NCBI GenBank assembly: GCA_964641225.1 | Contig: CAZXKC010000002.1 | Coordinates: 52,893-116,892 of the forward strand | Direction of reading: 5' to 3' | DNA: 64,000 bases | Source: an uncultured Candidatus Saccharibacteria bacterium | Lineage (GTDB): Bacteria; Patescibacteriota; Minisyncoccia; UBA6257; 1-14-0-10-44-23 | Position numbers and translations under genes: made by a program | Notes under the pieces: generated by a model | Seen by the model: only the letters and a program-made list of their open reading frames with translations | Told to the model about the DNA's origin: nothing | Databases searched by the model: none | Shown here: positions 1 through 64,000 of the stretch, one piece after another | How the letters are laid out: each line of letters opens with the position of its first letter | Numbering within the stretch: position 1 is the first letter of the stretch

Positions 1-174
1 TGGCTGGCCCGAACTTGGCGGATCAAGATAAATTGTTTTTTGAAAGACCCGAGCATTACATCGAGCCTGACATTTTTACGCAAAACACCGTGGGCGCGCG
101 AAAAAGTTGAGCAGCTCTACGTGAAAAGTATTTCGCCCTCAGCTCCGGCCGAGTATGGCGACTTCACATTGTAA
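1..174 (+). CDS. 3' end of an unidentified CDS, partial and open to the window start
   Basis: Frame 1 is open from base 1 to TAA at 172-174 (…AEYGDFTL*). I recognise no motif. Confidence 0.25.
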
Positions 175-183
175 ATCGAGCGG

Positions 184-1039
184 CTATTTAAAATTGCTGA
201 TAAATTGCAGGGGATCGACTGAGATACCGTTCACTTTCAGCGAGAGGTGAAGGTGTGGTGCGCTGGCCAAGCCGGTTTCGCCAAGAGTGCCAACTATAGT
301 GCCTTTTTTGACCGTGGCGCCTTGTTTGACCTTGAGGGTGTCTAAGTTGGAGGTAGAGGGTGTAAATGCCCTGACCGTGGTCGATAATGACCGAATTGCC
401 ATAGACCGGGTCGACGTAGGCTTTCGAGACAACGCCAGCATTGATAGCGGCCACAGAACTGCCTTTGGGCATCACAAAGTCTGTTCCCAGGTGATTGATT
501 CTCTCTTCACCGGTCTGTCTAATCTCGCCAAACGGGCTAGAGATGTTGCGGTTGTTAGCCAGCGGCAACGCAAACGGGGTCCTGAACCGAGTTTCTTTAG
601 TGACGATTTGTACTCCGGTGTTTATCGTTGAATTTACGGTTGCTAAATTTTGTACTAATTGCTGCGGCGTTTGATTTAATTTTGGTGGCACTGGCAAGAC
701 AATCACGTGCGGAGTGCGTGCGGCGATCGTAATAGTTTTTGTGACGCTACCCGTTTTAAATTCTGCAATCATCTGTTGCGAACCTGTTTTTGCGGTGAGT
801 GCTATCGGTGCTATCACGCGCCAACCGGTTTGATAGGGGAAAGCGGTGAGGGCTACGCTATTTAAAGTAACTTTTGTAGGCTGCTCATCAAACTTTGCAA
901 TCAATGTCTGGCCTTGCTGCAATCGCGGCGTGAGTATCTCAACCGTAGCCGCATGAGCGGGTAGGGCGAGCAAGTTAAGAAAGAGTGGGATGAGAAGGTA
1001 TCGGCGCATATATAGTAAGACGAGCTTAAGGAGCTTCAT
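184..1039 (-). pseudogene. M23/LytM-family metallopeptidase carrying a +1 frameshift (possible pseudogene or sequencing error)
   Basis: ORF 188..1039 has a signal peptide and the M23 motifs HLGTDF…VIIDHGQGIYTLY. ORF 184..441, in another frame, supplies the C-terminal LDTLKVKQGATVKKGTIVGTLGETGLASAPHLHL motif. The frames join at about 343-348, where removing one C from the run ctctacCtcc restores IYTLYSNLDTLKVKQG. Confidence 0.8.
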
Positions 1040-1321
1040 GTTACCATGAGTTTAATTAAAGAGGGCGTGCTTCGTCAGCGCTTGAGTCAGTAGTTAGCCA
1101 TTATTAGCTTCACATATCATTATGAAGTCATTCTCATGCACGGATTTGGGTTCAACGACATGTAACTTTGTTGCTATGGGAAAGACTGAGGGGGAGGTAA
1201 TCGGAAAGATGAAGGCCATGGGTGAGGAGGGAATGAACGGGATGATGAAGCCAAAAGTTAAGACGGCATAGGTAGATATCCAAACTCCGGCGAAAGCCTG
1301 AGTTTGTGTTAAAATTACGCA

Positions 1322-1975
1322 ATGCGAGCAGTAATTTCTAAATTTTTCGGAGACATTGGCCGGATTTTTAGCGAAAAAAATCTCGTCTGGCACGGGGCCG
1401 CTATCGTGATTACATATATTTTGGTTGTAACTGGATTTGATTGGTGGATCGTAACGACGTTTGGTCAGAGCACGGTGCGCTCAGTCGCTTTCAGCGCCGG
1501 GTTCATTGGGTTTTACGCGCCGATCGTCGTACCGCTGATCTATCTTGCTGTGGGGTATGCGCGCCGTAATAGCCAGTTCACTAAAACAGGTTGGCTCATT
1601 GCCCAGGCGGAAATTACCGGGTTACTGCTTTCATCGTTTTATAAAGTATTCACAGGTCGACCGGGGCCAACTCAATTTCACGCTGTGCCGCCGGTTGACA
1701 TGAGTCATGTATTTCGATTTGGGTTCTATGAAGGCGGCGTGTTTTGGGGGTGGCCGTCGTCACATATTACAGTCGCCGTTGCTGGAGCCGTCGTATTGAT
1801 GCTGCTGTATCGTCATAACACGGTGGTGAAATATCTAGCCTGTGCGTATGCAGTCTATATGGCGCTGGCTGTTTCAATTACGTTCCACTGGTTTAGTGAC
1901 GGCGTCGCCGGAGTGATTTTTGGTACGATCGTCGGGTTGACTGTTTTAAAATCTGCAAAGAAAATAAACATGTAG
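1322..1975 (+). CDS. PAP2-family membrane phosphatase
   Basis: Multi-TM protein with the PAP2 motifs KVFTGRPGP (KxxxxxxRP), WPSSH (PSGH) and SITFHWFSDGVAG (SRxxxxxHxxxD). Confidence 0.8.
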   Translation: MRAVISKFFGDIGRIFSEKNLVWHGAAIVITYILVVTGFDWWIVTTFGQSTVRSVAFSAGFIGFYAPIVVPLIYLAVGYARRNSQFTKTGWLIAQAEITGLLLSSFYKVFTGRPGPTQFHAVPPVDMSHVFRFGFYEGGVFWGWPSSHITVAVAGAVVLMLLYRHNTVVKYLACAYAVYMALAVSITFHWFSDGVAGVIFGTIVGLTVLKSAKKINM

Positions 1976-1978
1976 CGT

Positions 1979-2911
1979 ATGGATAAGGGTTTTAAAACGG
2001 GCGCATTAATCGTCCTGCTTGCCGGAGCAGGGTATCATTTTCGTGCGCCGCTTGTCGAAATTGCGACGCGCCTCAGTCAGAGTGTGCTGCCCTGTTCAAT
2101 CCCAATAAGCTATAGCCTTGGACACTTTGATACACAATTTGGAATTTCAAAAACAGATTTTTTAACCGCGGTTGCCCGGGCTGAGGCGTTATGGGAGAAG
2201 GCCGCCGGAAAAGAGTTGTTTAGGTATGCAGACAATGGGGGATTAAAAATAAACGTAGTGTATGATTCTCGTCAGCAGACAACGCAGCAGCTGCAAGAAA
2301 TAGGATCAACAGTTGCCGGTGCGCGCGCGTCGTATGATGCAATGAAGGCGCAGTATGCTGATTTGAATAGTCAGTATCAGGCTGATAAGGTGCGGCTCGA
2401 GAATGATGTGGCTGATTTTAATGGGCGACAAGAGGCATACAATCAGGAGGTTGCTCAGTGGAATGCCAAAGGCGGGGCACCAAAGGGAACGTATGAGCAA
2501 TTGCAGGCGCAGCAGCGTGCGCTTAAGGTTGAGGCTGCGCGGCTAAAAGAGCGACAAGAGGCGCTTAATCAGCAGGTCGCTCATATAAACGAACGTGTTG
2601 CTGAGCTTAATAAGGCTGCCAAAGATTTAAATCTCAATGTCGATATCTACAACGAGGTTGGTGCATCGCGTGGCGAAGAATTTGAAGAGGGCTTATTTAG
2701 AAGTGATATCAGCGGCCGGCAGATTGATATTTATCAGTATGATAGTCAATCAAAGCTCGTGCGTGTCCTTGCGCACGAGCTTGGTCACGCCTTGGGGCTC
2801 GATCACGTTGATGACGAAAAGGCGATTATGTACCGCTTAAATTCTGGAACCAGCCAGACGCTGACGGCGTCCGACAATGCAGTTCTCAAGAGTTTGTGCC
2901 GGATTAACTAA
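1979..2911 (+). CDS. Secreted metzincin-type zinc metalloprotease with a coiled-coil region
   Basis: N-terminal hydrophobic segment, a long Q/A-rich coiled coil, and a C-terminal HELGHALGLDH (HExxHxxGxxH) zinc-binding motif. Confidence 0.75.
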   Translation: MDKGFKTGALIVLLAGAGYHFRAPLVEIATRLSQSVLPCSIPISYSLGHFDTQFGISKTDFLTAVARAEALWEKAAGKELFRYADNGGLKINVVYDSRQQTTQQLQEIGSTVAGARASYDAMKAQYADLNSQYQADKVRLENDVADFNGRQEAYNQEVAQWNAKGGAPKGTYEQLQAQQRALKVEAARLKERQEALNQQVAHINERVAELNKAAKDLNLNVDIYNEVGASRGEEFEEGLFRSDISGRQIDIYQYDSQSKLVRVLAHELGHALGLDHVDDEKAIMYRLNSGTSQTLTASDNAVLKSLCRIN

Positions 2912-3037
2912 TCCACAGGCATCTCTTGAAAAGGTGCTATACTAAATCTATATGGGACACTTAAAGGGTCACTAAAGCACTTGTGCTTAATCAAAAACAG
3001 CCCTCACGGGCTGTTTTTGATTTCCTGAATACATTTC

Positions 3038-4552
3038 TTATCGTGCGTTAAGCGCAGCCTGTGTGGCTGGACCAACGTAGCCTTTTGCATCTATGCCGCG
3101 GGCAGACTGGAATTTCATAACTGCGGCCTGAGTGAGGGCACCAAAGTGGCCAGTCACCGAACCAGAGAAGTATCCAAGGTCTTTAAGGCGCTGTTGTAGT
3201 GCGCTTACTTCGGCACCATCTGAGCCCACATCTAAGAACTGCGTGAAGGTGTATGAGCTGGCTGAGACGCTGGTATTGCTTGTTGCCGAGGTTGAGGCGC
3301 CCATGGCTGTAGCCAGTTGATTGAGTGCTGTTGCCATAACCTGAATCTGGGCAAGCATTTGAGTAAGCTGAAGCTGCATGGCTTGAATGACTGAGGTGAG
3401 AGAGGCACCCGTGTTGACTGGGGTAGTGACTGCCGGAGTTTGTGTAGTGGTCGTTGTCCCCGTCGTTGTTGTACTACCGGTGACCGTAATGTTGAACGTA
3501 TTGCATCCGCCCGAGGTTCCACAGACGGTCATTGATGAGGTGCCGGCTCCAGTACCTGTTAGCGTGATTGTGTTGCCGCTGAGTGTTGCGTTTGCTACCG
3601 CCGGAGCTGGATTTGAGGTGACAAAATATGAAGAGGCGGTGCCGCCAACCGTCACGGTGAGCGACTGACCAACCGCAAGGCTTGGACTCATGTTGCTGAA
3701 GGTGACGGCCTGGCTACCGCTGGTGCTACCGCCTGTTGCACTTACGGTAATATTGAGCGTTCCGCAGCCGTTTGAGGTTGAACAGATTGTAATCACCGAT
3801 GAGCCAATCTGGTTACCGGAGACGCTGATTTGGCTGCCATTGATTGATACGGGGACTGTGTCCGGCATCGTGTTGCCGCTGACATAGTAGCCCGAGCCAC
3901 CCGTAGCGGTGATCACGAGAGTCTGGCCGGGGACGATAGTTGCACTTTGGTTGCTGAATGAAAGACTACCGGAGCTGCTACCATTTGTACTCACTGTGAC
4001 GTTGATCGTTCCACAGCCGCCGGTCTGCGCACAGACAGTAATAGTGCTATTTCCTGCGGCTAAGGCTGACAGTGAGGCGATGCTTCCATTTACAGAGGCG
4101 GAGACAATCGTCGAGTTACTATTGCCGCCGAGGTAGTAGCTGCCGTTGCCGCCGGAGATCGTAATTGAAAGACTTTGACCGATTGTCATCGTCGGCGCAT
4201 TTTGGCTAAACGATAACGCGCTGCTGGTTGTCTGAGTTCCATCAGTTACGGTTACTGAGAGGTTAGTACAATCCGTCGAGGTATTAACGTAACAGATACT
4301 GAGCGTAGTTGAGCCGAGTGAGGCGCCTACGATGGTGATCTGTGTACCGTTTATCTGGATTGAGGCAACGTTCGGGTTTGACGTGCTCATGCGGTAGACG
4401 GCTGTGGCCGTCGCCGTTGAACTTACTGTTGTTGATTGGCCCAGTCCAATAGTCACCGAGGTCTGATTCAGTGCCGGAGCGGCAAAGGCAACCGATGCTG
4501 CGGACAGTAATGCTACTGTCGCGGTCGCAAAAATACTAAGATATCGTTTCAT
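3038..4552 (-). CDS. Secreted surface protein with about five Ig-like tandem repeats and a C-terminal peptidoglycan-binding (PG_binding_1-like) domain
   Basis: Signal peptide MKRYLSIFATATVALLSAASVAFA. Repeated ~75-aa S/T/G-rich units each end in C..TGGCGT.N.TV. The C-terminus reads LQQRLKDLGYFSGSVTGHFGALTQAAVMKFQSARGIDAKGYVGPATQAAL. Confidence 0.7.
   Translation of the reverse strand: MKRYLSIFATATVALLSAASVAFAAPALNQTSVTIGLGQSTTVSSTATATAVYRMSTSNPNVASIQINGTQITIVGASLGSTTLSICYVNTSTDCTNLSVTVTDGTQTTSSALSFSQNAPTMTIGQSLSITISGGNGSYYLGGNSNSTIVSASVNGSIASLSALAAGNSTITVCAQTGGCGTINVTVSTNGSSSGSLSFSNQSATIVPGQTLVITATGGSGYYVSGNTMPDTVPVSINGSQISVSGNQIGSSVITICSTSNGCGTLNITVSATGGSTSGSQAVTFSNMSPSLAVGQSLTVTVGGTASSYFVTSNPAPAVANATLSGNTITLTGTGAGTSSMTVCGTSGGCNTFNITVTGSTTTTGTTTTTQTPAVTTPVNTGASLTSVIQAMQLQLTQMLAQIQVMATALNQLATAMGASTSATSNTSVSASSYTFTQFLDVGSDGAEVSALQQRLKDLGYFSGSVTGHFGALTQAAVMKFQSARGIDAKGYVGPATQAALNAR
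3415..4450. repeat. Intragenic tandem repeats of ~225 bp encoding Ig-like modules of the surface protein
   Basis: The protein units (…SFSQNAPTMTIGQSLSITISGGNGSYY… / …SFSNQSATIVPGQTLVITATGGSGYY… / …TFSNMSPSLAVGQSLTVTVGGTASSYF…) recur in register. Confidence 0.6.
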
Positions 4553-4609
4553 AAATTATAAAATGTTAATAATAACGTTCTTGCATACTACTACTTAATT
4601 TTAGCACTT

Positions 4610-5836
4610 TTATTTCCACAAATTCCAGACGTGAGCGGCTACGTTGACTGGCGTACCTTCAAGCGGGAAGTGGTGTAAATCAATAAATGGCAAAGAATTG
4701 CATTCAATCACGCCCCACTGTTGTCTATTCGGATCTTGCGTGATGTCGGGGATGATAAAATCAAAGCCCATGACCGGAAAATCAACCAGTCGGCCAACTT
4801 CTTCTAATATTTTTTTTGTCTCCGGATGAGTGATTGCGATCTCCTCGGCTTTATATCCGCCATAGCCAATACCAATTTTCTCCATCACATCAATTGTTTT
4901 ACTCTGCGGTAATTTTGTCTCAAGCGTGTAGTTGTTGCGCGCCAAAAAATCCTCAATATACGGTGTTACGACAACCTCTTTTACTTCTGATTTGCGATGC
5001 TTATTTTTAAGTTCGATCAGCTCGCCAATGGTATGTTTACCATCGCCGGTGATGCGCGGTGGGTCGCCGCGCAGAACACCTACGAGCGTTCCGTTTACGA
5101 TCGTAGCACGGTACACGCTCCCAATGAGATGCTCCTCCATCACCAGACGCTCTGCGATCTGTTTAGCTGCCTTATATGCCTTTTTAAGCTGCTTTTCAGT
5201 ATAAATATACGTTGTGGTGTGCCGGCCCCGCGAGCCAAGCGCAGGCTTAATAATGACTGGTTTGCGCAGCATCTTAAAGACGCGCAACATCTCCTTCCAG
5301 GTTGTAAATCCGCCGCCGCGCGCGGCTGGCAGTCCTGCGGCTAGGATTTTTTCTTTGAGTTTAACTTTGTCGTCGAGCCACTGATTTGCGTCGGTATTTA
5401 AATGACGGGGAATTGGCAGGCTTTCAAAAAATATTGTTTCACCGTTAACGATCGCTGCATGAAAATCAGTCGGTTTACCGAACACTAGCATTTGTCTCAT
5501 CGGAATCCCGCGCGCCTGCGCCTCCTGCCAGATTACCTTTGAGCGACTGCTGCGGGATTTAGATATGTCGTCGTTAAAACGAATCACGCCCATTTTTTCA
5601 AAGGCATTGATAATGTAGGGCAGGGCATAGTGAAATGCCGGGTCAAAAAGTTTGCGCAGTCCAATTTTATATGCGAACTGGTCAATCGGATCCATTAACG
5701 CTGAAAAAATCTCATTTGTCTTAGCAAGACTGTGGGGGATTGGATTGTTGCCGCAGTAGTAGCATGGCCTCATGTTTTGAGTATACTTTATCCCGCGATC
5801 TAGACAAATTTGCATCAGCTCACGAAGGATCGCCAC
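4610..5836 (-). CDS. ATP-grasp family ligase (RimK / cyanophycin-synthetase-N-terminal-like); start codon uncertain
   Basis: VIIKPALGSRGRHTTT matches the ATP-grasp phosphate-binding pattern (VVKPxxGSxGxGV) and sits in a C-terminal grasp-like region. The annotated GTG start overlaps RNA-like element A; internal Met codons at 5815 and 5773 are alternative starts. Confidence 0.6.
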   Translation of the reverse strand: MAILRELMQICLDRGIKYTQNMRPCYYCGNNPIPHSLAKTNEIFSALMDPIDQFAYKIGLRKLFDPAFHYALPYIINAFEKMGVIRFNDDISKSRSSRSKVIWQEAQARGIPMRQMLVFGKPTDFHAAIVNGETIFFESLPIPRHLNTDANQWLDDKVKLKEKILAAGLPAARGGGFTTWKEMLRVFKMLRKPVIIKPALGSRGRHTTTYIYTEKQLKKAYKAAKQIAERLVMEEHLIGSVYRATIVNGTLVGVLRGDPPRITGDGKHTIGELIELKNKHRKSEVKEVVVTPYIEDFLARNNYTLETKLPQSKTIDVMEKIGIGYGGYKAEEIAITHPETKKILEEVGRLVDFPVMGFDFIIPDITQDPNRQQWGVIECNSLPFIDLHHFPLEGTPVNVAAHVWNLWK

Positions 5837-6044
5837 AAGGAGTAGGTTTACCTACTTCGAGGATGTCCCGACACAGAGATGATGCAAATTTGCCTGATCC
5901 CTTTGGGTTGCAGCCCGGCTGCCGCCTGATCTCGTTGCTCGCAAAAGCCCATGCTAAAGCATATTGTCTTTTGCGCACGCCGAGCCGGTCAGGCAGCCGG
6001 ATCAGCAACGCGGCGGAAAGATGCTCAGAGCATGGGGCTTAGCC
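5792..6044 (+). ncRNA. GC-rich structured-RNA-like element, copy A, of a two-copy family of unknown identity
   Basis: Shares the core ccgcgatctagacaaa … caaggagtag-hairpin-ctacttcgagga … gggttgc-hairpin … gagcaacgcgg with copy B. Helix sequences differ but remain complementary: A gacaaatttgcatc/gatgcaaatttgcc versus B gacaaaaacccgttag/ctaacgggtttttgtc, and A gtagg-ttta-cctac versus B gtagc-ttcg-gctac. Strand was inferred from the UUCG loop and a conserved G·U pair. Confidence 0.45.
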
Positions 6045-6062
6045 ATATTAAGGTATTGTATA

Positions 6063-6542
6063 ATGAAGCATATGGATGAACAAGAAATTATTTGGTCTTC
6101 GCCGGAATTCCATGTTGTAGAACGGAGCTCAAACTGGTATCTGGCTAGTTTAGTAGTTGCTGCCGCAATTGCTATATTTTGTTTGTTTCAGAAGAATTTT
6201 CTCTTTTTGCTCTTTGTGATCATCGCCGAGACAACGCTGCTTTTTATGACGAAACAAAAGCCGAAACTTTTTGGATATGAAATTACCAGTCAGGGGATTA
6301 CGGTTGATGATGTGCTGGTCTATAAATTCTCGGAAATGAACGGGTTTGCGATCGTTGATGACGGGGTCAGTATGTATGTTGAGCTGGTGATTCGGCCGAT
6401 AAAAAAGCTTGGTCAGTACGGCAAGATTTTATTGCCGCGGGTGATGACCGGTGAGGTGTTTGCAGTGCTTTCGCGATATACCTCGGAATTCAAATATGAG
6501 GAGACAATGACCGAGTCTATGATTAAGAGAATCGGGTTATAG
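6063..6542 (+). CDS. Membrane protein with bacterial PH-like (DUF304/YdbS-like) architecture
   Basis: Two N-terminal TM helices (WYLASLVVAAAIAIFCLF / LFLLFVIIAETTLLF) are followed by a beta-rich domain. ATG at 6063 (MKHMDEQ…) follows an AT-rich stretch. Confidence 0.55.
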   Translation: MKHMDEQEIIWSSPEFHVVERSSNWYLASLVVAAAIAIFCLFQKNFLFLLFVIIAETTLLFMTKQKPKLFGYEITSQGITVDDVLVYKFSEMNGFAIVDDGVSMYVELVIRPIKKLGQYGKILLPRVMTGEVFAVLSRYTSEFKYEETMTESMIKRIGL

Positions 6543-6562
6543 ACGTCAGTAGGTATATAGAT

Positions 6563-7054
6563 ATGCATGTTCAGGAACTGTATTGGAAAGCGCCTGACTT
6601 TCGAAGAGCCAGGAAGCGTGCCACCTGGCACAGCCTTACTATTTTTGTAGCCATTGGACTCGGGATTGTTGCATTCATAGAAAGTAGCATCCCGTTTTTT
6701 ATTGGGATTATTATTGTTGAATTTTTTATTCTGATCGGTTCAAAGCGAGGGCGGGTAATTACGGCGGAGTATAGAGTTGATCGCGTTGGATTATGGTATG
6801 GCTCTGAACTTGTATATCGACGCGAAGAGATTGTGCGTTTTGACATTAGAGATCACGGTGATGCGCTTGACGTTGTGCCGTGGTGTGAATTGATTTTAGC
6901 GGTGCGCGGTCGGCGGCCTAATATTCGGCGCATGCTTATTCCGCACGAGAAACGGAAAGAGCTTCGATCGTATCTTATCGATGCGTGGCAGATTCAGGAA
7001 TTTGAATACCGAATCGGCGCCATTGGGTTTCTTAGGCGCTTACTGGGGTTGTAG
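6563..7054 (+). CDS. Paralogous PH-like (DUF304-type) membrane protein
   Basis: Same architecture as the upstream gene: two TM helices followed by a soluble domain. The two genes are tandem. Confidence 0.5.
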   Translation: MHVQELYWKAPDFRRARKRATWHSLTIFVAIGLGIVAFIESSIPFFIGIIIVEFFILIGSKRGRVITAEYRVDRVGLWYGSELVYRREEIVRFDIRDHGDALDVVPWCELILAVRGRRPNIRRMLIPHEKRKELRSYLIDAWQIQEFEYRIGAIGFLRRLLGL

Positions 7055-7115
7055 AAACGACTTTACAGAAGTTGCCTTTTTTCACGTTTTCGTATAAAAT
7101 TCAAAAACTGTAAAC

Positions 7116-7180
7116 GCTCTTGTCGTTCCCGCCCCTGTAGGGGCGAGGCTCGCCCAAAGTATTGGGCGGCAATGGATACC
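7116..7180 (+). other. Partial duplicate of the tRNA-Arg 5' end, interrupted by a 41-nt GC-rich double hairpin
   Basis: gctcttgtcgttc (identical to tRNA positions 1-13), then ccgcccctgtaggggcgaggctcgcccaaagtattgggcgg, then caatggata (matching the D-loop). The intact tRNA lies 147 bp downstream. Confidence 0.5.
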
Positions 7181-7262
7181 CTTTTATAGTATTCTTGTTG
7201 AGAGGGTGCAAGTGTCAGTTTGGCGAATGCTTGGTGGGTTAGCATAGTTCGCGATAGTCAAA

Positions 7263-7334
7263 GCTCTTGTCGTTCAATGGATAGGACAGCCGCCTGCGAA
7301 GTGGCAAATGTAGGTTCGATTCCTACCGAGAGCA
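7263..7334 (+). tRNA. tRNA-Arg, predicted anticodon GCG
   Basis: Manual fold: acceptor GCTCTTG/CGAGAGC, D-stem GTTC/GGAC, anticodon stem GCCGC/GTGGC with loop CTGCGAA, T-arm GTAGG-TTCGATT-CCTAC, discriminator A. CCA is not encoded. Confidence 0.7.
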
Positions 7335-7705
7335 CACTGTTGTAAAAGACTCATTCAAAGAGTCGATATGCGTTTGTTTTGTAAGCTTCTGTGGAGGCTC
7401 TAGCCAAGCATGGGGTTCCCACCTCTCAATTAGATTTTTTTCACTCATAAGCACAAGTAAGCCCATTCAAATATAGCTTCTTGGTCTTTTGGTGGAAGGT
7501 TCTAGTAATGCATAGAATACAAGCTCTGAGATTCTGTATCTCAATAATGATCTATACAGATAGCCCCAGTCATCGCACGGTCTCCCGTGGGGCTTCCGTT
7601 AGTCCTGCCTAGATACTTTCTAAGAAACCCTAAGAAAAACTCCATATGGGTCGCCGTGGTGAGTCTTTTTTAGCTAAAATAAGAAAGATTTGGTAAAATC
7701 AATTT

Positions 7706-8284
7706 ATGAAAGAAATTATTGGCGTCATTGCGGTTATTCTAACTTTTGTGGCATATGTTCCGTATTATCGGGACATTCTTAAAGGAAAAACTCATCCACA
7801 CATATATAGTTGGTCGCTATGGGCGTTACTGACAATCTTACTCGTTGCCCTGCAGATTAAAGGTGGTGCTGGTCCTGCTACTTGGGTTACTGCTGCGGCG
7901 GGTCTTTTGTGTGTTGGAGTAGTTTTATTCAGTCTCAAAAGTGGGAAAAAGAACATTACTATATCAGATACGGTTGTAGCTATTCTGTCACTTATCGCAA
8001 TTGGTTTTTGGCTTATTGCTGATCAGCCGATAGTATCTATAACCCTGGTTATTGTTGCTGATATGTTGGCATTCATTCCAACGGTTCGTAAGTCGTACCA
8101 AGATCCTTATTCTGAAACATTATCACTCTATGTTACAAATGCACTACGATTTACTCTTGCACTATTAGCAGTGGAGCATTACACCTATCTCTCCACATCT
8201 TGGATTGTGGCTTGGATAATTGGAAATGCCCTACTCTCGATACTTCTCATCGTGCGACGAATGCAAATCAAGAGAAGTAATTAA
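7706..8284 (+). CDS. Polytopic membrane protein of unknown function
   Basis: 192 aa with about six hydrophobic helices. A clear ORF follows a 370-bp non-coding stretch. Confidence 0.55.
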   Translation: MKEIIGVIAVILTFVAYVPYYRDILKGKTHPHIYSWSLWALLTILLVALQIKGGAGPATWVTAAAGLLCVGVVLFSLKSGKKNITISDTVVAILSLIAIGFWLIADQPIVSITLVIVADMLAFIPTVRKSYQDPYSETLSLYVTNALRFTLALLAVEHYTYLSTSWIVAWIIGNALLSILLIVRRMQIKRSN

Positions 8285-8371
8285 AGACTTTGAATTTTAG
8301 ACAGTCACCTCGGCAGGCAGAACAAGAGCCGGAACACTCGTAAATTGGTTTCTAGCGGCGTACAATAGGGA

Positions 8372-8419
8372 GCACAAAACCAAAACACCTGCGCTAATGC
8401 AGGTGTTTTGGTTTTGTGC
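8372..8419. terminator. Perfect 20-bp-stem hairpin between convergent genes
   Basis: gcacaaaaccaaaacacctg-cgctaatg-caggtgttttggttttgtgc. Confidence 0.5.
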
Positions 8420-8440
8420 TTAATGAGTAACTTAAGGTGA

Positions 8441-8471
8441 GGCCGGGCTTAATCTCCGATTAAGCCCGGCC
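8441..8471. terminator. GC hairpin followed by TTT
   Basis: ggccgggcttaatctccgattaagcccggcc then tttgaatg. Confidence 0.45.
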
Positions 8472-8487
8472 TTTGAATGATGTGTCG

Positions 8488-9123
8488 TCACGAGATAAAG
8501 ACCTCGCGTACGCTTTCTTGCTCATTGTCGTCGAGCAGGCCTCGAATGCTTTCGTAGACGTCGTCCCAGGCTGAACGAAACTCTTCGGGCGTAATTCCGG
8601 CGCGCTTCGAGTCGTACACGCCTATGACATCGCCGTCCTCGGAAATCGATTCGACGAAGGTTGCGCGCTCGACAAGAGCTGCAACTCTGTGATGAGCTGC
8701 GCGAACCCGATCAAGCATCGCTGTGAGTTCTCGATCTGTTCGGTCGCGTCGAAGTCGAGACATGGCGGCGATGAATTTCGGAGGAATATCGCTCGGAACC
8801 TTTCCTTCGATGATCCCAGCCAGGCTTCCATAATAGCGCGCTTCAGCGGCAATCTTTTTCTCTCTGTAATCAACAGAAGCTACCTGCTTGATCTGTACCT
8901 CCGGAGTTGATACTGAGGCGGGCTGCTCCTGAATTTCGGCTTTGACGACCTCTTTCGGGCTTTCTAGATTGCGTGGCCGTGAGGCCGAGCTCGACTTTGC
9001 ATCTGTGCGCACAACCCCGGTCTGCTTGGTGTCCGAGGTCGAATCTACTGGATAGCGGTAGGCGAGTCCGCATACCAAGCCAAACAGGAAGATGAGGCAA
9101 AAACGAACGGATCGACTGAACAT
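8488..9123 (-). CDS. Hypothetical secreted protein on a GC-rich island
   Basis: Signal-peptide-like N-terminus MFSRSVRFCLIFLFGLVCGLA. The ORF is about 57% GC against a 45-50% background. I recognise no motif. Confidence 0.5.
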   Translation of the reverse strand: MFSRSVRFCLIFLFGLVCGLAYRYPVDSTSDTKQTGVVRTDAKSSSASRPRNLESPKEVVKAEIQEQPASVSTPEVQIKQVASVDYREKKIAAEARYYGSLAGIIEGKVPSDIPPKFIAAMSRLRRDRTDRELTAMLDRVRAAHHRVAALVERATFVESISEDGDVIGVYDSKRAGITPEEFRSAWDDVYESIRGLLDDNEQESVREVFIS

Positions 9124-9222
9124 GGCCCCCCTTTTCGTATATATGTCCTGTGTGCAGTAAAAATGCCGAGACCCAGCACAATTAATGCATGTACTCGTAA
9201 GGATCGCAAGTAGTAATGAATA

Positions 9223-10950
9223 TTACTGCTTCGTCTCAATGGCTTGCCCGAGTTCAGGGGAACAGGCGCGGATAAGTAAACCGATGCCGCTAGCGCCATT
9301 ATTAATGCTTTGTACGGCGTAATACGTTTTTGCGGCTGAGCCGATGAGCGGGTCGATCGGTAGCGCGGGTAAATAGGTTGGTACAAAGGTTGGCGCAAGG
9401 TTCAGACAGGCATTTGCGGTTGAGGCGGTGCTAGTTGTATTTACTGTTCCGCTGCCGCTATTTGAGAAGGCGACGTTTTGGAGTGTTGGCCCAAACGACG
9501 AGGTGTCGGTGTCAAAATATGTTTTGTATTGGAAATAGCGATTTACCGGAACATTTGTAAGTGTGAACGACGGGGTAGTTAGGCTGGCGCTGGCAAGGTT
9601 GTCGTAATAGGTTGCCGCAGTGCCGTCTGGTCCGATAAATGTCTCGCCGCTACAGGCGGAGTCGTTGCAGGAGCGTACCTGGTGGCGCAACTTGAGTGCT
9701 CCACGTTTGTAAAAATCTAAGATCTCCGGAGCCGAGAGCGTGCGGTTAAATAATGCAACTTCATCAATAAGGCCGTTGTACCAGGCGCGGTTGCTGCTAA
9801 TCGAGTCGGAGTTGCGACCAATGTCGAGGGCAGCGGTATTGCTGGCCCAGTTTAGCTGGCCATTGACGCGTGCTGTTGCGATATCTTGAACGCCGTTTAC
9901 GTATATAGTTACCGTTGTTGTGTTCCATGTGAGTGCGACGTGATACCACTGACCGCTGATTAAATTAGTCGTGCCCAGAAGTATCTGTTGCGAATTAGTT
10001 GAGCCGTTGTTCCAGCCAAGGTGCACCTTCAGATTGTGTGGCCCGCCGCTGTTTGTTCGAAAAATTTCAATACCATATCCGCCCGGAGTATTTAGGTTGG
10101 CGCCATAGTCTGGCTTGCGAATAACGCCCATACCAGTGTTTGCTGCAAGATTGAGAGTCGGCTGAATCCAGAGCATTACGCTACCACCCGTATTTGGTAA
10201 ATTAAGAGTTGCATTGTTGGCAATTGAAACGTAGTTATTTGATGTGCCGGGCCATGAGAGCGCTTTGTTAAGTTTGCCGGTTGCGTTATAGCCCACAGCG
10301 CCGTTTATCGTGCCGTTATTGGTATTGCCCGAGGTGTCTACGAGCGCGCCGCTTGTTTCGTTGAGGTGCAGCAGCATTCGATTGCCGGTCATCGAGGCAT
10401 TACCTGCAGGGTAGCTGGTTTCTGTGGCGGCTGCGTTTGGCAGTTCTTTATTGTGGGGTGCGCCAGGAGTCCAGCTGATCGTATTCCAGGTTTGGGCTGA
10501 GGCGGCATCTTTAATGCTGCTTGTATAGGTTCCAGTTTTTGCGGTCAGTCCGGCTGCAGTTAAATCAATTGCAGCTATCGGAGTATTCCACTGCGTAGAG
10601 GCATAGGTACCTGAGGCAAAGGTTATGAGGCTATTATCGAGAAATGAATTAATAACTGAGGCGAGCGTATCTGGCCCGCAGATTACGTTGCACGTCGAGG
10701 TTGCCGTGCCCAGCATCTGAAGCGTGGTCGTGACTCCGGCAGGGAAGGCGCCATTTTGTTCTATCGCGTATTGATTGAGAGCGCCCAGAATTTTTTGCAG
10801 ATCTCCGGAGCGCTGCGTGTTGTGTGCGGCACTAAAATTCCGTTTCGGATTAACGGCAATAATCGTAATCGTTGCCAGCATGGCAATAATTCCGATAGTT
10901 ACCAGTACCTCAAGAAGCGTGAAGCCATTTTTAGTTGTGATACTGCGCAT
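9223..10950 (-). CDS. Large type IV pilin/pseudopilin with a LamG/concanavalin-like domain
   Basis: Class III signal with prepilin motif KNGFTLLEVLVTIGIIAMLATITIIAV. The remainder is N/T/G-rich with LamG-like strands (…WYHVALTWN…VTIYVNG…). I chose the Met at 10950 as start rather than the ORF-track start at 11040. Confidence 0.7.
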   Translation of the reverse strand: MRSITTKNGFTLLEVLVTIGIIAMLATITIIAVNPKRNFSAAHNTQRSGDLQKILGALNQYAIEQNGAFPAGVTTTLQMLGTATSTCNVICGPDTLASVINSFLDNSLITFASGTYASTQWNTPIAAIDLTAAGLTAKTGTYTSSIKDAASAQTWNTISWTPGAPHNKELPNAAATETSYPAGNASMTGNRMLLHLNETSGALVDTSGNTNNGTINGAVGYNATGKLNKALSWPGTSNNYVSIANNATLNLPNTGGSVMLWIQPTLNLAANTGMGVIRKPDYGANLNTPGGYGIEIFRTNSGGPHNLKVHLGWNNGSTNSQQILLGTTNLISGQWYHVALTWNTTTVTIYVNGVQDIATARVNGQLNWASNTAALDIGRNSDSISSNRAWYNGLIDEVALFNRTLSAPEILDFYKRGALKLRHQVRSCNDSACSGETFIGPDGTAATYYDNLASASLTTPSFTLTNVPVNRYFQYKTYFDTDTSSFGPTLQNVAFSNSGSGTVNTTSTASTANACLNLAPTFVPTYLPALPIDPLIGSAAKTYYAVQSINNGASGIGLLIRACSPELGQAIETKQ

Positions 10951-11595
10951 ACTCCTAGTATAGCGCACGCACGTTATCGGTGAGCGCCTTCGTCCAGGAT
11001 GTTCGAACCTTTTGTCTCGATCCGAAGAACAGAGAGGCAATCGAAATGATGAGGGGCATGTTGAGGAGGATGGGCGGCAAGAGTGATCACTGCAAAGGCG
11101 CCTGAATGGCTGAGGGTCTCACAGAGTGAGACCCTTGTGGCGCGACGGGCATTGCCCGCGCAAACTTGCCACGCGGGCCTCGGCGGTTGTCACCCTAGTA
11201 ACTTGCCCATGCAGTACCACGGGCTGTCGAGTGACGGTTGCCGGTGCCAGACCTACTGTATCATTGTCATTCTCGCGCCGCAAACATCAGGGCTGTAGTG
11301 CCCTGTCTCTCTTCCGCAATCGTCTGAACCATGGCACTCTGTAGCGATGCAACTAACCGATGAGGACATCCGCAAGTTCCGGCAGATATGGAAAGAGGAG
11401 TTCAATGAAGAGATTACAGAAGGCTACACACGCCAGCGCGCAATAGCCGTACTCGAAATGATGGTGTTGATGCTTAAGCACCAGGCGAAACAGAGTTCAC
11501 CAAGTTCACAGAGTTCAGGAAGCGAGGAGTGATGTGGGTTGAAGCGATGAACTTCGGTGGTGAACACTGGACTTGAAGTTCACCAGAAACTCGAA

Positions 11596-11634
11596 GGCCG
11601 CCCGGTGGACGACATTCGAGTCGTGAGGGCGGCC
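11596..11634. terminator. Bidirectional GC hairpin
   Basis: ggccgcccggtggacgacattcgagtcgtgagggcggcc lies between convergent small ORFs. Confidence 0.4.
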
Positions 11635-11649
11635 CATGCTCTCTGGTCA

Positions 11650-11922
11650 TCAGGAAGTAGGCTCCGGGTTCTTGATCTTCTCCTTCGCCCCGATGAAAAC
11701 GAGGCTGAAGATCACGATCCAGAGGGCGATACCCAAGATGGCGCTCACAAGTTCGTTCGATCGCAGTTCCATCCACGATTGCAGAGCGAACACCCCGAGC
11801 AGTCCCAGGGTGATGACAGGCAGATTGCGTCTGCTGTCTCCGTAGAAGAAGAGTACGAAGCTGATCAGAAGGATCACCATGCAGGCGATGAACTCAGTAA
11901 TCGTAAGATCGGAGCGAGACAT
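11650..11922 (-). CDS. Small membrane protein (~90 aa)
   Basis: RBS aaaggggttcataATG, then MSRSDLTITEFIACMVILLISFVLFFYGD… with two TM helices. The ORF-track start at 12042 is probably too long. Confidence 0.35.
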   Translation of the reverse strand: MSRSDLTITEFIACMVILLISFVLFFYGDSRRNLPVITLGLLGVFALQSWMELRSNELVSAILGIALWIVIFSLVFIGAKEKIKNPEPTS

Positions 11923-12138
11923 TATGAACCCCTTTCTTGAGGCGCCGAAAACGTTCGGCTCGGCCCAACTCTCTAGACTTGTTATATAAGAGCACTGACT
12001 AGTGAAAATTGCAAATGGCGGCGATGTTGCCGATTGCGGCAAACCGCTACTGCTATCGGGCGAAAGCAGAGCGAGCTAAACTGGCCGCGAACCCTGAAAG
12101 GATGGGTGGAGTTGAAGTTTGCCGGAGTCGGCTATATG

Positions 12139-12209
12139 AGCGGGTAACGGGAGTCGAACCCGTGTTTTGACCTTGGCAAGGTCACATAATACCGTTATAT
12201 GATACCCGC
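12139..12209 (-). tRNA. tRNA-Gly (GCC)
   Basis: Minus strand: acceptor GCGGGTA/TACCCGC, anticodon stem TGACC/GGTCA with loop TTGCCAA, T-arm ACGGG-TTCGACT-CCCGT, discriminator T. Confidence 0.85.
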
Positions 12210-12291
12210 ATACGCTCTATGGCGGGCAAGCCCGCCGCGTAGGTTTCGTCAATTATTGTATTCGAAATAGCCCTCTGTTGCAAGCGCGGTC

Positions 12292-12504
12292 TTATTTAAG
12301 TGAGGGTGGTGCAGAGGTGGGACCAGTAACGTGTGGTGCGCCTATTGGGCCAACAAAGTCGTCTACGGGTACGGTCTGTCTCTGCGCGGTAGGCGAGACA
12401 AGTCCGCTGAATACGGGGGCAAGATAGAGCAGAATCATACCGAGTGCGACGAAAAAGATAACTACGCCCTTAAGAAATTTCTTACTGCCTTTTGTGAGTG
12501 CCAT
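12292..12504 (-). CDS. Small membrane protein
   Basis: 70 aa with one TM helix (VVIFFVALGMILLYLAPVF). Confidence 0.35.
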   Translation of the reverse strand: MALTKGSKKFLKGVVIFFVALGMILLYLAPVFSGLVSPTAQRQTVPVDDFVGPIGAPHVTGPTSAPPSLK

Positions 12505-12748
12505 AAAATGAGTATAACAGATTTGTAAAAAAATATGATCACAGCACTGCGACGCCTTCTCCGCGCGAGTACGCGCTCCGCGGTGTGCGCCTTGATGCTC
12601 GTTTTAGTTGCGTCTGCCTACCGGTAGGCAGGCCTGTCGCGGCGCAAAGGTTGCATCAAGGGCAGATATGCAAAGACCCACTGCCTCACGCAGCGGGTCT
12701 TGTACAGGTATTAGTATACCACGAATTCTAAAGAGGGGGCTGTGGAAA

Positions 12749-13024
12749 CTATTTCACAGCGTCTTTGAGGAGCTTACCAGCCTTAAATTTAGGAACCTTT
12801 GATGCAGCGATCTGGATTTTGGCTCCGGTTTTCGGGTTAACACCGGCGCGAGCGGCGCGCTTTGCAACCTTAAAGGTACCAAAGCCGGTGATACCGACCT
12901 CGTCGCCTTTCTTGAGTGCGGTGGTAATCGTATCAAAGAACCATTCAACGATCTCGCCAGCTTGTTTTTTTGTCTCAAGACCTGCTCCTTTGTAGAGCGC
13001 TTCAACCATGTCGTCCTTCTTCAT
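12749..13024 (-). CDS. hup: HU-family nucleoid DNA-binding protein
   Basis: MKKDDMVEAL…GFGTFKVAKRAARAGVNPKTGAKIQI matches the HU signature GFGxFxxxxRxARxGRNPxTGxxIxI. Confidence 0.9.
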   Translation of the reverse strand: MKKDDMVEALYKGAGLETKKQAGEIVEWFFDTITTALKKGDEVGITGFGTFKVAKRAARAGVNPKTGAKIQIAASKVPKFKAGKLLKDAVK

Positions 13025-13127
13025 AGAAATTATTTTTAATTTAGTAATGCTGGAATTATACACGAGGCCTTAGAAAACAAGCAATAGCGCGGATTTATGG
13101 CTGTGAATATCTTGTATTAAAAATAAT

Positions 13128-13164
13128 CCGGGCGGCACCAGCTGGTGCCGCCCGGATTAAAATC
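13128..13164. terminator. Rho-independent terminator, bidirectional
   Basis: ccgggcggcaccagctggtgccgcccgg is flanked by A/T runs on both sides. Confidence 0.6.
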
Positions 13165-13209
13165 ATTTTTTATCTTTATCTCGCGTACCAGGTAGTAGCG
13201 ACGCAAGCA

Positions 13210-13473
13210 TTAGTTTGGTTCGCGTAATTGTTCGCGCAACATTCTTTTGATTGCCCATGCGCCCTGACTTGTTTTCAGGTATCGTTCTCTGCGCCGAGCG
13301 TCTTCTTCGTTGCGATGCCCTTCAAAATAAATAACTTTCCATGGCGCATAGGGCGCAGTTGATTTGTTTTCTTTACGATTATGTTCTTCTAGGCGACGTT
13401 TCAAGTCGGTCGTAAGGCCAACATACAGCCCACGGTCTTTATTCATTAAGACATACACCGTGAAAAACATCAT
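13210..13473 (-). CDS. Small GIY-YIG nuclease-superfamily protein (YhbQ/UPF0213-like)
   Basis: FFTVYVLMNKDRGLYVGLTTDLKRRLEEHN carries the GIY…YVG…R…E motifs. Confidence 0.7.
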   Translation of the reverse strand: MMFFTVYVLMNKDRGLYVGLTTDLKRRLEEHNRKENKSTAPYAPWKVIYFEGHRNEEDARRRERYLKTSQGAWAIKRMLREQLREPN

Positions 13474-13489
13474 CGCACTTGCGTCGTCA

Positions 13490-15016
13490 CTACCTGGCGT
13501 ACTCAACTGCTCGAGTTTCGCGAATCACGTTGACTTTGATTTCACCCGGATACTTCATGTCCGTTTGAATTTTGTTTGCGATGTTACGTGCCATGTCGAG
13601 CGCGGCAAAGTCATCGATCTTTTCTGGAATTACGAATACGCGGATTTCGCGGCCGGCTGAAAGAGCGTAGGCCTGCTTAACTCCTTCAAACTTGCTCGTT
13701 ATTTCTTCCAGATCTTTAAGGCGCTTAATATATTGCTCGACGGTGTCGCGGCGAGCACCTGGGCGAGCAGCCGAGAGAATGTCGGCCATCGTAACGATGT
13801 ACGCCTCAGGCGAGGAGAATGGGTAGTCCTCGTGATGGCTTTCCATAGCAGTGATAACGGCCTGCTCTACGCCGTATTTAGCCAAAATTTTGCGACCAAG
13901 TTCAACGTGCGTACCTTCAACTTCGTGGCTGATTGCTTTGCCAATGTCATGGACAAGTGCGCCTTTTTTGGCGATATCAACATTAACGCCGAGTTCGCGG
14001 GCGACCATGCCGGCAATGTGGGCCATTTCAACTGAGTGCAAAAGCACGTTCTGACCATAGCTGGTGCGGAAGTGCAGGCGACCCAAAAGCTGGAGAATTT
14101 CCTTTGGAAAACCAGTAATACCGACTTCAAGCGTGGCCTGTTCGCCGATTTCCTGCATGCGGCGGATGAGCTCTGTTTTACAAGCCTCGACGGTTTCTTC
14201 GATGCGAGCAGGCTGAATGCGGCCGTCTTTAATCATTTTGTCGAGCGTCATACGCGCGATCTCGCGACGAAGGGGATCAAATGACGAAAGAATGATTGAC
14301 TCCGGTGCCTCGTCGATAATAATTTCAACACCCGTAGCTCGTTCAAGCGCCTTAATGTTGCGACCCTCGCGGCCGATGATTTTTCCTTTAATATCTTCTG
14401 ACGGCAGGTGGAATACTGAGGTGGTAACATCAGCAACCTGGCTGCGCGCGTAGCGCATCAGTGCGGTCGTGATAATTTCCGAGGTTTTCTTTTCAATTTC
14501 ATCGCGACGTTCGTGTTCTACTTTTTGAATCGTGGCGACCATGTCGGCCTTGTAGCGCTCCGTAATGTCTTTAATAATCATCGACTTTGCCTCCTCAGCC
14601 TTCATGCCGGTGATTTTTTCCAGGTGAGCGACGGCTTTGGCGTGTGTTGCGTCTGCGTCTGCTTTAAGAGAATCAACTTTTTTCAGCTCCTCCTGAAGCT
14701 TTGTTTCTCGAGAGGTGATATTGCTCGACTGTGATTCAAGGGTCTCTTCGCGCTTAATAAGGCGCTCCTCAGTTTTGTTGAGCTTTTCCGTGCGATCGCG
14801 TTCGGCTTTTTGACTCTCATTAAGAACCTCGGCCGCTTTTAATTTTGCGTCGGCAACAAGATGCTCGGCCTTTTTCTCTGCCTCGGCAAGCTTAACTTTT
14901 ATTTCTGCATCAACTGACGCTGCTGTCTTGCTGCTACGTGATTTACTGACAAAGAAGCCCGCCGCCGCTCCGACAACTAAAAATACCCAAACCAGTGGGT
15001 TGGAGAGAAAGTTCAT
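13490..15016 (-). CDS. rny: Ribonuclease Y
   Basis: N-terminal TM helix, a long coiled coil, a KH region (IIGREGRNIKALE), and an HD domain (HSVEMAHIAGMVARELG…VHDIGKA). Confidence 0.9.
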   Translation of the reverse strand: MNFLSNPLVWVFLVVGAAAGFFVSKSRSSKTAASVDAEIKVKLAEAEKKAEHLVADAKLKAAEVLNESQKAERDRTEKLNKTEERLIKREETLESQSSNITSRETKLQEELKKVDSLKADADATHAKAVAHLEKITGMKAEEAKSMIIKDITERYKADMVATIQKVEHERRDEIEKKTSEIITTALMRYARSQVADVTTSVFHLPSEDIKGKIIGREGRNIKALERATGVEIIIDEAPESIILSSFDPLRREIARMTLDKMIKDGRIQPARIEETVEACKTELIRRMQEIGEQATLEVGITGFPKEILQLLGRLHFRTSYGQNVLLHSVEMAHIAGMVARELGVNVDIAKKGALVHDIGKAISHEVEGTHVELGRKILAKYGVEQAVITAMESHHEDYPFSSPEAYIVTMADILSAARPGARRDTVEQYIKRLKDLEEITSKFEGVKQAYALSAGREIRVFVIPEKIDDFAALDMARNIANKIQTDMKYPGEIKVNVIRETRAVEYAR

Positions 15017-15220
15017 AAGTGATAAGGTCCCGTATGATATTCGTAGTCAAATAAGTGACCATGAAGGCAAAAGGGATGTAAGAATTAGCTAAATAATTAG
15101 AAAACTATCTTCATTAGTATACGCACTATATCAGAAAATGGCAATTGACAAATTTCTAGTATATAGTGATATTGGTTGCGGTTCTTTGATTTCTTAATTC
15201 AACCAAAAGGGAGGTGGTTT

Positions 15221-16372
15221 GTGTCTCGAACAAGAGGCAATTCGCTTCCGGCGGCTGTTGTTGCTGAGTGCGAAGAGTTGATCATTCAGTTTCGCGAGCA
15301 AGGACTCAAATTGCACGAAATTGGCGAAGAGCTCGGGATGACCAAAAACAGAGTTGGTCAAATGGCCGCCCGACTGATTCGGGAGGGGCGCTTGAAGTCA
15401 AAGTGGAGCACGTTTTGCGGTGAAGCTAGCGACCTAACGTTTCGTGAGAGGCTTCAAGGGCGCGATAGCAAGATTGTCGCTTTTGTAGCAGAAGGGCTTT
15501 GCGTTTCAGAGATCGCAGTGCGGCTCGGCCTTGCCTATAGTGGCGTGTATTCTGCTGTCCGGGGGCTTGTTCAAAGAGGATGTATACCCAAGCCAAAGTC
15601 AAAGCGGGGGTGGTACACGAGGAGCGGAAGGCCCTCTTTCGAGGAGAGAAACAAGGGGTCGATCGCGGTCATAATTGCGATGAAAAAGCAACGCGTAACT
15701 ACTAGAGAGATTGCTGGTGTCCTTAGAATTAGTTGTCGGCGCGTTCGGGAGCTTGCCGGAGAAATTTTGCAGTTGCGCGGTCCGGATATTTTCAAGCCAG
15801 ATGAAGCGCTTTGGATCGCCAAGGAGCTTTGTAGGATCACCGGATGTACTCCGGAATTTCTCAGGAATCTCTGTAAGCGAGGACTTATCCCATTCAGGCA
15901 AGACGACCCCGAAGGTCAGAGGATCTTCAATCAGGAGAGCTTGGTGGCTTTGGTGAAGCGGATGGAGGAGATTGGTCCTAGGAAGCGGGCCTGCCTCGCT
16001 TGTAAGACTGAATTCGTCGGTCGAGCTAATTTTTGCACTGTACGGTGCAAAAATCGTCATCGGTATCTGACCAGAGGAGAGTGGCAACCAGATTGTTCTC
16101 ATGGTTGGCGAAAGATTCTTTGGGAAAGGTTGCAGGGGTACGTTATTTCCGAAGCTGAAGATTGGATCGGTCTGACCGAAGCAGCTCAGCGTGCGGGGCT
16201 GAGTAAAAATCAATTGCTCTATCTTGAGGATATCGCAATTGTCGTGACTAGCCCGCATCCGAATAGGTTATGGTGTGGTCGACCGAAAAAAATGTACGCC
16301 GCAAGTCAAATGGCAATCATCAAGGAGGTGCACCAGCAGTTTCAGAAAAAACCAAGCTCATCTGCGAGCTAG
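15221..16372 (+). CDS. Multi-HTH regulatory protein with a C-terminal Cys-rich, zinc-ribbon-like segment
   Basis: RBS gggaggtg, then a GTG start. At least three HTH-like modules are present: LKLHEIGEELGMTKNRVGQMAARL, LCVSEIAVRLGLAYSGVYSAVRGL, VTTREIAGVLRISCRRVRELAGEI. The Cys-rich segment reads CLACKTEF…CTVRCKNRH. GC content is elevated. Confidence 0.5.
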   Translation: MSRTRGNSLPAAVVAECEELIIQFREQGLKLHEIGEELGMTKNRVGQMAARLIREGRLKSKWSTFCGEASDLTFRERLQGRDSKIVAFVAEGLCVSEIAVRLGLAYSGVYSAVRGLVQRGCIPKPKSKRGWYTRSGRPSFEERNKGSIAVIIAMKKQRVTTREIAGVLRISCRRVRELAGEILQLRGPDIFKPDEALWIAKELCRITGCTPEFLRNLCKRGLIPFRQDDPEGQRIFNQESLVALVKRMEEIGPRKRACLACKTEFVGRANFCTVRCKNRHRYLTRGEWQPDCSHGWRKILWERLQGYVISEAEDWIGLTEAAQRAGLSKNQLLYLEDIAIVVTSPHPNRLWCGRPKKMYAASQMAIIKEVHQQFQKKPSSSAS

Positions 16373-16382
16373 GTTCGCGAGA

Positions 16383-16414
16383 GAGGTCGTGTCTTCGGAT
16401 GCGACCTCTTTTCG
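16383..16414 (+). terminator. Rho-independent terminator
   Basis: gaggtcg-tgtcttcggatg-cgacctc followed by ttttcg. Confidence 0.6.
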
Positions 16415-16441
16415 TTATCTGAAAATGCTATACTTGTAGCC

Positions 16442-18004
16442 ATGGCTGATAAACCGATGTTGGTACTGGCGATCTTAGATGGCTGGGGAGTGGGTAGAAA
16501 GGATTTTACGAATCCGCTGGCTAAGGCGACACTGACAACAATTCCGTACCTTGAACAGCACTATCTGAGCGGCTCACTGCAGGCCTCGGGTATTGCAGTT
16601 GGCTTGCCCTGGACCGAGGTGGGCAACTCCGAGGTGGGGCATTTAACCATTGGCGCCGGCAAGGTGCTCTATCAACACTACCCGCGCATTACATTGGCGA
16701 TTGAACGTGGAGAGTTTCAAAAAAATTCTGTCTTTGTAGAGGCATTTGAGCACGTGAAGAAACATAGCTCTGCCTTAAACATAGCCAGCTTGTTAACCGA
16801 AGGGGCAATTCATGCCGCCTTTGATCATCTTGCAGCACTGATTCAGGCAGCGGCTGATAATGGAGTGAAGCAGGTTAATCTCCATTTATTTGCCGACGGT
16901 AAAGATAGTCGGCCGCATTCTGTTATATCGCTGCTTACAAAATTGCGCGATGTGACGGCTGCTGCCGGCGTTGGCACACTGGCGAGTCTCTCCGGGCGTC
17001 ATTTCGCACTTGATCGCGACAGTCATTACGACCGGACGCAAAAAGCCTATGATGCGATGGTGGGAACCATACCGGTTACCGATAAACCGGTTGAGTCGCT
17101 CATAAATACATTTTATGAAATTGATCAGAGCGATGAGTATTTTTTGCCGGTTGCGCTTGCTCCAAGCGGGCACTCTGTGGGGGATAACGATGCGCTGATT
17201 TTTTGCGATTTTCGCGAGGACTCAATTCGTCAGATCGCCGCTGCGTTTATAGAACCCGCATTTGATAAGTTTCCGGTGAAAAAATTTACTAATCTGTTTG
17301 TGGCGACGATGACCGAGTATACAAAGCATTTTAATGTGCCGGTCGCATTTCCGCCTGAGGATATTACGATGCCGCTCGGTAAGGTGCTCGCAGACGCACA
17401 GCTCAAGCAGTTGCTGATTGCGGAGACAGAAAAATATGCTCACGTGACGTATTTTTTCAACGGATATCGCGACGAAACTTTTAATGGCCAGACAAAAGTA
17501 CTTATTCCATCGCGCAACGTTGAGCGTCATGACCTCGAGCCGGAGATGATGGCGCAGACTATTGCCGACCGCGTTGTTGATGCGCTTACCAAGCATACCT
17601 ATGACGTCATTGTTCTGAACTTTGCTAATGCCGACATGATTGCACACACCGGCAATTTTAATGCCGCGATTACCGCCGCGCAGACCGTTGATGAGCAGCT
17701 GGGCAGAATCGTCAAAGCCTGCGAAGAGACCGATAGTTATCTTGTGGTGACCGCCGATCACGGCAACGTTGAGGTGATGCTTGATGTAATGACGGGGAAC
17801 CCGGAAACGTCTCATGATCCAAGCCCGGTGCCGCTGTATATTCTTGGGCCGGAATTTAAACATGCCGCCGCCGCTTCTGGGGTCTCTGCTGAAGGAGCAA
17901 TTGGCATCCTCTCTGACGTCGCTCCAACGATTTTGGAATTACTCGCACTTAAAAAACCAAACGAGATGACCGGTCAAAGTCTGCTCGGACTTTTAAAGTC
18001 ATAA
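16442..18004 (+). CDS. gpmI: 2,3-bisphosphoglycerate-independent phosphoglycerate mutase
   Basis: The N-terminus LVLAILDGWG and overall length (520 aa) are typical of iPGM. Confidence 0.85.
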   Translation: MADKPMLVLAILDGWGVGRKDFTNPLAKATLTTIPYLEQHYLSGSLQASGIAVGLPWTEVGNSEVGHLTIGAGKVLYQHYPRITLAIERGEFQKNSVFVEAFEHVKKHSSALNIASLLTEGAIHAAFDHLAALIQAAADNGVKQVNLHLFADGKDSRPHSVISLLTKLRDVTAAAGVGTLASLSGRHFALDRDSHYDRTQKAYDAMVGTIPVTDKPVESLINTFYEIDQSDEYFLPVALAPSGHSVGDNDALIFCDFREDSIRQIAAAFIEPAFDKFPVKKFTNLFVATMTEYTKHFNVPVAFPPEDITMPLGKVLADAQLKQLLIAETEKYAHVTYFFNGYRDETFNGQTKVLIPSRNVERHDLEPEMMAQTIADRVVDALTKHTYDVIVLNFANADMIAHTGNFNAAITAAQTVDEQLGRIVKACEETDSYLVVTADHGNVEVMLDVMTGNPETSHDPSPVPLYILGPEFKHAAAASGVSAEGAIGILSDVAPTILELLALKKPNEMTGQSLLGLLKS

Positions 18005-18008
18005 CGGT

Positions 18009-18581
18009 ATGCCAGAGAAGACGCTCATGCAAAAAATTTTTACGATGCGGCACATGGCGTATTTTGTGCTCGTCGCGTTTATTATCGTCGCGTCATATCT
18101 CTTAGTTGTCTCCGGTGTGCTCGACAAATGGGCGGCGCTGGGCGGCTGGTGGTTGATCCTCATGACCTTTGTGGGAGGACTGTGCTTTACCTCATTTTCA
18201 ACCACGCCGTTATCAGTAGCAATTTTTGTGGTGCTCGCGCGTGATGGCAACGTGCCGCTCTATCAAATCGCACTCTTAGGAGGCTTTGGGGCAATGCTGG
18301 GCGACGCCGGCTTGATAAGCACTGTGAAGATGAGTATTCTCGATGATTTGTTCGAATACTTTGTCCGTAAAACGCATGGAGCATTTGCTCAGTTCGCCAT
18401 AAAGCCCATTGTTCGTGTACTGGCGGTGGTACTAGGTGCGCTCGTGATTGCCTCGCCGCTACCTGACGAGGTTGGTTTGTCGATGATGGGTATGACGCAG
18501 TTGCCAATGCGTTACATTATGCTTGTCTCATTTGTGATCAATTCCGCGGCCATTGCCGGAATTATTTATTTTGTGCGATAA
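18009..18581 (+). CDS. Polytopic membrane protein of unknown function
   Basis: 190 aa with four or five TM helices, immediately downstream of gpmI. Confidence 0.5.
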   Translation: MPEKTLMQKIFTMRHMAYFVLVAFIIVASYLLVVSGVLDKWAALGGWWLILMTFVGGLCFTSFSTTPLSVAIFVVLARDGNVPLYQIALLGGFGAMLGDAGLISTVKMSILDDLFEYFVRKTHGAFAQFAIKPIVRVLAVVLGALVIASPLPDEVGLSMMGMTQLPMRYIMLVSFVINSAAIAGIIYFVR

Positions 18582-18625
18582 GAGAAACCTGTACGAAAGT
18601 ACGAATCTCGACGTATAATTGGTGC

Positions 18626-19714
18626 ATGACACCGATTTACTTTGGTATTTTATTGTTCGTACTCATCGCCGGTTTTGCCGTCCTACTCATGCATCTGCGC
18701 CGTTCAGGCGCCTCTAAAGACGAGGGGCAGGGTATGGTGTTGCTTCAGCAGCAGCTCCAGCAGCTGACCAGCGCCGTTGATTCCAAGCTGGGCGAGAGCC
18801 GTAAAGAGATGACTGAAAGCGTTCGCCATCAGTTTAGTCAGTCGCAGCAATTACTGCGCGAAATCAGCGAACAGATGAATAAATCGCTGGTTGATGTTAC
18901 GCGTGAGCAGACAAAAACAAACGAGCAGACTAAACAGTTCATGACAATTGCCGAGCAGCTTTCGAGCCTTGAGAAGGTACTCAAGCATCAAAAACAGCGT
19001 GGCAATCTGGGCGAGGCCTCGCTTGAGCTTATTTTGAGCAATATGCTCGCACCCGGGCAGTATAAAATGCAGCATCAGTTTAAAAATGGCGAGGTTGTTG
19101 ATGCAGTTATTCAAACTAAAGAAGGCTTGATTCCAATTGACGCTAAATTTTCATTAGATAACTACAACCGTGTTACGCAGGCGCTCGATGATCGTCAGCG
19201 CGAGGAATTAGAGAAGGTATTTCGTACTGATTTAAAAAAGCGTATCGATGAGACTGCTAAATATGTGCGGCCAGAGGAGGGAACGCTTTCGTTTGCCTTT
19301 ATGTTTATTCCTGCCGAAGGTATTTATTACGACCTGCTCGTGAACGAGGTTGGCGCGGTTAAAGTAAATACCCGTAATTTAATTGAATACGCTCAGCATG
19401 AAAAAAAGGTCATTATTGTCTCGCCGACAACCTTCTACGCATATTTGCAATCCGTGTTGTATGGATTTAAGGCGTTTAAAATTGAGCAGACGGCAAAAGA
19501 TATTATTAAGCGGGTTGATGACCTCGGTAAACATTTAAAGGCGCACGAGGATTATATGACGCGCCTTGGAAACGCAATGAGTACGACCGTCAATCATTAT
19601 AATGCCGCGTATAAAGAGCTTGGCAAAGTAGATAAGGACGTACTGCGCATCACCGGTGACGGAGTTGGGTTTGACGTCAAGCAATTAGAAAAACCCACCG
19701 TTGATAATGAATAG
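18626..19714 (+). CDS. rmuC: DNA recombination protein RmuC
   Basis: N-terminal TM helix, a Q-rich coiled coil, and a RmuC-like C-terminal block (…VIIVSPTTFYAYLQSV…). Confidence 0.8.
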   Translation: MTPIYFGILLFVLIAGFAVLLMHLRRSGASKDEGQGMVLLQQQLQQLTSAVDSKLGESRKEMTESVRHQFSQSQQLLREISEQMNKSLVDVTREQTKTNEQTKQFMTIAEQLSSLEKVLKHQKQRGNLGEASLELILSNMLAPGQYKMQHQFKNGEVVDAVIQTKEGLIPIDAKFSLDNYNRVTQALDDRQREELEKVFRTDLKKRIDETAKYVRPEEGTLSFAFMFIPAEGIYYDLLVNEVGAVKVNTRNLIEYAQHEKKVIIVSPTTFYAYLQSVLYGFKAFKIEQTAKDIIKRVDDLGKHLKAHEDYMTRLGNAMSTTVNHYNAAYKELGKVDKDVLRITGDGVGFDVKQLEKPTVDNE

Positions 19715-20426
19715 GGTGCAGCAAGATTTAATGTACGATAAAAAATGGTTTAGGTTTTTGAAGAAAACCTGGCTATTTCGATATATTCCTTTTGTTGAAA
19801 TGGCGTTTGGTAGCGGCTCACTTGCGGTAGGTAATGTTGATGAAGAATCAGATTTTGACGTACTGATTGGCGTGCGGGAGGGCAGAATTTTTACCGCGCG
19901 TTTTTGCGCAGCGCTACTGTTTGGCGTGTTTGGGTGGCGCAGGTCAAAGTTGGATCACAGCGTGGCTGCGAGCGACAAGATTTGCCTCAATCATTTTATG
20001 ACGCCGCAGACGTATCGGTTTCAACTGGAGTATAACGAGTACTGGAAGATGATGTATCAAGGGTTAGCTCCAATTTATGGCAGCGATGAAAAAGTGAAGG
20101 CATTCTTTGATGCAAACAGAGGCTGGGTAGGGGATTTTACGTACGAAGGCGATCTACGGCATCTACACAAAACATCTGCTCTAAAAAAACGTTTTTTTGA
20201 ATCTTTACTCGCTGGTAATTTTGGAGATTGGGTAGAAAAAAAGTTAAAAGCGTATCAAATACAACGAATCGAAAGAGGGTTGCCGCAAGAGCAGCAGGGT
20301 AAGGCGCCGCGCATTATTCGTGTATCTGGCAGTGCGCCAGCTCAGGTTGATTTGCCCCCGCTTATTAAATACACCGATACCGAGCTTGAGTTTCATCCTG
20401 ATCCGGTGCGAATAGAAATAGTTTAG
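19701..20426 (+). CDS. Nucleotidyltransferase-fold protein (MNT-like)
   Basis: GSGSLAVGNVDEESDFDVLIGV matches the polymerase-beta NTase motif hG[GS]…DhDhhh. Confidence 0.6.
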   Translation: MIMNRVQQDLMYDKKWFRFLKKTWLFRYIPFVEMAFGSGSLAVGNVDEESDFDVLIGVREGRIFTARFCAALLFGVFGWRRSKLDHSVAASDKICLNHFMTPQTYRFQLEYNEYWKMMYQGLAPIYGSDEKVKAFFDANRGWVGDFTYEGDLRHLHKTSALKKRFFESLLAGNFGDWVEKKLKAYQIQRIERGLPQEQQGKAPRIIRVSGSAPAQVDLPPLIKYTDTELEFHPDPVRIEIV

Positions 20427-20427
20427 T

Positions 20428-20469
20428 ATATATCACTATCTAGAACGGCCGTTCTAGATAGTGATATAT
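20428..20469. repeat. 42-bp perfect palindrome with a GGCC centre and no spacer
   Basis: atatatcactatctagaacgg|ccgttctagatagtgatatat begins directly after the NTase stop codon. No T-run follows. Confidence 0.8.
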
Positions 20470-20653
20470 TATAAGATAGGCGTTAATATTTTACGAAAGG
20501 TTTGCGCTATAATGAGGGTATGCCCCGTAATACAACCGCGAGCATTGCCTACGGCAATTAGATCGTGTGGGCACGATAGCATCGCACCTTTATATTGCAT
20601 GAGGAATGTATTCTATTACAAACTCTTAAAAACTCGCGGTTGATATACAGGGT

Positions 20654-21574
20654 ATGGCCAAGATTGATGAGCTTCTTCAGGATTATTTGGATTATTTGAC
20701 TGTCGAGAAGGGGCGCTCGCCAAAGACGAGGCGTAATTACGAGCATTATTTGCGCGTATTTTTTAAGGATGCCGATATCAAGAAAGAAACAGATATTACC
20801 GAGCGCGTAGTTAAATCATTTCGTGTGCGACTTTCAGAGCAGCAGAGCGGTCGTGGTGGCGTGATGAAAAAGGTAACGCAGAATTATTACGTGATCGCGC
20901 TTCGCAGTTTTTTGAAATATCTTGCCAAGCATGATCATAACGTGATTGCCGCCGACAAGATTGAACTACCGAAAATTGCACAGCGCCAGATTGATATTCC
21001 TGAATATAAAGAGTTTGATCGACTGATGAGCGCCCCAGAGGGCGAAAGCCTGCGCGCACTGCGCGATCGCGCCATCTTAGAGACACTATTTTCAACAGGC
21101 CTGCGTGTTTCTGAGTTATGTAACCTGAGTCGCTACCTTGATCTGAGTCGCGGAGAGATAACCGTACGCGGTAAGGGTGAAAAACTGCGCGTGGTGTTTT
21201 TTTCAGATAGCTGTAAGGCAACGATAAAAAAGTATTTAGATGCGCGCGGCGATGCTATGGAGTGGATGTTTGTCAGTCTCACACGGGTTCCGAAGAAATC
21301 GCAGAAGCCACCGAAGGTGATCGGCAAAATAACTCCGCGTTCTGTGCAAAACATGGTGAATTTTTATTCCCGCAAAGCCGGGCTTTCTCAGAAGGTGACG
21401 CCACACAAGCTTCGTCACTTATTTGCCACTGACTTACTGATTAACGGCGCCGACCTGCGTTCCGTTCAAGAACTGCTTGGTCACAGCAATATTTCTACCA
21501 CGCAAATTTATACGCACTTAACTAATAAACAATTAGGGGACGTGCATAAGAAATTCCATGGAAAGCGGACGTAG
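20654..21574 (+). CDS. xerC: XerC/XerD-family tyrosine recombinase
   Basis: N-terminal SAM-like domain (LQDYLDYLTVEKGRSPKTRRNYEHYLRVFF). C-terminal catalytic motifs HKLRHLFATDLL…LLGHSNISTTQIYTHL. Confidence 0.85.
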   Translation: MAKIDELLQDYLDYLTVEKGRSPKTRRNYEHYLRVFFKDADIKKETDITERVVKSFRVRLSEQQSGRGGVMKKVTQNYYVIALRSFLKYLAKHDHNVIAADKIELPKIAQRQIDIPEYKEFDRLMSAPEGESLRALRDRAILETLFSTGLRVSELCNLSRYLDLSRGEITVRGKGEKLRVVFFSDSCKATIKKYLDARGDAMEWMFVSLTRVPKKSQKPPKVIGKITPRSVQNMVNFYSRKAGLSQKVTPHKLRHLFATDLLINGADLRSVQELLGHSNISTTQIYTHLTNKQLGDVHKKFHGKRT

Positions 21575-21610
21575 ACTAATAGGGTTTTTTGCGACATAAT
21601 AGCCTTTATC

Positions 21611-21692
21611 GCTCTCGTGGTGAAATTGGCAGACACGCCACCCTTAGGAGGTGGTGCCGCAAGGCATGGAGGTTCAAGTCCTCCCGAGAGCA
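21611..21692 (+). tRNA. tRNA-Leu (TAG)
   Basis: Acceptor GCTCTCG/CGAGAGC, anticodon stem CCACC/GGTGG with loop CTTAGGA, long variable arm TGCCGCAAGGCA, T-arm GGAGG-TTCAAGT-CCTCC, discriminator A. Confidence 0.85.
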
Positions 21693-21703
21693 CCCTGAAA
21701 ATC

Positions 21704-21727
21704 AAAAACGCCCTTGCGGGCGTTTTT
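21704..21727 (+). terminator. Rho-independent terminator
   Basis: aaaaacgcccttgcgggcgttttt. Confidence 0.6.
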
Positions 21728-21743
21728 GATTTGATACCAATTA

Positions 21744-22091
21744 CTAACCTTGTCCGAGCAACTGCGCAACTACGAACGATACTCCTTGTGCCAAGAAGGC
21801 GACGGCGATGGCAACTACTGCGTAGATGATGCGCTGGTGAGCTGCTTTAACTTTTTCTTCGTCACCACCAGAGGTCAGGTAAGCGAAGGCGGCCCAGATG
21901 ATCATCAGTACTGCGACAACGAGTAAAATAGTGAACAACCAGCGGATGACGGTGTCAAAAATACCAAGAACTCCTTCAAAGCTACGAATGCCTGGAGGCG
22001 GAGTCGTTGTCGGGATATCGATAGCCATAGCAGCTAGAGGCATAAAGGCTACGAATGCAATTGCGCTGATCGCGAGAATCTTTTTCTTCAT
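21744..22091 (-). CDS. TrbC/VirB2-like (T4SS-pilin-like) small secreted protein, a singleton copy
   Basis: Signal peptide followed by two TM segments around a short SGG..E loop (…IRWLFTILLVVAVLMIIWAAFAYLTSGGDEEKVKAAHQRIIYAVVAIAVAFL…). The same motif recurs in the 24583-27867 array. Confidence 0.6.
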   Translation of the reverse strand: MKKKILAISAIAFVAFMPLAAMAIDIPTTTPPPGIRSFEGVLGIFDTVIRWLFTILLVVAVLMIIWAAFAYLTSGGDEEKVKAAHQRIIYAVVAIAVAFLAQGVSFVVAQLLGQG

Positions 22092-22210
22092 ACGTTGTTA
22101 TTAATTTGTAAAACTTAATTCGTTAATTCAAGTATAACATATCTCTATGTGTATATAGCGGATTCGGTGGATAACGTACAGTTTGAATAGGGAATTTTTT
22201 GATCATTTGA

Positions 22211-22412
22211 CCTAGAGCCTGCTGAGAAACCCCCTCCGTACCGCGTTGCTCAGCCACAACGGCTGGCAACCCTCTGGGATCCGACAAAAACCCGTTAGCC
22301 CTTTGTCGGCTCGTCCTCGAAGTAGCCGAAGCTACTCCTTGCGGCGAGTCTTCTCGGTCTAACGGGTTTTTGTCTAGATCGCGGTTGAAGGGGGTTTCCC
22401 GGCAGGCTCTAA
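22211..22412 (-). ncRNA. GC-rich structured-RNA-like element, copy B
   Basis: On the minus strand the closing helix is agagcctgc-cggGAAACCCCCT paired with AGGGGGTTTC-tca-gcaggctct. Internal helices are gacaaaaacccgttag/ctaacgggtttttgtc, ggagtagc-UUCG-gctacttc and gttgc-cagcc-gttgt-ggctg-a-gcaac. It aligns to copy A with compensatory substitutions. Confidence 0.45.
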
Positions 22413-22435
22413 ATGCCACTAATATGCGCTAATAC

Positions 22436-22464
22436 TTGACAAAATAGATATAGTATGCTATACT
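22436..22464 (+). promoter_or_regulatory. Consensus sigma70-type promoter upstream of the GC-rich two-gene island
   Basis: TTGACA, then 17 nt (aaatagatatagtatgc), then TATACT (a TATAAT also overlaps at 22464-22469). Confidence 0.55.
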
Positions 22465-22713
22465 ATAATTCGTCAGTCGTGTACCTTGAAAACCTAGGTA
22501 TAGAGCCGTTTTTAGCGGTTTTATGCAATACCTTGCTCTAATTCGTCACGAAATGGGAATCGTATAGCTGATAATGCATAGTCAGCTATACAACTCCCGT
22601 TTCGTGTTAAGTTTGGTTCCTTGTGGAGCCAGCACGGATGGGGCAAGGGCTCTAGTGGCCCGACGCGGGCAAAAGAATGGCCCGCGTTAAGCGGCCATTG
22701 GAGGAGAAAGAAC

Positions 22714-23772
22714 ATGAGTGCAGGACACGGTAGTGGCGGTGGCAAGGGGATGGCGATCTTCGGACTGGTCATCCTGACCACCGTAATCGCCGTGCTCTTC
22801 ATGGTCTTGCCGGAGGAATACCAGCTGCTGATCGGCGCCATCGCGCTTGTCGCAGGGCTCGGACTCACGGCAGTCATCTTCTGTGCGAAGAGCGTTGTCT
22901 TCAACAAGGCAGGGCATGCTCTGATCCAGGAGGAGTTTGGTGATCCCGTAGGAGACGTGAAGAGAAGCCCGGGACCCGCATGGGTTCCGGCATATCGCCG
23001 ACCGATCGTGGTGCACGAGGAGATCAAGACCCTCGATACTACGATCAGGATCGTCACCAGCGGCAGCGCTCAGCCGATTCCCGGACTCTCGATGCTCGCT
23101 AGTCTGCCCGAAGGGCTCGCGATCGAGATTGATGGCTTCATCCGCTATCGGGATTCGGCCACGGTGCTCGACGCCATGGGCAATCCTCAGGTTCTCAGAG
23201 TCAGCAGGCAGAACAGGGAGACTGCGATTCGGCACGCCAGCGAATCGGTGGGCACTATGATCGGCTCCGGATATACGATGGGGGACATCCTCCTGCATCT
23301 TCCGGAGGTCGACAAGATCCACAAGTGCCGACTCGAGCTCTCTCGCATGCCCAATGACGACTCGAGGTTCCTGGATCACTACGGCGTTCGTCGTCCTGTG
23401 CCTCACAAGCTGCCGGACTTCTTCCGTCGTAACCACGCCCGAGTTGACGAGTGGATCGAGCGGTGGGCGGCCACTGAGTCTTCCAGGACCGAAAAGGATG
23501 TCGCGGTCGAGATCATCGAGACCGGAATCCGCAGGGTCAGGCTGCCTCCCCAGATCGACGCTCTCAATCAGCGTAGGGTCTACGGCATCGTCTTCGGCGA
23601 GCTCGTCAAGTCTTACGTTGACGACTACGGAATGACGCCTGCTGAGGCCAAGATCAGCGCTGCTCAAGTGCTGGGGTTCGATGCCCAGACGCGCGAGGTT
23701 CGTTCAACCGGAACTGGCAGGGGTCGTAACATCAACGTGATCGATGGCGGTCACGGCGGTTCGCACCACTAG
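22714..23772 (+). CDS. Hypothetical membrane protein on a GC-rich island; two N-terminal TM helices then a ~280-aa soluble domain, possibly SPFH/band-7-like
   Basis: RBS ggaggagaaagaacATG. Sequence runs MSAGHGSGGGKGMAIFGLVILTTVIAVLFMV…LLIGAIALVAGLGLTAVIF…. GC content is about 60%. The SPFH assignment is tentative. Confidence 0.5.
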   Translation: MSAGHGSGGGKGMAIFGLVILTTVIAVLFMVLPEEYQLLIGAIALVAGLGLTAVIFCAKSVVFNKAGHALIQEEFGDPVGDVKRSPGPAWVPAYRRPIVVHEEIKTLDTTIRIVTSGSAQPIPGLSMLASLPEGLAIEIDGFIRYRDSATVLDAMGNPQVLRVSRQNRETAIRHASESVGTMIGSGYTMGDILLHLPEVDKIHKCRLELSRMPNDDSRFLDHYGVRRPVPHKLPDFFRRNHARVDEWIERWAATESSRTEKDVAVEIIETGIRRVRLPPQIDALNQRRVYGIVFGELVKSYVDDYGMTPAEAKISAAQVLGFDAQTREVRSTGTGRGRNINVIDGGHGGSHH

Positions 23773-23807
23773 CGTAGTTCACTTCACAGAGAAAGGAATT
23801 CGGAAAG

Positions 23808-24407
23808 ATGACTGAAGCACACGCGCCGCATGCTGAAGAAGAGCACGGCCACGACGCTGACGAACCCGTCTTCGAGACGGCTCCTACCTTCTGGGACGAG
23901 CAGAAGAGCTGGCTCGTGCCGGTCCTCGTGATTCTCATCACGCTGGCCTTCGTTGTTCCGATCGTCTTGCTCCTGAAGGCGCATGCGAAGGCGAAGCAGG
24001 AGGCACTCAAGCAGGTGCCCGCGGCCGTCCAGCCGCAGGCGACTCAGCAGTACGGCGTGCCGGTGGCTGCGCCACAGGTCGTCGAGATGCCCCAGGACGA
24101 GGTCTACCCGCGCGATATCGCCGGCGGCAAGACCTGGGAGAAGATCTACGGCGGCACCCGGGCGAAGGTCCGGCGGCCGGCCAACGGGTATGTCCAGTGG
24201 CAGGACGTGCTCATCAGTACAGACGGGAAGAGTTGGCAGAACTTCCCGGACGGTCGTAACAACTACGACCACACGCTCGCCGAGCAGTCCGGAGTCTTCG
24301 ATATCCGGGCCGTCGATGAAACGATTCCGTTCAATCGCGGAATCAGGGTGGTGATCGCCGACCATCCGCTGCCCGATCCTCCCGGTGCGGGAACGATCGT
24401 CAAGTAG
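23808..24407 (+). CDS. Hypothetical single-pass membrane protein on a GC-rich island
   Basis: RBS gaaaggaa. An acidic, His-rich N-terminus precedes a TM helix (WLVPVLVILITLAFVVPIVLLL) and a Q/P-rich extracellular part. It is co-oriented with the upstream gene at a 35-bp gap. Confidence 0.5.
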   Translation: MTEAHAPHAEEEHGHDADEPVFETAPTFWDEQKSWLVPVLVILITLAFVVPIVLLLKAHAKAKQEALKQVPAAVQPQATQQYGVPVAAPQVVEMPQDEVYPRDIAGGKTWEKIYGGTRAKVRRPANGYVQWQDVLISTDGKSWQNFPDGRNNYDHTLAEQSGVFDIRAVDETIPFNRGIRVVIADHPLPDPPGAGTIVK

Positions 24408-24480
24408 GGCAGTTAGTCAGCGTATCGCGAGACACAAGAAAGGAGGCGAAATTAAGCCGTCGTGTCTCGCAGCAAGAAGG

Positions 24481-24513
24481 GCCCCGATGACCGCAAGGTT
24501 GTCGGGGCTTTTT
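24481..24513 (+). terminator. Rho-independent terminator
   Basis: gccccgatgaccgcaaggttgtcggggc followed by ttttt. Confidence 0.6.
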
Positions 24514-24535
24514 CTATTGGAGAGGGAAATAAAAC

Positions 24536-24562
24536 CGGGCGGCCTGAGTAGGCCGCCCGGAA
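24536..24562. terminator. Bidirectional GC hairpin (ccgggcggc…gccgcccgg family)
   Basis: ccgggcggcctgagtaggccgcccgg, with an A/T-rich flank on the minus side, downstream of the pilin-like operon. Confidence 0.5.
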
Positions 24563-24582
24563 AGATCTTTGCCGATCTATAT

Positions 24583-25080
24583 TTAAAACTTGATATTTGG
24601 GTTGAGCTGAATGCTGCCGTACTTTGTGTTGACGTTGATGCTGGCGTTTACATTGCCATTCTGGTTTCCGTTAAGACCATTTTGGCCAACTGCGCTGCTG
24701 CCGTCGCTGACGAGCTGGTATACAACAAATACAATGCCTTTTGAAAGAAGAGCGACGGCAATTGCTACTGCGGCGTAAATGATCATCTTGTGGGCTGAAG
24801 CAACGGCCTCTTCTGCGCCTCCTGAGAACATGTATTTGTAGGCCGCAAAGATGATCCACATCACGGCGAGTACGAGCAGGAGGATAAACATCCAGTTGGC
24901 GATCGTAACGATCAGGCCCTGAATGCCGCTTAAGCCATCACCGCTTTGACCTAAGATTGTGTTTTGCGCGCAGGGGATCGGGCCGCTACAGTCTTGCGTA
25001 ATGTTTTGCTGCGCAAAGGCAACGACGGGCAACAAGAATGTTGCAAGAGAGGCCGCTACAGTTGTAATAAATGTTTTCAT
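24583..25080 (-). CDS. T4SS-pilin-like (TrbC/VirB2-like) protein, array member 5
   Basis: Signal peptide, then …IANWMFILLLVLAVMWIIFAAYKYMFSGGAEEAVASAHKMIIYAAVAIAVALL…, then an N/G-rich tail. Confidence 0.6.
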   Translation of the reverse strand: MKTFITTVAASLATFLLPVVAFAQQNITQDCSGPIPCAQNTILGQSGDGLSGIQGLIVTIANWMFILLLVLAVMWIIFAAYKYMFSGGAEEAVASAHKMIIYAAVAIAVALLSKGIVFVVYQLVSDGSSAVGQNGLNGNQNGNVNASINVNTKYGSIQLNPNIKF

Positions 25081-25092
25081 GCAGATGATAAA

Positions 25093-25821
25093 TTAATTTA
25101 TATTACGGCCATCGAGTGGCCGAATCTCGCCTCCGCTGACACACATAACTGGTCTGCGGCCGTTGGAGCACTGCTGAACCTCGGCGGTGTGTCCTGGAAT
25201 ACTGTAAGGTACAAGTACCGACTGCTTGCCGTCGCTTAAGGTTATATTACTCAAGCTGCCAAAAGTTTGTCCATCCATAATCACAGCAGGGTATTTGGTT
25301 ACGTAACTACCCGAGCTATCTTTGTCGTTGCTGCAGTAGTCGACGAAGACGTCGGTCAGTGTCGGGTGAGGTACTTTAAAGAAGCCGACACCTGGATTTG
25401 CGCAGATTCCCGGAGTAGGGCCTAGCGCAGAGGTTGCCGGCGTTGAGGTTGCCGAGGTCGAGGTGGTGCCACCGCTTCCGCCAAGCACAAAGCGCTGTAC
25501 CGTAAAGACGATACCTTTAGCGAGTGTGCCGACGGCAATAGCGACGGCGGCGTACATCAGCATCTTGTGCGCAGTGCTGACACCTTCTTCGCTGCCACCA
25601 CTAAACAAGTATTTGTAGGCTGCGTAGACGATAAAGGCAACGGCCAGAACAATTAAAAGAGTGAAAAACCAGTTGATGACGGTGTTGATGAGCGCAAGTA
25701 CAGAATCTTCTCCTTGCGGCAGACTGTCTGGTAGTTGTTGGACGCCGCTGACTTGAGCCATTGCTAAGGCAGGAGAGAGAGTCAGGAGCGTAAGTGTCAG
25801 AGCAGTAAAAAGTTTTCGCAT
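25093..25821 (-). CDS. T4SS-pilin-like protein with a Cys-containing C-terminal extension, array member 4
   Basis: …VINWFFTLLIVLAVAFIVYAAYKYLFSGGSEEGVSTAHKMLMYAAVAIAVGTL… plus a ~120-aa tail. Confidence 0.6.
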   Translation of the reverse strand: MRKLFTALTLTLLTLSPALAMAQVSGVQQLPDSLPQGEDSVLALINTVINWFFTLLIVLAVAFIVYAAYKYLFSGGSEEGVSTAHKMLMYAAVAIAVGTLAKGIVFTVQRFVLGGSGGTTSTSATSTPATSALGPTPGICANPGVGFFKVPHPTLTDVFVDYCSNDKDSSGSYVTKYPAVIMDGQTFGSLSNITLSDGKQSVLVPYSIPGHTAEVQQCSNGRRPVMCVSGGEIRPLDGRNIN

Positions 25822-25825
25822 ATGA

Positions 25826-26230
25826 TTACACCTTTGTTACAAAGTTTTGTACGAGCGAAACTAATCCGCGCGAAAGGGTTGCAACAGCGACTGCGATAGC
25901 GCCGTACATAATCATTTTGTGCGCTGTGCCGACATTTTCGCCGCCACCGGCTGTTAGGTAAATAAAGGCGGCGTAGATAAACATGATGATCGCTACCGAG
26001 ATAAAGATGGTGAACATCCAGTTGATGATTTTGTTGATCAAGCCAATTACTTTTTCTTCAGTATCAAGTACGCCTTCGGTGTTGCCGGCACCGTTTGGTG
26101 GTACCTGCTGCACATTGGTCGGGCTACCGTTTGGTGGTACCTGCGTTGTTTGCGCTGTGGCAATAAATGGTGAAGCGATCAGAATACCTGCAGAAAGACC
26201 GGCTGCTAAAAGAACAAGAGTTTTTTTCAT
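25826..26230 (-). CDS. T4SS-pilin-like protein, array member 3
   Basis: …IINWMFTIFISVAIIMFIYAAFIYLTAGGGENVGTAHKMIMYGAIAVAVATL…. Confidence 0.6.
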   Translation of the reverse strand: MKKTLVLLAAGLSAGILIASPFIATAQTTQVPPNGSPTNVQQVPPNGAGNTEGVLDTEEKVIGLINKIINWMFTIFISVAIIMFIYAAFIYLTAGGGENVGTAHKMIMYGAIAVAVATLSRGLVSLVQNFVTKV

Positions 26231-26236
26231 ACTCTC

Positions 26237-26620
26237 TTATAGGGATGGAGTTAATAATTTTTGAACGATTGCAACAATGCCTTGAGCCGCCAGGATGATT
26301 ACGTATCCGATAACAGTATACACAATTGTGTTACGTCCGGTCGCAAACTTTTCCGGATTGCCGGCGGCAAACACCATTTGAAATGCACCAAAGATAACGA
26401 TCAGCGGAACAAGAATCGTGATGATTTTAACGGCTTGTGTAAAGAAATTTTTTAACAGACCTGGTAGGGTTGCATTTGCTCCTAGGGGATTACAGAGCGT
26501 AATCTCGCCATGAGGGCCCGGCGGGCAGCTTGTGTCGTCGGCTGCAAAGGAAACAGAGCCTACGCTTATAATACTAAGCGTGAGTAAGCCTGCAGCAATC
26601 GCTAATAATGCCTTATTCAT
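26237..26620 (-). CDS. T4SS-pilin-like protein, divergent array member 2
   Basis: A signal peptide and two C-terminal TM segments (…ITILVPLIVIFGAFQMVFAAGNPEKF…VIGYVIILAAQGI…). Confidence 0.5.
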   Translation of the reverse strand: MNKALLAIAAGLLTLSIISVGSVSFAADDTSCPPGPHGEITLCNPLGANATLPGLLKNFFTQAVKIITILVPLIVIFGAFQMVFAAGNPEKFATGRNTIVYTVIGYVIILAAQGIVAIVQKLLTPSL

Positions 26621-26628
26621 TGCACTTA

Positions 26629-27867
26629 TTATAACCCACTTGGTCGGAAGACGGTAGCAACCCCCAGTGCATCAAAGATAAATTTAATAACGAGGTAGGA
26701 GACGGAGACATAGACCAAGCCCAAGATTGCTGTTTTGGCAACGGTGATGCCTTGGCTTACTTTCTCGCTGCTGCCGCCGGAGGTCATCACTTTAAAACCA
26801 GCGTAACCGATCATCAGGAAGATAATCGGCAAAATAATAACCGTCAGCCACTTGATGATGTTTTTAATCAGTTGCACGAATGCGTTCAGGCCGCAGGCGC
26901 CTGGTGTGTTTGGGGGAAGGACGGGGTCACACTGAGGGACTATGCCGCCGCCGGAATTTGTGTTGCTGCCGACTACGCCCGTATTAAGTTCTCTCAGGGC
27001 AACTTTAATACCATCTATACACCCACTTGTGTAGCTATTATTGTAGTCAATTTGTTTGTAGCCCTCGTTAATCGGAAGTTTATATTTAGCTTGTGGTGCT
27101 GTTGTGCAGTTTATGCCTAGTGAGTCGCCCTTAGTAATGACTTCGCGGTATCCATCTACGCAGCCAACTCTGTATCCCAGTGCCATTACGTCTGTGTCAG
27201 AGCCAACGAGTGTATTACAATTTCTGATTTTTGAAGAAATTGCCTGCATTTCTGCAGTAAAAGGAATGGAAACAAGCGGTATGCTGTTTCTGTAGTCTTC
27301 GTATGACCTGTTGTATCCTGCAAGACAGCCGCGGTTAGCGATGACATCAGTGTTATTGCAGATCGAGAAGGAGTCGGGTTTTTTGTCGGTATTAACCTGG
27401 TCGATATAGCCGTCAATGCAGCCTTGATTAAATCTGTTCTGCTCTGCGCTGCCAATAAGTGGGTTCGAGCTTGCATATTCACTGGCTTTATTGGTGAGCT
27501 GCTGGCAAATCCGAGCAACATCATCAAGCGTCATCTTTCGGTCTGCAAGTTTTGAGCTGGCAGTGACCGTATACAGCTCAGAGCCTTTCGCAAAGCCGTC
27601 ATAGCAGCCGTTTACCCAGTCAGTGGCATTTGCTCCTGAAGGAGCGGCAATTCGTACACAAAAAGAGTCCTTATCAGTCGCTCCGGTAATCGCGCGAGTG
27701 CAGCCGCTGGTGTATCCCTGTTGATAGCTTTGAGGGTTGCTGCTATTTGGAGTAGGGCAGGTTGCTGCGTCTGTTATCGCGGGAGTGTGTAACACTGCTG
27801 ATGCAAGAAACATTGCTGCAATGCTTGTGCGTACAATATATCTAGCTATTTTTTGAATTCGACGCAT
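26629..27867 (-). CDS. Large Cys-rich secreted protein with a C-terminal T4SS-pilin-like module, array member 1
   Basis: A ~330-aa Cys-rich extracellular region with repeated C..GY / GC.DGY motifs is followed by …IIKWLTVIILPIIFLMIGYAGFKVMTSGGSSEKVSQGITVAKTAILGLVYV…. Confidence 0.55.
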   Translation of the reverse strand: MRRIQKIARYIVRTSIAAMFLASAVLHTPAITDAATCPTPNSSNPQSYQQGYTSGCTRAITGATDKDSFCVRIAAPSGANATDWVNGCYDGFAKGSELYTVTASSKLADRKMTLDDVARICQQLTNKASEYASSNPLIGSAEQNRFNQGCIDGYIDQVNTDKKPDSFSICNNTDVIANRGCLAGYNRSYEDYRNSIPLVSIPFTAEMQAISSKIRNCNTLVGSDTDVMALGYRVGCVDGYREVITKGDSLGINCTTAPQAKYKLPINEGYKQIDYNNSYTSGCIDGIKVALRELNTGVVGSNTNSGGGIVPQCDPVLPPNTPGACGLNAFVQLIKNIIKWLTVIILPIIFLMIGYAGFKVMTSGGSSEKVSQGITVAKTAILGLVYVSVSYLVIKFIFDALGVATVFRPSGL

Positions 27868-27868
27868 A

Positions 27869-29182
27869 TTATTGCGCGGCTTTACGCTGCATAAGCGTGG
27901 TTATGTTTTCTTCCGCAAGTTTAAGCGCCTGCTCAATTGGCATCTGGGTTGCGTTGATCAGATCGATCATCTTGGTAAAGATGTAGTCAATGCTTGCGTC
28001 ATCAATTTTTGGCCAGCTCTGCGCAGTGAGAGCCTGACGCACAAATACGCCGATTTGCGGGTCGTTAAGGTTTGGCGTGATTAGTTCTCGTAGCGCCGGT
28101 GGGCGGCTAACGGCATTAAGGTATTTTCCGTTTGCCGTCGGCTCGAGGGTTGAATTTAAAATAAATTGCCAGGCAAGATTTGGGTCGGCTGTTTTTGAGG
28201 AGACGGCCAAGCCCCAGTAATTAGCATAGCTGATTGATTTTTTTGCCTGCGAAAACTGAGGAATTGGGATAACGCTGAAGGTTAAAAATGGATTCTTAGC
28301 TTTAATTGAGGGGATTTGATAGGCATAGTTAAAAATCATAGCCACTTTTTCTTCAGTGAAGGCGTCGAGTGAGTAGTGCTGCGCGCTATCCCAGGTATAT
28401 TGCGGCAGACGAGGATTCGCAAAGTCAGTATAAAACTGCACAGAGGCGGCGCCATTGGTTGCAGTTGCGAAGGTGGCTCGTGTTATTTGCGGACTGACCA
28501 TTTGTACGCCAAGTTGTAGCATGATTGCATTAAGCAGATCAGTGGCTTCATTGATATTGTTTGAACTGCCGCCAATAGCCGCCGCGGCTTGAGTGATCCG
28601 GCCCAGATTATCAGTCTTGCGCAGCTGCGGGATCATGTTTAAGAACTGCTCCCAGGTTGTAGGTGGCTGAGCAATGCCTGCCGCATCAAACATTTTTTGG
28701 TTATAAAACAGCGACAGTGTATCGATATATAACGGCAGTGCGTATGTTTGCCCGCCGGTCGTAAAGTCTTGCTCTACAATAGAAGGAAAGGCCGCACGTA
28801 ATGTTTCAATTGGGAAGTCTTTAGTCGGAAGCGGGACAACTTTGTCGTTGTGTTTAAGCAGCCAGCTGTTTTTAAACATAAAGACGTCCGGACCACTTCC
28901 TGCAGCAAGCGCATTAATTAAATCTTGTTCGTAGGTCCGGTCATCTATTTTTCGGTAGGTAATTTTTACCTGTGGATTTTTGGCAATAAAGTCGGCTATC
29001 AGCGTGCTGTTAACGGCCTGTTCAGTATCAAATACTCCCCACACGGTTAGGTTGCCTTTGAGGGTGCTGATGTTCTGCGTACTGCGTAAGCCCGGAATAA
29101 CACCTGTAAAAAGTAAAATAACTACGAGCGCAATTAGGAGAACGCCCCCAATTAAGATGAGTTGAGTTTTAGAAAATTGCAT
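27869..29182 (-). CDS. Membrane-anchored extracellular solute-binding protein (SBP family-1-like), orphan
   Basis: N-terminal TM anchor, then a typical SBP_bac_1 start …LKGNLTVWGVFDTEQAVNSTLIADFIAKNPQVKITY…. Its stop overlaps the start of the gene downstream on the minus strand. No permease or ATPase gene is adjacent. Confidence 0.6.
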   Translation of the reverse strand: MQFSKTQLILIGGVLLIALVVILLFTGVIPGLRSTQNISTLKGNLTVWGVFDTEQAVNSTLIADFIAKNPQVKITYRKIDDRTYEQDLINALAAGSGPDVFMFKNSWLLKHNDKVVPLPTKDFPIETLRAAFPSIVEQDFTTGGQTYALPLYIDTLSLFYNQKMFDAAGIAQPPTTWEQFLNMIPQLRKTDNLGRITQAAAAIGGSSNNINEATDLLNAIMLQLGVQMVSPQITRATFATATNGAASVQFYTDFANPRLPQYTWDSAQHYSLDAFTEEKVAMIFNYAYQIPSIKAKNPFLTFSVIPIPQFSQAKKSISYANYWGLAVSSKTADPNLAWQFILNSTLEPTANGKYLNAVSRPPALRELITPNLNDPQIGVFVRQALTAQSWPKIDDASIDYIFTKMIDLINATQMPIEQALKLAEENITTLMQRKAAQ

Positions 29183-29321
29183 GAAAATTTACAAATAAAT
29201 TCTCACCCCATGACATAGCCCGCACGGGCTTATCTTTTCGGGGTAACTCAATTTATTGTAGCACAATCTCAGTTAGATAGGCTTCGCCATCTAACGGGAT
29301 GAACGGCAGTAATTCTTCTGC

Positions 29322-31796
29322 TCAGAAGCAGATAATTCCGATGACCTGGTCGCCCTTCTCAACATTCATGATGCGTACGCCTTGTGTTGCGCGCGAGGCC
29401 GTTCTAATCGAGGCGATTTCAGTGCGGATAACCTGGCCTTTTGCTGAAAGCGCAATTAATTCTTTTTCCGCCGATACAACGCGCGCATCCATAACCGGAC
29501 CGGTTTTTGTAGTCACTTCAGCCGTCTTAATACCTGATCCACCGCGGCTTTGCAGGCGATATTGTCCAAGTGCTGTTTGTTTCCCGTAGCCATTAGACAT
29601 AACTACGAGTAGACGATGATCTTTTGAGTCAGTTTTAGTGATCAAATTCATCGAACTGACAAAATCCTTTCCTTTGAGTTTGATGGCAGTAACACCCGAG
29701 GCGGTGCGACCCATTGCGCGAACTTGTTTTTCAGGGAAGCGAATAGACTGGCCGTCGTGCGTGGTGATAATTACTTCATCGCTGCCACCCGAAAGATTGA
29801 CCCATTTGAGTTCGTCTTCTTTGCGCAGGCCGATTGCGATAATGCCTGATTTACGGACGTTCTGGAAGTCAGCCAAGGCTGTTTTTTTGATCATGCCTTT
29901 GACTGTTGCCATCATCAAGAACTGATTTGCCAGATCTTTTTCTTTGACTGTATTCGGGTAGGTGATGATTGCATTAACGCGTTCCTCAAGCGGCATTTCT
30001 AAGAAGTTGTGAACAGGCTTGCCCTTGCTTTGGCGGCTAGCAGCAGGAAGTTCCCAAACCTTTGTTTGGAAGACGCGGCCGCGATCAGTGAAGAATAAGA
30101 TATTGTCGTGCGTGTGGGCAAAGGAAATGTGAGCGATAAAGTCGTCGTCGGCAACATCAGAGCCGATTAGGCCCTTGCCGCCGCGATTTTGTACTTTAAA
30201 GCTGCCTGGCGGAACGCGCTTAATATAGCCGCTCTGCGAAAGAGTAATGATTGTTTCTTCGTTGGCGATCAAGTCTTCTTCGGCAAAATCTTTGATGCCG
30301 CCGGCAACCAGCCGAGTGCGTCGTTCATCGCCAAAGCGCTCTTTAACCTCCTTAAGTTCAGTTTTAATCACCGTGAGAATTTTTGCCGCACTTTTGAGGA
30401 GCGATTCAAGGTCTTCAATGAGCGCTCGCTTTTCTTTGAGCTCGTTTTCGATTTTATAACGCTCGAGGCTAGCCAGCGTTGCCAGCTTGGTGTCCAAAAT
30501 TGCCGTTGCCTGTAAGTCGCTAAACTTAAACTGCTTCATCAAATTCGTGTGTGCCTCTTCGCGATTTTCTGCTTTGCGGATTAGCGCGATAATCTTGTCG
30601 ATATTTGAAAGCGCCTTTTCAAGACCTTCTAAAATATGTTCACGCTCTTTGGCTTTTTTCAGATCAAATTCTGCGCGGCGTTTAACGACGAGTTTGCGGT
30701 GTTCGATAAAGGCAACCAGCATGTCTTTAAGCGACATGACTTGAGGCTGTAGTCCGCCGTCGCCGAGGGCCACCATGTTCACTGCAAAGTTTTTCTGCAG
30801 ATCAGTGTACTCAAAGAGCTGGTTTAAGATTTTTTGCGGGTTGGCATCATTTTTTAATTCAATAACGATCGACATACCATGCTTGTCGCTCTCGTCGCGG
30901 ATGTCCCGCACGCCTTCAATTTTTTTGTCGGTGACCAGTTCAGCCATGCGCATCAGCAACTCTGATTTATTCACCTGATACGGAATCTCGGTGATTTCAA
31001 TGTCGTAGCCCTTGCCGCCTTTGCGTTCTTTGATTTCTGCCACGCCGCGCATAGTAATCGGACCCTTGCCGGTTGTGTAGGCTTGCAAAATGTCTTTTTT
31101 GTTGTAAATTACGCCGCCGGTCGGGAAGTCTGGGCCTTTTACGAATTCAACTAGTTCTTCCGTGGTTGCCTTTGGGTTATCGGCTAGATGCAGTGTCGCG
31201 TCTACGACCTCAGTCAAGTTGTGCGGCGGAATGTTTGTCGCCATACCAACGGCGATACCGGCTGTACCGTTGAGCAGCAGGCTTGGTAATTTCGTCGGCA
31301 AAAATTTTGGCTCCTGTTTCGTGCCCGAATAGTTTGGCGCCCAATCGACTGTTTCTTTATCGATGTCACCTAGGAGCGCCTCTGAGACACGCGCAAGTTT
31401 TGTTTCGGTGTAACGATATGCAGCCGCCTCATCGCCGTCGATAGAACCCCAGTTGCCCTGGCCAATACACAGCGGGTAGCGGAACGAGAAGTCTTGCACC
31501 ATGCGGACAATCGTCTGGTAAATCGAGGAGTCTCCGTGCGGGTGATATTTACCCATGACCTCACCGACGATGTCGGCTGATTTTCGAAATTTTGCATCAG
31601 CAGTTACCCCCGAGTCCCACATGCCCCAGAGAATACGGCGTTGCACCGGCTTTAATCCGTCGCGTACATCCGGAAGTGCACGGGCGACAATAACGCTCAT
31701 CGCATAATCTAAATACGATTCCTTGAGTTCCTCGGTAATCTCGCGCGGCTCTATGTCTTTGGGCTGCTTTGGTTTTGTTTCTTCTGTGTCGGCCAT
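29322..31796 (-). CDS. gyrA: DNA gyrase subunit A
   Basis: …[28 protein letters not shown]…[10 protein letters not shown] (active-site Tyr region). 824 aa. Confidence 0.9.
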
Positions 31797-31802
31797 ATTG
31801 GT

Positions 31803-32114
31803 TTATTGACTAGTTGAGGTGGTGGTCGTTGGCGTCAGTTCTAATGGTGGCTGCGAGGTTTTTTCTTTAAAGTAGTGAATCGTGTTGCTAATTCCATTTT
31901 TAAAATCCGAGAATCCTTGTTTGAAAGTGGTGCTAATCGAGGAGAACATCATGCTGCTACTTGATTCCTGCGGTGCTGCTACGCTCGAGGTAATATGTTT
32001 AATGCCTCCTATCCATATAATGAGTACGAAGACGCCTGATAGGGAGGATAAGATGATCAGCCAGCGCACCCGCGTTTTCCGATCAGCCTGTTGAATGGTA
32101 TCAAGTGAGAGCAT
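31803..32114 (-). CDS. Small membrane protein
   Basis: TM helix (WLIILSSLSGVFVLIIWIGGI), then an S/T-rich tail. Its stop lies 6 bp from the gyrA start. Confidence 0.45.
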   Translation of the reverse strand: MLSLDTIQQADRKTRVRWLIILSSLSGVFVLIIWIGGIKHITSSVAAPQESSSSMMFSSISTTFKQGFSDFKNGISNTIHYFKEKTSQPPLELTPTTTTSTSQ

Positions 32115-32119
32115 GGCTA

Positions 32120-32755
32120 TTAGAGTGTAAGAAGTGCAACCTGCATTTTTTCTCCGAGCTCCTTCTTTTTAATTGAAACTTTTTCTACCGGCTCGCTCTT
32201 GAGGCCAAGTTGCTTGAGAAAGTCCGCCGCATCATCGCTTTTTCGTTTTAGTCCGGCTACCTTAAAGAATGAGGGGATTACGAGTCGCGGATCAATTTGA
32301 CGTATTAATTTTGCCGCCGCCTCTTGGGTGATATATGGAGCGCCGCCGCCGGGCACAATTAAAATATCAATATCGCCAAGCTCTTCGAGAATCTCCGGAT
32401 CATTGAATTCTGCGAGATGACCAAGTAGTCCTACCGAAAGATCATCGGTTTTGATTTTAAATACGGAGCGCAGCATCTCTTTATCGCTGCCTCCTTTGAG
32501 CGGCCAGCCCGTAATTTGAATCCCTTTTACCTCGTATTCGCCCGGACCGGCGATTACAACAGCGCCATCGTCGTCGTGCGTCCCAACAGGCTTTTCGTCT
32601 TCCGGCGAAATCGGATTTAGCAGAGTCTTGAGGACAATATCTGTTTTAAAACGCGGCGCAGAAAGACCGGTGTAGTTTTCGATCGGATCGGTCGTGATCG
32701 TTACGCCATTTTCAACAATTTTAAAGCACCCCTCGCCGTACCAGTTTATGGTCAT
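32120..32755 (-). CDS. UPF0173/YtkL-like metallo-beta-lactamase-fold protein with an apparently degenerate HxHxDH motif
   Basis: N-terminus WYGEGCFKIVENGVTITTDP and C-terminal …DILIVPGGGAPYITQEAAAKLIRQIDPRLVIPSFF… fit this fold. THDDDG stands where HxHxDH is expected. Confidence 0.45.
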   Translation of the reverse strand: MTINWYGEGCFKIVENGVTITTDPIENYTGLSAPRFKTDIVLKTLLNPISPEDEKPVGTHDDDGAVVIAGPGEYEVKGIQITGWPLKGGSDKEMLRSVFKIKTDDLSVGLLGHLAEFNDPEILEELGDIDILIVPGGGAPYITQEAAAKLIRQIDPRLVIPSFFKVAGLKRKSDDAADFLKQLGLKSEPVEKVSIKKKELGEKMQVALLTL

Positions 32756-33008
32756 AGTAGACAGTAGTTAGTAGTATAGTAGTCAGCAGATGCAAAAACA
32801 ATGAATCTATTTTAGCAAAAAAAGACGAAAGGCGCAACTTTATTTTTTGACCGGCAGTGAAAATGTGAGCATGATTTTTACGTAGAAAAATCGTTTTTTT
32901 GCTCAGCTTTTCTTATTTATCGACGATACCCGATTTTGACAAAATATATCACTTATGATATATTATTTTCCACTCTGCGCCATGGTGGCGTTGAGTAGGG
33001 AGGTTTTC

Positions 33009-33332
33009 GTGAAAGATCGAAGGGTATGGATTGAGTTGGTCATTCTGGTCGCATGCATCGTCGTTCTGGTGGCCGTGCCGGAGCTGATCAGGTTCCGCCT
33101 ACCGCTGGTATCGGCGGCGCTGGTTGTGGCGCTGATTGTCGGCGTCTACCGGTGTCTCTTCAAGCAGCCGTCCTGTGCGATGCGCGAGCAGACGGCTCGG
33201 TTCGCACGGGGAGAGCTGGGGCATGAGCATTTCGAACACGCCTCATTCCATCTGGGGAGGTGTCAACGTTGCAGTTCTGATTTCGGCGAGATCTCCAAGG
33301 AGAAGATGCACTTCGAAGGGAGTGCATCATGA
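33009..33332 (+). CDS. Hypothetical small membrane protein with a C-terminal CxxC…H-rich segment, on a GC-rich island
   Basis: RBS gggagg, then GTG. Hydrophobic helices VILVACIVVLVAV / ALVVALIVGVY, then …HEHFEHASFHLGRCQRCSS…. Confidence 0.4.
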   Translation: MKDRRVWIELVILVACIVVLVAVPELIRFRLPLVSAALVVALIVGVYRCLFKQPSCAMREQTARFARGELGHEHFEHASFHLGRCQRCSSDFGEISKEKMHFEGSAS

Positions 33333-33742
33333 AGGCGAGCTTGAATCTGTGCACAGTACTGCTTCTGGTGGGCGTGGCAGGTGGGTATGCCATGGGCAGC
33401 CACGACTTCACCCCGCCGGACGCTCAGGCAACGATCACCTCGTTGACTGCCGATCTCAAGGTGCAGAAGGAGCAGGTCGCGTCGCTCACCGCACTGCTGG
33501 CGACCTACCGGAGTCGCGTTGGCTACCTGTGCATCTCGCTCAAGTCGGTTCCTCCGGGGATGAACAAGCTCGATGTCTCTCCCAGGGGTATCTTCGCGGT
33601 CTGCACGCAGGCTCTCGAAGAGACGCGTGAGCCGCGGGCCAAAACCATCGACGTTCTCGAGGTTGACCCCGAAGGCAAGCTCATCGGCATCTATGTGCCG
33701 GGCATGCAGGCGGTGATGATCGGTATACCACCCGGGAAGTAA
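33329..33742 (+). CDS. Hypothetical secreted protein on a GC-rich island
   Basis: Signal peptide MKASLNLCTVLLLVGVAGG. The ATGA overlap with the upstream gene suggests translational coupling. GC content is about 60%. Confidence 0.5.
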   Translation: MKASLNLCTVLLLVGVAGGYAMGSHDFTPPDAQATITSLTADLKVQKEQVASLTALLATYRSRVGYLCISLKSVPPGMNKLDVSPRGIFAVCTQALEETREPRAKTIDVLEVDPEGKLIGIYVPGMQAVMIGIPPGK

Positions 33743-34462
33743 GGAAGGAGTGATTATGCAGCATGATATCTCGTGAATTGTGCGACACGATGCAGTGAGT
33801 TCGCACGCAGCACTGTAGGGCCGTCCAAAAGACGGCCTTCAGTATTTTTATACGATGTATTTGAGGAGGTGTTTTGTACCCCTTGACAATAATTTAAAAG
33901 GGTGCTATGATGTAATTACATCGCTTTGCCAGGCGATTGATCGCGTGTCCGTGTGGACACGTATTCGTATTCGGCAGGTGATATCCTCAAGAGGAGGAAG
34001 CCCATGAGGACGCATTCGTTGTCTCCGCCGTGCTCGCGCACGGACATGTTCCTCGAACTCTGAACGACGCCGGCGCCACGACCACGTTTCCATCGCGATT
34101 CTGAACAGGCTTCGAGCGTTCGCTCGATCGCTTCCTGGAAGGGTCCAAGATGGAACGCCACCAGTGCCATGGTGCACAAAAGAGAAGGGAGAAGACACGT
34201 GATCCATCGCATGCATCTGTTCTAGATGAGCGTCGTGCAACAAGCACGACGCGCCAGGCTCCAACATCCCAGAGGGGAAGAATCATGCGTGCGCAGGGCA
34301 AGTGATCTGAGCACCGATTAGCAGGAGGGGCTTGCCAAAGATTATGCCGAAAGGTGTAATCCCGGTTGTTTCGGAAATGTCCTGCTTTAAAGGTTTTATC
34401 AGGCCGCACTGCGCCCGGAAACTCTACGAGAGTCTCCGGGCGCAGCTACTTTTGGAATTAGA

Positions 34463-34487
34463 AAAAACCGCCCTTAGGCGGTTTTTT
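34463..34487. terminator. Bidirectional rho-independent terminator; the thrS stop codon sits inside the hairpin loop
   Basis: aaaaaaccgcccttaggcggtttttt. Confidence 0.65.
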
Positions 34488-36222
34488 CGTTGATCTCCAT
34501 TTTCAGGCGCTTAACCAGATCCTGCACAGAAAGTTTTCCTAAATCTTCAGCGCGGCGTTTGGCCGCAACTGTCTTTGCATTCATTTCTTCTTCGCCAACA
34601 ACCAGTGCATACGGAATTTTTTCCATTTGCGCGGCACGAATTCGTTTACCAAGAGTTTCAGATGCATCTGCGAGCTCGGCGCGAATGCCGGCGGCTTTTA
34701 ATTCTTTTAGAACCTGTTCTCCATAGCTTTGGAATTTTTCTGACACGGCGATAATGCGCGCCTGTACGGGGGCAAGCCAGAGAGGGAAGTGCCCGGCGTA
34801 ATGTTCGATAAGAATCGCCATAAAGCGTTCGAGTGAGCCGGAGATCGCGCGGTGGACCATGACGGGGCGCTGCTTGGTTCCATCGGCGGCGGTATATTCT
34901 AATTCAAATCGTTCCGGCTGATTAAAATCAAGTTGCGCGGTTGCTAATTGCCACTCGCGTCCAATCGCATCTTTAGCCATGAAGTCAATTTTTGGTCCAT
35001 AGAAAGCAGCCTCTCCGACTCCGAGTTCGTATTCTTTTCCGAGTGACTTAAGAACATCTTTCAGAGCATCAACAGATTTTTCCCACATCGCCTGAGTACC
35101 CAAATATTTTTCCGGTTTTGCCGGATCATTGACCGACAGGCGAATGCGCAGCGGCATGTTAAAGGCGTTGTAAAAAGCCGTGATTGTATCGTGAATTGCT
35201 TTGACCTCGTGTTTAACCTGATCCATGGTGCAGAAAATATGCGCGTCGTCTTGAGTAATCGAACGCACGCGAGAAAGCCCGGCGAGTTGACCGGTGTTTT
35301 CATCGCGGTAGACGGTGGTTACCTCAGAGTAGCGAATAGGTAGATCGCGATAGCTGCGCGGTTTTGAGGCATAAATTTGCGTGTGATGCGGGCAGTTCAT
35401 CGGCTTCATGATAAATGCATCCTCGCTTTTTTTACTGGTGACGTGGAAAATATCATCGGCAAATTTATCGTAATGGCCGGAGGCTTTGTAGAGATCGGCT
35501 TTAGCCATGTGCGGAATAGTCACGCGCTGGTAGCCATGTGGCTCCATCAAACCCCAGACAAATTCCTGCAGTAGTTGACGCAGTAGTGTTCCGCGCGGCG
35601 TAAACATCGGCAGGCCTGAGCCAACGAGCGGGGAGAAGGTGAACAAATCTAATTCTTGACCTAGCTTTCTGTGATCGCGTTTTTCCGCCTCGGCTATCAT
35701 GGTCAGATATGCATCAAGGTCGGCCTTGGTTGCAAATGCTACGCCGTAAATACGGGTGAGTTGCGCATTTTTTTCATCACCGCGCCAATAGGCGCCGGCG
35801 AGTTTGGTGAGCTTAAACGAATCCGGATCAATCTCTGAGGTATTTTCAATGTGGCCGCCGCGGCAGAGATCTTCAAAGATCTCGCCGGTTTTGTAGCTGG
35901 TTAACGTACGCCCTTCCTTTGTATATTCTTCAATTAAATCGAGCTTAAATGGCTGCTGCGCATATTTTCTACGTAACTCATCGGCATTCATCTCGGTTCC
36001 GGAAAAGGCAATCTTGCCGCCGACAAACTTTTTCATCTGCTTCTCTAAGTCTTTCAGGTCAGCGTCGCTGATCGGCTGGGCAAATTGGAAATCATAATAA
36101 AATCCGTTTTCGATCACAGGGCCGATACCGAGCTTGGTGTCGGGCCATTTTTTTAACACCGCTGCAGCGAGCAGATGGGCGAGTGAGTGGCGAATATTGT
36201 CGAGATTGTGTTCGGAGTGCAT
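34474..36222 (-). CDS. thrS: Threonine--tRNA ligase, short N-terminus
   Basis: …RHSLAHLLAAAV… (editing-domain region), class-II core, and C-terminal anticodon-binding domain. 582 aa. Confidence 0.9.
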   Translation of the reverse strand: MHSEHNLDNIRHSLAHLLAAAVLKKWPDTKLGIGPVIENGFYYDFQFAQPISDADLKDLEKQMKKFVGGKIAFSGTEMNADELRRKYAQQPFKLDLIEEYTKEGRTLTSYKTGEIFEDLCRGGHIENTSEIDPDSFKLTKLAGAYWRGDEKNAQLTRIYGVAFATKADLDAYLTMIAEAEKRDHRKLGQELDLFTFSPLVGSGLPMFTPRGTLLRQLLQEFVWGLMEPHGYQRVTIPHMAKADLYKASGHYDKFADDIFHVTSKKSEDAFIMKPMNCPHHTQIYASKPRSYRDLPIRYSEVTTVYRDENTGQLAGLSRVRSITQDDAHIFCTMDQVKHEVKAIHDTITAFYNAFNMPLRIRLSVNDPAKPEKYLGTQAMWEKSVDALKDVLKSLGKEYELGVGEAAFYGPKIDFMAKDAIGREWQLATAQLDFNQPERFELEYTAADGTKQRPVMVHRAISGSLERFMAILIEHYAGHFPLWLAPVQARIIAVSEKFQSYGEQVLKELKAAGIRAELADASETLGKRIRAAQMEKIPYALVVGEEEMNAKTVAAKRRAEDLGKLSVQDLVKRLKMEINEKTA

Positions 36223-36496
36223 AAACGTAAGTGTAGCGGGAAATACGGGCTATTTCAATGCGGCGATGAGCATGCAGCGTTTTATAAGTTCCTTGTTATT
36301 GAGTTCGTCCCATGCTGTGAAAGGTCGAAGCGTATTAATATCTTAATCACACTACATGGCAACACAAGCGCAGCGAGAGGCGGCGCGTCGCAATATAAAG
36401 AAGGCTCAGGCGGCTCGCCGCCGAGGTGGATCACAGAATAATCGGAATACTGGTACTAATAGTCGTAGAAATGATGATATGTAATATCACATAACG

Positions 36497-36525
36497 AAAA
36501 CAGCCCTGCAGAGATGGGCTGTTTT
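36497..36525 (-). terminator. Rho-independent terminator of dnaE
   Basis: aaaacagccctgcagagatgggctgtttt. Confidence 0.6.
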
Positions 36526-36530
36526 CGTTA

Positions 36531-39500
36531 TTAGGCAATTTCTTTTACCTGATCGCAGACCAGTGAGGTCTCGCCATTCCTAAAGTTGAGTTTGCCGATA
36601 CATACAATAATTGCACCCTCTTTAAAGCAGGTTTGATTCTTCGTAAATATTTCTGAGAAGACGACCACCTCAACCGTACCTGAGTGGTCCTCGAGTTTTG
36701 CAAAACACATCGGCTTACCGGTTTTGGTAATAATCGATTTTACGGAATTGATCATGCCGCAGACGCGATAATTTTTAACCGTTGAGCGCTCAACGAGCAT
36801 GTCTTTAATCTTCGTTGGTTTCATTGTTTCAATCTGAGCCGCCGCTACGGTCAGCGGGTGATTGGAGACATAGAGTCCGAGTAATTCTTTTTCCCAGGCT
36901 AATTTTTCTTTATTCGTTGCCTCGGTTGCCGGTTTTAGTTGCAGCGCCTTTGACGCAGCTTTTGAGGTAAACGCATTACCGAATAAGTCGGCGGTTTGCG
37001 GAGCGGCGATTTTACGTGCTGCTTGGGCATATTTTGTGATGTCGTCGATATTAGCGAGCAGGGTATTGCGATCTATCGTAAATCCATCGAGCGCTCCGCA
37101 TTTAATCAGCGACTCAAGCGATTTTTTATTTAAATCTTTGTGTTGTACGCGCGTGAGTAATTCATTGAAGGTTGCAAACTCACCGCCGCGGCTGCGTTCC
37201 TCGATAATTGCTTTAACGATATTGGTGCCAACATTTTTAACCGCCTCAAGACCAAAGCGGACGTTGATTCCTTCTGGTGCAAATGCGGAGGAGCTTTTGT
37301 TGATATCCGGAGGTAAGACCTGCACGCCAGATTTTTTCGCCTCGCTGATCAAGAAAGAGATGCGTTCAATGTCTGAACTTTCTGAATTGAGCAGTGCGGT
37401 TATAAATTCCGTCGGATAATGCGTCTTTAAGTAGGCCGTTCGGTAGGCGATCATCGCGTAACAGGCGGCGTGAGAGCGGTTAAAACCGTAGCGGGCAAAC
37501 GGCGGGAAGAGTTCCCAGATAATGCGGGCGGTGCGTTCTGGAATTCCATTTTTTACCAAGCCGGCAATTAATTTTGCCTCTTGCTCATCAAGCAGTTTTT
37601 TAATTTTTTTACCGATCGCTTTTCGGAGCGTATCAGCCTCTGCGAGCGAGTAGCCGGCCAAATCTGAGGCAATCCGCATCATCTGCTCTTGGTAAATACC
37701 AATGCCGTAGGTTTTTTTCATGATCGGCTCGAGCTTTGGGTGTTGATAGGTTACCTGCTCTTTGCCGTATTTACGATTAATATACGATGGAATCAGTTCC
37801 ATTGGGCCTGGGCGGTAGAGCGCCACCATCGCGATAATGTCCTCGAGCTCGGTTGGCTTTAACTCCTTTAAATAGCGACGCATGCCGCCGGATTCTAACT
37901 GGAATACACCCACGGTGTCGGCGCGCTGGAACAGCTCAAAGGTTGCCTTGTCGTTAAGCGGCAACTTGCTCATATCAATCAGATCTCCGGTTTTTTCTTG
38001 AACGAGTCGGATCGTGTTTTCGATGATCGTCAGGTTTTTGAGTCCCAAGATATCCATTTTGAGCAGACCAAGATCCTCGATTGCATGCATTTCAAATTGA
38101 GTCAGGGTCACGTTTTCATCTTGCGGCGCATGCTGAAGCGGTACGCGTAGTGGTAGCGGTTGTGCGGCAATCACGGTACCACAGGCGTGGACTGAGGCAT
38201 GGCGTGCAACGCCCTCGAGCTTTCGAGCCGCATCGATTAACTTTTTTGCGCGCTCATCGCTTTTATAAATCTGCGCAAGTTCATCGACTTCGGCGAGTGC
38301 CTCATCTAAATCTTTGTTAAACGGAATTAATTTTGCCAGGCGATCGCAAAATGCTAATTCAATATCGAGTGCGCGGCCGACGTCACGAATCGAAGCGCGC
38401 GCCGCCATAGTTCCAAACGTAATAATATGTGCGACACGATCTTTGCCGTATTTTTCCTCCAGATAACTAAAGACCTCGTCACGGCGGACGTCGGTGATAT
38501 CTACGTCGATATCTGGCATTTGAATACGCTCCGGGTTAAGGAAGCGCTCAAAGAGCAGTTCGTAGTGAATCGGGTCAAGATCGGTGATGCGTAATATGTA
38601 AGAAATAATTGATCCGGCGGCAGAACCACGGCCAGGGCCGACAACGACGCCGCGGTCTTTTGCCCAGTTAATAAAATCTTGGACGATCAAAAAGTAATCG
38701 GCAAAACCGGTTTTTTCGATAATACCCAGCTCATATTCAATACGGGTTTTCGTAATCTCATCGACAACCGGATAGCGGTCAGGCGTGCGTTCTTTAACGA
38801 GCTGACGAAGATATGCCTTAGAATCACTGCCGTCCGGTGTATCAAATTTTGGCAGCAGAATTTTTCCCAGCTCTAGTTTAAAGTTACAGGCCTCGGCGAT
38901 TTTTGCGGTGTTTTGAATTGATTCGGGCAGATCAGAAAACGTGTATTCCATCTGCAGGCCGCTCATCACTGAAAAATCATCGGTGAGCGTGAATTTTTTC
39001 GGATCATTTACTTTTTTGCCGGTCTGAATTGCCAGCAAAATATCGTGCACGTCTTTATCTTCGCTGGTTAAATAATGACTGTCTTGAGTGGCAACCAGGG
39101 GAGCGCCGGTCTTTTTAGAAAGTGCGACGAGGTGCGGATTAATCTTTTCAATATCCGGAATTTTCGGGTGGCGACCGATTTCAATATAATAATTTTCTGC
39201 GCCAAAAATATCCTGATACTCGCGGATAACTTTTTCAGCCTGGACGAGATCGTTTTTGAGTGTGGCCTGTGCTAGCTCGCCGCCCAAACAGGCCGAGGTG
39301 GCTATAAGCCCTTCGTGGTGCTTTCGCAGCATGGCTTTGTCCATACGCGGCTTATAATAGAAGCCGTGCAGCCAGCTTTCGGTAACTAATTGCAGTAGAT
39401 TTTTCCAGCCGGCTTCATTTTTGACTAATAAGATGAGGTGATAGTATCGTTCCTCGCCGTTGGTGCCTGTACTGGTTTTGTCTGTGTGATCGCCCGGCGC

Positions 39501-39719
39501 AATATAGGCCTCAACGCCCATGATGGGTTTGATGCCGGCCTTTGTGCATTCTTGATAAAATTCAACGGCGCCGTATAAATTGCCGTGGTCGGTGATCGCC
39601 AGCGAGGTCATGCCGAGCGCTTTTGCTCGGGCAACTAAATCAGGTATTTTACTCATCCCGTCGAGTAGGGAGTAGTGGGTATGAGTATGAAGGTGTACAA
39701 ATTGAGAGGTGTCTGCCAT
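36531..39719 (-). CDS. dnaE: DNA polymerase III alpha subunit
   Basis: PHP domain VHLHTHTHYSLLDG. 1062 aa. Confidence 0.9.
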   Translation of the reverse strand: MADTSQFVHLHTHTHYSLLDGMSKIPDLVARAKALGMTSLAITDHGNLYGAVEFYQECTKAGIKPIMGVEAYIAPGDHTDKTSTGTNGEERYYHLILLVKNEAGWKNLLQLVTESWLHGFYYKPRMDKAMLRKHHEGLIATSACLGGELAQATLKNDLVQAEKVIREYQDIFGAENYYIEIGRHPKIPDIEKINPHLVALSKKTGAPLVATQDSHYLTSEDKDVHDILLAIQTGKKVNDPKKFTLTDDFSVMSGLQMEYTFSDLPESIQNTAKIAEACNFKLELGKILLPKFDTPDGSDSKAYLRQLVKERTPDRYPVVDEITKTRIEYELGIIEKTGFADYFLIVQDFINWAKDRGVVVGPGRGSAAGSIISYILRITDLDPIHYELLFERFLNPERIQMPDIDVDITDVRRDEVFSYLEEKYGKDRVAHIITFGTMAARASIRDVGRALDIELAFCDRLAKLIPFNKDLDEALAEVDELAQIYKSDERAKKLIDAARKLEGVARHASVHACGTVIAAQPLPLRVPLQHAPQDENVTLTQFEMHAIEDLGLLKMDILGLKNLTIIENTIRLVQEKTGDLIDMSKLPLNDKATFELFQRADTVGVFQLESGGMRRYLKELKPTELEDIIAMVALYRPGPMELIPSYINRKYGKEQVTYQHPKLEPIMKKTYGIGIYQEQMMRIASDLAGYSLAEADTLRKAIGKKIKKLLDEQEAKLIAGLVKNGIPERTARIIWELFPPFARYGFNRSHAACYAMIAYRTAYLKTHYPTEFITALLNSESSDIERISFLISEAKKSGVQVLPPDINKSSSAFAPEGINVRFGLEAVKNVGTNIVKAIIEERSRGGEFATFNELLTRVQHKDLNKKSLESLIKCGALDGFTIDRNTLLANIDDITKYAQAARKIAAPQTADLFGNAFTSKAASKALQLKPATEATNKEKLAWEKELLGLYVSNHPLTVAAAQIETMKPTKIKDMLVERSTVKNYRVCGMINSVKSIITKTGKPMCFAKLEDHSGTVEVVVFSEIFTKNQTCFKEGAIIVCIGKLNFRNGETSLVCDQVKEIA

Positions 39720-39834
39720 ACATTTATTTTTAGCTTTTCGTGTGTATCACGAGAAACTAACAGCTGTAGTATAACGTACGGATTGCTGTAACACAACCGC
39801 CGGTTACTGCGTCTTACTGATAGATATCCTGCCT

Positions 39835-41247
39835 ATGAATTATCTTAAATTTATTAGTTTTTCTATCCTTGCGGGATTAGTTGTACCCGCAGTTGCCGTC
39901 GCGCAAATGTACTCAGGCTCAATCAGCGGAGGTATGTTTACGTCTACCGTAGTTACTCCATCATTTGATAGCAATCACGCCGACGATATTCTCACGCAGA
40001 TCAATAATTTCACAATTCAGGCGATTAATTACAATCAATCGGGCGGCTCTGCCGTAATAACTGCAACTGGGGAGGTGCAGGTTCAGTGTTTTGCCTATCC
40101 GTGTTACCCGCAGACGAATACCTATTATATCCGCACATTTTCTACGACGAGTTTTCTCTTAAAAAATCGCGCATGGGCAACGCTTAGTGCGCTTGCCGTC
40201 GGCGATCGCATCAATGCTTATGGATACCTCGATCGCGATGATCAGGTGATGGACGCACTGATTGTGCGTGACTTAGATAAACCTGCTGTCGCCCAGTATG
40301 TACAGATCGATAACGTTCAGGTGCAGAACGTACCCGGCCCGTATGCGCCAACCAGTTTTACGGTATCGGAAAACACTCAGTATTGTCCGTATCAATTTTT
40401 TGGCGGCGTCTGTCCATTTACGACGGGCAACAGTCGCACATATCAAATCCAGGTTAGTTTTTCAACAACGTTGCTCTACGCAAATCGCACCGCAATGCCG
40501 CTGCCAGAGATACGAGCAGGCGATAGAGTAAATGTATACGGAGTATTGAATCCCACCACAAACACCGTTGATGCAACGGTGATCCGAAATCTTTCGCGCG
40601 ACGGAAATATTTTTACGCCGCCTCCTATGAGTACCAATCAGGCGCCGGTGATAACCTCGGTCAGTGGGCCAAATTTTTTACCGCTCGGTCAGAACGGAAC
40701 ATGGACAATTAGCGCCTATGATCCAGATACTACGCAGCTTACGTATTATGTACGATGGGGCGATGAGCTGTATGGATATGGCAATAATGCAGCGGCTGTT
40801 CCGCAGCTACTTACTCAGACCGGCACCTTTACTCATGCGTATGCTATGGCTGGAACATATACTGTTACGTTTACCGTCGCTGATCAGTACGGAAAACAAG
40901 CAACCTCGACGCTGACGGTAACCGTTAGTGGTAGCGGGCAAATTTCAGTGCCGCAATTAAATCAACTTTCGCCAATTTACGGCCCCGTCGGAAGCTATGT
41001 TACTGTTTATGGTTCTGGGTTTGCCTCGACGGGCAACATTGTTTATTTCGGATCGGGCGCGATTACCGGCGTAAGCTCGTATGACGGGAAAGCGCTCAGT
41101 TTTTTGGCGCCTCAATACCTGAGCCCGTACTGCGCTCCGGGCATGTACTGTGCGCAATATGTTGTAAACGTTACGCCGGGAACATATGAGGTCTCAATTG
41201 ATAACGGATTTAGTAGAAGTAATGTGGTGACGTTTGGGGTGCAGTAG
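39835..41247 (+). CDS. Secreted protein with a duplicated N-terminal domain, a PKD-like domain and an IPT/TIG-like C-terminus
   Basis: Signal peptide. Internal duplication (…VGDRINAYGYL… versus …AGDRVNVYGVL…). PKD-like TYYVRWGDELYGYG…GTYTVTFTVADQYG. C-terminal GPVGSYVTVYGSGF. Confidence 0.55.
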   Translation: MNYLKFISFSILAGLVVPAVAVAQMYSGSISGGMFTSTVVTPSFDSNHADDILTQINNFTIQAINYNQSGGSAVITATGEVQVQCFAYPCYPQTNTYYIRTFSTTSFLLKNRAWATLSALAVGDRINAYGYLDRDDQVMDALIVRDLDKPAVAQYVQIDNVQVQNVPGPYAPTSFTVSENTQYCPYQFFGGVCPFTTGNSRTYQIQVSFSTTLLYANRTAMPLPEIRAGDRVNVYGVLNPTTNTVDATVIRNLSRDGNIFTPPPMSTNQAPVITSVSGPNFLPLGQNGTWTISAYDPDTTQLTYYVRWGDELYGYGNNAAAVPQLLTQTGTFTHAYAMAGTYTVTFTVADQYGKQATSTLTVTVSGSGQISVPQLNQLSPIYGPVGSYVTVYGSGFASTGNIVYFGSGAITGVSSYDGKALSFLAPQYLSPYCAPGMYCAQYVVNVTPGTYEVSIDNGFSRSNVVTFGVQ

Positions 41248-41262
41248 AAAGAAGATTTTTAT

Positions 41263-41300
41263 CCGGGCGGCGCACAAGCGCCGCCCGGTTGCTTTTTGAC
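41263..41300 (+). terminator. Rho-independent terminator (ccgggcggc…gccgcccgg family)
   Basis: ccgggcggcgcacaagcgccgcccgg followed by ttgcttttt. Confidence 0.6.
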
Positions 41301-41384
41301 TTTGCCTCATGAAAATCGTTAGAATACTAGCATCCCGGTACGAATGCATGGCGCGTTCGATTAGGGGTAGGGGGGGTAGCGAAG

Positions 41385-41525
41385 ATGACTAAGGGGCAGC
41401 TGCGCGATATCGGTTCGATCGCCGGTATTGTTCTTTTCTCCGGAGCGATCCTGTTCGCCGTCGCGATGGCCATTAGCTCGTGCGGTTCGAGCAGTGTGCA
41501 AACGAAGATCGCCGCCAGTAAGTGA
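41385..41525 (+). CDS. 46-aa single-TM peptide on a GC-rich island
   Basis: RBS ggggggtagcgaagATG. MTKGQLRDIGSIAGIVLFSGAILFAVAMAISSCGSSSVQTKIAASK*. Not in the ORF track (<60 aa). Confidence 0.35.
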   Translation: MTKGQLRDIGSIAGIVLFSGAILFAVAMAISSCGSSSVQTKIAASK

Positions 41526-41560
41526 TCGTTGTGTAAGTTCGACAATCACCGCATCAGTCT

Positions 41561-41598
41561 GGGGCGGCGCCCACGCGCGCCGCCCCGACAGAGATTTT
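41561..41598 (+). terminator. GC hairpin terminator, first copy of a duplicated terminator motif
   Basis: ggggcggcgcccacgcgcgccgcccc followed by gacagagattttt. Confidence 0.5.
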
Positions 41599-41698
41599 TA
41601 TATTGTTGCCTCGCCAGATTGGCGGTTTTAATAAAAAATTGTTAGGGTAAGGATGTCTGCGGGAGGTTGTTCCCGTGGCAGGCAACAAGGAGAGAATC

Positions 41699-42181
41699 AT
41701 GAAGCGACCTTTGTCGAAGGGGATGCGTACGGCGATCATCGGATTGGCGTCGATGTGTATGCTCTTCGGACTCGCACTCGGACTTGCGATCGGGCTCGGT
41801 CATCCGGCGCAGGCGCAGGAGGCGCCGCAGATGGTCCGTGTCGGCACGAAGGTGCCGGACGAGTTCCTTCTCAATCGCCACACTCTCGCGGGGGTCATCG
41901 AAGCGGCTACAAAGAGCAACGAATTCGTGATGTGCTCTATGAGCCCGGGATCGGTGTGGTTCCATGACGGAGAGCTGTATGTCTGGGATGGGCCTGGGAC
42001 GACCGTAGAGCTGGGAGAGACTTTGAGCGTTCCTGTCGAGGTGGGTCCGAAGGGAGAGCTTCAACTCTACATCCGGCGTTCCCGTCCGACGGTCTGGTAT
42101 CGCGACCAGAGTTACAATCCCTTACAGAAGAAGGCCATGAAGGTGACGCAGATCATCGTCGTGGAAGACGGCAGGAAGTAG
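41699..42181 (+). CDS. Hypothetical secreted protein on a GC-rich island
   Basis: RBS aaggagagaatcATG. Signal peptide MKRPLSKGMRTAIIGLASMCMLFGLALGLAIGLGHPAQA. The mature part is beta-rich and matches no motif I recognise. Confidence 0.55.
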   Translation: MKRPLSKGMRTAIIGLASMCMLFGLALGLAIGLGHPAQAQEAPQMVRVGTKVPDEFLLNRHTLAGVIEAATKSNEFVMCSMSPGSVWFHDGELYVWDGPGTTVELGETLSVPVEVGPKGELQLYIRRSRPTVWYRDQSYNPLQKKAMKVTQIIVVEDGRK

Positions 42182-42210
42182 CTCGCCGCAAGGCGAGTCG
42201 CGGTCTGATC

Positions 42211-42248
42211 GGGGCGGTGTGCAACCGCCGCCCCGACAGAGAGAATAA
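42211..42248 (+). terminator. GC hairpin terminator, second copy, sharing the ccgccccgacagaga tail
   Basis: ggggcggtgtgcaaccgccgcccc followed by gacagagagaataattt. Confidence 0.5.
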
Positions 42249-42314
42249 TTTGCGCATTTTTTAATAATCTGGTATTCTCTTTTTCATTACTAACTGCTAC
42301 CAATCACTTGTACT

Positions 42315-42470
42315 ATGGGTTCACTACCTCCCAAACATCCTACCAGCGGTAAAGTTCGCCGCCGCCGCAGTCACTTGGCCTTAAAGCCGCTTAATATTGT
42401 TGCTGATAAGGACACAAAGATGCCGACCTTCCCGCACAAAATTATCCCAAAGAAGTGGACCGCAAAATAA
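42315..42470 (+). CDS. rpmF: 50S ribosomal protein L32 (missed by the 60-aa ORF track)
   Basis: MGSLPPKHPTSGKVRRRRSHLALKPLNIVADKDTKMPTFPHKIIPKKWTAK* fits the bL32 pattern (PK+KTS+S+R.RR.H). A terminator aaaaacggagctcatggctccgtttt follows. Confidence 0.65.
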   Translation: MGSLPPKHPTSGKVRRRRSHLALKPLNIVADKDTKMPTFPHKIIPKKWTAK

Positions 42471-42526
42471 GAACTTAAAAACGGAGCTCATGGCTCCGTT
42501 TTCGGTTTTCATATACTATATAGAAC

Positions 42527-42958
42527 ATGGCTTCACGACAGCTCGCACGCTCAATAGTCCTGCAATCCCTCTATGAATGGGATTTTTATGCTCAAAAAAG
42601 TGGACTCGACGAAATAATCGAGCGCAACACAGCAGAGTTTGGTCCGGGTCTTGAAAAAGAAAAGGAATTTATTTCAAAGCTCGCGCACGGCATCGTGGAG
42701 CATATGACTGAGCTCGACAAAATGATTGTTGAGGCTGCACCTGAGTGGCCGATTGAACAGATCGCGGTAATCGATAGAAATGCGCTACGTATTGGACTTT
42801 ATGAATTAAAGTATTCAGATAGGAAGGAGGTGCCGGCGCCGGTTGCCATTGATGAGGCGATCGAGATAGCAAAAAATTACGGCGGTCCGAATTCCGGTAA
42901 GTTTATCAATGGCGTTCTCGGAACGGTCTATCACGCAATGCAAGCAAAAGAAAAATAA
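42527..42958 (+). CDS. nusB: Transcription antitermination factor NusB
   Basis: [20 protein letters not shown]… gives a NusB-fold N-terminus. 143 aa. Confidence 0.8.
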
Positions 42959-42961
42959 TCT

Positions 42962-43651
42962 ATGAAAGGCGTTAAACTACAAGAAACAATTAAATACGAA
43001 TTTAAAAACGAGGCACTGCTTAATGAGGCGCTCACGCACCGTTCGTATTTAAATGAGCATCCGGAGTGGAAGTTGCCGCACAATGAGCGGCTTGAATTTT
43101 TGGGTGATGCGGTACTCGAACTCGTCGTAACTGAAGAGTTGTTTAATCGTTATCCCGAGAAAGAAGAGGGCTGGATGACCTCGGTGCGCGCTGCGCTGGT
43201 CAACTACGTTACGCTCGCTGACGTTGCGCGCGGCGTTGGCATTGATGGAGCTGTTCTACTTTCGCGTGGTGAGTCAAAAGATGCCGGCCGCGCTCGCGAG
43301 GTAATCTTGGCAAACGCACTTGAATCGTTAATCGGCGCTGTGTATCAAGATGGCGGCTACAACGCGGCTAAAAAGTTTATTAATAGCTGCATCACCAGTC
43401 GGCTTGAAGAGGTAATTCGTAAAGAGTTGCACGTTGATGCTAAGAGTCTACTGCAAGAGAAAGTCCAGGCATCGCTGAAAGTTACGCCGGTCTACAAAGT
43501 ACTTGAAAGTGTTGGACCAGATCATAAGAAACAATTTACCATCGGTGTATATTTTGGCGACAAGTTGATTGCGCAGGGAAGTGGTCCGAGCAAACAAGAC
43601 GGCGAGGTTGATGCGGCAAAGAAGGCGCTAGAGACAATGAGTACAAAGTGA
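42962..43651 (+). CDS. rnc: Ribonuclease III
   Basis: RNase III signature ERLEFLGDAVLELVV and a C-terminal dsRBD. Confidence 0.9.
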   Translation: MKGVKLQETIKYEFKNEALLNEALTHRSYLNEHPEWKLPHNERLEFLGDAVLELVVTEELFNRYPEKEEGWMTSVRAALVNYVTLADVARGVGIDGAVLLSRGESKDAGRAREVILANALESLIGAVYQDGGYNAAKKFINSCITSRLEEVIRKELHVDAKSLLQEKVQASLKVTPVYKVLESVGPDHKKQFTIGVYFGDKLIAQGSGPSKQDGEVDAAKKALETMSTK

Positions 43652-43804
43652 TATATGCGTGTTCCTCCTATATTGCCAATACCAATGCTGATCAAGCGGC
43701 CTTGGCTTTGTTTTTTCTTAGGAATCATCTCCTTAGCAATCGCGTTATATTTCGGAATTTTGAAGGGGTAGCTTACTGGTCGTAGGTTTAGTACAATATA
43801 AGAG

Positions 43805-46006
43805 ATGTATTTAAAGCGCCTAGAGCTGCTCGGTTTTAAATCGTTTGCAAATAAAACAACGCTGGAATTTCCCAGTGGCGTTACTGCCATTGTTGGACCA
43901 AACGGCAGCGGTAAGTCAAACGTGATCGATGCACTGCGCTGGATTTTGGGCGAAAGTTCAGCGAAAAATATCCGTGCCGAGAAAAGCGAAAATTTACTGT
44001 ATTCCGGAACGCTGACCAGGCCTCGTTCTAGCTTTGCCGAGGTAAAAATTACGTTTGATAACAGCACGCACTTTTTCCCCGTTGATTACACGGAGGTCGC
44101 AATTCGCCGGCGTGTGACGCGCGATGGAACTTCAGCCTATTTTATCAACGACGGCGAGGTACGCATGCGCGATATCGTCGACTTTTTTTCAAAAGTTCGT
44201 CTTGGCACCAAAGGTTTTTCGATTATCAATCAAGGCAACGCCGATTTATTTATTAAAGCCTCGCCGATTGAGCGCCGTGTGATGCTTGAAGAGGTGCTTG
44301 GGCTCCGGCAGTACCAGATCAAGCGGCATGATGCAGAAAATAAACTTGAGGCGACAAAGGTAAATCTTGATAAGGCAAAGGCGCTGATAGAAGAGTTATT
44401 GCCGTCGTTGCGTATTTTGCGCAGACAGGCCGGTAGATTTGAAAAGCATGACCAGGTAAAGGCCGAACTTGCTCAGTTTGAAGGCTTATATTTTGGAGCC
44501 AAATTATTTGAACTCAAAATAGATGAAGAAAAGATCGCCCCACAGGTGGCACTGCTTGATGAGCAGCTTGCCGGGAAAGAAAAGGAGCTTGCTGGTCTGC
44601 GCGAAGAGCTTGCAACCGTCGAAAAGCGTCAACCGTCGCCCGGCGCCAGCGATGCTCGGTATGATGAGTTTAAACATAAACAAACCGAATTACTGAATCG
44701 TCGCGGGCAGATTCAAAAAGAATTAGGTCGTCTTGAGGCGGAGATTGAATTTTTGTTGTCTCGACCAAAGGCAAGCGTAAAGGAGGCCGAGCTGCTTGCG
44801 GTGGTTAAGGATGCAAAAGAGGCGGTTGCGAAGGCGCTTTCGGCCGATGATCTGAGCGCTATTAAAACCTTGCTTGCAGCGCTTGCTGAAAAGATTGAAG
44901 GCGTGCTTGACGGAGGCAGTCGCGAAGCAAAAAATCGCCATGACGAACTCTCTGGAGTCAGGAAACAACTTTCTGTAGATCTTGAGCAGCTAGAAAAGCA
45001 TTTGCAGGAGCTTGGCACCATGGAAAATAAGCTCGCCGGCGAGATGCGGCAATTTAACGTTATTTTTAAAGCCGCCTTTGAAAAGGTGCAGGCCAAGCAA
45101 AATGAAATTAATGCACTCGAGACTCAAAAGAGTCGCCTGCAATTTGAACGCGAAAAAATAACTATGCGTCGCGGCGAACTCGAGCACCAGGCAAAGCAAT
45201 CTGGTCGTAGTCTTGCTGATTTTACCGTGCAGCAGTCACAGGAGGTTGGTCTGGCAGACGCAGAGCGCAAAATGCTGCGCCTACGCGGTGAGCTCGCTGC
45301 AATCGGCGATATTGATCCGGCGATGATCGCTCAGGCAAAGCAGATGGAGGAGCGCTACGCATTTTTAGAGCAGCAGATAACAGACCTTGAAAAGGCAGGC
45401 ATTGATCTTAAAAAATTGATTACCGATCTTAAAAAGAAACTGCACGAAGAATTTACGAAGTCTCTCCATAAGGTAAACGATGAGTTTAATAATTATTTCC
45501 GTTTAATGTTTAGCGGCGGCAAGGCAAAATTGCATTTGGAGAAGAAAGAAAAGAAAGAGGTATTAGAGGGAATAGAGGACGATAGAGGTACTAGCGCGGC
45601 TGATGCCGCAGCGACATCAGCCGCGCAGGAGCAGGAACCGGAAGAGGCCGGCTTGGAAATCGAACTTGCCATCCCGCGTAAGAATATTAAGGGTCTTGAT
45701 TTGCTTTCAGGGGGCGAACGTAGCCTGGTTTCAATCGCCGTATTATTCGCGCTCGTCGCAGTTTCTCCGCCGCCATTTTTGGTGCTCGACGAGGTAGATG
45801 CGGCACTGGACGAAAATAACACCAAGCGGTTTGCGAACTTGGTTGAAAACTTTGGCGGCAAAACACAGTTTGTGATTGTTACCCACAACCGCGCAACGAT
45901 GAGTGCTGCGAATGTTTTGTACGGCGTCACCATGGCTGCCGACGGAACAAGTAAATTGCTTTCGATCAAATTAGAGGAGGCGGAAAAGGTAGTCCAAAAA
46001 ATGTAG
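43805..46006 (+). CDS. smc: SMC-family chromosome segregation ATPase, unusually short (733 aa)
   Basis: N-terminus MYLKRLELLGFKSFANKTTLEFPSGVTAIVGPNGSGKSNVIDALRWILGE (Walker A). Coiled coils. C-terminus LSGGERSLVSIAVLFAL…FLVLDEVDAALD (ABC signature plus Walker B). Confidence 0.8.
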   Translation: MYLKRLELLGFKSFANKTTLEFPSGVTAIVGPNGSGKSNVIDALRWILGESSAKNIRAEKSENLLYSGTLTRPRSSFAEVKITFDNSTHFFPVDYTEVAIRRRVTRDGTSAYFINDGEVRMRDIVDFFSKVRLGTKGFSIINQGNADLFIKASPIERRVMLEEVLGLRQYQIKRHDAENKLEATKVNLDKAKALIEELLPSLRILRRQAGRFEKHDQVKAELAQFEGLYFGAKLFELKIDEEKIAPQVALLDEQLAGKEKELAGLREELATVEKRQPSPGASDARYDEFKHKQTELLNRRGQIQKELGRLEAEIEFLLSRPKASVKEAELLAVVKDAKEAVAKALSADDLSAIKTLLAALAEKIEGVLDGGSREAKNRHDELSGVRKQLSVDLEQLEKHLQELGTMENKLAGEMRQFNVIFKAAFEKVQAKQNEINALETQKSRLQFEREKITMRRGELEHQAKQSGRSLADFTVQQSQEVGLADAERKMLRLRGELAAIGDIDPAMIAQAKQMEERYAFLEQQITDLEKAGIDLKKLITDLKKKLHEEFTKSLHKVNDEFNNYFRLMFSGGKAKLHLEKKEKKEVLEGIEDDRGTSAADAAATSAAQEQEPEEAGLEIELAIPRKNIKGLDLLSGGERSLVSIAVLFALVAVSPPPFLVLDEVDAALDENNTKRFANLVENFGGKTQFVIVTHNRATMSAANVLYGVTMAADGTSKLLSIKLEEAEKVVQKM

Positions 46007-46007
46007 T

Positions 46008-46358
46008 ATGACCTTCGAGAATTCTTTAGAGCCATTTGATGAAGCGCCAGTACGCCGTTCTATGGAGCTTGCAAGCCAGAAGTGCGCTGAAGCGCTGGAT
46101 TCGTTGGCTCTTTATAAAAAGATGCTCAATGCAAAGACGTTGGAAGCATCGCAAGAGGCTCTTGTGGCATTTCAGAGCCAATTAATAGTAGCAGGCGTTG
46201 AATTGGCGACGGCCGAAGAAGATATTCGGATAGCACAAGAGAATGGAGAAAATGTTACCCAAGATCTTATTAAGCTTGTGGAGGATCAACGCAGAGAAAT
46301 TATGGAGTTAGAAGAGGCTTTTGTCGTGATTACTATGGATAGATCTAATAAGCAGTAG
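46008..46358 (+). CDS. Hypothetical acidic coiled-coil protein, start-stop coupled to smc
   Basis: 116 aa. Its ATG lies 2 bp after the smc stop. No recognisable motif. Confidence 0.5.
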   Translation: MTFENSLEPFDEAPVRRSMELASQKCAEALDSLALYKKMLNAKTLEASQEALVAFQSQLIVAGVELATAEEDIRIAQENGENVTQDLIKLVEDQRREIMELEEAFVVITMDRSNKQ

Positions 46359-46373
46359 TTTGATAAGCCGCAT

Positions 46374-46401
46374 TGACAGGAAGTTATTTTTCGCGTATTA
46401 T
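46374..46401 (+). promoter_or_regulatory. Sigma70-type promoter upstream of rpsP
   Basis: TTGACA, then 17 nt, then TATTAT. Downstream lies the direct repeat ttcataattcg-ttattcataattcg. Confidence 0.5.
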
Positions 46402-46498
46402 TTCTCGCATTGCTGATGTTGCTGTGCGGGCCTCCCCGCGCTGCTAGAGCGATGTCTGCAACGCTTAATTCATAATTCGTTATTCATAATTCGATCCA

Positions 46499-46783
46499 AT
46501 GCTTTCAATTCGATTAAAACGTATCGGTAAGAAACACCAGGCGGCTTTTCGTTTGGTTATCGGTGAGCGCCGCAGCAAGCTTAAGGGCGATTCGCTCGAG
46601 GATTTGGGATGGTACAACCCGCGTGTTAAAAAAGGAGAGTTTAACAAGGAGCGTGTGAACTACTGGCTTGGCGTTGGTGCGAAAGCCTCCGACACAGTGC
46701 ACAATCTGCTGGTAACTCACGGAGTGATCACTGCAGAGAAGCGTGCAAATCACGAGATCAAGAAGGTGAAAGAGAAGAAATAG
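46499..46783 (+). CDS. rpsP: 30S ribosomal protein S16
   Basis: MLSIRLKRIGKKHQAAFRLVIGERRSKLKGDSLEDLGWYNP. Confidence 0.9.
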   Translation: MLSIRLKRIGKKHQAAFRLVIGERRSKLKGDSLEDLGWYNPRVKKGEFNKERVNYWLGVGAKASDTVHNLLVTHGVITAEKRANHEIKKVKEKK

Positions 46784-46795
46784 GAGTTGAATATG

Positions 46796-46835
46796 TCCGG
46801 GCGGCGCGCAAGCGCCGCCCGGATTCGTTTGCGTA
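46796..46835 (+). terminator. Rho-independent terminator (ccgggcggc…gccgcccgg family)
   Basis: tccgggcggcgcgcaagcgccgcccgga followed by ttcgtttgcgtatttt. Confidence 0.55.
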
Positions 46836-46901
46836 TTTTGTAATTTTTGTTTAGAATAATTTTATTATCAGAAAAAGGTCGTTTCGACAGAACATGATTG
46901 T

Positions 46902-47357
46902 ATGGCAGAAAAGTTTCTTGATCAGGAGTTTTTAGATTATTTAGTAAAGTCTATCGTTGATCACCCGGAGGAGGTCAAAGTTGAGCGCAGTATCGATGAC
47001 TTGGGGGTATTGCTTCGCCTGAAGGTTCATAAGGAGGATATGGGTCAGGTAGTTGGTCGGCAGGGTGCGACGGCAAAGGCGATTCGTTCGCTGCTTCGTA
47101 TTGTCGGCATTAAGCACCAGGCACGCGTGAATTTAAAGATTGAAGAGCCGGAGGGTTCAACCCACGTTCGTCCGGAAACTGCTCCTCGTCCGATTGCTCC
47201 ACGTCAGACGCAGACAACGTCATACGGCGCAGGAGGCGCACCCGCCTTCGCTGAAGCTTCGGCGGGCAAGCCCGCAGCGCGCGTAGAAGATTCCGGGCCC
47301 TATGTCCCGAGCACTCCGAAGTTTGACGGTCCGATCGCAGATGAACTGAAGTTCTAA
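46902..47357 (+). CDS. KH-domain RNA-binding protein (YlqC/UPF0109-like) with a C-terminal extension
   Basis: …KVHKEDMGQVVGRQGATAKAIRSLLRIV… is a KH GxxG core. It lies between rpsP and trmD, as in many bacteria. Confidence 0.8.
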   Translation: MAEKFLDQEFLDYLVKSIVDHPEEVKVERSIDDLGVLLRLKVHKEDMGQVVGRQGATAKAIRSLLRIVGIKHQARVNLKIEEPEGSTHVRPETAPRPIAPRQTQTTSYGAGGAPAFAEASAGKPAARVEDSGPYVPSTPKFDGPIADELKF

Positions 47358-47368
47358 GAATGATTTTG

Positions 47369-47394
47369 CAAAACCGCCTTCGGGCGGTTTTGTG
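47369..47394 (+). terminator. Rho-independent terminator
   Basis: caaaaccgccttcgggcggttttgtg. Confidence 0.6.
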
Positions 47395-47407
47395 TTAAGA
47401 TAAAAAT

Positions 47408-47665
47408 ATGAAGCATAAGATTTTGTTTTGGCTAGGCATACTATTTTTAGTAATTGCAGTTCTATGCGCAGTCTCCGTTTTCACGATTGAGCGACATGTT
47501 GAGCTTGGTGGATTGATCACTGCACCTGCTGGTTTCTGCGCTGCAATAATTGGTTTCATGCTGCTTATATTGGCGACTAATTCAGGGAGTAGGCTGCGGT
47601 CCCGGATTATGTGGAGTATTTTTTGTCTTAGTCTCGTAGTTCTTATCGCTCAGTGGATATTGTAG
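47408..47665 (+). CDS. Small membrane protein
   Basis: 85 aa with three hydrophobic helices. Confidence 0.4.
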   Translation: MKHKILFWLGILFLVIAVLCAVSVFTIERHVELGGLITAPAGFCAAIIGFMLLILATNSGSRLRSRIMWSIFCLSLVVLIAQWIL

Positions 47666-47710
47666 GGTATTGATTGCATTTTTAATTTTATCGTGGTAAA
47701 ACTATGTACC

Positions 47711-48376
47711 ATGATGAAATTCGATATTCTAACGATTTTCCCGAAAATGCTCGACTCGTACATCTCCGAGTCGATTTTAAAGCGCGCCCAGGAAAAGAAA
47801 CTGATTAAGATTGTGGGACACGATATTCGAGCCTTTTCAAAAGATAGGCACAAAAAGGTGGACGACCGGCCATATGGCGGCGGCGCAGGGATGGTAATGA
47901 GCTTTCAGCCAATTGCCGATGCTGTTGCTAAACTAAAAACTAGAAACAAGAAACTAAAAACAAGAATAATTTTATTTTCAACCCGCGGAAACGTATTCAC
48001 AAATAAAGATGCAAAGAGGCTCGCAAAATACGATCAGCTCATTTTTATCTGCGGCCGTTACGAGGGAGTTGATCAGCGTGTCGCAGAGTATGTTGCTGAC
48101 GAGGAAATTTCTTTAGGTGATTACGTTATTACGGGCGGAGAGCTTGCTGCCGGAATCGTCATTGACGCAGTTTCACGTCAGATTCCTGGCGTGCTTGGTA
48201 AAACCGAATCACTCGAGGAGCAACAGGGAAGTTATCCAACATACACGAAACCGGAGATAATCAAAGACAAAAAGAAAACGTTGCGCGTGCCAAAGGTTTT
48301 AACAGAAGGAAATCATAAGTTGATTAACGAGTGGCGCGCTCAAAACGGCCTGTCGCGTGAGAGATCGAATTCATAA
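47711..48376 (+). CDS. trmD: tRNA (guanine37-N1)-methyltransferase
   Basis: MMKFDILTIFPKMLDSYISESILKRAQEKKL…YGGGAGMVM. The ORF-track start at 47693 is a GTG; ATGATG at 47711 is more likely. Confidence 0.9.
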   Translation: MMKFDILTIFPKMLDSYISESILKRAQEKKLIKIVGHDIRAFSKDRHKKVDDRPYGGGAGMVMSFQPIADAVAKLKTRNKKLKTRIILFSTRGNVFTNKDAKRLAKYDQLIFICGRYEGVDQRVAEYVADEEISLGDYVITGGELAAGIVIDAVSRQIPGVLGKTESLEEQQGSYPTYTKPEIIKDKKKTLRVPKVLTEGNHKLINEWRAQNGLSRERSNS

Positions 48377-48488
48377 AGTCGTTGTTTCGCACGCGGGGGA
48401 TAAGCTAGGCTTGCAAGCGTTTTTTGTTAGGCGTATCCTAAGAGTGGAAGTCATTTTATGCGGCTATTTCTAGGGTGAGTCAGGGGTA

Positions 48489-48517
48489 TTGACTTTTTCT
48501 ACTAATAGGTGTATAAT
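48489..48517 (+). promoter_or_regulatory. Perfect-consensus sigma70 promoter driving a GC-rich island gene
   Basis: TTGACT, then 17 nt (ttttctactaataggtg), then TATAAT. A ~170-nt leader with hairpin ttcggacgg…ccgtccgaa follows. Confidence 0.6.
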
Positions 48518-48693
48518 ATATGCTAGTTCATTGAAAGCCAGTTTTTGGTTTGTTCTTCGTTTTCGGACGGGAATTCAGTGCTTTTAGGAGCTTTGAGTTT
48601 CCGTCCGAAATCCACGCGAACTTGAAGAGTCGACCTTGGGGGGTCGAACAGGTTCAGGGGGGATGAAGGACATCACTGTGCTGGGGGTGAGAG

Positions 48694-49083
48694 ATGCGTA
48701 AGAAGTCGTTGCATGCGTTTGCGGTAGCGGTCGCTATTGCCGCCGGTTCGTCAGAGGCGCTTGCAGAGCGCGATCCGGCAGAAGGTTGGCTCCGAGCAAA
48801 CGGCGTGTCGCATGCCGAAGCTCGGCTGCAGTCGGTGACGTGCGAGGCGGTCGTCAAGTGCGTGCGCAAGCTCTCGGGAAGGTCTCGATTCGAGGAGGCG
48901 GACGAGTTCACGGCGCGTGACCACGAACTGCGCGTGGAGCGGCGCGAGCGCCGTCTTTACGCCAAGCGCTATGCGCACGTCAATCTGAGCAGGTCGCTCG
49001 GAGAGACGACGCTGGCGGAGGTGATCGCCGACCTCAAGCGCAGTGAGCGACCCGTCATCGTTCGACGAGTGCTGGTCGCCTGA
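48694..49083 (+). CDS. Hypothetical secreted Arg/Glu-rich protein on a GC-rich island
   Basis: Signal peptide MRKKSLHAFAVAVAIAAGSSEALA. GC content is about 62%. No known motif. Confidence 0.5.
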   Translation: MRKKSLHAFAVAVAIAAGSSEALAERDPAEGWLRANGVSHAEARLQSVTCEAVVKCVRKLSGRSRFEEADEFTARDHELRVERRERRLYAKRYAHVNLSRSLGETTLAEVIADLKRSERPVIVRRVLVA

Positions 49084-49159
49084 AGTAGCTCGAGGAGCAT
49101 TCGCAGCTCCTCGACAATCGGCCCCGCGCGGTACACGCCGCGCGGGGCAGGGAGGGAAG

Positions 49160-49342
49160 ATGACACGAAGCAAGGTGCTCGAGGAGGCGCCAGCAGAAAT
49201 TGCTCGGCGACCTCGACTCTATGCTCCGACGCTCTGGTCGCGCATCAAGAAGATGTTCGATCGCTCTGGGCGGTCGGCAATCGACAGGTGGAAACGGGAC
49301 GCCCAGCGTGGCGTTCAGAAGGGAGATTTCACGGGGCTGTAA
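49160..49342 (+). CDS. Hypothetical small basic protein (60 aa) on the same island
   Basis: RBS gggagggaagATG preceded by hairpin ccccgcgcggtacacgccgcgcgggg. MTRSKVLEEAPAEIARRPRLYAPTLWSRIKKMF…. Confidence 0.3.
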   Translation: MTRSKVLEEAPAEIARRPRLYAPTLWSRIKKMFDRSGRSAIDRWKRDAQRGVQKGDFTGL

Positions 49343-49371
49343 TACTAAGGTGTTGCGGCCCCTTAGTGTTT

Positions 49372-49400
49372 ATTGACCTTTTGGCGCGTTTCCTGTATAT
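49372..49400 (+). promoter_or_regulatory. Consensus sigma70 promoter of rplJ-rplL
   Basis: TTGACC, then 17 nt, then TATATT. Confidence 0.6.
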
Positions 49401-49550
49401 TATCCACATCCGTAGAAAGGTGGTGAGCGAAAGCTCTTAATCTCCACCCGAGGAACGTCCAGTTACTTTTTTGTAATTGTTTCGGACCCTACGGCCCATA
49501 CGGGTCGTTTTTTATTAAAAACCCGGGTCGAATAAAAAAGTTTCGTATCT
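49401..49550 (+). promoter_or_regulatory. Structured 5' leader of rplJ (candidate L10-L12 autoregulatory leader)
   Basis: A ~150-nt leader with stem ccacatccgtagaaaggtgg and gaccctacggcccatacgggtc. The placement is canonical for the L10 leader. Confidence 0.35.
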
Positions 49551-50135
49551 ATGCTTACAAAAAAACAAAAGCAGGAGCACGTCGCAATGAGCTCAAAGCT
49601 CGTTACGGCAAGTAAGTCACTCGTGTTTGCCGATTTTACCGGTGCACCGACCAAAGAGGTTAACCGTCTCAAGGTTGAACTCAAGAAGGCCGGCGCAACG
49701 TTTAAGGTCGTCAAAAAGCGATTGCTTAAAATTGCCCTTAAAGAGGCTGGTATTCCAACCGATGCCCTCGAAGGCAAGAGTCAGGCGGCAACCGTGTTTA
49801 GCCCAGGTGATTTGACCTCAGTTGCCGGACCAATTTTCAAGTTCAGTAAAGAGCTTGCAAAGAGTAAGGTTGATTTCAAAGTACTTGGTGCGTATGACAG
49901 CGACCGCAAGGCTGCAATCAGTGTTGCCGAGTTTAACGTAATTGCTAAACTTCCGAGCCGCGAGGTTCTTCTTGCTCAGGTTATCGGCACGATGTCTGGT
50001 CCGCTCCGCAAGTTTATGATCGCTTTGCAAGAAATTGCGAAGAAGAAAGGGGAAGGTGCTCCGGCAGCTTCATCTGCGCCAGTCGCAGAGGTAGCCGCGC
50101 CTGCGCCCGAGGCTCCAGCCACACCCGCAGTCTAG
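49551..50135 (+). CDS. rplJ: 50S ribosomal protein L10
   Basis: …KSLVFADFTGAPTKEVNRLKVELKKAGATFKVVKKRLL… with an Ala/Pro-rich C-terminus. Confidence 0.9.
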   Translation: MLTKKQKQEHVAMSSKLVTASKSLVFADFTGAPTKEVNRLKVELKKAGATFKVVKKRLLKIALKEAGIPTDALEGKSQAATVFSPGDLTSVAGPIFKFSKELAKSKVDFKVLGAYDSDRKAAISVAEFNVIAKLPSREVLLAQVIGTMSGPLRKFMIALQEIAKKKGEGAPAASSAPVAEVAAPAPEAPATPAV

Positions 50136-50173
50136 TAAAGAAAAAGTAGTATTAAGTAAAAATTATTAATTAT

Positions 50174-50545
50174 ATGGCAGATTTTGACACAATCATCAGC
50201 GCCGTTGAGAAGCTCACAGTAGCTGAACTCAGCGAGCTCGTGAAGAAGATGGAGGAGAAGTTTGGTGTTTCAGCCGCTATGATGGCGGGTCCGGCCGCAG
50301 GTGGCGCAGCTGGCGGTGAGGCTGCTGAAGAGAAGACCGCGTACGACGTTGTTATTAAGTCGGGCGGCGAACAGAAGATCCAGGTCATCAAGGTTATCCG
50401 TGAGGCCACTGGTCTTGGTTTGAAGGAGGCTAAGGATATCGTTGACGGTGCTCCGAAGGCCGTTAAGACCGGCATGGCCAAGGCTGATGCTGATGAGCTC
50501 AAGAAGAAGCTCGAGGATGCAGGCGCAACCATTGAATTGAAATAA
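50174..50545 (+). CDS. rplL: 50S ribosomal protein L7/L12
   Basis: [35 protein letters not shown]…[26 protein letters not shown]. Confidence 0.95.
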
Positions 50546-50554
50546 TGTTCTTAC

Positions 50555-50586
50555 AAAAAATCCCCGTACTATGCGGGGATTTTTTG
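50555..50586 (+). terminator. Rho-independent terminator
   Basis: aaaaaatccccgtactatgcggggatttttt. Confidence 0.65.
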
Positions 50587-50590
50587 TTTG

Positions 50591-50662
50591 TGCGTCTTGC
50601 TGGGATCGGACCAGCGGCCTTCTCAATGTGAATGAGACGCTCTACCACTGAGCTAAAGACGC
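50591..50662 (-). tRNA. tRNA-Val (CAC)
   Basis: Minus strand: GCGTCTT-TA-GCTC-AGTGGTA-GAGC-G-TCTCA-TTCACAT-TGAGA-AGGCC-GCTGG-TCCGATC-CCAGC-AAGACGC-A. Confidence 0.8.
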
Positions 50663-50686
50663 GTGGTGCAAGTATACAAAATCTAG

Positions 50687-51393
50687 CTACTTCTGCAAAG
50701 TCGATGTAATAAAATTATCGAGCAGTCGATCGCACTGTTGTTGCATCAGTTTTTCATTTTTTCTTGCCGCTGCCCTCAGAATATTCTCGTCAATTTCGTT
50801 TTCTTCATGAACCCATGCTTTATCAATCTCGGTCTGATTTTCAATCATTGCTGGCGTGAATTCAAAATGGAAAAGTGTGCCATATGCATTTTTATAACGG
50901 AATGCTTGATTTGTGCAGAGCGGGGAGGTGGCTAGTAGCGTTGCGCCAGTCGGCAGATCAAATGCGTCACCATGCCACTCCAGTACAGTTACCGGTGACG
51001 TAAATCCGGAAAAGAGAGGATCCTTTTTCCCGTCTGCCGTAAGTTCTATCTGGTAAAAACCAACTTCTTTGGCACGCGCGCCGTTTTGATATTTTTGAAA
51101 ACTTTTGCGCCCAAACAATGAGCAATCAATTGGCTTCCGAGGCAAAATCCAATCATCGGCAATGAGCCTATATTATCTTTGATAAATACCTCTTCATCTA
51201 CTTTTGATGGATATTTTTCATAAACACCCATAGGTCCGCCCATGATAAGTAAGGCATCATAGTCCTTCGCTTCAGGGATTTTATATGGCTCCCACAATTT
51301 TATTACATCGAGCGCGATATTATTCCGTCTCGCGTAATCACCAATAAGGCCGGGATGTTCGTGCGCAACATGTTGAAAAACAAGCCATTTCAT
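50687..51393 (-). pseudogene. Class-I glutamine amidotransferase (GATase1) gene with a frameshift in a homopolymer run
   Basis: Frame A (51046..51393) ends …PMIGFCLGSQLIAHCLGAKV (GxCxG active-site Cys). Frame B (50687..51145) continues …ARAKEVGFYQIELT…HGD…. Adding one A to the aaaa run (plus-strand tttt at 51083-51086) gives KNIKNGARAKEVGFY in one frame. Confidence 0.7.
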
Positions 51394-51889
51394 ATAAAAA
51401 TTTTATCATAAAATGAACACGGGCCGCCAAGGTAGGCGGCCCATGCAGTTCGTAAGTCCGAGGACTCCGAACGCAGCGTGCTCAGGCTAGCGTACCAGGT
51501 GCCCTACGCTAGCGAGTGAGTCGAGACTTGCATTTGCAAGTATCAGGCTCTTCAGGAGAAGAGTTTCTACGGCGTGAAATACGTCCGGTAGAAAGACCGC
51601 GACCGTCACAAGAGCAATTACGAAACCGATAGCTCGCGACATGTACGGGTGTACAGGGTGAGTGGTTAGAAATCGCGTGACGACCGCGATTCGTTCAGTA
51701 ATTTTGAACGAACTCCCTCCTGCATTCGGGTAACATCAAAGGATGCAGCGCGAATGCAGGAGAGATGCGGTAGCGGAGATTATGTTAAGGAGCTCTCGGT
51801 GTTCCGGGCACTATATCATATATGATATATTTCGTGCCAGCCGTCTCTGCTATCTTGTGCAACGGGCTATATTTGATATTGTTACTGCC

Positions 51890-52144
51890 ATGCTCACTCT
51901 TATTATCTGGATCTTCATCGGTATTATTGCGCTGACAATTTTGTATTATATCGGCGCCTTTATCTTTGCATTTTTGGGTGTTAAAAAAATCCTTACCTGG
52001 GCAACAGACGAGGCAAATCAGTTGCCAAAAGATTATGCTAAGTTGCGTAAGGAGGTTAAAAATGAAGGCAATAATCACTCGGAGTCGTTTGAGTCGTTTC
52101 TCAAAGGAGTGTTTGTACGCTGGTACGACAAGTTGTTTAAATAG
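51890..52144 (+). CDS. Small membrane protein (~84 aa)
   Basis: MLTLIIWIFIGIIALTILYYIGAFIFAFLGV… I chose the internal Met because the upstream part of the ORF-track frame runs through GC-rich non-coding-like sequence. Confidence 0.4.
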   Translation: MLTLIIWIFIGIIALTILYYIGAFIFAFLGVKKILTWATDEANQLPKDYAKLRKEVKNEGNNHSESFESFLKGVFVRWYDKLFK

Positions 52145-52156
52145 AGTGCAAGAAAC

Positions 52157-52185
52157 TAAAAACCGCCCCTCAGGGGCGGTTTTTA
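52157..52185. terminator. Bidirectional rho-independent terminator
   Basis: aaaaaccgcccctcaggggcggttttt. Confidence 0.65.
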
Positions 52186-52194
52186 GTGTGCGAC

Positions 52195-53838
52195 TTATTC
52201 GTAGCTGATAGTTAAGATGGAAAGCGGTAGCACGTTTTGGCTTAACTTGTGGAGTTGGCCTGCGGTATCCGTCCAAAGCGCATCCGTGCCTTCAGACATA
52301 GTAATGCCAAGCGCGTCTGCTGAACCTGCTGCGTTGTTGAAGTTACTCGAGTTAATGACCAGTTGAATTGATTTAGTAGTACCTGCAGAAAAGGTGTAGT
52401 TAGGAGAGAAGGTTACTGAACAACCTTTTACAGTTGGTGTGCAGGTCTCGAAACCAATCGTCTCTCCAAAGTTTGCGCCTGTCATAGTATCGCGCAGACT
52501 GATGGTAAAGGCGGGCGTGCCATTTGCCACAGCCTGACCCTGTAAATTTAGTGTGAATTTTTTCAGGGTAAGCTGTTGTGTGGCAGCGAAACTTATCAAC
52601 GACATCGTTTGTCCGCGGGCTGCTGAGGTTATTGGTTGGCTGTTTCCAATGATCGAGAGCTTAGTGTCTACAGTTGCCGTACTCGGATCGATGACAACAA
52701 CCGGGGGAGTTTCGCTCGGCGGTAAGACGGTCGGCAGCACGGTGATTTTAATATCTTTTTTGTCTAACCCGCCGCGACCATCGTAGACCATAACAGTGAT
52801 CGTTCTGTCGTATGCGGCAGAAACAATCGGCGGAGTCCAGGTGAACACGCCGCCAAGACCGGTGAGCGAGGCACCCGTTGGCATATTTGTTGCCATATAT
52901 ACGAGTGAATTGTTGTCTTCATCGGTCGCTGCAACGGTGAACATAAGAGTTTTGCCGCCCATTACGCTCTGGTTGCCGATAGTGTTTAATTTCGGTGAAC
53001 GATTTGGATCGGGAATAAAAATTTTATCAAGAATGCGGTAGCCGCTGCTTGGTTGGCCATACACTTTCTGAGCGATGTCGATTTCCCAGGTGCCATCAGC
53101 GGGCATGCTTGGGAAGGTAGCGCTATAGACTTTAAAGTGTCGATCGGCCTCCTGGTCACCCGACTCGGGCACATTGTCAAAGCGCATGCCAAGTTGCGGG
53201 CTGACATAATACGGAATACCACCCGGAACCTGGATTGAGTTGTTGCCATCAAGTGTGTGAGTGCGGCTGTACGCGTCCCAGCCATATCCGTCTATATCAG
53301 TTCCCGGAAGGAAGCTTGCAACAATTGAGACGGGAACTTTTGTTCCGCCCTTTTTAATATAGTAGGCCTTGAAGGTATGGCGATAATTTTTAGTCAGATC
53401 AAGTCCTCCTGTGGTTGTATCAATAGTCGCACCCCGATTAACGAACAGCTTACCGGCCTTCGGGCTAAATAAAAGTGCACCAACGGCTTGACCAGGAACA
53501 AGATCGCTTCCTGCCTGAAAATATTGTCCATTAGTATTCATGCTGGGCGTTGGCATAGAGTATGTACCTGCCGCATCAATTTTTTTGCTGTTTTGTAAGT
53601 TATCGGAAATCCATGCGGCGTTGCCGTATGTCCACGTTGAAAGCATTCGTGAGCCTGTCTCCACGGGGCCCGTGATGATAAATTTTTGCGCTGCGGCATC
53701 AACTGTCTGCAGGGAGGTTATTGATTGATTGGCGACATACAAAATTGTCATCGCCATGCCTGTAACCATTCCAATCATCAGCCATGCAAACGCGCCATGC
53801 ATGTGCATGCGGTGGATTCCTTTTTTATGGTGTTCCAT
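52195..53838 (-). CDS. Membrane-anchored surface protein with a cadherin-like 'putative Ig' domain
   Basis: N-terminal TM helix (AFAWLMIGMVTGMAMTILYV). …FTVAATDEDNNSLVYMATNMPTGASLTGLGGVFTWTPP… fits the dystroglycan/cadherin-like Ig domain pattern. Confidence 0.55.
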   Translation of the reverse strand: MEHHKKGIHRMHMHGAFAWLMIGMVTGMAMTILYVANQSITSLQTVDAAAQKFIITGPVETGSRMLSTWTYGNAAWISDNLQNSKKIDAAGTYSMPTPSMNTNGQYFQAGSDLVPGQAVGALLFSPKAGKLFVNRGATIDTTTGGLDLTKNYRHTFKAYYIKKGGTKVPVSIVASFLPGTDIDGYGWDAYSRTHTLDGNNSIQVPGGIPYYVSPQLGMRFDNVPESGDQEADRHFKVYSATFPSMPADGTWEIDIAQKVYGQPSSGYRILDKIFIPDPNRSPKLNTIGNQSVMGGKTLMFTVAATDEDNNSLVYMATNMPTGASLTGLGGVFTWTPPIVSAAYDRTITVMVYDGRGGLDKKDIKITVLPTVLPPSETPPVVVIDPSTATVDTKLSIIGNSQPITSAARGQTMSLISFAATQQLTLKKFTLNLQGQAVANGTPAFTISLRDTMTGANFGETIGFETCTPTVKGCSVTFSPNYTFSAGTTKSIQLVINSSNFNNAAGSADALGITMSEGTDALWTDTAGQLHKLSQNVLPLSILTISYE

Positions 53839-53947
53839 AGATATTATTTTTTTTGATTACCTTTTAGTATACAACACCTAGCTGCTCGTATATTCAGATT
53901 CTGTGTGCAGCAGCGTCAGTGGTGCACAGGATATACACAGTTTTGCT

Positions 53948-53975
53948 TTGACAGCGGATGCCGGTGTGGGATAAT
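53948..53975 (+). promoter_or_regulatory. Sigma70-type promoter of the dcw (mraZ) operon
   Basis: TTGACA, then 16 nt, then GATAAT. Confidence 0.5.
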
Positions 53976-53986
53976 CGTCAATGTAA

Positions 53987-54013
53987 GTGGGGAACTGTGG
54001 AGAAAGGTGGGGA
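53987..54013 (+). promoter_or_regulatory. Three direct GTGG(G/A)GA repeats on a 10-bp phase; candidate MraZ operator
   Basis: GTGGGGAactGTGGAGAaagGTGGGGA lies immediately downstream of the -10 element. E. coli MraZ binds GTGGG-type repeats with 10-bp spacing. Confidence 0.5.
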
Positions 54014-54415
54014 TAAGCCGCATTTCAGGGGATAACTTCTTGATTTACTGTTCGGGCAGCGCATGTCGATGCCGGGCTGGCATCGCATCCTATGCTCTCG
54101 CGCCGTCGCGCTGCGAGAATTGCCCGAGACAGCAAATCTTCGAAGTTTAACGAGGGGACAACAGAAAAAGTTGTCAGCAAAGAGCAGGACGAATACGAGC
54201 GCCTTCGGTAGCGATATTTCATTAACGCCCGTTGTGCAAGCTTAGGTGAGGACCATTTGTTCTGCTCTGTGCTCCAAGAGGCACAAAATTAAAAGTTAAG
54301 CGTTCGCAAGCTCACGCTTTCAAGGATCGCCGTCTCGTTTCTTAGTAACGAAACTCGCGGCACGCGCCTTGATGCGTTTTCTTAGAGCCTGCGGCGCAAA
54401 GGAATTATCAAGGGC

Positions 54416-54847
54416 GTGTTTATAGGCGAATACAAACACTCTATAGATGATAAAGGCCGCGTCGCCATCCCGGTGAAGTTTCGGTCTGATTTGAGTCATG
54501 CCGCGGTAATTACGCGCGGACTCGATCACTGTCTGTATGTATTTACCGCGACGGCGTGGCAGGAGATTGCCGGAAAAATTAAAGCCTTGCCGATGACAAA
54601 TGCAAACGCTCGCGCATTTCAACGATTGATGCTTGCTGGCGCAGTTGAAGTTGAACTTGATACTCAAGGCCGCGCACTGATTCCTGATTATCTTCGTGAA
54701 TATGCGAAGCTTGGAAAACAAACTGTGATTGCCGGTGTGTATGACCGTATTGAAATTTGGAACGAGGCTGCGTGGAACGAATATAAAACAAAGACTGAGG
54801 CGGCAGGCGATGAGATCGCGGAACGATTAGGCGAACTTGGTATATAA
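54416..54847 (+). CDS. mraZ: Transcriptional regulator MraZ
   Basis: MFIGEYKHSIDDKGRVAIPVKFR… with two SpoVT/AbrB-like halves. First gene of the dcw cluster. Confidence 0.9.
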   Translation: MFIGEYKHSIDDKGRVAIPVKFRSDLSHAAVITRGLDHCLYVFTATAWQEIAGKIKALPMTNANARAFQRLMLAGAVEVELDTQGRALIPDYLREYAKLGKQTVIAGVYDRIEIWNEAAWNEYKTKTEAAGDEIAERLGELGI

Positions 54848-54918
54848 AAACGATTGCGACCCACGACGAACGACTGAATCGCTTGAGTCGCTCGTCGTGG
54901 GTCGCCAGTCAAAACACA

Positions 54919-55893
54919 ATGGCCCACATCCCAGTTCTTTTACATGAGGTTCTTGAGGTGCTCAGTCCTAAAGTAGGCGAGCAGTTTGCAGATGGCACAC
55001 TTGGCGCCGGCGGACATGCACGAGAAATATTAATGCGCATAACGCCCGGGGGAACGTTGCTTGCTGTTGATCGCGATACTCGTGCTGTGCAGGCTACGGC
55101 AAAAACGTTGCCGCATGACGCAAAGACGCGAGTGCTCGTAGAGGCCGGAAGCTATGCGCGCATTCCAAAGTTTATGCAGCAATTTGGAATTGCTAAGCTC
55201 GACGGGCTTCTGCTAGATCTTGGTTTTTCATCAGAGCAGATTGTCGGTGGTACGCTCTCAGGTCGCGGGTTTAGTTTTATGACCGACGAGCCGCTGCTGA
55301 TGACCTACGACGATGAAACTCCGCCGTTAGCACAGGTTCTTGCCGAGCTTTCTGTAGCTGATCTGGCCGCAATCATTCGCGAGTATGGCGAGGAGCGCTA
55401 TGCGGACAAGATTGCGCAGAGTATTTTAGAGCGGGCAAAGAGCCAGGGAATTGCAACGACCGGTGCATTGGTTGAAGCGATCAAGGCTGCCGTGCCGAGT
55501 AATTACGAGCAAGGGCGCATTCATCCGGCAACGCGTACGTTTCAAGCGCTACGGATTTATGTAAACAGTGAATTAAAGCAGCTCGAAAATTTGCTCGCAG
55601 AATTGCCAAACATTATGGCGCCAGGGGGTCGAGTGGCGATAATCAGTTTTCACTCACTCGAGGACAGAATCGTGAAGCATTATTTTCAAGATTTTGCGCG
55701 AAATAGGGAAGGGCGTTCGGTGGAAGGAATCTATAACAAGATGAATTCCAAGTCTGGGGAGACACCGAACTCCTTCTCTGCGTCGCGCGACGCAGAACTC
55801 ATAACTAAAAAACCAATCACCGCCTCGGATGCAGAGCTTGCTGTAAATCCGCGCGCGCGTTCGGCAAAGCTCAGGGCAATTACTTTTTTATAA
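54919..55893 (+). CDS. rsmH: 16S rRNA (cytosine1402-N4)-methyltransferase RsmH
   Basis: MAHIPVLLHEVLEVL…DGTLGAGGHA… I chose the internal Met; the ORF-track start at 54883 adds 12 residues. Confidence 0.85.
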   Translation: MAHIPVLLHEVLEVLSPKVGEQFADGTLGAGGHAREILMRITPGGTLLAVDRDTRAVQATAKTLPHDAKTRVLVEAGSYARIPKFMQQFGIAKLDGLLLDLGFSSEQIVGGTLSGRGFSFMTDEPLLMTYDDETPPLAQVLAELSVADLAAIIREYGEERYADKIAQSILERAKSQGIATTGALVEAIKAAVPSNYEQGRIHPATRTFQALRIYVNSELKQLENLLAELPNIMAPGGRVAIISFHSLEDRIVKHYFQDFARNREGRSVEGIYNKMNSKSGETPNSFSASRDAELITKKPITASDAELAVNPRARSAKLRAITFL

Positions 55894-55897
55894 CGCA

Positions 55898-56233
55898 ATG
55901 ACAATTTCTCATTCAAATCCAACGCGATACGCAACCGGTGCCATCAGAATACTGCTTGGTGTCATTGTGATTTCATGTCTTTCCAGCATCTTTTTATATA
56001 ACCGGATGGTGCAGGCGCGTAGGGCCGACAATCAAATTACGAAAGTTGTAGATCAGCTGAAGGTTGAAAATGCGAAATTGAAAAATGATTTATATACGAT
56101 GATTGATGGTCGCTCGCTCACCATGCACGCTGAACGTTTGGGGTATATTAAAGATAGCAATCCGGCCTATATTACGTTTCTTGCTGATGGGTCGGTCCGC
56201 GAGGGAGCTACGGTTTCATTGTTAGAGCGATAA
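55898..56233 (+). CDS. ftsL: FtsL-like cell-division membrane protein
   Basis: TM helix (AIRILLGVIVISCLSSIFLY) followed by a coiled coil (VDQLKVENAKLKNDL). Sits between rsmH and ftsI. Confidence 0.5.
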   Translation: MTISHSNPTRYATGAIRILLGVIVISCLSSIFLYNRMVQARRADNQITKVVDQLKVENAKLKNDLYTMIDGRSLTMHAERLGYIKDSNPAYITFLADGSVREGATVSLLER

Positions 56234-56238
56234 CATAT

Positions 56239-57879
56239 ATGAGAGTTCGTTTTGGTTTACTTGTCGGATGCACGATCTGTGTTTTTTTGTTTCTAGCCGG
56301 TACGCTTTACAATATTCAGGTGCGCCACGCAGATCGGTATGAAGCGCGCGCAAAGGCGCAGCAATTACTTAACAGTGATCTTATACCTGAACGCGGCACT
56401 ATCTCTTTGCTTGATAAAGATGGTAGATCAATTCCGCTTGCAGTCAATCAGGATTACAATATTATTTTTGCCGTACCGAAAGAGATTGATGATACAACAG
56501 AGACTGGTAGCCGTGTTGCTACGCTGCTGGGTCTTGCGCCAGAGACGATTATCGCCAAGTTGAATAAGGCAAGCTCAGGCGCTTTGTATAAGGAGCTTGT
56601 GGTAAAGGCAACCGATAGCGATGCCCGCGCGATTGATGCGGCGGAGATTAAAGGAATTTATACAACTACTAAGCGAGGCCGGCACTATCCGTTTGGTTCG
56701 GTTGCTGCTCAGGTTGTCGGCTTCGTAAGTCAGCCTGACGAGTTGTCGCCATTTACGGGCCAATACGGAATTGAGAAACAATTTGATGCGATGCTGCTCG
56801 GTACGCCGGGCGCTGTGGGTGAGAAGGGGGTGATAACGCCGCCAACTCCCGGTGAAAATATTCAGCTGACTATCGATCAATATGTTCAGCAGCATGCGCA
56901 GGAGATACTCGAGAATTTGGTAAAAGATAAACGAGCTAAAAGCGGATCAATTATTGTTGAGGATCCGGTAACCGGAAAAATTTTAGGACTGACTAATTAT
57001 CCGACCTTTGATCCTAATGAATACGGTAAAAGTCCGCTTGAAGTATTCACCAATCCTGCGGTGCAAGGGTTATATGAACCTGGTTCTGTATTAAAGCCGC
57101 TGACCATGGCGATTGGTATTGATACAGGCGTTATTACCCCAAACACCACGTATTATGATCCGGGTTATTTTACCGCCAATGGCAAAACCATTAAAAATTG
57201 GGATTTGCTTGCACACGGAATGCTGACAATGACCAACGTCATCGAGCAGTCGATTAACACCGGTGTAGTCTTTGTTGAAAAGAAAATCGGACACTCACGG
57301 TTTTATGACTATTTACTGAAATTTGGATTAAAAGATCTGACAGGTATTACGCTGCCGGGTGAGGCGGCAGGTAGGCTCACGCCACTGGAAAAATATCCGC
57401 GTGATATTAACTTTGCAACCGCCTCGTATGGGCAGGGAGTTGCCGTGACGCCGATTCGGATGATCGCTGCTATGTCGGCAATCGCCAATGGCGGCATGAT
57501 GGTGGAGCCATATATTATTGAAGGTGCGCATACGCCGCCGCCACGCACTATTGTGAGTCCGCAAACAGCACGACAGGTAACCGATATGATGGTTTCGGCG
57601 GTAGATAAGGCAAAGGTGGCAGTGATTCCGCAGTACACGGTTGCCGGTAAGACCGGCACTGCATTTGTTCCGGATTTTGTCAGCGGCGGCTATAGCGACA
57701 AGGTTATCAATACCTATATTGGGTTTGCTCCGGCGTATAAACCGCGATTTATTATCCTGATTAAATTAGATCAACCTGAGAATGCGCCACTAGCCGGTAC
57801 GACGGTCGTCCCTGCGTTTCGTGAGTTTGCCGAGTTTTTGCTTAACTACTATACCGTCGCGCCTGATAAAGTTCAGTAG
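56239..57879 (+). CDS. ftsI: Peptidoglycan D,D-transpeptidase FtsI / PBP2-class penicillin-binding protein
   Basis: N-terminal TM helix. Motifs SVLKP (SxxK), SIN (SxN) and KTGTA (KTG). Confidence 0.85.
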   Translation: MRVRFGLLVGCTICVFLFLAGTLYNIQVRHADRYEARAKAQQLLNSDLIPERGTISLLDKDGRSIPLAVNQDYNIIFAVPKEIDDTTETGSRVATLLGLAPETIIAKLNKASSGALYKELVVKATDSDARAIDAAEIKGIYTTTKRGRHYPFGSVAAQVVGFVSQPDELSPFTGQYGIEKQFDAMLLGTPGAVGEKGVITPPTPGENIQLTIDQYVQQHAQEILENLVKDKRAKSGSIIVEDPVTGKILGLTNYPTFDPNEYGKSPLEVFTNPAVQGLYEPGSVLKPLTMAIGIDTGVITPNTTYYDPGYFTANGKTIKNWDLLAHGMLTMTNVIEQSINTGVVFVEKKIGHSRFYDYLLKFGLKDLTGITLPGEAAGRLTPLEKYPRDINFATASYGQGVAVTPIRMIAAMSAIANGGMMVEPYIIEGAHTPPPRTIVSPQTARQVTDMMVSAVDKAKVAVIPQYTVAGKTGTAFVPDFVSGGYSDKVINTYIGFAPAYKPRFIILIKLDQPENAPLAGTTVVPAFREFAEFLLNYYTVAPDKVQ

Positions 57880-57923
57880 CTTTTTTAGAGTCTTTTCGTC
57901 TATTATTGAAGTATAGATAGGGT

Positions 57924-59225
57924 ATGGCAGAACAATCAAAAAAAGCGCTGTTGCGCGTCATTGAGTGGTTGGCGAAAAAAACAGTGGCGCGCTTTAAGCC
58001 TGTTGTAATAGGAGTAACCGGCAGCGTCGGGAAAACCTCGACCGTAGAGGCGATCGCTACTGTGTTAGCTAACAAGAGGCGTATTCGTGCTAGTCATACA
58101 GATTTCAGCGGTGAATACGCGATTCCGCTTGCTGTGCTTGGGGCCTGGCCAGAGGAGGATCTTCAATTAGTTGATCCATGGACTGCTTCGGGCCTCTCGT
58201 CGGGAAAGAGAACGCGTTTTTTGCTGCGCGTTATTATCGTAAGTTTTTTTAAATATATATGCGGGATCAAAAAAATGTACCCCGAGGTATTAGTGTTTGA
58301 ATATGCTTCGCAAAAGCCGGGCGATCTTGCCGCTCAACTGGATATTGTCAGACCAAACATTAGCGTAGTAACGGCTGTTGGAGATGCGCCGGCACACGTT
58401 GAGTCATATGTCTCAGCTGAGGCCGTTGCAAAAGAGAAGGCGCGCCTTGTCGAGTCCTTGCCCGCAAGTGGACTTGCGGTGCTGTGTGGTGATGAATTGC
58501 GCGTCAGCGTGATGGCTCAAAAAACACGCGCAACCGCACTGACATTTGGCTTTGCTGAAAGTTGCGATGTGCGCATTATTGATTTTGAAAACAAGATTGA
58601 GTCGCGCGACGGCCTCCTGAAACCGATCGGCATAACCTTTAAGCTTGGTTATGATGGAGCATTTGTTCCTGTGCGTATTAGCGGTAGTCTTGGATCTCCT
58701 GCCTCCTACGCCGCTGCAGCGGCCGCCTGTGTTGGCTTGGCATTTAATTTAAATCTAGTCGATGTATCGCAGGCGCTCGCATATTACAAACCGCCGGCCT
58801 CACGCATGCAGTTTTTACGCGGTATTCATAATTCTGTGCTTATCGATGACTCCTATGATGCCTCGCCGCTCTCTATGCGTATGGCCATAGAGACGGTCAA
58901 AGAAATTAAAGCAAAGCGGACTATAGCCGTACTCGGCGATATGCGTGAGCTTGGAGAATTTTCACTGCCGGCGCATAAAGAAATTGCCGCATTTGCAGCA
59001 AAAATATTCGATGTGATTGTTGCCGTTGGCCCGCAGGCAACTCAGTTTGCTGAAGCTGCGGTTAAGGCGCGCATACCCAAAAAGAATATTTTTTATGTTA
59101 TTCATGTTGAAGATGCGCTTACGCAACTTCCCGGTCTTATCCAGGCAGGAGATGTAGTGCTTATTAAGGGTGATCGCGCGATGCAACTTGAGAAAGCAGT
59201 TCAGGCGCTGACTCCTAAGATTTAG
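57924..59225 (+). CDS. murF: UDP-N-acetylmuramoyl-tripeptide--D-alanyl-D-alanine ligase
   Basis: Mur ligase P-loop GVTGSVGKTST and the MurF-type DDSYDASP (DDSYNAN) motif. Confidence 0.75.
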   Translation: MAEQSKKALLRVIEWLAKKTVARFKPVVIGVTGSVGKTSTVEAIATVLANKRRIRASHTDFSGEYAIPLAVLGAWPEEDLQLVDPWTASGLSSGKRTRFLLRVIIVSFFKYICGIKKMYPEVLVFEYASQKPGDLAAQLDIVRPNISVVTAVGDAPAHVESYVSAEAVAKEKARLVESLPASGLAVLCGDELRVSVMAQKTRATALTFGFAESCDVRIIDFENKIESRDGLLKPIGITFKLGYDGAFVPVRISGSLGSPASYAAAAAACVGLAFNLNLVDVSQALAYYKPPASRMQFLRGIHNSVLIDDSYDASPLSMRMAIETVKEIKAKRTIAVLGDMRELGEFSLPAHKEIAAFAAKIFDVIVAVGPQATQFAEAAVKARIPKKNIFYVIHVEDALTQLPGLIQAGDVVLIKGDRAMQLEKAVQALTPKI

Positions 59226-59282
59226 GAAGAAAATAGCTTAGCTTGTCTAAAACAGGTAAATTTTGTATTATCTAAGCGTTCT

Positions 59283-59355
59283 GCTCTCATCTTCTAATGG
59301 CTTAGGAAGCGCCCCTCTCACGGGCGAAATCCGGGTTCGATTCCCGGTGAGAGCG
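59283..59355 (+). tRNA. tRNA-Glu (CTC)
   Basis: Acceptor GCTCTCA/TGAGAGC, anticodon stem CGCCC/GGGCG with loop CTCTCAC, T-arm CCGGG-TTCGATT-CCCGG, discriminator G. Confidence 0.8.
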
Positions 59356-59363
59356 CACTGGTT

Positions 59364-59645
59364 TTAAAAAAGGATATAGCTGCTTCCGTTGTCGCTTGAT
59401 ACCGGTATAAGCAAACGTACAACCAAAACAGGTACGACGACTAGTAACGCGAGTAAAAATATTTTTGCATTTGATGCTTGTTGTGCACAGAGTTTTTTGG
59501 CGATAATTGAGCCGGCGATGCTCGTATATAGAAGTGAGATGGGCAAAAAAATGAAGCTTTCCCAGCCACCGAAATACACGCCAATAACAATTGTAAGAAT
59601 GATTGCCGGCGTTAATAGGGTGACGTAGTAATGTTCTGCTTTCAT
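59364..59645 (-). CDS. Small membrane protein
   Basis: 93 aa with three hydrophobic helices. Confidence 0.4.
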   Translation of the reverse strand: MKAEHYYVTLLTPAIILTIVIGVYFGGWESFIFLPISLLYTSIAGSIIAKKLCAQQASNAKIFLLALLVVVPVLVVRLLIPVSSDNGSSYILF

Positions 59646-59652
59646 TATTTGA

Positions 59653-60657
59653 ATGATACCACGAAGGTGGTATGCTTTAATTATGCGATCAAAATCAAAG
59701 TTTTTACACTATCTCGTGTTTTTGTTAGTTGTTTCTGCGGGCGCACTGATTTATTTTCTACATATCTTCTACCCGCATATGTTTGGGCGGCCATCTGCTA
59801 TGCCTGCAGAGCCTGTGAGCATAACTCAAGATTTAGATGCTGTTACGGAATCCGATTTTAAGCCGGTTGCATCTGAAGCGAGTATTTTTGAGAAAGGTAT
59901 ATATGCCGACACGCGAGCTACGGGCTTGACGTTTATGGCCCCAGAAACCTGGAGGCTCGCCGCAACCGAGCAGCGGAGCCGCTTTGAAACACGATCAAGC
60001 CTGCAATCGCCAGACTTTAATCAAATTATTCATGAAGATAGCGATTTTGCGTATGCTGAACTAAAATCCGGAGCTGAAATTACCGTCTCAACGTTTTGGC
60101 TGCCGGGTAGTCAGACTATTGCTGACATTCAAAAATTTAATAGTCTTGGGCGCGATACCGGACCTGTCCTTACTAACGAACAGGTGGTGAGGATTCAAGG
60201 TAAAGATGCGTTGCTGTATGACGGGACGAGTTCGAGTGATAGTTCACTTTGGCACCGCCTCGATATTTTGAATGTATTGCAACAGGGGCCGACTACGACC
60301 ATCAGTTTAGTAGCTACAATTCAGATTCATTACAAAACAGGCGATGGCAAGGCGGTATTTAATACTATTCTTGATACGCTTATTATCAATAATCACTACG
60401 CCGAATGGACAAGGCGAGATGGTACAGTATATTTCCGAGGGGTAGCACTATCACATCTAGACGCAGCTACGTTTGCGATTAATGATCCGGGGTATTACGG
60501 TGAATGTGGTAGCGGGCCGTCTGTTCGCGATAAGAATGGGTACTATATTCCGAAGGATTTTTATCTATACAATTTTAATGATCCGTCCAAATATATATTC
60601 GAACGTGTGACTGAGCAGCAGTTGAAGCAATTTTATGCAGTTGAAGGGTGCGGTTAA
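59653..60657 (+). CDS. Membrane-anchored DKNYY-domain protein
   Basis: N-terminal TM helix (FLHYLVFLLVVSAGALIYFL). C-terminal …DGTVYFRGVALSHLDAATFAINDPGYYGECGSGPSVRDKNGYY…. Confidence 0.55.
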   Translation: MIPRRWYALIMRSKSKFLHYLVFLLVVSAGALIYFLHIFYPHMFGRPSAMPAEPVSITQDLDAVTESDFKPVASEASIFEKGIYADTRATGLTFMAPETWRLAATEQRSRFETRSSLQSPDFNQIIHEDSDFAYAELKSGAEITVSTFWLPGSQTIADIQKFNSLGRDTGPVLTNEQVVRIQGKDALLYDGTSSSDSSLWHRLDILNVLQQGPTTTISLVATIQIHYKTGDGKAVFNTILDTLIINNHYAEWTRRDGTVYFRGVALSHLDAATFAINDPGYYGECGSGPSVRDKNGYYIPKDFYLYNFNDPSKYIFERVTEQQLKQFYAVEGCG

Positions 60658-60661
60658 AATT

Positions 60662-61249
60662 ATGCCCAAAGCAATTATCTTTGATGCAGATGGAGTCTTG
60701 ATAAACGCTGAAAGATTTAGTGCGCAATATCAGCGCGATTTTGGCGTTCCTAACGAAGTAATGCTGCCCTTTTTCCTTGGACCGATGCAGGAGTGTCTGG
60801 TTGGTAAAAAAGATTTAAAACAGGAGATAATGGGCCATCTCAAAGAATGGAAGTGGGAAAAATCAGTAGACGAATTTTTACAGTATTGGTTTAAGGCTGA
60901 GCACAAGCTTAACCAGCCGCTTTTCGATTACATCCAAGGATTAAAGAAGCGTGGCATTATTTGCTGCCTTGGAACAAATAATGAAAAGTATCGGACGCAG
61001 TATATGCTGAATGAAATGGGTTTCAGTAATATTTTTGATAAAGAGCATATATTCTCATCGGCAAACGTTGGGCACAAAAAACCCTCGCAGGATTTTTATG
61101 CTCATGCATGTAATGTATTGAAGTTAAATCCTAGTGAGGTTGATTTCTGGGACGATGATCCAAAGAATATTGAGGGTGCAAAAATGTACGGGTTAAAGGC
61201 CCGTTTATATACCTCATTAGAAGAATTTAAGAAGTGCTATGAGCAATAG
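60662..61249 (+). CDS. HAD-superfamily hydrolase
   Basis: MPKAIIFDADGVL (motif I DxDG) and a C-terminal …FWDDDPKNIEGA (motif IV region). Confidence 0.75.
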   Translation: MPKAIIFDADGVLINAERFSAQYQRDFGVPNEVMLPFFLGPMQECLVGKKDLKQEIMGHLKEWKWEKSVDEFLQYWFKAEHKLNQPLFDYIQGLKKRGIICCLGTNNEKYRTQYMLNEMGFSNIFDKEHIFSSANVGHKKPSQDFYAHACNVLKLNPSEVDFWDDDPKNIEGAKMYGLKARLYTSLEEFKKCYEQ

Positions 61250-61670
61250 GATCCAATTCACCGTTGCTGTTGATTTATTCGTCGTCCGAGACGGAAAGTT
61301 GTTGCTGGGCAAGCGGCAAAATACCTTTGGCGCAGGCTTTTGGGGATTGCCCGGCGGGCATTTGGAAAAAGATGAAACGATTGAACAGGCAGCATTACGA
61401 GAATTAAAAGAGGAGACCGGGCTTACGGCTGCTTCTGCGCAATTTGCCGCTGTGTTTAACAATAACAATAGGGAGGAACCCTATATCCACTTTGGACTAA
61501 TTGCAGTTGGTGTTTCAGGGGAGCCAAAAGTCATGGAGCCAAATAAATTTACAGCCTGGGAGTGGTTTGATTTGAAAGATTTACCAAATAAAGATATTCT
61601 GTGGGTTCACACGCCGCTTATCAAAGCGTTCAAGAAAAAAATCCCGCTCATTGATCATGAAGTTAATTAA
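61239..61670 (+). CDS. NUDIX hydrolase
   Basis: Nudix box GLPGGHLEKDETIEQAALRELKEETGL. Confidence 0.8.
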   Translation: MSNRIQFTVAVDLFVVRDGKLLLGKRQNTFGAGFWGLPGGHLEKDETIEQAALRELKEETGLTAASAQFAAVFNNNNREEPYIHFGLIAVGVSGEPKVMEPNKFTAWEWFDLKDLPNKDILWVHTPLIKAFKKKIPLIDHEVN

Positions 61671-61977
61671 TATTTTATTTCTTATCGCAGTTGTTGTGCT
61701 CGGGGTCGCCGGAGCCTATGCGTATTTTCATTTGTCGCCAACAAACGAGTTGATTTTGCATTTTACGCAGGCCGGCCAGCCGGATTATACCGGGTCGCAG
61801 GTAGACGTAATCGGTGCCGTGGTAACTGGGGGAGTCGTGTTGCTGCTCAATTATTTGCTCGCGCGTTCGCTGTCAAAAAGAGAGGGATTTTTCGCTCTTG
61901 GGCTTAGTATCACTGGCTTAATGGTCGCCCTCTTGCTTTTTGTAGCCGTATTTGTTATTGTAGTCAACAACCAATAA
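61651..61977 (+). CDS. Small membrane protein
   Basis: 108 aa with three TM helices. Confidence 0.45.
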   Translation: MIMKLINILFLIAVVVLGVAGAYAYFHLSPTNELILHFTQAGQPDYTGSQVDVIGAVVTGGVVLLLNYLLARSLSKREGFFALGLSITGLMVALLLFVAVFVIVVNNQ

Positions 61978-62004
61978 AAGTCCTTTGAGGCATTTTTTAT
62001 TTAT

Positions 62005-62313
62005 ATGTTCGCAGTAATTCACACAGGAGGAAAGCAATATCGCGTGCAGCCGGGTGACAAGCTCAAAATTGAGAAACTGCCAGGCGTAGCAGGTGACACA
62101 GTAACCTTTGACCAGGTATTTTTGACCGTTGATGGTGAGGCTATGAAGCTCGGTACTCCGGTTGTTGCCGGTGCAGCCGTTTCAGCCAAGATCGTTCAGC
62201 AGGGTCGTCACGATAAAGTGATCGTCTTCAAGTACAAGAGCAAGACCCGCCGCCGCACAAAGAACACTCACCGTCAGCCGTTTACGGAGGTGGAGATTAC
62301 GGGGATCAAATAG
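62005..62313 (+). CDS. rplU: 50S ribosomal protein L21
   Basis: MFAVIHTGGKQYRVQPGDKLKIEKL. Confidence 0.9.
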   Translation: MFAVIHTGGKQYRVQPGDKLKIEKLPGVAGDTVTFDQVFLTVDGEAMKLGTPVVAGAAVSAKIVQQGRHDKVIVFKYKSKTRRRTKNTHRQPFTEVEITGIK

Positions 62314-62319
62314 TTTTTA

Positions 62320-62347
62320 CAAAAATCGCCTTCGGGCGATTTTTGGT
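62320..62347 (+). terminator. Rho-independent terminator
   Basis: caaaaatcgccttcgggcgatttttgg. Confidence 0.65.
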
Positions 62348-62426
62348 TGACGAACTACAATTTTTTGCGTATGAATAGTGGTGCGGTGTGTAGCCGCAAC
62401 ATCTTCATAAACAAACGAGGTGTCCA

Positions 62427-63446
62427 GTGACTAGGATCCGTGGCGTGGACTTCGGGCCGGTCTGGGGCGCTTCGGGCGTCCAGAAGTTCTTCGGTGACTC
62501 GTGGCCGCATCATGAGCGCTTCAAGAGGTGGTTCCCCAAGGGCTTTGACATGACGGGCATGACTTTTGTCGCCAAGACCATGACGACAAAGGCGCTCAAG
62601 GGAAACATGCCCAGTGACGACCAGGACAATCCTTACGAGGCAAGGCCCCGGTGCGTCGTCGTCAACCCGCTCTCATTTCTTCGCGGAGTGGCGCTTAACG
62701 CTGTCGGTCTGACAAACCGCGGCGCGCGAGCCCTGTTCGCAGATGGGCGGTGGCATGAGCGGACCGAGCCCTTCTTCATTTCGTTTGCCCCACAGGGCAA
62801 GACGCTGTCGGCGAAGATCGAAGACGCCAGGGAGTTCATTCGTATCTGTCAGTTCTGCCTTCCGTTCCATGTTCCGGCCGGTCTTCAGCTCAACCTCTCT
62901 TGTCCCAACACCGGAGAGAATGTCAGCGACAGCGGACCGCTGGTGAATGAGGCGCTCGCTCTTCTGGACGAGTTCAAGGTTCTTTCGGTTCATCTGCGGA
63001 TCGTCGTGAAGATCAACGTCCTGATGCCTGCAGAGGCGGCGAGGCGAATCTCGCTGCACATTGCTTGTGACGGGCTTTGCATTTCCAACACGATTCCGTG
63101 GGAGGCATTGCCAAGTCTTGGTATCAATCGGTTCCTGCTGTTCGGAACAACAACTTCTCCGCTGCGCAAGCGGGGATTTGAACAGAGCGGTGGACTTTCC
63201 GGAAAACCGCTTCTCCCTCTAGTAGAACGTTGGGTGCGTCATGCGCGCAGCGTCGGCGTCCTCAAACACATCAACGCTGGAGGCGGCATCCTGTCGCCAA
63301 GTGATGTCTACCGCCTCAAGGATGCGGGAGCCGATAGCGTTTCGCTCGGAGTCATCACCATGCTCCGTCCCTGGCGTGTACAGGAAACAATTCGCGCCGC
63401 GCATCAAGTGTTTGATGGCAGTTGTTGGTGTCCCGGTCCGCACTAG
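62427..63446 (+). CDS. Dihydroorotate-dehydrogenase-family (PyrD-like) TIM-barrel flavoenzyme, GC-rich
   Basis: RBS gaggtg, then GTG. DHOD-family motifs NLSCPNTGE, SGGLSGKPLLPL and NAGGGI. GC content is about 60% against the ~47% flanks. Confidence 0.65.
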   Translation: MTRIRGVDFGPVWGASGVQKFFGDSWPHHERFKRWFPKGFDMTGMTFVAKTMTTKALKGNMPSDDQDNPYEARPRCVVVNPLSFLRGVALNAVGLTNRGARALFADGRWHERTEPFFISFAPQGKTLSAKIEDAREFIRICQFCLPFHVPAGLQLNLSCPNTGENVSDSGPLVNEALALLDEFKVLSVHLRIVVKINVLMPAEAARRISLHIACDGLCISNTIPWEALPSLGINRFLLFGTTTSPLRKRGFEQSGGLSGKPLLPLVERWVRHARSVGVLKHINAGGGILSPSDVYRLKDAGADSVSLGVITMLRPWRVQETIRAAHQVFDGSCWCPGPH

Positions 63447-63513
63447 CTCAAGTCAAGACCCGTCTGACGGTCTCTCAAGGAGAGGCTCGTCGCAAGGCGG
63501 GTCTCTCTCTATT

Positions 63514-64000
63514 TTAGTTTCGATTCTTTAGTGCAGCGCTTAGCGTGTCTTCATCCGCGAATTCAATTTCTCCACCTGTCGGAATACCGCGGGCGAGGCG
63601 GGTGATTTTTTCAGAAACTCCTTTGAGCTGTCCGGCGACTACTTCGGCGTTGAGGTCGCCATAGGTTGTTGGCGAAAAGCCGATGATAACCTCCTTAAGT
63701 AACGTACTATCTTTTAACACTGCAAGTCGGCGTTTGTGATCCGCAGTTAAAATGCCATCTTTGGGTAGATCGCCGAGTACGAGGTAGCGGCCCTTGAAGG
63801 CTTTTGTTTTTTCAATCGTAAGCACATCAGTTTCTTTTTCAACGATCGCAACGATTGTTTGATCGCGGCGCGGGTTGGTACAGATCGTGCACTTTCCTGA
63901 TTCGAGCGTATCAATTCTAAAACACTGCGTGCAGCGTTTTAGAATTGCCATCTCAGCAATTGTTTTTGCCAGTTCCTGCGCCTCAACCGCAGGCATCCCG
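63514..64000 (-). CDS. recR: Recombination protein RecR, N-terminus beyond the window end
   Basis: C4 zinc finger CTQCFRIDTLESGKCTICTNP and a Toprim domain (…VVTADHKRRLAV…). The HhH region must lie upstream of base 64000. Confidence 0.8.
   Translation of the reverse strand, partial: GMPAVEAQELAKTIAEMAILKRCTQCFRIDTLESGKCTICTNPRRDQTIVAIVEKETDVLTIEKTKAFKGRYLVLGDLPKDGILTADHKRRLAVLKDSTLLKEVIIGFSPTTYGDLNAEVVAGQLKGVSEKITRLARGIPTGGEIEFADEDTLSAALKNRN

Follow-up and report, generated by a model that had tools for sequence, protein, structure and literature searches.

A structured repeat present twice in a Patescibacteria contig: a probable MITE-like element with relatives in several phyla

Copy B, its surroundings and copy A

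A spacer between a pilin-like gene and a two-gene operon in the window (the whole stretch of DNA that was analysed, 64,000 nucleotides, from an ultra-small bacterium of the Patescibacteria type) contains a 199-nt element, copy B. An earlier note, made from the letters alone, had read copy B and a second copy elsewhere in the window, copy A, as related structured RNAs. The surroundings that it described, a tRNA-Leu gene, a pilin-like gene and a consensus-like promoter at 22436-22464, are all present:

20654-21574: Xer-type recombinase gene, 640 nt from copy B
21611-21694: tRNA-Leu
21744-22091, minus strand: pilin-like ORF (PF18895 T4SS_pilin, 1.4e-9)
22436-22464, plus strand: host promoter-like site of the downstream two-gene operon, outside the element and 24 nt from copy B (TTGACA-17-TATACT with TG, score 11/12); conserved in the element-free relative L037

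Copy B is 120 nt upstream of the pilin-like gene and shares its orientation. Neither gene of the two-gene operon has a Pfam match. The pair had been called a GC-rich island; the two GC-rich genes occupy the same syntenic slot in three related genomes, so the island is not a recent one. A search for promoter-like and terminator-like sites found none framing copy B, and no promoter-like site was found upstream of it on the minus strand. The parts of copy B, in the 5' to 3' order of the minus strand, are as follows:

22213-22411, minus strand: whole element, 199 nt (TAGAGCCTGC...GCAGGCTCTA), with a TA flank or TA end on both sides; covariance model score 134.6 bits
22385-22411, minus strand: 5' strand of closing helix P1, a terminal inverted repeat (fold and repeat search)
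22377-22384, minus strand: conserved junction CCGCGAUC, invariant in copies A and B and in the related copies L011 and L026
22278-22376, minus strand: long hairpin P2, 99 nt, with purine-rich internal loops (fold and covariation)
22314-22341, minus strand: invariant tip CAAGGAGUAGC-UUCG-GCUACUUCGAGGA, including a conserved G.U; the tip helix is invariant in 29 rows of the family alignment
22270-22278, minus strand: mini-hairpin CCC-AGA-GGG, its stem invariant and its loop free in both long-form subfamilies
22246-22269, minus strand: short hairpin P3 (UUGC...GCAA base), a truncated version of the P3 in copy A, L011 and L026
22213-22240, minus strand: 3' strand of P1, a terminal inverted repeat (fold and repeat search)

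The closing helix is where the earlier note had placed it. A repeat search puts its arms at 22213-22235 and 22389-22411 (23 nt, 91% complementary), with the sequences agagcctgc/cgg/GAAACCCCCT and AGGGGGTTTC/tca/gcaggctct. The UUCG-capped hairpin reported for the minus strand is GUAGC-UUCG-GCUAC, within 22314-22341. In the junction, CCGC has GCGG (22241-22245) as its partner, and GAUC has a second GAUC, located at the 3' foot of P2; in the minus-strand fold, segment GCAACGCGG pairs back to junction CCGCGAUC. The minus strand of copy B has a minimum free energy of -128 kcal/mol, against -72.7 +/- 4.4 kcal/mol for dinucleotide shuffles (z = -12.6), and none of 200 such shuffles is as stable. For the plus strand, too, the fold is stable (z = -11.3).

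In a blastn comparison of copy B with the window, a single related stretch was found, at 5793-5915 on the opposite strand (a 124-nt core, 72% identity). It belongs to copy A:

5765-6037, plus strand: whole element, 273 nt, with the architecture of copy B (covariance model, 128 bits; fold)
5765-5792, plus strand: 5' strand of the closing helix, pairing with 6015-6037 (fold and alignment); no sequence similarity to P1 of copy B

Folding of 5730-6050 gives the architecture of copy B with a much longer P3 (5908-6008) and a closing helix; the tip is at 5836-5863. Copy A thus exists as had been claimed, but it does have a counterpart of the closing helix, which had not been seen by eye because its sequence is unrelated to that in copy B. 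Compensatory changes are found in 8 of the 14 pairs of this closing region (helices 1 and 2). Copy A has the same orientation as a small membrane-protein gene (6063-6542) and lies 25 nt upstream of it. According to a fuzzy tip search and a filter-free covariance-model search, A and B are the only copies in the window. A candidate third copy at 8368-8431 was rejected as an ordinary terminator-like hairpin.

Relatives and conservation of the fold

The exact tip pattern AAGGAGTAG-N4-12-CTACTTCGAGG was searched in a collection with one genome per species (596 Gb). The search returned 32 loci, where about 10 would be expected by chance (our own estimate from 20 fixed bases, 9 gap lengths, 2 strands and 596 Gb). 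Twenty-six sense-strand matches, in 25 of the 32 loci, also fit a covariance model of 119 nt that was derived from the four long copies, A, B, L011 and L026 (E < 0.05). L011 comes from an assembly annotated as Harrisonbacteria; L026 comes from one deposited as Saccharibacteria, the same assembly that encodes an 88%-identical homologue of the window's Xer.

The approximately 25 credible relatives are distributed over several Patescibacteria lineages, Myxococcota, Actinomycetota and Gemmatimonadota. The Patescibacteria hosts are MAGs annotated as Harrisonbacteria, Saccharibacteria, Spechtbacteria and Pacebacteria, together with unclassified ones; the others are Anaeromyxobacteraceae and Polyangiaceae (Myxococcota), Solirubrobacterales (Actinomycetota), Gemmatimonadota and one Pseudomonadales MAG. 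Absence of further genomic homologues had been named in the earlier note as grounds for refutation; homologues exist. Tip matches inside long ORFs (L016, L019 and L028) and two archaeal matches, which agree at the tip only, look like chance or unrelated sequences. A metagenome scan gave one match, to the same in-ORF sequence as L028, which was likewise judged a chance match.

The family is 160-390 nt in length, has no transposase ORF and comes in two forms. The short form is a plain hairpin of about 160 nt (P1 and P2) and is mostly found outside the Patescibacteria. In the long form (200-390 nt), the mini-hairpin and P3 are added.

Conservation of the fold was assessed in two alignments. The first is a MAFFT alignment of A, B, L011 and L026, made without fitting to a structure. 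Overall sequence identity is 60-72%, and 94.9% of the cells are paired, against 36-45% with slid partners. Both sides have changed in 29 of the 79 pairs (3-12 in the slid controls), including 11 of the 21 pairs in the main stem of P2. The second alignment, with 29 family members, was fitted to the covariance model and so leans towards the structure; 90.3% of its cells are paired, against 63% in shuffles and approximately 40% in slid controls, and 31 of 39 pairs show compensatory changes. The helices common to A and B are reproduced by folding algorithms, a check that had been named beforehand. The element represented by A and B is real, its copies are homologous and its structure is conserved. 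In principle, hairpin-templated repair, and not selection, could also produce compensatory changes in a DNA palindrome.

The tip helix GGAGUAGY/RCUACUUC shows zero variation in the 29 rows. Its second pair is the G.U that the earlier note had called conserved, found in both window copies and in 26 of the 29 aligned family members. The GC content of the element follows that of the host (0.38-0.71), with the tip fixed throughout. The centre is invariant across phyla, whereas the terminal repeats differ between subfamilies. Compared by hand, the tip does not fit the consensus of a kink-turn, loop E/sarcin-ricin, SRP domain IV, L1-binding-site or Y-RNA/Ro-site motif.

The strand proposed earlier for the RNA (minus for B, plus for A) is the better one, as indicated by the conserved G.U and by an excess of purine-purine mismatches. 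The functional strand would then be the one carrying AAGGAGUAG. Copy B scores 134.6 bits on this strand and 36.2 on the other with the covariance model, which was itself built on the proposed strand. Stem mismatches on the proposed strand are purine-purine in 61 cases and pyrimidine-pyrimidine in 14. In the short forms, the AAGGAG strand is the more stably folded one by 3.5-33 kcal/mol (by at least 9 kcal/mol in 7 of 8), whereas the long forms, A and B included, fold about equally well on both strands. The asymmetry of G.U over A.C outside the tip (23 against 13, p = 0.13) is not significant. Because the long forms are neutral in this respect and the G.U/A.C difference is not significant, the strand call comes mainly from the tip and the internal loops.

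Both copies lie in open frames of 98-100 codons with similar peptides. A coding function was rejected: loop length varies across the family by non-multiples of three, and therefore no frame is conserved through the tip.

Rfam 15 at gathering score (window, both copies and 20 related loci) identified only tRNAs and one 16S rRNA in L011. Permissive scans gave nothing credible at E <= 10 over A and B, nor at E <= 0.5 over eight related loci. Spurious microRNA-type matches also appeared in the permissive scans. Scans and BLAST of viral contigs, phage records and plasmid records gave no match to the element, Rfam and BLAST revealed no sequence similarity to any described family, and a literature search on the motif, the terminal repeat, and repeats or structured RNAs in Patescibacteria found nothing describing it. 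From these searches, the family is best read as previously uncatalogued.

Ends, empty sites and interrupted genes

Copy number is low: two in the 64-kb window and a single exact-tip match each in the related assemblies of L011 and L026. The Patescibacteria MAG JAHCSD01 has eight copies (86-95% identity), and homology among them stops exactly at the inverted repeats. Anaeromyxobacteraceae JBGQLS01 has three copies and a degenerate one. Terminal inverted repeats bound every credible copy. The terminus (A)GAGYCTG is shared by copies from four phyla; the ends differ in other subfamilies (GGGCTC, for example). Perfect 3-nt TNA direct repeats flank L021, L004, L006 and L030, and TA is found on both sides of copy B and of most JAHCSD01 copies; these TNA/TA flanks sometimes lie inside C-TNA-G. 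No target duplication was found at L029, L010, L017 or L026, nor at copy A on the most parsimonious reconstruction.

No transposase or autonomous partner was found in the window or in the 8-kb flanks of 32 loci, and an all-against-all comparison of ORFs at these loci gave no recurrent neighbour protein. Neighbours common to the loci are housekeeping genes (DAHP synthase, TsaD, ABC-F, IF-2 and a DNA polymerase beta thumb/PHP-domain protein). The earlier note had remarked that both window copies sit next to genes for secreted or membrane proteins. That link is not supported by the approximately 25 copies, which have no recurring neighbour protein family and are mixed in orientation relative to their neighbours.

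Homologues of the window's Xer on long contigs (88%, 76% and 72% identity) allow the site of copy B to be compared. Their loci have the gene order of the window: RmuC, an unknown gene, Xer, pilin (minus strand), an intergenic region, two genes (plus strand) and pilins. The element is absent from the orthologous intergenic region in L037, L038 and L039/L040. L037 retains both the pilin-proximal sequence and the TTGACA...TATACT promoter; between these flanks there are about 290 nt in the window and about 88 nt in L037, the difference being the element. At the junctions, the sequence of the window is ...TTGACC-TA[GAGCC...GGCTC]TA-AATGCC and that of L037 is ...TTGACC^AAAAAG. On this comparison, copy B was inserted in the spacer separating the promoter of the pilin-like gene from the divergent promoter of the two-gene operon, in this lineage only and at a spot that is probably harmless. 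Relatives with the same pilin gene do without the element there, and so the locus does not require it.

The site of copy A is empty in L041 and L042. There, 50-75 nt without the element separate the ATP-grasp homologues (70% and 69% identity) from the same divergent small gene. In silico removal of exactly 5765-6037 joins ...GCAGTAGTAGCA to CTTAGCCAT... and gives the protein start MAKCYYCGNN, comparable with MSKCYY and MKCYY in relatives. Judged from the reconstructed sequence, copy A appears to have split the start of the ATP-grasp gene, whose current start codon would lie inside the element with a promoter-like site pointing at it. As copy A shows, the element can remodel neighbouring genes. 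The A-like copy of the closest relative, L026, is at a locus unrelated to that of copy A, and copy A is syntenic with neither L011 nor L026, its closest relatives. The A and B loci are both empty in the relative with the 88%-identical Xer. Since the orthologous sites are empty in relatives, A and B are lineage-specific insertions.

A second interrupted gene is found at L029, where a 388-nt copy splits a tRNA-Glu gene. The gene upstream of it is syntenic with window positions 55309-59210, which precede an intact tRNA-Glu. The L029 copy carries a tRNA gene, a replacement copy, as loop cargo. A group I intron in a tRNA (PMC13011429) was considered because of this locus and rejected: Rfam gave no intron match, and the element runs antisense to the tRNA.

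Interpretation and comparison with known systems

Copies A and B are probably members of a new family of MITE-like small non-coding mobile repeats under selection for their fold. By definition, a MITE is a short sequence with inverted repeats at its ends and target duplications on either side, and it can form a long stem-loop (PMC3184786). The features that place the present family with them are a short length without a transposase ORF, terminal inverted repeats, sharply bounded dispersed copies, and presence or absence at orthologous sites.

The proposed model for the spread of the element is as follows. A unit of 160-390 bp, bounded by terminal inverted repeats that pair as a closing helix, would be moved in trans by an enzyme encoded elsewhere. 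The (A)GAGYCTG termini and TA/TNA flanks may point to an IS5/PIF-Harbinger-like DDE transposase. The whole element would have to fold as one strand (the AAGGAGUAG strand), either as RNA or as single-stranded DNA, and the invariant tip, with its G.U and its 5'-(G/C)AA / 3'-GA internal loop, would be the recognition site of a mobilizing or processing factor. Copies are at different loci even in close relatives, yet retain about 95% pairing at 60-72% identity, and selection is therefore most likely to act on competence to spread.

IS5-type elements in ISfinder have a terminal GAG and a TNA consensus. The IS5 family (IS1031 and IS427 groups) and PIF/Harbinger with its Tourist MITEs resemble the element in their (A)GAG... 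termini and their 3-nt TNA or 2-nt TA flanks. IS1031-group elements recognize three nucleotides (PMC2516522), and the relationship of IS5 to Harbinger has been described (PMC12730594). Ends and flanks of this type fit about half of the copies, and no transposase was identified. Unlike in these families, no IS5-type transposase with these ends was found, copy A has no duplication and several subfamilies have quite different termini. In an ordinary DDE-mobilized MITE, a centre more conserved than the termini, inconsistent target duplications and the lack of a detected partner enzyme would all be out of place. An invariant centre with variable termini is the opposite of what end recognition by a DDE transposase predicts.

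Bacterial MITEs offer close parallels. The Bacillus repeat bcr1, a MITE precedent, also has compensatory changes (PMC3184786). Like the present element, bcr1 (Bacillus cereus group) and Correia/nemis (Neisseria) are short, non-coding and dispersed in intergenic regions, with inverted-repeat ends and with number and position variable between relatives. Each is confined to one genus or group, however, whereas here a 20-nt tip is invariant across at least four phyla and the termini vary. The present family also differs from both in its non-uniform target duplication, its modular architecture and its one tRNA-gene-bearing copy. Cross-phylum invariance of the tip and the cargo-bearing copy set it apart from a routine MITE.

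There is a tentative alternative, to which we assign a low probability: the family could be a distinct multi-phylum mobile class recognized through the invariant internal hairpin on a folded single strand (RNA or single-stranded DNA) and not through its termini. The machinery might then be encoded by relatives whose terminal loop contains an ORF directly behind the Shine-Dalgarno-like AAGGAG, and loop cargo such as a tRNA gene would be possible.

It is also conceivable, though unlikely, that the element is a free-standing sRNA gene, useful to the host, acting in trans (as a protein sponge or scaffold via the tip, for example) and spread by horizontal transfer; the terminal repeats would then simply form the helix that closes the RNA. 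Such a gene is consistent with the strong covariation and with a junction whose unpaired nucleotides are conserved, and the invariant tip, conserved G.U and purine-rich internal loops are typical of protein-binding RNA motifs. Retention of the structure at 60-72% identity, the single exact-tip copy in each related assembly (n = 2) and a GC content that tracks the host (0.38-0.71) around a fixed tip also agree with it. The distribution of copies does not: they are at different loci even in close relatives, the A and B loci are empty in the relative with the 88%-identical Xer, and one genome (JAHCSD01) has eight near-identical copies. Insertions in a tRNA gene and in a coding start, TNA/TA flanks, and the lack of a framing promoter or terminator at copy B are further arguments against an sRNA gene, as is the fact that no host factor common to all the host phyla is evident.

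Recognition of a folded single-stranded DNA site by a tyrosine recombinase or HUH enzyme, through the shape of the hairpin and not the sequence of the ends, is quite unlikely. Models for such sites are integron attC, the CTX-phage attP hairpin used by XerCD, and REPIN/RAYT. By analogy, REP/REPIN and attC resemble the element in being repeats recognized as folded single strands with structure conserved above sequence. The structure of the element is indeed better conserved than its ends, its fold is strand-specific with conserved unpaired bases, and copy A and L029 lack a target duplication, but several other copies do have 3-nt direct repeats. The Xer-type recombinase gene 640 nt from copy B would be a candidate, but it is a conserved housekeeping copy that is present in element-free relatives. 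In REP units, which are 20-40 nt long and accompanied by a RAYT gene, the foot of the hairpin bears a GTAG head; the much longer element (160-390 nt) has GTAG at the tip, and no RAYT gene was found among the neighbours in the flanks of 32 loci. attC sites have RYYYAAC/GTTRRRY ends and are found in cassette arrays with an integron integrase, whereas the element ends in (A)GAGYCTG, GGGCTC and others, is solitary and intergenic, and has neither an integron-integrase gene nor any other recurrent gene nearby.

Mobility through an RNA intermediate, like that of an intron or retroelement and with the tip as the binding site of a reverse transcriptase or maturase, is very unlikely. In group II introns, a hairpin in domain IVa carries the Shine-Dalgarno sequence of the intron ORF, and the tip has a perfect Shine-Dalgarno sequence, AAGGAG, immediately ahead of the terminal loop. 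Insertions into a tRNA gene and a coding start without duplication and the copy with loop cargo also speak for an RNA intermediate. However, there is no group I, group II or ribozyme family match even at E <= 10, no reverse transcriptase was found nearby, and TNA/TA direct repeats are present at other copies. Both intragenic copies are antisense to the gene they interrupt, and therefore neither could be spliced from its transcript as the well-folded strand. HEARO/omega RNA, IS605-orfB and group II intron domains are like the element in being structured, sometimes multi-copy and ORF-less, and found in mobile contexts; unlike them, it has no Rfam match and no associated nuclease or reverse transcriptase gene. 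A retron msr-msd has an adjacent reverse transcriptase gene, whereas copy B has the T4SS_pilin-like gene and two genes without a Pfam match.

That copy B is a cis-regulatory leader or upstream element of the pilin-like gene (21744-22091, minus strand), as the earlier note had suggested, is highly improbable: B and A each lie upstream of and co-oriented with a gene (at 120 and 25 nt, respectively), but the element is missing in relatives that share the orthologous pilin gene with its conserved proximal upstream region, the divergent promoter and the synteny. Across the family, neither orientation nor neighbours show any relation between copies, and no promoter-like site was found ahead of B on the minus strand. 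Copy B does not appear to be a dedicated regulator of the adjacent gene. For annotation, this means that strong fold scores and covariation alone do not indicate a regulatory RNA; comparison of orthologous sites in relatives is what settled the question here.

To return to the MITE-like reading, a tip that is unchanged in copies of 38% to 71% GC in their different hosts argues for a specific molecular partner. Mobile repeats are thought to be scarce in the tiny, streamlined genomes of Patescibacteria. The present family has been active in these bacteria, splitting a gene start in the window and, in a relative, a tRNA gene for which it carries the replacement.

Copy A and the start of the ATP-grasp gene

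Copy A (5765-6037, plus strand) of the mobile hairpin repeat interrupts the ATP-grasp gene (4610-5773, minus strand) directly past codon 3. The original start of this gene, ATGGCTAAG (the reverse complement of 6038-6046), is now orphaned, and the present start, ATGAGGCCA (the reverse complement of 5765-5773), lies within the terminal repeat of the inserted copy. The NCBI gene call (387 aa, P0121) agrees with a start inside copy A. The copy also contains a promoter-like site:

5807-5780, minus strand: TTGTCT-16-TATACT, inside copy A, ending 6 nt before the ATP-grasp ATG

Because this site ends so close to the ATG, the ATP-grasp mRNA may be leaderless.

A GC-rich gene pair among pilin-like genes

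The region around the two GC-rich genes (22714-24407) includes the following features:

21744-22091: pilin-like gene (PF18895)
22547-22606: 60-nt palindrome whose 30-nt arms are 83% complementary, downstream of the promoter at 22436-22464 and ahead of the first GC-rich gene
24583-26230: run of three similar-looking ORFs

The GC-rich genes occupy a conserved syntenic slot, with counterparts at loci of three related genomes that have no copy B (L037 8170-10547, L038 8944-10787 and L039 8755-10487). In these relatives too, the two genes of the slot are GC-rich (0.59-0.66, compared with 0.49-0.55 for the locus). For the first gene of the pair, similarity is not detectable from genome to genome; the second gene shows approximately 30% identity over 84-115 residues in two of the pairwise comparisons (the window protein with that of L037, and L037 with L039). 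Pfam has no match for either protein of the window, and the proteins of the pair have hydrophobic stretches in their N-terminal regions. Of the three downstream ORFs, the first (24583-25080), the sole one compared with Pfam, falls just below the curated cut-off, and the layout of the pilin-like gene and the three-ORF run is conserved in the relatives. The pair looks like fast-evolving genes within a cluster of pilin-like genes.

The palindrome may be a leader hairpin of this two-gene operon. In L037 the foot of the palindrome (CACGAA...TTTCGTG) is conserved, and the Rfam matches to it are all spurious ones of the microRNA type. In public short-read data (run SRR14271332), a contig that matches the window exactly (L035) stops at approximately 22630, shortly before the GC-rich genes begin; strains may vary at this point, or the assembly may break there.

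Family members and hairpin repeats in other genomes

In a Spechtbacterales MAG (JBBDXP010000013.1; L029 3921-4381), a tRNA-Glu gene is interrupted in its D-loop by a 388-nt family member. The loop of the element's mini-hairpin (the short CCC-loop-GGG hairpin of long-form members) holds a second, complete tRNA-Glu gene (4089-4163; Rfam 58 bits), which is flanked by a 15-bp inverted repeat. The insertion looks as if it compensates for the very tRNA-Glu gene that it disrupted. Elsewhere in this MAG (L017 514-885), a family member is nested in a palindromic element of another type, whose inverted ends (TGGTGTTCGGAATCTCTG...) are 30 nt long, so the genome holds several kinds of hairpin repeat.

Two loci possibly related to the family (L031 4961-5315 and L032 3289-3494) are short tandem arrays of hairpins. 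These are without the usual terminal repeats of the family, and their tip motif is the same as the family's or nearly so:

Chlamydiales MAG (L031): 3 units of 119 nt
GC-rich MAG labelled Enterobacterales (L032): 1.9 units of 107 nt

Follow-up and report, generated by a model that had tools for sequence, protein, structure and literature searches.

A GC3-rich predicted operon encoding a divergent SPFH/band-7 protein and a putative single-pass membrane partner at the edge of a Saccharibacteria T4SS-pilin array

The window analyzed here, 64,000 nucleotides of contig CAZXKC010000002.1 (assembly GCA_964641225.1) from an uncultured Candidatus Saccharibacteria bacterium, contains a predicted two-gene operon flanked by genes that match the Pfam family T4SS_pilin (21744-22091, and from 24583 onward). 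A sigma-70-type promoter (TTGACA-17-TATACT with an extended -10 TG; 22436-22464, + strand), which matched 11 of 12 positions in a promoter scan, precedes a structured 5′ leader of ~245 nt (22471-22713, + strand) recognized by folding and covariation. A GGAGGAG ribosome-binding site (22700-22706) lies 7 nt ahead of the ATG of ORF1 (22714-23772, + strand, 352 aa), which is followed on the same strand by ORF2 (23808-24407, 199 aa). The fold of the 3′ region (z -6.4) places three hairpins behind these genes: one at 24427-24470 and an intrinsic terminator with a U run (24476-24518, hairpin 24476-24513), both on the + strand, and a third at 24535-24560. The last of these, whose 11-bp stem contains 10 GC pairs and is followed by a T run on the - strand, was also found in a terminator scan. 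It terminates the convergent T4SS-pilin array and forms the 3′ boundary without belonging to the operon. An Rfam match resembling ctRNA_p42d at 24475-24520 (36 bits, below the 50-bit gathering score) is read as a generic terminator shape. The promoter, a leader of ~240 nt, the ribosome-binding site and three hairpins or terminators had all been called in an earlier, sequence-only reading of this DNA, and scans and folding located each of them.

In 200-nt windows, GC content is 0.58-0.70 over ~22600-24450 (about 0.60 for the stretch as a whole) and 0.40-0.52 on either side (about 0.48). The operon stretch has the highest GC of all 2-kb windows in the 64 kb (0.595; window mean 0.487, sd 0.028) and is the most atypical by tetranucleotide distance (z 5.5), in agreement with the earlier estimate of ~60% against a background of ~47%. 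The sequence-only reading had also described a sharp-edged island carrying its own promoter. The rise in GC is real, but its 5′ edge falls within the leader, at ~22600, rather than at the promoter; TTGACA-17-TATACT is indeed present, but the AT-rich composition of the resident genome extends through the promoter and the first half of the leader, both of which are kept in relatives, so that to call this promoter the island’s own is inaccurate.

In-frame GC3 is 0.73 for ORF1 and 0.81 for ORF2, against 0.41-0.58 for neighboring genes, and the order GC3 > GC1 > GC2 in both frames is consistent with genuine coding. A long antisense ORF inside ORF1 (22687-23667), already suspected of being an artefact, was rejected as a gene because its GC1 (0.73) exceeds its GC3 (0.61). 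Compared with synonymous-codon shuffles, the two coding regions fold somewhat more stably (z -2.4 and -3.4), the values for four neighboring genes being +1.2 to -1.9. Three further GC3-rich islets occur in the window (32955-33742, 41675-42181 and 48694-49083); as had been noted of such stretches, their products are small transmembrane or signal-peptide proteins.

ORF1 encodes, in order, a transmembrane hairpin of two helices (approximately residues 14-33 and 38-60), an SPFH-like domain bearing a family-specific insert of ~60-70 aa, a helical C-terminal region and a Gly/His-rich tail; the coordinates and the two hydrophobic helices agree with the original call. The membrane anchor ahead of the SPFH domain thus comprises two hydrophobic helices within residues ~14-60, and by the positive-inside rule the domain itself would face the cytoplasm. 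A single-sequence AF2 model supports the hairpin (helices 9-31 and 34-75 at pLDDT 77-88) and is otherwise unusable (pLDDT 42); beyond the hairpin, this low-confidence model predicts helices at 283-319 only.

A loose resemblance to SPFH/band-7 proteins had been proposed for ORF1, and profile comparison supports it. The Pfam Band_7 profile (PF01145) matches residues 66-284 of ORF1 below threshold (E 0.16; 12.5 bits against a gathering score of 23.6), and the homologue P0003 is matched in the same region and at the same profile positions (E 0.051). The syntenic homologue at the related locus L007 (5808-6851) passes Band_7 (E 7e-12, 46.2 bits), and hhalign comparison of the ORF1 family, L007 excluded, with this protein gives a probability of 98.2% (E 4e-14, 242 columns). 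A PDB profile search with the ORF1 family yielded a weak match to HflC (E 0.037; e.g. PDB 7vhp), and the L007 protein matches HflK/HflC TIGRFAMs below their cut-off. Linked through its L007 homologue, ORF1 is assigned by sequence comparison as a highly divergent SPFH/band-7 protein. Searches with a k-mer prefilter returned only the query proteins for both ORF1 and ORF2. An exhaustive HMMER search with ORF1 against 1.84 billion representative proteins found two relatives, neither of them actinobacterial: P0003 (E 1e-16), whose locus is syntenic with the module in the window, and P0004, a fragment on a 739-bp contig with no informative context.

ORF2 begins with an acidic, His-rich N-terminus, followed by a single transmembrane helix (~35-57), a Q/P/A-rich linker and a C-terminal domain of ~100 aa, for which beta strands are predicted at low confidence (AF2 on four sequences, pLDDT 43). 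This is largely the architecture first described, except that the Q/P-rich part had been called an ectodomain; lysines come after the transmembrane helix and favor a cytoplasmic C-terminus, at least in the window copy. In an alignment, ORF2-like genes with the same architecture come after the first gene at L002, L014, L006 and L007 (ORF2 against the L014 protein, pairwise E 3e-6), and a profile search with the family added one fragment, P0007. ORF2 has no match in Pfam, NCBIfam, PHROGs, PADLOC or PDB, and appears to be a single-pass membrane protein without a known domain.

The closest described systems are the prokaryotic operons that pair an SPFH/band-7 protein with a partner, such as QmcA/YbbK-YbbJ, PH1511-PH1510, YuaG(FloT)-YuaF and YqiK-YqiJ (PMC2636767, PMC4208085). 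ORF1 shares with their SPFH proteins an N-terminal membrane anchor, an SPFH-type domain and a helical C-terminal region, and in both cases the SPFH gene is, or is here predicted to be, co-transcribed with a gene for a small membrane protein whose soluble C-terminal domain is beta-rich (here by prediction). Strong divergence of SPFH families and their co-evolution with partner proteins have been described (PMC2636767), as has their genomic variability (PMC13086221). Unlike the described members, ORF1 is sub-threshold in Pfam and carries the family-specific insert. The partners in those operons that are of NfeD type are proteins of ~140-150 aa with three N-terminal hydrophobic stretches and a soluble, all-beta C-terminal domain, usually encoded upstream of the SPFH gene (PMC2636767). 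ORF2 does not resemble this type in sequence, topology or gene order: it has 199 aa and one transmembrane helix rather than three, its gene lies downstream rather than upstream, NfeD (PF01957) gave no Pfam or NCBIfam match in ORF2 or its homologues, and the ORF2-family profile matched none of the solved NfeD domains in PDB at E values up to 10. Descriptions of those operons mention no GC3 anomaly, structured leader or fixed place beside a T4SS-pilin array.

HflK/HflC, which associate with FtsH, give the best, though weak, sequence matches, and are likewise membrane-anchored SPFH proteins; they form large assemblies, as ORF1 may also do. They differ in forming a heteropair and in their topology of one transmembrane helix with the SPFH domain in the periplasm, whereas the operon in the window has one SPFH gene, encoding a transmembrane hairpin and a probably cytoplasmic domain, without a second SPFH paralogue and without ftsH as a neighbor; the scores also fall far below the equivalog cut-offs. 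Literature searches turned up no relevant account of SPFH proteins, stomatins or pilins in Saccharibacteria or Patescibacteria.

The leader combines small hairpins on its 5′ side, an enclosing stem, a long hairpin and, up to the ribosome-binding site, GC-rich hairpins on its 3′ side. It folds with -118 kcal/mol in the window (z -10.0), and the homologous leaders at L014 and L002 give z values of -11.3 and -8.8; these two loci also have a promoter that is nearly base-for-base identical to that of the window (11833-11862 and 3614-3643, respectively). Across the three leaders, to which covariation statistics are limited because the module is known from just five genomes and two fragments, 20 of the 64 consensus pairs have changed on both sides, against 7.9 ± 2.3 in shuffles (none of 500 reaching 20) and 2-7 in slid controls. 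The long hairpin, an inverted repeat at 22547-22606 (+ strand), has counterparts at L014 (11966-12025), L002 (3732-3809) and L006 (8899-8997). Its base is conserved (CACGAAAyrGG / CCyGTTTCGTG) and its distal stem covaries; of the 24 pairs in this helix (95.8% paired), 9 are compensatory, G.U pairs occur on the + strand, and in the window, L002 and L014 the motif is confined to this leader.

Rfam 15 covariance models run over 22090-24600 assigned the leader to no family, giving only sub-threshold matches of the hairpin, miRNA-like type there, and at gathering thresholds the whole window yielded tRNAs only. The leader resembles riboswitches, ribosomal-protein leaders and RNase III-processed leaders in being multi-stemmed, ~250-300 nt long and conserved with compensatory changes, and in ending, as long structured leaders do, at the ribosome-binding site; it differs from these classes in lacking an Rfam match and in being represented by three or four examples only. 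This conserved leader probably serves post-transcriptional control, for example through processing, stability, or binding of a ligand or protein.

The module recurs in no fewer than four further genomes of Saccharibacteria/Patescibacteria, each time in the interval from tRNA-Leu to the same T4SS-pilin array. At L002, L014, L006 and L007 the order is recombinase, tRNA-Leu(tag), two + strand genes and T4SS-pilin array, with homologues of ORF1 and/or ORF2 in the two-gene slot, which is far more divergent than its flanks. The locus is absent from a published account of genomic islands in Patescibacteria. The window, L014 and L002 have in common the promoter and a leader that folds strongly. The first gene at L014 encodes a 610-aa protein that has only suggestive motifs and no detectable similarity to ORF1, and no connection of it with the SPFH family could be made. 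With the L014 and L002 recombinases sharing 92% identity, the slot must have been replaced or radically remodelled at least once.

The compositional bias recurs with the module. GC3 is 0.73-0.81 in the window, L002, L014 and L006, that is, in four of the five genomes, against backgrounds of 0.32-0.72; absolute GC is 0.58-0.64 in four of the five and 0.52-0.57 at L007, with background GC of 0.41-0.52. GC3-richness is a conserved feature of the module. When the window is compared with L014 or L002, four-fold degenerate sites of the flanking recombinase show just 27-33% identity and are thus saturated, which excludes a passive relic of one old transfer and means that the bias is either actively maintained or repeatedly re-imported.

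Because related Saccharibacteria have the module in the same place, with the same promoter, folded leader and GC bias, we favor the reading that this is an operon for an SPFH protein and its partner, conserved in the Saccharibacteria lineage, rather than a recent foreign insert (probability roughly 0.6). A strong resident sigma-70 promoter would drive a transcript with a folded leader of ~245 nt and both genes. ORF1, anchored by its hairpin with the SPFH domain in the cytoplasm, could oligomerize into a ring- or cage-like membrane scaffold, by analogy with HflK/C, stomatin/QmcA and flotillins, and might corral or regulate a client; ORF2 may be its obligate partner or client, taking the role that NfeD has in other SPFH operons. 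The constant place at the edge of the pilin array suggests a role in the handling of abundant small pilin-type membrane proteins or at the cell surface. The GC3 bias could be kept by selection on mRNA structure or codon choice, or by GC-biased gene conversion at a fast-evolving, recombination-prone locus, unless cassettes are repeatedly replaced.

A more specific version of this reading is put forward tentatively: that the operon is retained vertically and holds a local GC3 excess while its proteins diverge to the limit of detection, through selection for a structured mRNA that works together with the leader or through GC-biased gene conversion at a recombination-prone surface locus, and that the leader is a new class of cis-regulatory RNA that governs an SPFH scaffold linked with the pilin array in these episymbiotic bacteria. 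Much less likely than the favored reading is recurrent replacement, in which the slot would be a hot-spot for integration or recombination and would be filled anew, time and again, from a mobile, GC-rich gene pool circulating among Saccharibacteria (phage, ICE or other element), the bias then reflecting the donor pool rather than local maintenance. Such a pool would fit the similar absolute GC of the module in four of five genomes whatever their background, the first gene at L014 with no detectable homology to ORF1, the additional GC3-rich gene at L006, the side of the first pilin gene on which the module lies, which varies from genome to genome, and the tRNA and tyrosine recombinase genes adjoining the slot. 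The recombinase, however, is a syntenic core gene in all relatives (RmuC, an unknown gene, recombinase) and therefore looks unlike the integrase of a mobile element, and neither meaningful direct repeats nor att-like sites were found to flank the slot. The promoter and leader, which are AT-rich, run into the module without a break and are kept in the window, L014 and L002; ORF1 similarity roughly follows species distance (window-L002 93 bits, L002-L006 68, L002-L007 44); and neither scans of viral contigs and tblastn against phages, with both proteins, nor tblastn against plasmids with ORF2 gave a match.

Divergence so extreme relative to the flanks, in a variable slot beside a tRNA gene and a recombinase, might instead mark a membrane-acting defence or exclusion module (e.g. 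for abortive infection or the exclusion of superinfecting phages) whose rapid evolution is driven by phage pressure, with the SPFH-like protein as sensor or scaffold; membrane-protein products would agree with this, and a strong promoter and complex leader would suit tight control. We consider it improbable, as the module shows no tie to phages and no detectable enzymatic effector domain, and searches of PADLOC and PHROGs with ORF1, ORF2 and their homologues yielded a single hit, which was insignificant (E 0.024).

Least probable of all, and largely refuted, is the proposal of the sequence-only reading that surface or effector genes arrived recently in this genome with their own promoter from a high-GC donor, such as an actinobacterial host: the stretch is the strongest compositional outlier in the window, encodes membrane proteins and yields orphans in k-mer-based searches, but homologous modules with the same GC elevation occupy the same slot in L002, L014, L006 and L007, the AT-rich promoter and 5′ half of the leader are kept in relatives, phages (both proteins) and plasmids (ORF2) gave nothing, and the two relatives of ORF1 are one syntenic protein and one contextless fragment. 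The locus does share with horizontally acquired islands at tRNA genes an atypical GC and tetranucleotide composition, an adjacent tRNA gene and tyrosine recombinase, and orphan membrane proteins; it differs from them in its constant place in related genomes, its conserved resident promoter and leader, and in having no flanking repeats, no detectable donor and a recombinase that belongs to the syntenic core. It is thus a counter-example to equating a GC-atypical stretch beside a tRNA gene with recent horizontal transfer.

For the lineage-conserved operon that we favor, an orphan family of Saccharibacteria membrane proteins can now be provisionally placed in the SPFH fold family, and a partner family and a conserved structured leader are newly defined, both open to direct testing. 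Membrane and surface biology underlies the episymbiotic life of Saccharibacteria, a phylum for which natural transformation has been reported. If the GC3 bias does stem from selection on RNA structure or from biased gene conversion, the locus would lend itself, as a compact natural system, to the study of that force in reduced genomes.

A rod-like structured repeat of ~200 nt (22213-22411, + strand) ends 25 nt upstream of the -35 hexamer. It was recognized by its folding (-121 / -130 kcal/mol, z -11.3 / -11.5) and by a diverged second copy in the window (5785-5925, - strand). The element is missing at the homologous position of L014 and L002 and has no copy in 343 kb of related loci; it is specific to this genome and probably lies outside the operon. 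A reading as an IscB/TnpB omega-RNA or retron ncRNA was rejected because its neighbors are an ATP-grasp-like protein and the SPFH operon, with no nuclease or reverse transcriptase, and because it matches neither HEARO nor any other Rfam family. Its ends are terminal inverted repeats of 22-23 nt (91% complementary) with TA on both flanks. As a candidate MITE, it is present in two copies in 64 kb that are not near-identical and differ by compensatory changes, sharing 38 pairs of which 10 are compensatory.

The GC-rich module beside the pilin genes is a new, very divergent operon of the SPFH (band-7) membrane protein family, in which a promoter and a structured leader precede two co-oriented genes, separated by 35 nt, and a terminator closes the unit. 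In 200-nt windows, GC reaches 0.58-0.70 across ~22600-24450, against 0.40-0.50 before and ~0.48 after, and of all 2-kb windows along the 64 kb the module has both the highest GC (0.595 vs. a mean of 0.487, sd 0.028) and the most deviant tetranucleotide usage (z 5.5). The promoter (TTGACA-17-TATACT with a TG extension, 22436-22464, + strand; 11/12 positions in a promoter scan) is followed by ORF1 (22714-23772, + strand, 352 aa), preceded by GGAGGAG, and ORF2 (23808-24407, + strand, 199 aa). Three hairpins lie downstream of ORF2: the second carries a U run and is the + strand terminator, and the third serves the convergent pilin genes as their - strand terminator. GC by codon position (GC3 > GC1 > GC2 in both frames; GC3 0.73 in ORF1, 0.81 in ORF2) shows that the two frames are coding. 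GC windows, promoter scan and codon-position GC thus confirm the arrangement described in the sequence-only reading, which had also rightly taken a long antisense ORF for an artefact (GC1 > GC3).

Upstream of the module lie RmuC, a gene without assigned function, a XerC/D-type tyrosine recombinase (20654-21574), tRNA-Leu(tag) (21611-21694) and a single T4SS_pilin gene (21744-22091, - strand); downstream are five further T4SS_pilin-domain genes on the - strand, and beyond them a solute-binding protein and GyrA. Pilin genes thus flank the operon on both sides, which places it within a T4SS-type pilin gene array or at its edge. The tRNA-Leu lies 37 nt past the recombinase on the same strand, whereas the six related loci (L002 3490-3574, L014 11162-11243, L004, L005, L006, L007) all carry it on the opposite strand, a difference that suggests a small local inversion in the window genome.

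K-mer-based searches of 5.8 billion proteins with ORF1 and ORF2 recovered nothing beyond the queries themselves. With ORF1, an exhaustive HMMER search across 1.84 billion representatives identified two relatives, P0003 (329 aa, E 1e-16, 27% identity) and the fragment P0004, and none from other phyla; the host-derived origin once proposed is not supported. P0003 is encoded in L002, a metagenomic contig with a recombinase 88% identical to the window's and the same gene order (recombinase, tRNA-Leu, ORF1 homologue, ORF2-like gene, pilin array). When the recombinase was used to scan collections of genomes and metagenomes, further syntenic loci emerged, including L014, a Saccharibacteria MAG (recombinase 88% identical to the window's; 610- and 182-aa genes in the slot), and the MAGs L006 (65%; 213-, 470- and 243-aa genes) and L007 (= L023; 57%; 347- and 195-aa genes).

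In L007, the 347-aa protein scores above the Pfam Band_7 threshold (E 7e-12, 46 bits), and a profile of ORF1, P0003, P0004 and the L006 470-aa protein aligns with it by hhalign at 98.2% probability (E 4e-14, 242 columns). ORF1 and P0003 each match Band_7 weakly in the corresponding region, and the ORF1 family profile weakly matches HflC in PDB. From these sequence matches, which support the resemblance suspected earlier, we conclude that ORF1 is a very divergent member of the SPFH/band-7 proteins that carries a family-specific insert. Its N-terminus is a transmembrane hairpin, and the charge distribution (K11 ahead of TM1, an acidic PEEYQ loop, K/K past TM2) would make the SPFH domain cytoplasmic. 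At all five loci the second genes have a common architecture, comprising a charged, often His-rich N-terminus, one TM helix, a P/Q/A-rich linker and a ~100-aa C-terminal domain; their proteins align weakly (E 3e-6 for window ORF2 and its L014 counterpart) and match no known family. AF2 models of ORF1 and ORF2 were both unusable, and neither fold was read from them.

SPFH proteins contribute to cages such as those of HflK/C-FtsH, and by analogy with established members ORF1 would form an oligomeric scaffold on the membrane, with ORF2 as a putative client or co-evolving partner; that the pilin array is always adjacent hints at a function in handling small pilin membrane proteins or the cell surface. 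SPFH operons as such are already known (stomatin-NfeD, flotillin-NfeD; PMC2636767, PMC4208085), and ORF1-ORF2 likewise joins an SPFH gene to a putative partner gene, but no test applied identified ORF2 as an NfeD. Two unusual features deserve pursuit: a composition anomaly that several lineages share, and a structured leader that is likewise conserved.

Module GC3 is 0.73/0.81 in the window (flanking genes 0.41-0.58), 0.73/0.80 in L002 (0.49-0.72), 0.79/0.74 in L014 (0.49-0.69), 0.73-0.80 in L006 (0.32-0.45) and 0.61/0.62 in L007 (0.34-0.57). GC2 is nearly equal in module and flanks, so the bias is synonymous and not driven by amino-acid composition. Between the window and either L014 or L002, four-fold degenerate sites of the recombinase are only 27-33% identical, and hence saturated; had the GC3 excess been passively inherited after one old transfer, it would no longer persist, and on this comparison the excess must be either locally maintained or re-imported. 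Searches of phages and viral contigs with ORF1 and ORF2, and of plasmids with ORF2, gave no relatives. Recent horizontal acquisition, which syntenic homologues of the same GC were expected to refute, is not supported, as homologues largely of this kind were found, though distant. Sharp boundaries had been cited in its favor, but the step in composition falls within the leader and leaves the promoter outside; in L014 and L002 the promoter is kept almost base for base, and the leader is alignable up to the start codon.

The ~245-nt leader has a folding energy of -118 kcal/mol (z -10.0), its homologues having z -11.3 (L014) and z -8.8 (L002). Across the three aligned sequences, the 64 consensus pairs are 87.8% paired and 20 of them are changed on both sides, vs. 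7.9 +/- 2.3 in shuffles (0/500 reaching the observed value) and 2-7 in slid controls. The long hairpin at 22547-22606 (24 pairs, 9 compensatory) contains G.U pairs on the + strand, as expected if the signal acts as RNA and not as DNA; its conserved base motif has no other occurrence in the window or loci, and the leader matches no Rfam family. It is a candidate new cis-regulatory leader, based on only three or four sequences. The ORF1 and ORF2 coding regions (22714-24407) are also more stably folded than synonymous-codon shuffles (z -2.4 and -3.4, 40 shuffles per gene; four neighboring genes, +1.2 to -1.9), a modest effect in z-scores uncorrected for GC-dependent effects, and a weak hint of selection on RNA structure.

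ORF1 similarity roughly tracks species distance (window-L002 93 bits, L002-L006 68, L002-L007 44; flanking genes, 50-88% identity), which fits vertical descent with very fast evolution and speaks against the main rival, recurrent cassette replacement in the slot, which we consider unlikely. Some turnover has nonetheless occurred: the L014 first gene has no detectable relation to ORF1, yet the L014 and L002 recombinases are 92% identical; the module lies on differing sides of the first pilin gene among genomes; and L006 has an extra GC3-rich gene.

The L014 gene (12170-14002, GC3 0.79), which takes the place of ORF1 in the nearest relative from the genome collections, encodes a 610-aa membrane protein without detectable similarity to ORF1 or Pfam families; short SPFH-like stretches past its second TM hairpin and near residues 470-520 were seen by eye only. 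The extra L006 gene (8045-8686, GC3 0.79), present at this locus only, encodes a single-pass membrane protein ahead of the SPFH homologue. Translation of the L006 470-aa gene probably begins downstream of its annotated GTG start (8992), because that codon falls within the leader hairpin (8899-8997).

Directly upstream of the ORF1 promoter lies a ~200-nt inverted repeat, the rod element (22213-22411, + strand, z about -11), an insertion relative to L014 and L002, which lack it at the homologous place, with TA on both flanks. A second, diverged copy (5785-5925, - strand) lies directly 5' of an ATP-grasp-like gene, so that both copies (about 140-200 nt) directly precede a gene or promoter. They have 38 pairs in common, 10 with compensatory changes and 0 broken, and combine covarying stems with conserved loops and junctions (GGGATC, TCCTCGAAGTAG-N6-CTACTCCTTG, TTTGTCTAGATCGCGG). 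A covariance model found no further copies in the window or 343 kb of related loci, and Rfam and viral contigs gave no match. The element is a structured repeat, probably independent of the operon, although it may influence the operon's promoter.

A second promoter at 32936-32965 (TTGACAAAATATATCACTTATGATATATTA), closely resembling that of ORF1 (TTGACAAAATAGATATAGTATGCTATACTA), stands directly upstream of a GC3-rich islet (32955-33742) encoding two small TM or signal-peptide proteins (GC3 0.68 and 0.78) without Pfam match. Other GC3-rich ORFs encode orphan signal-peptide proteins (41675-42181, GC3 0.74; 48694-49083, GC3 0.73) and a dihydroorotate dehydrogenase match (62427-63446, GC3 0.67; DHO_dh, E 1e-11). 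GC3-rich genes are thus a recurring class in this genome, and not all of them encode membrane proteins, although the islet and both orphans agree with the earlier suggestion of small secreted or membrane proteins. Finally, a chance regex match near the end of contig L022 (76-301) revealed three exact copies of the 46-nt ACGAAATGGATAACAGAGTTACCCATTTCGCATCCTCGCTTGTCGT at 90-bp spacing, which may be a tandem or CRISPR-like array.

Follow-up and report, generated by a model that had tools for sequence, protein, structure and literature searches.

A chromosomal Patescibacteria operon encoding a membrane-anchored solute-binding protein and five VirB2-like T4SS pilins

Organization of the operon

The window, by which we mean the whole 64-kb stretch of DNA that was analyzed, contains a chromosomal Patescibacteria (CPR) operon in which five VirB2-like "T4SS pilin" genes come after the gene for a membrane-anchored solute-binding protein (SBP). 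The six genes lie on the minus strand from 29182 to 24583, with intergenic gaps of 1, 8, 6, 4, and 12 nt. An earlier reading of the same DNA, made from the letters only (the sequence-only reading), had described six minus-strand genes with gaps of 1 to 12 nt, and all of these ORFs were found. Its title had the operon ending with the SBP gene, which is in fact the first (5′) gene, as the body of that reading also has it. A further pilin gene stands by itself, and two convergent plus-strand genes lie between it and the operon. The features are as follows.

29183..29321, minus strand: intergenic region from the gyrA stop to the SBP start, candidate operon promoter region (direct sequence reading)
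27869..29182, minus strand: gene 1, CUT1-type (oligosaccharide) SBP, 437 aa (Pfam, AF2, and Foldseek)
26629..27867, minus strand: gene 2, class A pilin fusion, 412 aa, PF18895 27.3 bits over residues 329-396
26237..26620, minus strand: gene 3, class B pilin, 127 aa, PF18895 35.9 bits, signature NPL...GAFQMVFAAGNPEKFATGRNTIVYTVIGY
25826..26230, minus strand: gene 4, class C pilin, 134 aa, PF18895 26.3 bits, paralog-profile E 8.6e-36
25093..25821, minus strand: gene 5, class C pilin, 242 aa, PF18895 31.6 bits over residues 39-105
24583..25080, minus strand: gene 6, class C pilin, 165 aa, PF18895 26.5 bits, paralog-profile E 2.8e-38
24535..24560, minus strand: intrinsic terminator, 11-bp stem with 10 G-C pairs, 4-nt loop, TTTTATTT tail
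21744..22091, minus strand: lone class C pilin, 115 aa, PF18895 38.4 bits (highest score among the six)

The region upstream of the SBP gene carries an extended -10-like element, TGCTACAAT. Because a consensus scan of 29183..29321 gave no full sigma-70 match, the operon promoter is putative. At the other end, the strong terminator is located 22 nt past the last operon stop codon and marks the 3′ end of the unit.

The solute-binding protein

The product of gene 1 contains no cysteine and is anchored by a single N-terminal transmembrane helix, at the end of which lies a conserved G[VI]IPGLR motif. It matches the Pfam families SBP_bac_1 (E 1e-26; 95.1 bits, cut-off 26) and SBP_bac_8 (E 1.6e-24), and by sequence it matches sugar SBPs in the PDB (5ci5 and 1eu8, near 1e-15). 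The AF2 model has a pLDDT of 92.6, and its best Foldseek matches are oligosaccharide SBPs with TM scores of 0.7-0.84 and E 2e-25. Both an HMM family match and the two-lobe SBP fold were therefore found, in agreement with the earlier description of the first gene as SBP-family-1-like. In the subfamily alignment, mean column identity is 58% and 42 columns are invariant, 10 of which hold Trp, Tyr, or Phe; from these invariant positions the SBP is predicted to bind a sugar ligand. Conservation is far higher in the SBP than in the pilins of the operon.

A shared PF18895 module in six proteins

All six module-bearing proteins match Pfam PF18895 (T4SS_pilin, the CPR VirB2-like family). The gathering cut-off of this family is 26.6 bits, with four copies above it and two just below (26.3 and 26.5 bits); the latter two score E 1e-35 to 1e-38 against the paralog profile. 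This profile, built from the module copies, retrieved exactly six ORFs of the window (E 1e-40 to 2.5e-29), the next ORF having E = 0.32. The T4SS-pilin identity proposed in the sequence-only reading thus holds, and the module that it saw in five operon products is real by the profile, although the consensus it quoted (NWxF...SGG.E..AHK..YA.VAIAV) fits only four copies. The gene at 21744..22091, which it had counted as a seventh copy, is instead a seventh gene: the modules number six, five in the operon and the lone one. The copies form five tandem genes plus one nearby, at 21-50% identity, in keeping with the published range for PF18895 arrays.

By hydropathy, each copy consists of a signal-like hydrophobic N-terminal segment and two long hydrophobic helices flanking a short polar turn; signal-peptide cleavage sites of the AxA type were assigned by eye. 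No prepilin peptidase motif is present in the PF18895 proteins. The Cys-rich extensions occur at the termini only (N or C), the ends predicted to lie outside. The Cys-rich ectodomain and the Cys-containing tail described in the sequence-only reading are confirmed, with 14 Cys in the 412-aa protein and 4 in the 242-aa protein. The 242-aa product of gene 5 has a C-terminal tail of about 120 aa that is predicted to be extracellular, is Ser/Thr-rich, and contains the 4 Cys, and the tail of gene 6 is Asn/Gly-rich.

In the product of gene 2, a signal peptide is followed by an ectodomain of about 290 aa (nt 26893-27765), a conserved Cys loop, QCDPVLPPNTPGAC, and, at the C-terminus, the PF18895 hairpin of two helices (nt 26632-26892). 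The ectodomain holds the 14 Cys and five GCxDG[YFI]-type repeats (GCLAGY in one). In the AlphaFold model of the 412-aa protein, the module is a hairpin of helices 324-362 and 367-406 joined by a 4-residue turn (pLDDT 74-87), and the ectodomain has a pLDDT below 50. At related locus L015, the ortholog of gene 2 shares 31% identity with it over 409 aa (E 1e-46) and likewise has 14 Cys. This ectodomain is common to about 10 representative clusters, and in class A the Cys loop is positioned before helix 1.

As to other families, the window proteins fall below the threshold of TrbC/VirB2 (PF04956), the best being gene 3 with E 0.19 and 12.4 bits (cut-off 27.9), and a profile of 34 modules found no solved T4SS pilin among PDB sequences. 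Three relatives (P0142, P0190, and P0203) match both PF18895 and PF04956 and so give an indirect link; among them, P0142 (1e-14) and P0203 (8e-4) are relatives of the class A module. TrbC flags also occur on neighbors in L014, L016, and L018, and the module proteins have weak matches to the Mycoplasma ICE pilin-like family NF045849. A placement in an unrelated family such as holins, named beforehand as the result that would speak against pilins, was not seen: the module proteins match no holin family in Pfam, NCBIfam, or PHROGs, and their sole PHROG matches are to "secreted protein" and "unknown function" at E about 2e-4.

Three pilin classes in a fixed order

In an NJ tree of the modules from eight loci, the sequences cluster by position in the operon and not by genome, forming classes A, B, and C with bootstraps of 73, 85, and 97, respectively, of which the value for class A is moderate. 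Identity is 33-38% within a class across genomes, as compared with 22-24% between classes in one genome. The four class C copies of the window (25826-26230, 25093-25821, 24583-25080, and 21744-22091) are 39-50% mutually identical, whereas the 412-aa and 127-aa proteins have only 21-32% identity to them and bear signatures of their own. The class B clade unites gene 3 with the second pilin gene of every related locus. Gene order is fixed, with A directly after the SBP gene, followed by B and then by one to four copies of C. Judged from these sequences, the three classes are old paralog lineages.

The sequence-only reading had described a diversified repertoire. This fits class C, the copies of which look like a lineage-specific amplification, but not A and B, which are distinct old orthologous classes with a kept position; for the most part, then, the array is a fixed, heteromeric set and not a collection of interchangeable variants. 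Another account would be a pool of interchangeable pilins that arose by recent duplication and serve to vary antigens or host range, an idea proposed for the VirB2 paralogs of Bartonella and Anaplasma and raised for Patescibacteria arrays (PMC12102498); for this locus it is very improbable. Class C, with four copies here and one to four among loci, has the kind of variable number that such a pool would show, and divergence in the ectodomains of class A and the tails of class C is so fast that an indexed homolog search returns only the protein itself. Against this, A and B are old, and in all eight loci each has one copy and keeps its position. Even within class C, several copies can be paired one-to-one with orthologs in relatives: gene 4 (win.3) is a sub-ortholog of L015.3, gene 6 (win.5) of L015.5, and win.6, the lone pilin at 21744..22091, corresponds to the equally placed L012.5 and L015.6, with 74% module identity to L012.5. 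The lone-copy layout itself recurs in L012 and L016.

Linkage of the SBP gene to the pilin array

The SBP gene directly precedes the A-B-C genes in 10 of 10 related loci (L002, L003, L004, and L012-L018), in which SBP identity is 37% or more and two to six PF18895 genes follow. The SBP-A-B-C unit is kept across distant Patescibacteria whose flanking genes differ. This specific and invariant linkage makes a functional connection likely. We also asked what else is encoded nearby. No VirB4, VirB6, VirD4, ABC permease, or ABC ATPase was present among the scanned ORFs of the window, as the sequence-only reading had noted; the scan covered all ORFs of at least 190 aa outside the operon (minus antisense ORFs overlapping longer genes and gyrA) and 13 smaller ones. 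None of these genes was present within ±8-10 kb in the seven relatives L012-L018 either.

An SBP with a full SBP_bac_1 fold and many invariant aromatic residues of the kind typical of sugar clefts could be an ordinary component of an oligosaccharide ABC importer whose permease and ATPase are encoded elsewhere, its adjacency to the pilins stemming from inherited order or expression timing with no mechanistic link. Membrane-anchored SBPs are normal in monoderms, which also suits such a role. Moreover, the wider neighborhood (MBL-fold gene, gyrA, and Xer integrase) is conserved in most relatives, so gene order is stable in this lineage. We nevertheless consider an ordinary importer unlikely. The SBP-pilin pair persists where the surroundings differ, as in L004, with a methyltransferase upstream and NusA downstream, and in L013, with an inverted gyrA. 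The gap between the SBP and class A genes is 0-1 nt not only in the window but also in L016, L017, and L018. In addition, the two BPD_transp_1 permeases and the ATPase of a CUT1 system are absent from the scanned ORFs of the 64-kb window and from the Pfam gene tables of L012-L018; no permease-sized membrane ORF is apparent beside the SBP gene in the ORF lists of L002-L004, where the pilins come directly after the SBP; and the more distant CPR SBP relatives L005 and L006 likewise have no permease neighbors.

With no T4SS ATPase or channel gene near the array, the connection of these pilins to a T4SS comes from family membership and from other lineages. To our knowledge and within the literature examined, no filament built of PF18895 proteins has been observed in any Patescibacterium. 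One could suppose that the PF18895 proteins are not filament subunits at all, but small membrane parts of a new SBP-dependent, T4SS-independent complex for uptake or signaling. Besides the separation from T4SS genes in this lineage, the fixed A-B-C layout with an SBP resembles multi-subunit transporters, no solved pilin was found by sequence, and there are weak compositional matches to the small TRAP subunit DctQ (E 0.02-0.18). However, these DctQ matches fall well short of the threshold and are of the sort that hydrophobic bias produces, PF18895 proteins lie inside the VirB4/VirB6 clusters of Saccharimonadia and are essential there, and some members match TrbC/VirB2. Large extracellular additions at both termini also suit a displayed filament better than a channel. 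Taken with this evidence, a non-filament complex seems very improbable.

Proposed function

We consider it probable that the operon provides both the subunits of a VirB2-like (PF18895) filament at the cell surface and a receptor dedicated to oligosaccharide binding. Most likely, the pilins form a heteromeric set in which C is the major subunit and A and B are minor ones; the receptor would be co-expressed with this set. Once exported by Sec and freed of their signal peptides, the hairpins would reside in the membrane with both ends outside, from where a T4SS of the VirB4/VirB6 type, encoded elsewhere in the genome, may extract and polymerize them by analogy with TrbC/VirB2 pilins. The major role would fall to class C, the amplified and most uniform of the three, whereas A and B would be present in few copies as initiators or at the tip; these putative roles are drawn from copy number and conservation only. 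The 14-Cys ectodomain of class A and the two class C tails would then be disulfide-stabilized host-contact surfaces on the exterior of the filament. The spacing of 0-1 nt that is often seen between the SBP and class A genes would allow their translation to be coupled. The ligand of the SBP is most likely an oligosaccharide from the host, bound at the cell surface, and the protein could act in host recognition or in nutrient capture at the contact site made by the filament. Such a predicted role is in line with the earlier suggestion that it may be a receptor or adhesin rather than part of a transporter.

Comparison with known systems

Pilin arrays as such are known, 441 VirB2-like arrays having been published for Patescibacteria. 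They are widespread, with a mutual identity of about 25% on average and 54% at most (PMC12102498), one is essential in Southlakia (PMC10633639), and a pilus acting as an uptake conduit has already been proposed (PMC12857230). The present array resembles SEML1_0014-0019 of Southlakia epibionticum ML1 and the "Sec-secreted array" of Nanosynbacter lyticus TM7x in its PF18895 family, chromosomal location, and ultra-small monoderm host. Published arrays consist of 2-11 tandem small proteins of low identity with a signal peptide and two helices, comparable to the 21-50% identity found here. The model arrays, however, sit inside a VirB4/VirB6 cluster, whereas here gyrA and an SBP gene precede the array and no T4SS gene is nearby. 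In the literature on Patescibacteria arrays that we examined, we did not find an SBP partner, a fixed A-B-C order, or a 290-aa Cys-rich pilin ectodomain; the invariant SBP partner and the fixed three-class gene order are thus apparently unreported within that literature.

The module proteins share with the TrbC/VirB2/TraA pilins of diderm T4SSs (PF04956) a signal peptide, two hydrophobic helices, a short loop, and termini predicted outside. Unlike those pilins, they belong to a monoderm host, score below the PF04956 threshold, and match no solved pilin. No VirB5-type tip protein, as in diderm T4SSs, was noted here. Likewise, the SBP resembles CUT1 SBPs (Lmo0181, 5f7v; Thermotoga, 5ci5; the Thermococcus litoralis trehalose/maltose-binding protein, 1eu8; and CbpB, 7x0k) in fold and Pfam families, but is only 16-22% identical to them, has no adjoining permease or ATPase, is invariably the first gene of a pilin operon, and carries G[VI]IPGLR after its anchor.

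Binding proteins tied to T4SSs have precedents in ChvE, the sugar-binding protein of Agrobacterium that acts on VirA, and PrgZ, the pheromone-binding protein of pCF10, which are orphan or dual-use binders feeding signals to T4SS regulons. Both are periplasmic or surface proteins with no permease of their own in the operon; ChvE is encoded apart from pilin genes, and PrgZ is a family-5 peptide binder. Unlike in those systems, there is no evidence here of a sensor kinase or regulator partner.

By analogy and not homology, the array also recalls the major and minor pilin sets of type IV pili, with their old non-interchangeable classes, conserved order, and one abundant class. Minor subunits of type IV pili can carry large adhesive domains, to which the class A ectodomain may be comparable. 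The type IV pilus differs from the PF18895 set in its fold and assembly machine. Separately, positions 9223-11040 of the same window encode a pilin with N_methyl and Laminin_G_3 domains.

Operon Organization

Six minus-strand ORFs occupy positions 29182 to 24583, exactly where a sequence-only reading of the window had placed them. Consecutive genes are separated by gaps of 1, 8, 6, 4, and 12 nt, and the last stop codon is followed by a terminator with an 11-bp stem, containing 10 G-C pairs, and a T-rich tail. On the basis of these gaps and the terminator, the operon extends from after gyrA, which was recognized by its sequence and orthologous position, to the end of the terminator.

Features of the operon and its boundaries
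29322-31796, minus strand, gyrA, after which the operon begins
27869-29182, minus strand, solute-binding protein (SBP) gene
26629-27867, minus strand, first pilin gene, encoding a 412-aa protein
26237-26620, minus strand, second pilin gene
25826-26230, minus strand, third pilin gene
25093-25821, minus strand, fourth pilin gene
24583-25080, minus strand, fifth pilin gene
24535-24560, strong intrinsic terminator, 22 nt past the last stop codon of the operon
21744-22091, minus strand, lone pilin gene outside the operon

The cluster resembles one transcription unit, in which an anchored SBP of the oligosaccharide type is followed by three ordered classes of PF18895 hairpin proteins. A profile of the module shared by the pilins picked out exactly six ORFs across the window (E = 1e-40 to 2.5e-29); the next-best window ORF had E = 0.32. 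Five copies thus belong to the operon, and one stands alone. The solitary copy, previously counted as a seventh, does exist but is the sixth module.

Family Assignment and Topology of the Pilins

All six module proteins matched PF18895 (T4SS_pilin), which bears out their initial assignment as T4SS pilins. Four of the six copies exceeded the gathering score (26.6 bits), the other two falling slightly short of it, at 26.3 and 26.5 bits. Against TrbC/VirB2 (PF04956; best E = 0.19) and the Mycoplasma ICE pilin-like family NF045849, the matches of these proteins stayed below threshold, and a profile built from 34 modules reached no pilin among the solved T4SS pilins, returning noise only. Among the relatives retrieved by protein search, P0142 matched both PF18895 and PF04956 (1e-14), and neighbors flagged by PF04956 are also present in three related loci (L014, L016, and L018). 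Because relatives match both families, the pilin family is tied, indirectly, to the VirB2 superfamily. A holin-like identity, which had been named as one example of an unrelated family, found zero matches in Pfam, NCBIfam, and PHROGs, and a holin or phage origin of these genes was rejected as being without support in the family searches.

Every copy begins with a signal-like N-terminal segment, followed by two long hydrophobic helices that flank a short polar turn. In the 412-aa protein, the module was modeled by AlphaFold as a confident hairpin (pLDDT 74-87). Membrane hairpins of this kind could also join the SBP in a complex unrelated to a pilus, an explanation to which we give very little credence.

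The relative P0142 is itself unusual, since its 606 aa contain seven PF18895 stretches in one predicted protein. Either it is a poly-pilin, or a gene-calling or frameshift error has joined several array genes.

The Solute-Binding Protein

The product of the first operon gene matched SBP_bac_1/SBP_bac_8 (E = 1e-26), carries a single N-terminal anchor helix, and contains no cysteine. Its closest sequences are the sugar SBPs 5ci5 and 1eu8. The structural neighbors of its AF2 model (pLDDT 92.6) are all oligosaccharide-binding CUT1 proteins (TM 0.7-0.84 at 16-22% identity), the ligands of which include cycloalternan and manno-, cello-, malto-, and sophoro-oligosaccharides. At E ≤ 1e-20, 865 homologs were found, and every named one came from Patescibacteria. 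The subfamily alignment has a mean column identity of 58% and 42 invariant columns, ten Trp/Tyr/Phe among them, and is far more constrained than the pilins. In addition, a near-invariant G[VI]IPGLR motif closes the anchor helix and precedes a variable linker (residues 1-35, 30 homologs). This degree of conservation exceeds the need of a plain membrane anchor and suggests a recognition or interaction site. The constraint on the subfamily, including the anchor motif, argues for a conserved ligand or partner of the SBP rather than a variable adhesin surface.

A fold shared with CUT1 proteins would also be expected of an ordinary importer component whose partners are encoded elsewhere. The window was scanned for such partners in all ORFs of ≥190 aa outside the operon and in 13 smaller ones, gyrA and antisense ORFs overlapping longer genes being excluded. 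No ABC permease or ABC ATPase, and no VirB4, VirB6, or VirD4, was found among the scanned ORFs, so that their absence, as noted from the sequence alone, holds for the window. In view of this absence and of the gene order described below, we regard an importer role as unlikely.

Conservation of the SBP-Pilin Linkage

Ten related loci from other genomes, with SBP identities of 37-59%, were obtained by a genome scan (L002-L004) or by exact look-ups (L012-L018). In all ten, the SBP gene is followed directly by two to six PF18895 genes; in the window, L016, L017, and L018, 0-1 nt separates the SBP from the first pilin. The wider order in most loci is an MBL-fold gene, a small gene, gyrA, the SBP, the pilins, a convergent gene pair, and a Xer integrase. 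The SBP-pilin unit stays intact despite altered flanks, as in L004, with a methyltransferase on its upstream and NusA on its downstream side, and in L013, where gyrA is inverted. More distant SBP relatives (26-29% identity; L005, from Roizmanbacteria, and L006) adjoin neither pilins nor permeases, and were for this reason discarded as a positive control for linkage to a permease. Judged from gene order, the linkage between SBP and pilins is specific and old.

Upstream of the operon, positions 29322-32755 (minus strand) encode an MBL-fold hydrolase (Lactamase_B_3), a small membrane protein of ~100-140 aa, and gyrA, leading to the SBP. This order is kept in most relatives (L003 and L012-L018), gyrA being inverted relative to the SBP only in L013.

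Three Classes of Pilin

In a neighbor-joining tree of 34 modules from eight loci, grouping follows gene position rather than genome, and three classes can be recognized.

Pilin classes, their position in the array, and their signatures
Class A, first pilin gene, C[DEN]PxLPP...C loop immediately ahead of helix 1 (bootstrap 73 of 100)
Class B, second pilin gene, NPL...AG[DN]PEKF..G..TI.Y..IGY (bootstrap 85 of 100)
Class C, third gene onward and the lone copy, NWMF...SGG.EE..AHK, the motif quoted in the sequence-only reading (bootstrap 97 of 100)

Members of the same class are 33-38% identical across genomes, whereas different classes within one genome are 22-24% identical. Five loci (L003, L013, L014, L017, and L018) have exactly one gene per class. 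The window has four class C copies, a number that might suggest a pool of interchangeable variants, and then for class C alone; for three of these copies, L015 or L012 contains a one-to-one ortholog, and we consider such a pool highly improbable. The tree, the within-class identity, and the one-to-one orthologs indicate instead that the array is mainly a fixed heteromeric set, with amplification restricted to class C.

The class A proteins of two more distant loci (L003 11489-11932 and L004 2727-3155) have a CxxC-containing cluster in place of the CDPxLPP...C loop and a C-terminal cysteine at the end; their disulfides may be arranged differently from those of other class A members.

Terminal Extensions of the Pilins

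The 412-aa protein is a class A pilin in which ~290 added residues separate the signal peptide from the Cys loop. This ectodomain contains 14 cysteines, arranged as seven evenly spaced pairs, and five repeats of the GCxDG[YFI] type, one of which is GCLAGY. Queried with the ectodomain alone or with all 412 residues, the indexed homolog search returned only the self-match, whereas an exhaustive HMMER search returned 2,040 relatives. Most of these are class A pilins of 100-200 aa that align to residues ~300-412. The ectodomain is common to about ten representatives, found only through this exhaustive search, among them the L015 ortholog (31% identity, E = 1e-46), which likewise has 14 cysteines. 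Other relatives, of 370-817 aa, have a C-terminal module and unrelated N-terminal regions that lack a Pfam match. As the module sits behind differing N-terminal regions, class A looks like a platform that displays differing extracellular domains. A single-sequence AF2 model of the ectodomain gave no usable fold (pLDDT < 50 across residues 21-325).

Two class C copies carry C-terminal tails, with 4 cysteines in 25093-25821 and an Asn/Gly-rich composition in 24583-25080. Extensions are thus confined to both termini, the ends placed outside the cell by the predicted topology. In F and T pili, both termini of VirB2 lie on the pilus surface, and by analogy the terminal extensions fit this arrangement.

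Relation to Known Arrays and Proposed Mechanism

This kind of feature is already known from published Patescibacteria arrays, and it had been correctly recognized from the sequence alone. Quiñonero-Coronel et al. (2025; PMC12102498) described 441 arrays of 2-11 VirB2-like genes (PF18895/PF04956) in 383 Patescibacteria assemblies, with a mean pilin identity of about 25% and a maximum of 54%; a pilin gene was close to virB4 in 1135 of 1948 assemblies. By Tn-seq, Wang et al. (2023; PMC10633639) found the six-pilin series SEML1_0014-0019, located within the T4SS cluster, to be essential in Southlakia epibionticum. TM7x carries the same kind of array (McLean et al., 2020; PMC7427843), and a 2025 review speculates that the T4SS pilus is a possible conduit for uptake from the host (PMC12857230). 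A solute-binding partner is unmentioned in the texts and searched supplements of these four publications. Three points were not found in the searchable literature and are added here: a conserved SBP partner, the order A-B-C, and a class A pilin that bears an ectodomain.

The picture that we think probable is a T4SS-polymerized set of A, B, and C pilins with a co-expressed SBP that recognizes oligosaccharides. The hairpins would be exported by Sec, processed, and kept in the membrane with both ends outside, and a T4SS encoded elsewhere in the genome would polymerize them. Class C would form the shaft, and classes A and B would be present in few copies, as initiator or tip subunits. Contact with the host would be made by the class A ectodomain and the class C tails. 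The SBP would be co-expressed with, and possibly translationally coupled to, class A, and would recognize or capture a host-derived oligosaccharide at the contact site. In a stronger proposal, the SBP works together with the VirB2-like filament and is no bystander, SBP, A, B, and C being one conserved module with which a T4SS-type pilus and a sugar-binding receptor jointly recognize or take up host glycans. We consider this quite unlikely; if true, it would represent a Patescibacteria-specific, pilus-coupled route of nutrient acquisition or host sensing without an adjacent ABC permease. Should the link be no more than co-expression, the locus would still be a well-defined but unremarkable case of a gene array already known.

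The locus offers two testable handles on the role of the Patescibacteria T4SS and of its essential pilin arrays. First, the array is not a collection of random variants but an ordered A-B-C set, from which a separate structural role is predicted for each class. Second, throughout a large Paceibacteria-type lineage, a strongly conserved SBP of the oligosaccharide type, without nearby transporter genes, stands at the head of the array. This suggests one particular ligand, and one particular protein that could take part in host recognition or nutrient capture.

Genomic Context

The window is ordinary chromosomal DNA of a Patescibacteria-type organism, encoding GyrA, ThrRS, DnaE, SMC, RNase Y, RNase III, iPGM, a PBP, a Mur ligase, MraW, NusB, L10, and five tRNAs. 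Its placement in Patescibacteria (Paceibacteria/Parcubacteria-like) is based on how the nearest SBP homologs and loci are named. Several features adjoin the lone pilin or lie elsewhere in the window.

Further features of the window
20654-21574, plus strand, Xer-type tyrosine recombinase (integrase)
21611-21694, plus strand, tRNA-Leu(TAG)
22621-23772 and 23808-24407, plus strand, convergent gene pair
9223-11040, minus strand, type IV pilin-like protein with an N_methyl motif and a Laminin_G_3 domain
3038-4552, minus strand, protein with T2SS-T3SS_pil_N and peptidoglycan-binding domains
39835-41247, plus strand, and 52195-53838, minus strand, candidate surface proteins with PKD and He_PIG/Big_9 Ig-like domains
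15176-16372, plus strand, 398-aa protein with several helix-turn-helix modules
36531-39719, DnaE

The integrase and tRNA-Leu next to the lone pilin, with a GC-richer patch at 22-26 kb, give the region the look of a mobile island border. A mobile island was rejected because RmuC, the integrase, the lone pilin, the convergent pair, the array, the SBP, and gyrA recur in this order in L012, L015, and L016; the apparent border is conserved chromosome.

The lone pilin is separated from the operon by the convergent pair, which sits in a patch with a GC content of 0.54-0.55 versus about 0.48. Each product has an N-terminal TM segment and matches no family, and long antisense ORFs overlap both genes. 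Related loci have a pair matching in size, order, and orientation at the same place, some members of which match Band_7. Orthology with these Band_7-like pairs was rejected, as BLAST gave no significant similarity, and the equivalence is positional and architectural only.

To judge from the domains of 9223-11040 and 3038-4552, the window also encodes an unrelated second pilus system, one subunit of which is of the lectin type. The helix-turn-helix protein matches MerR, HTH_17, HTH_23, IclR, and other HTH families. Finally, the L015 DnaE (1-117, the gene running off the locus) is 1,867 aa long, with intein and LAGLIDADG domains, while that of the window has 1,062 aa and is intein-free.
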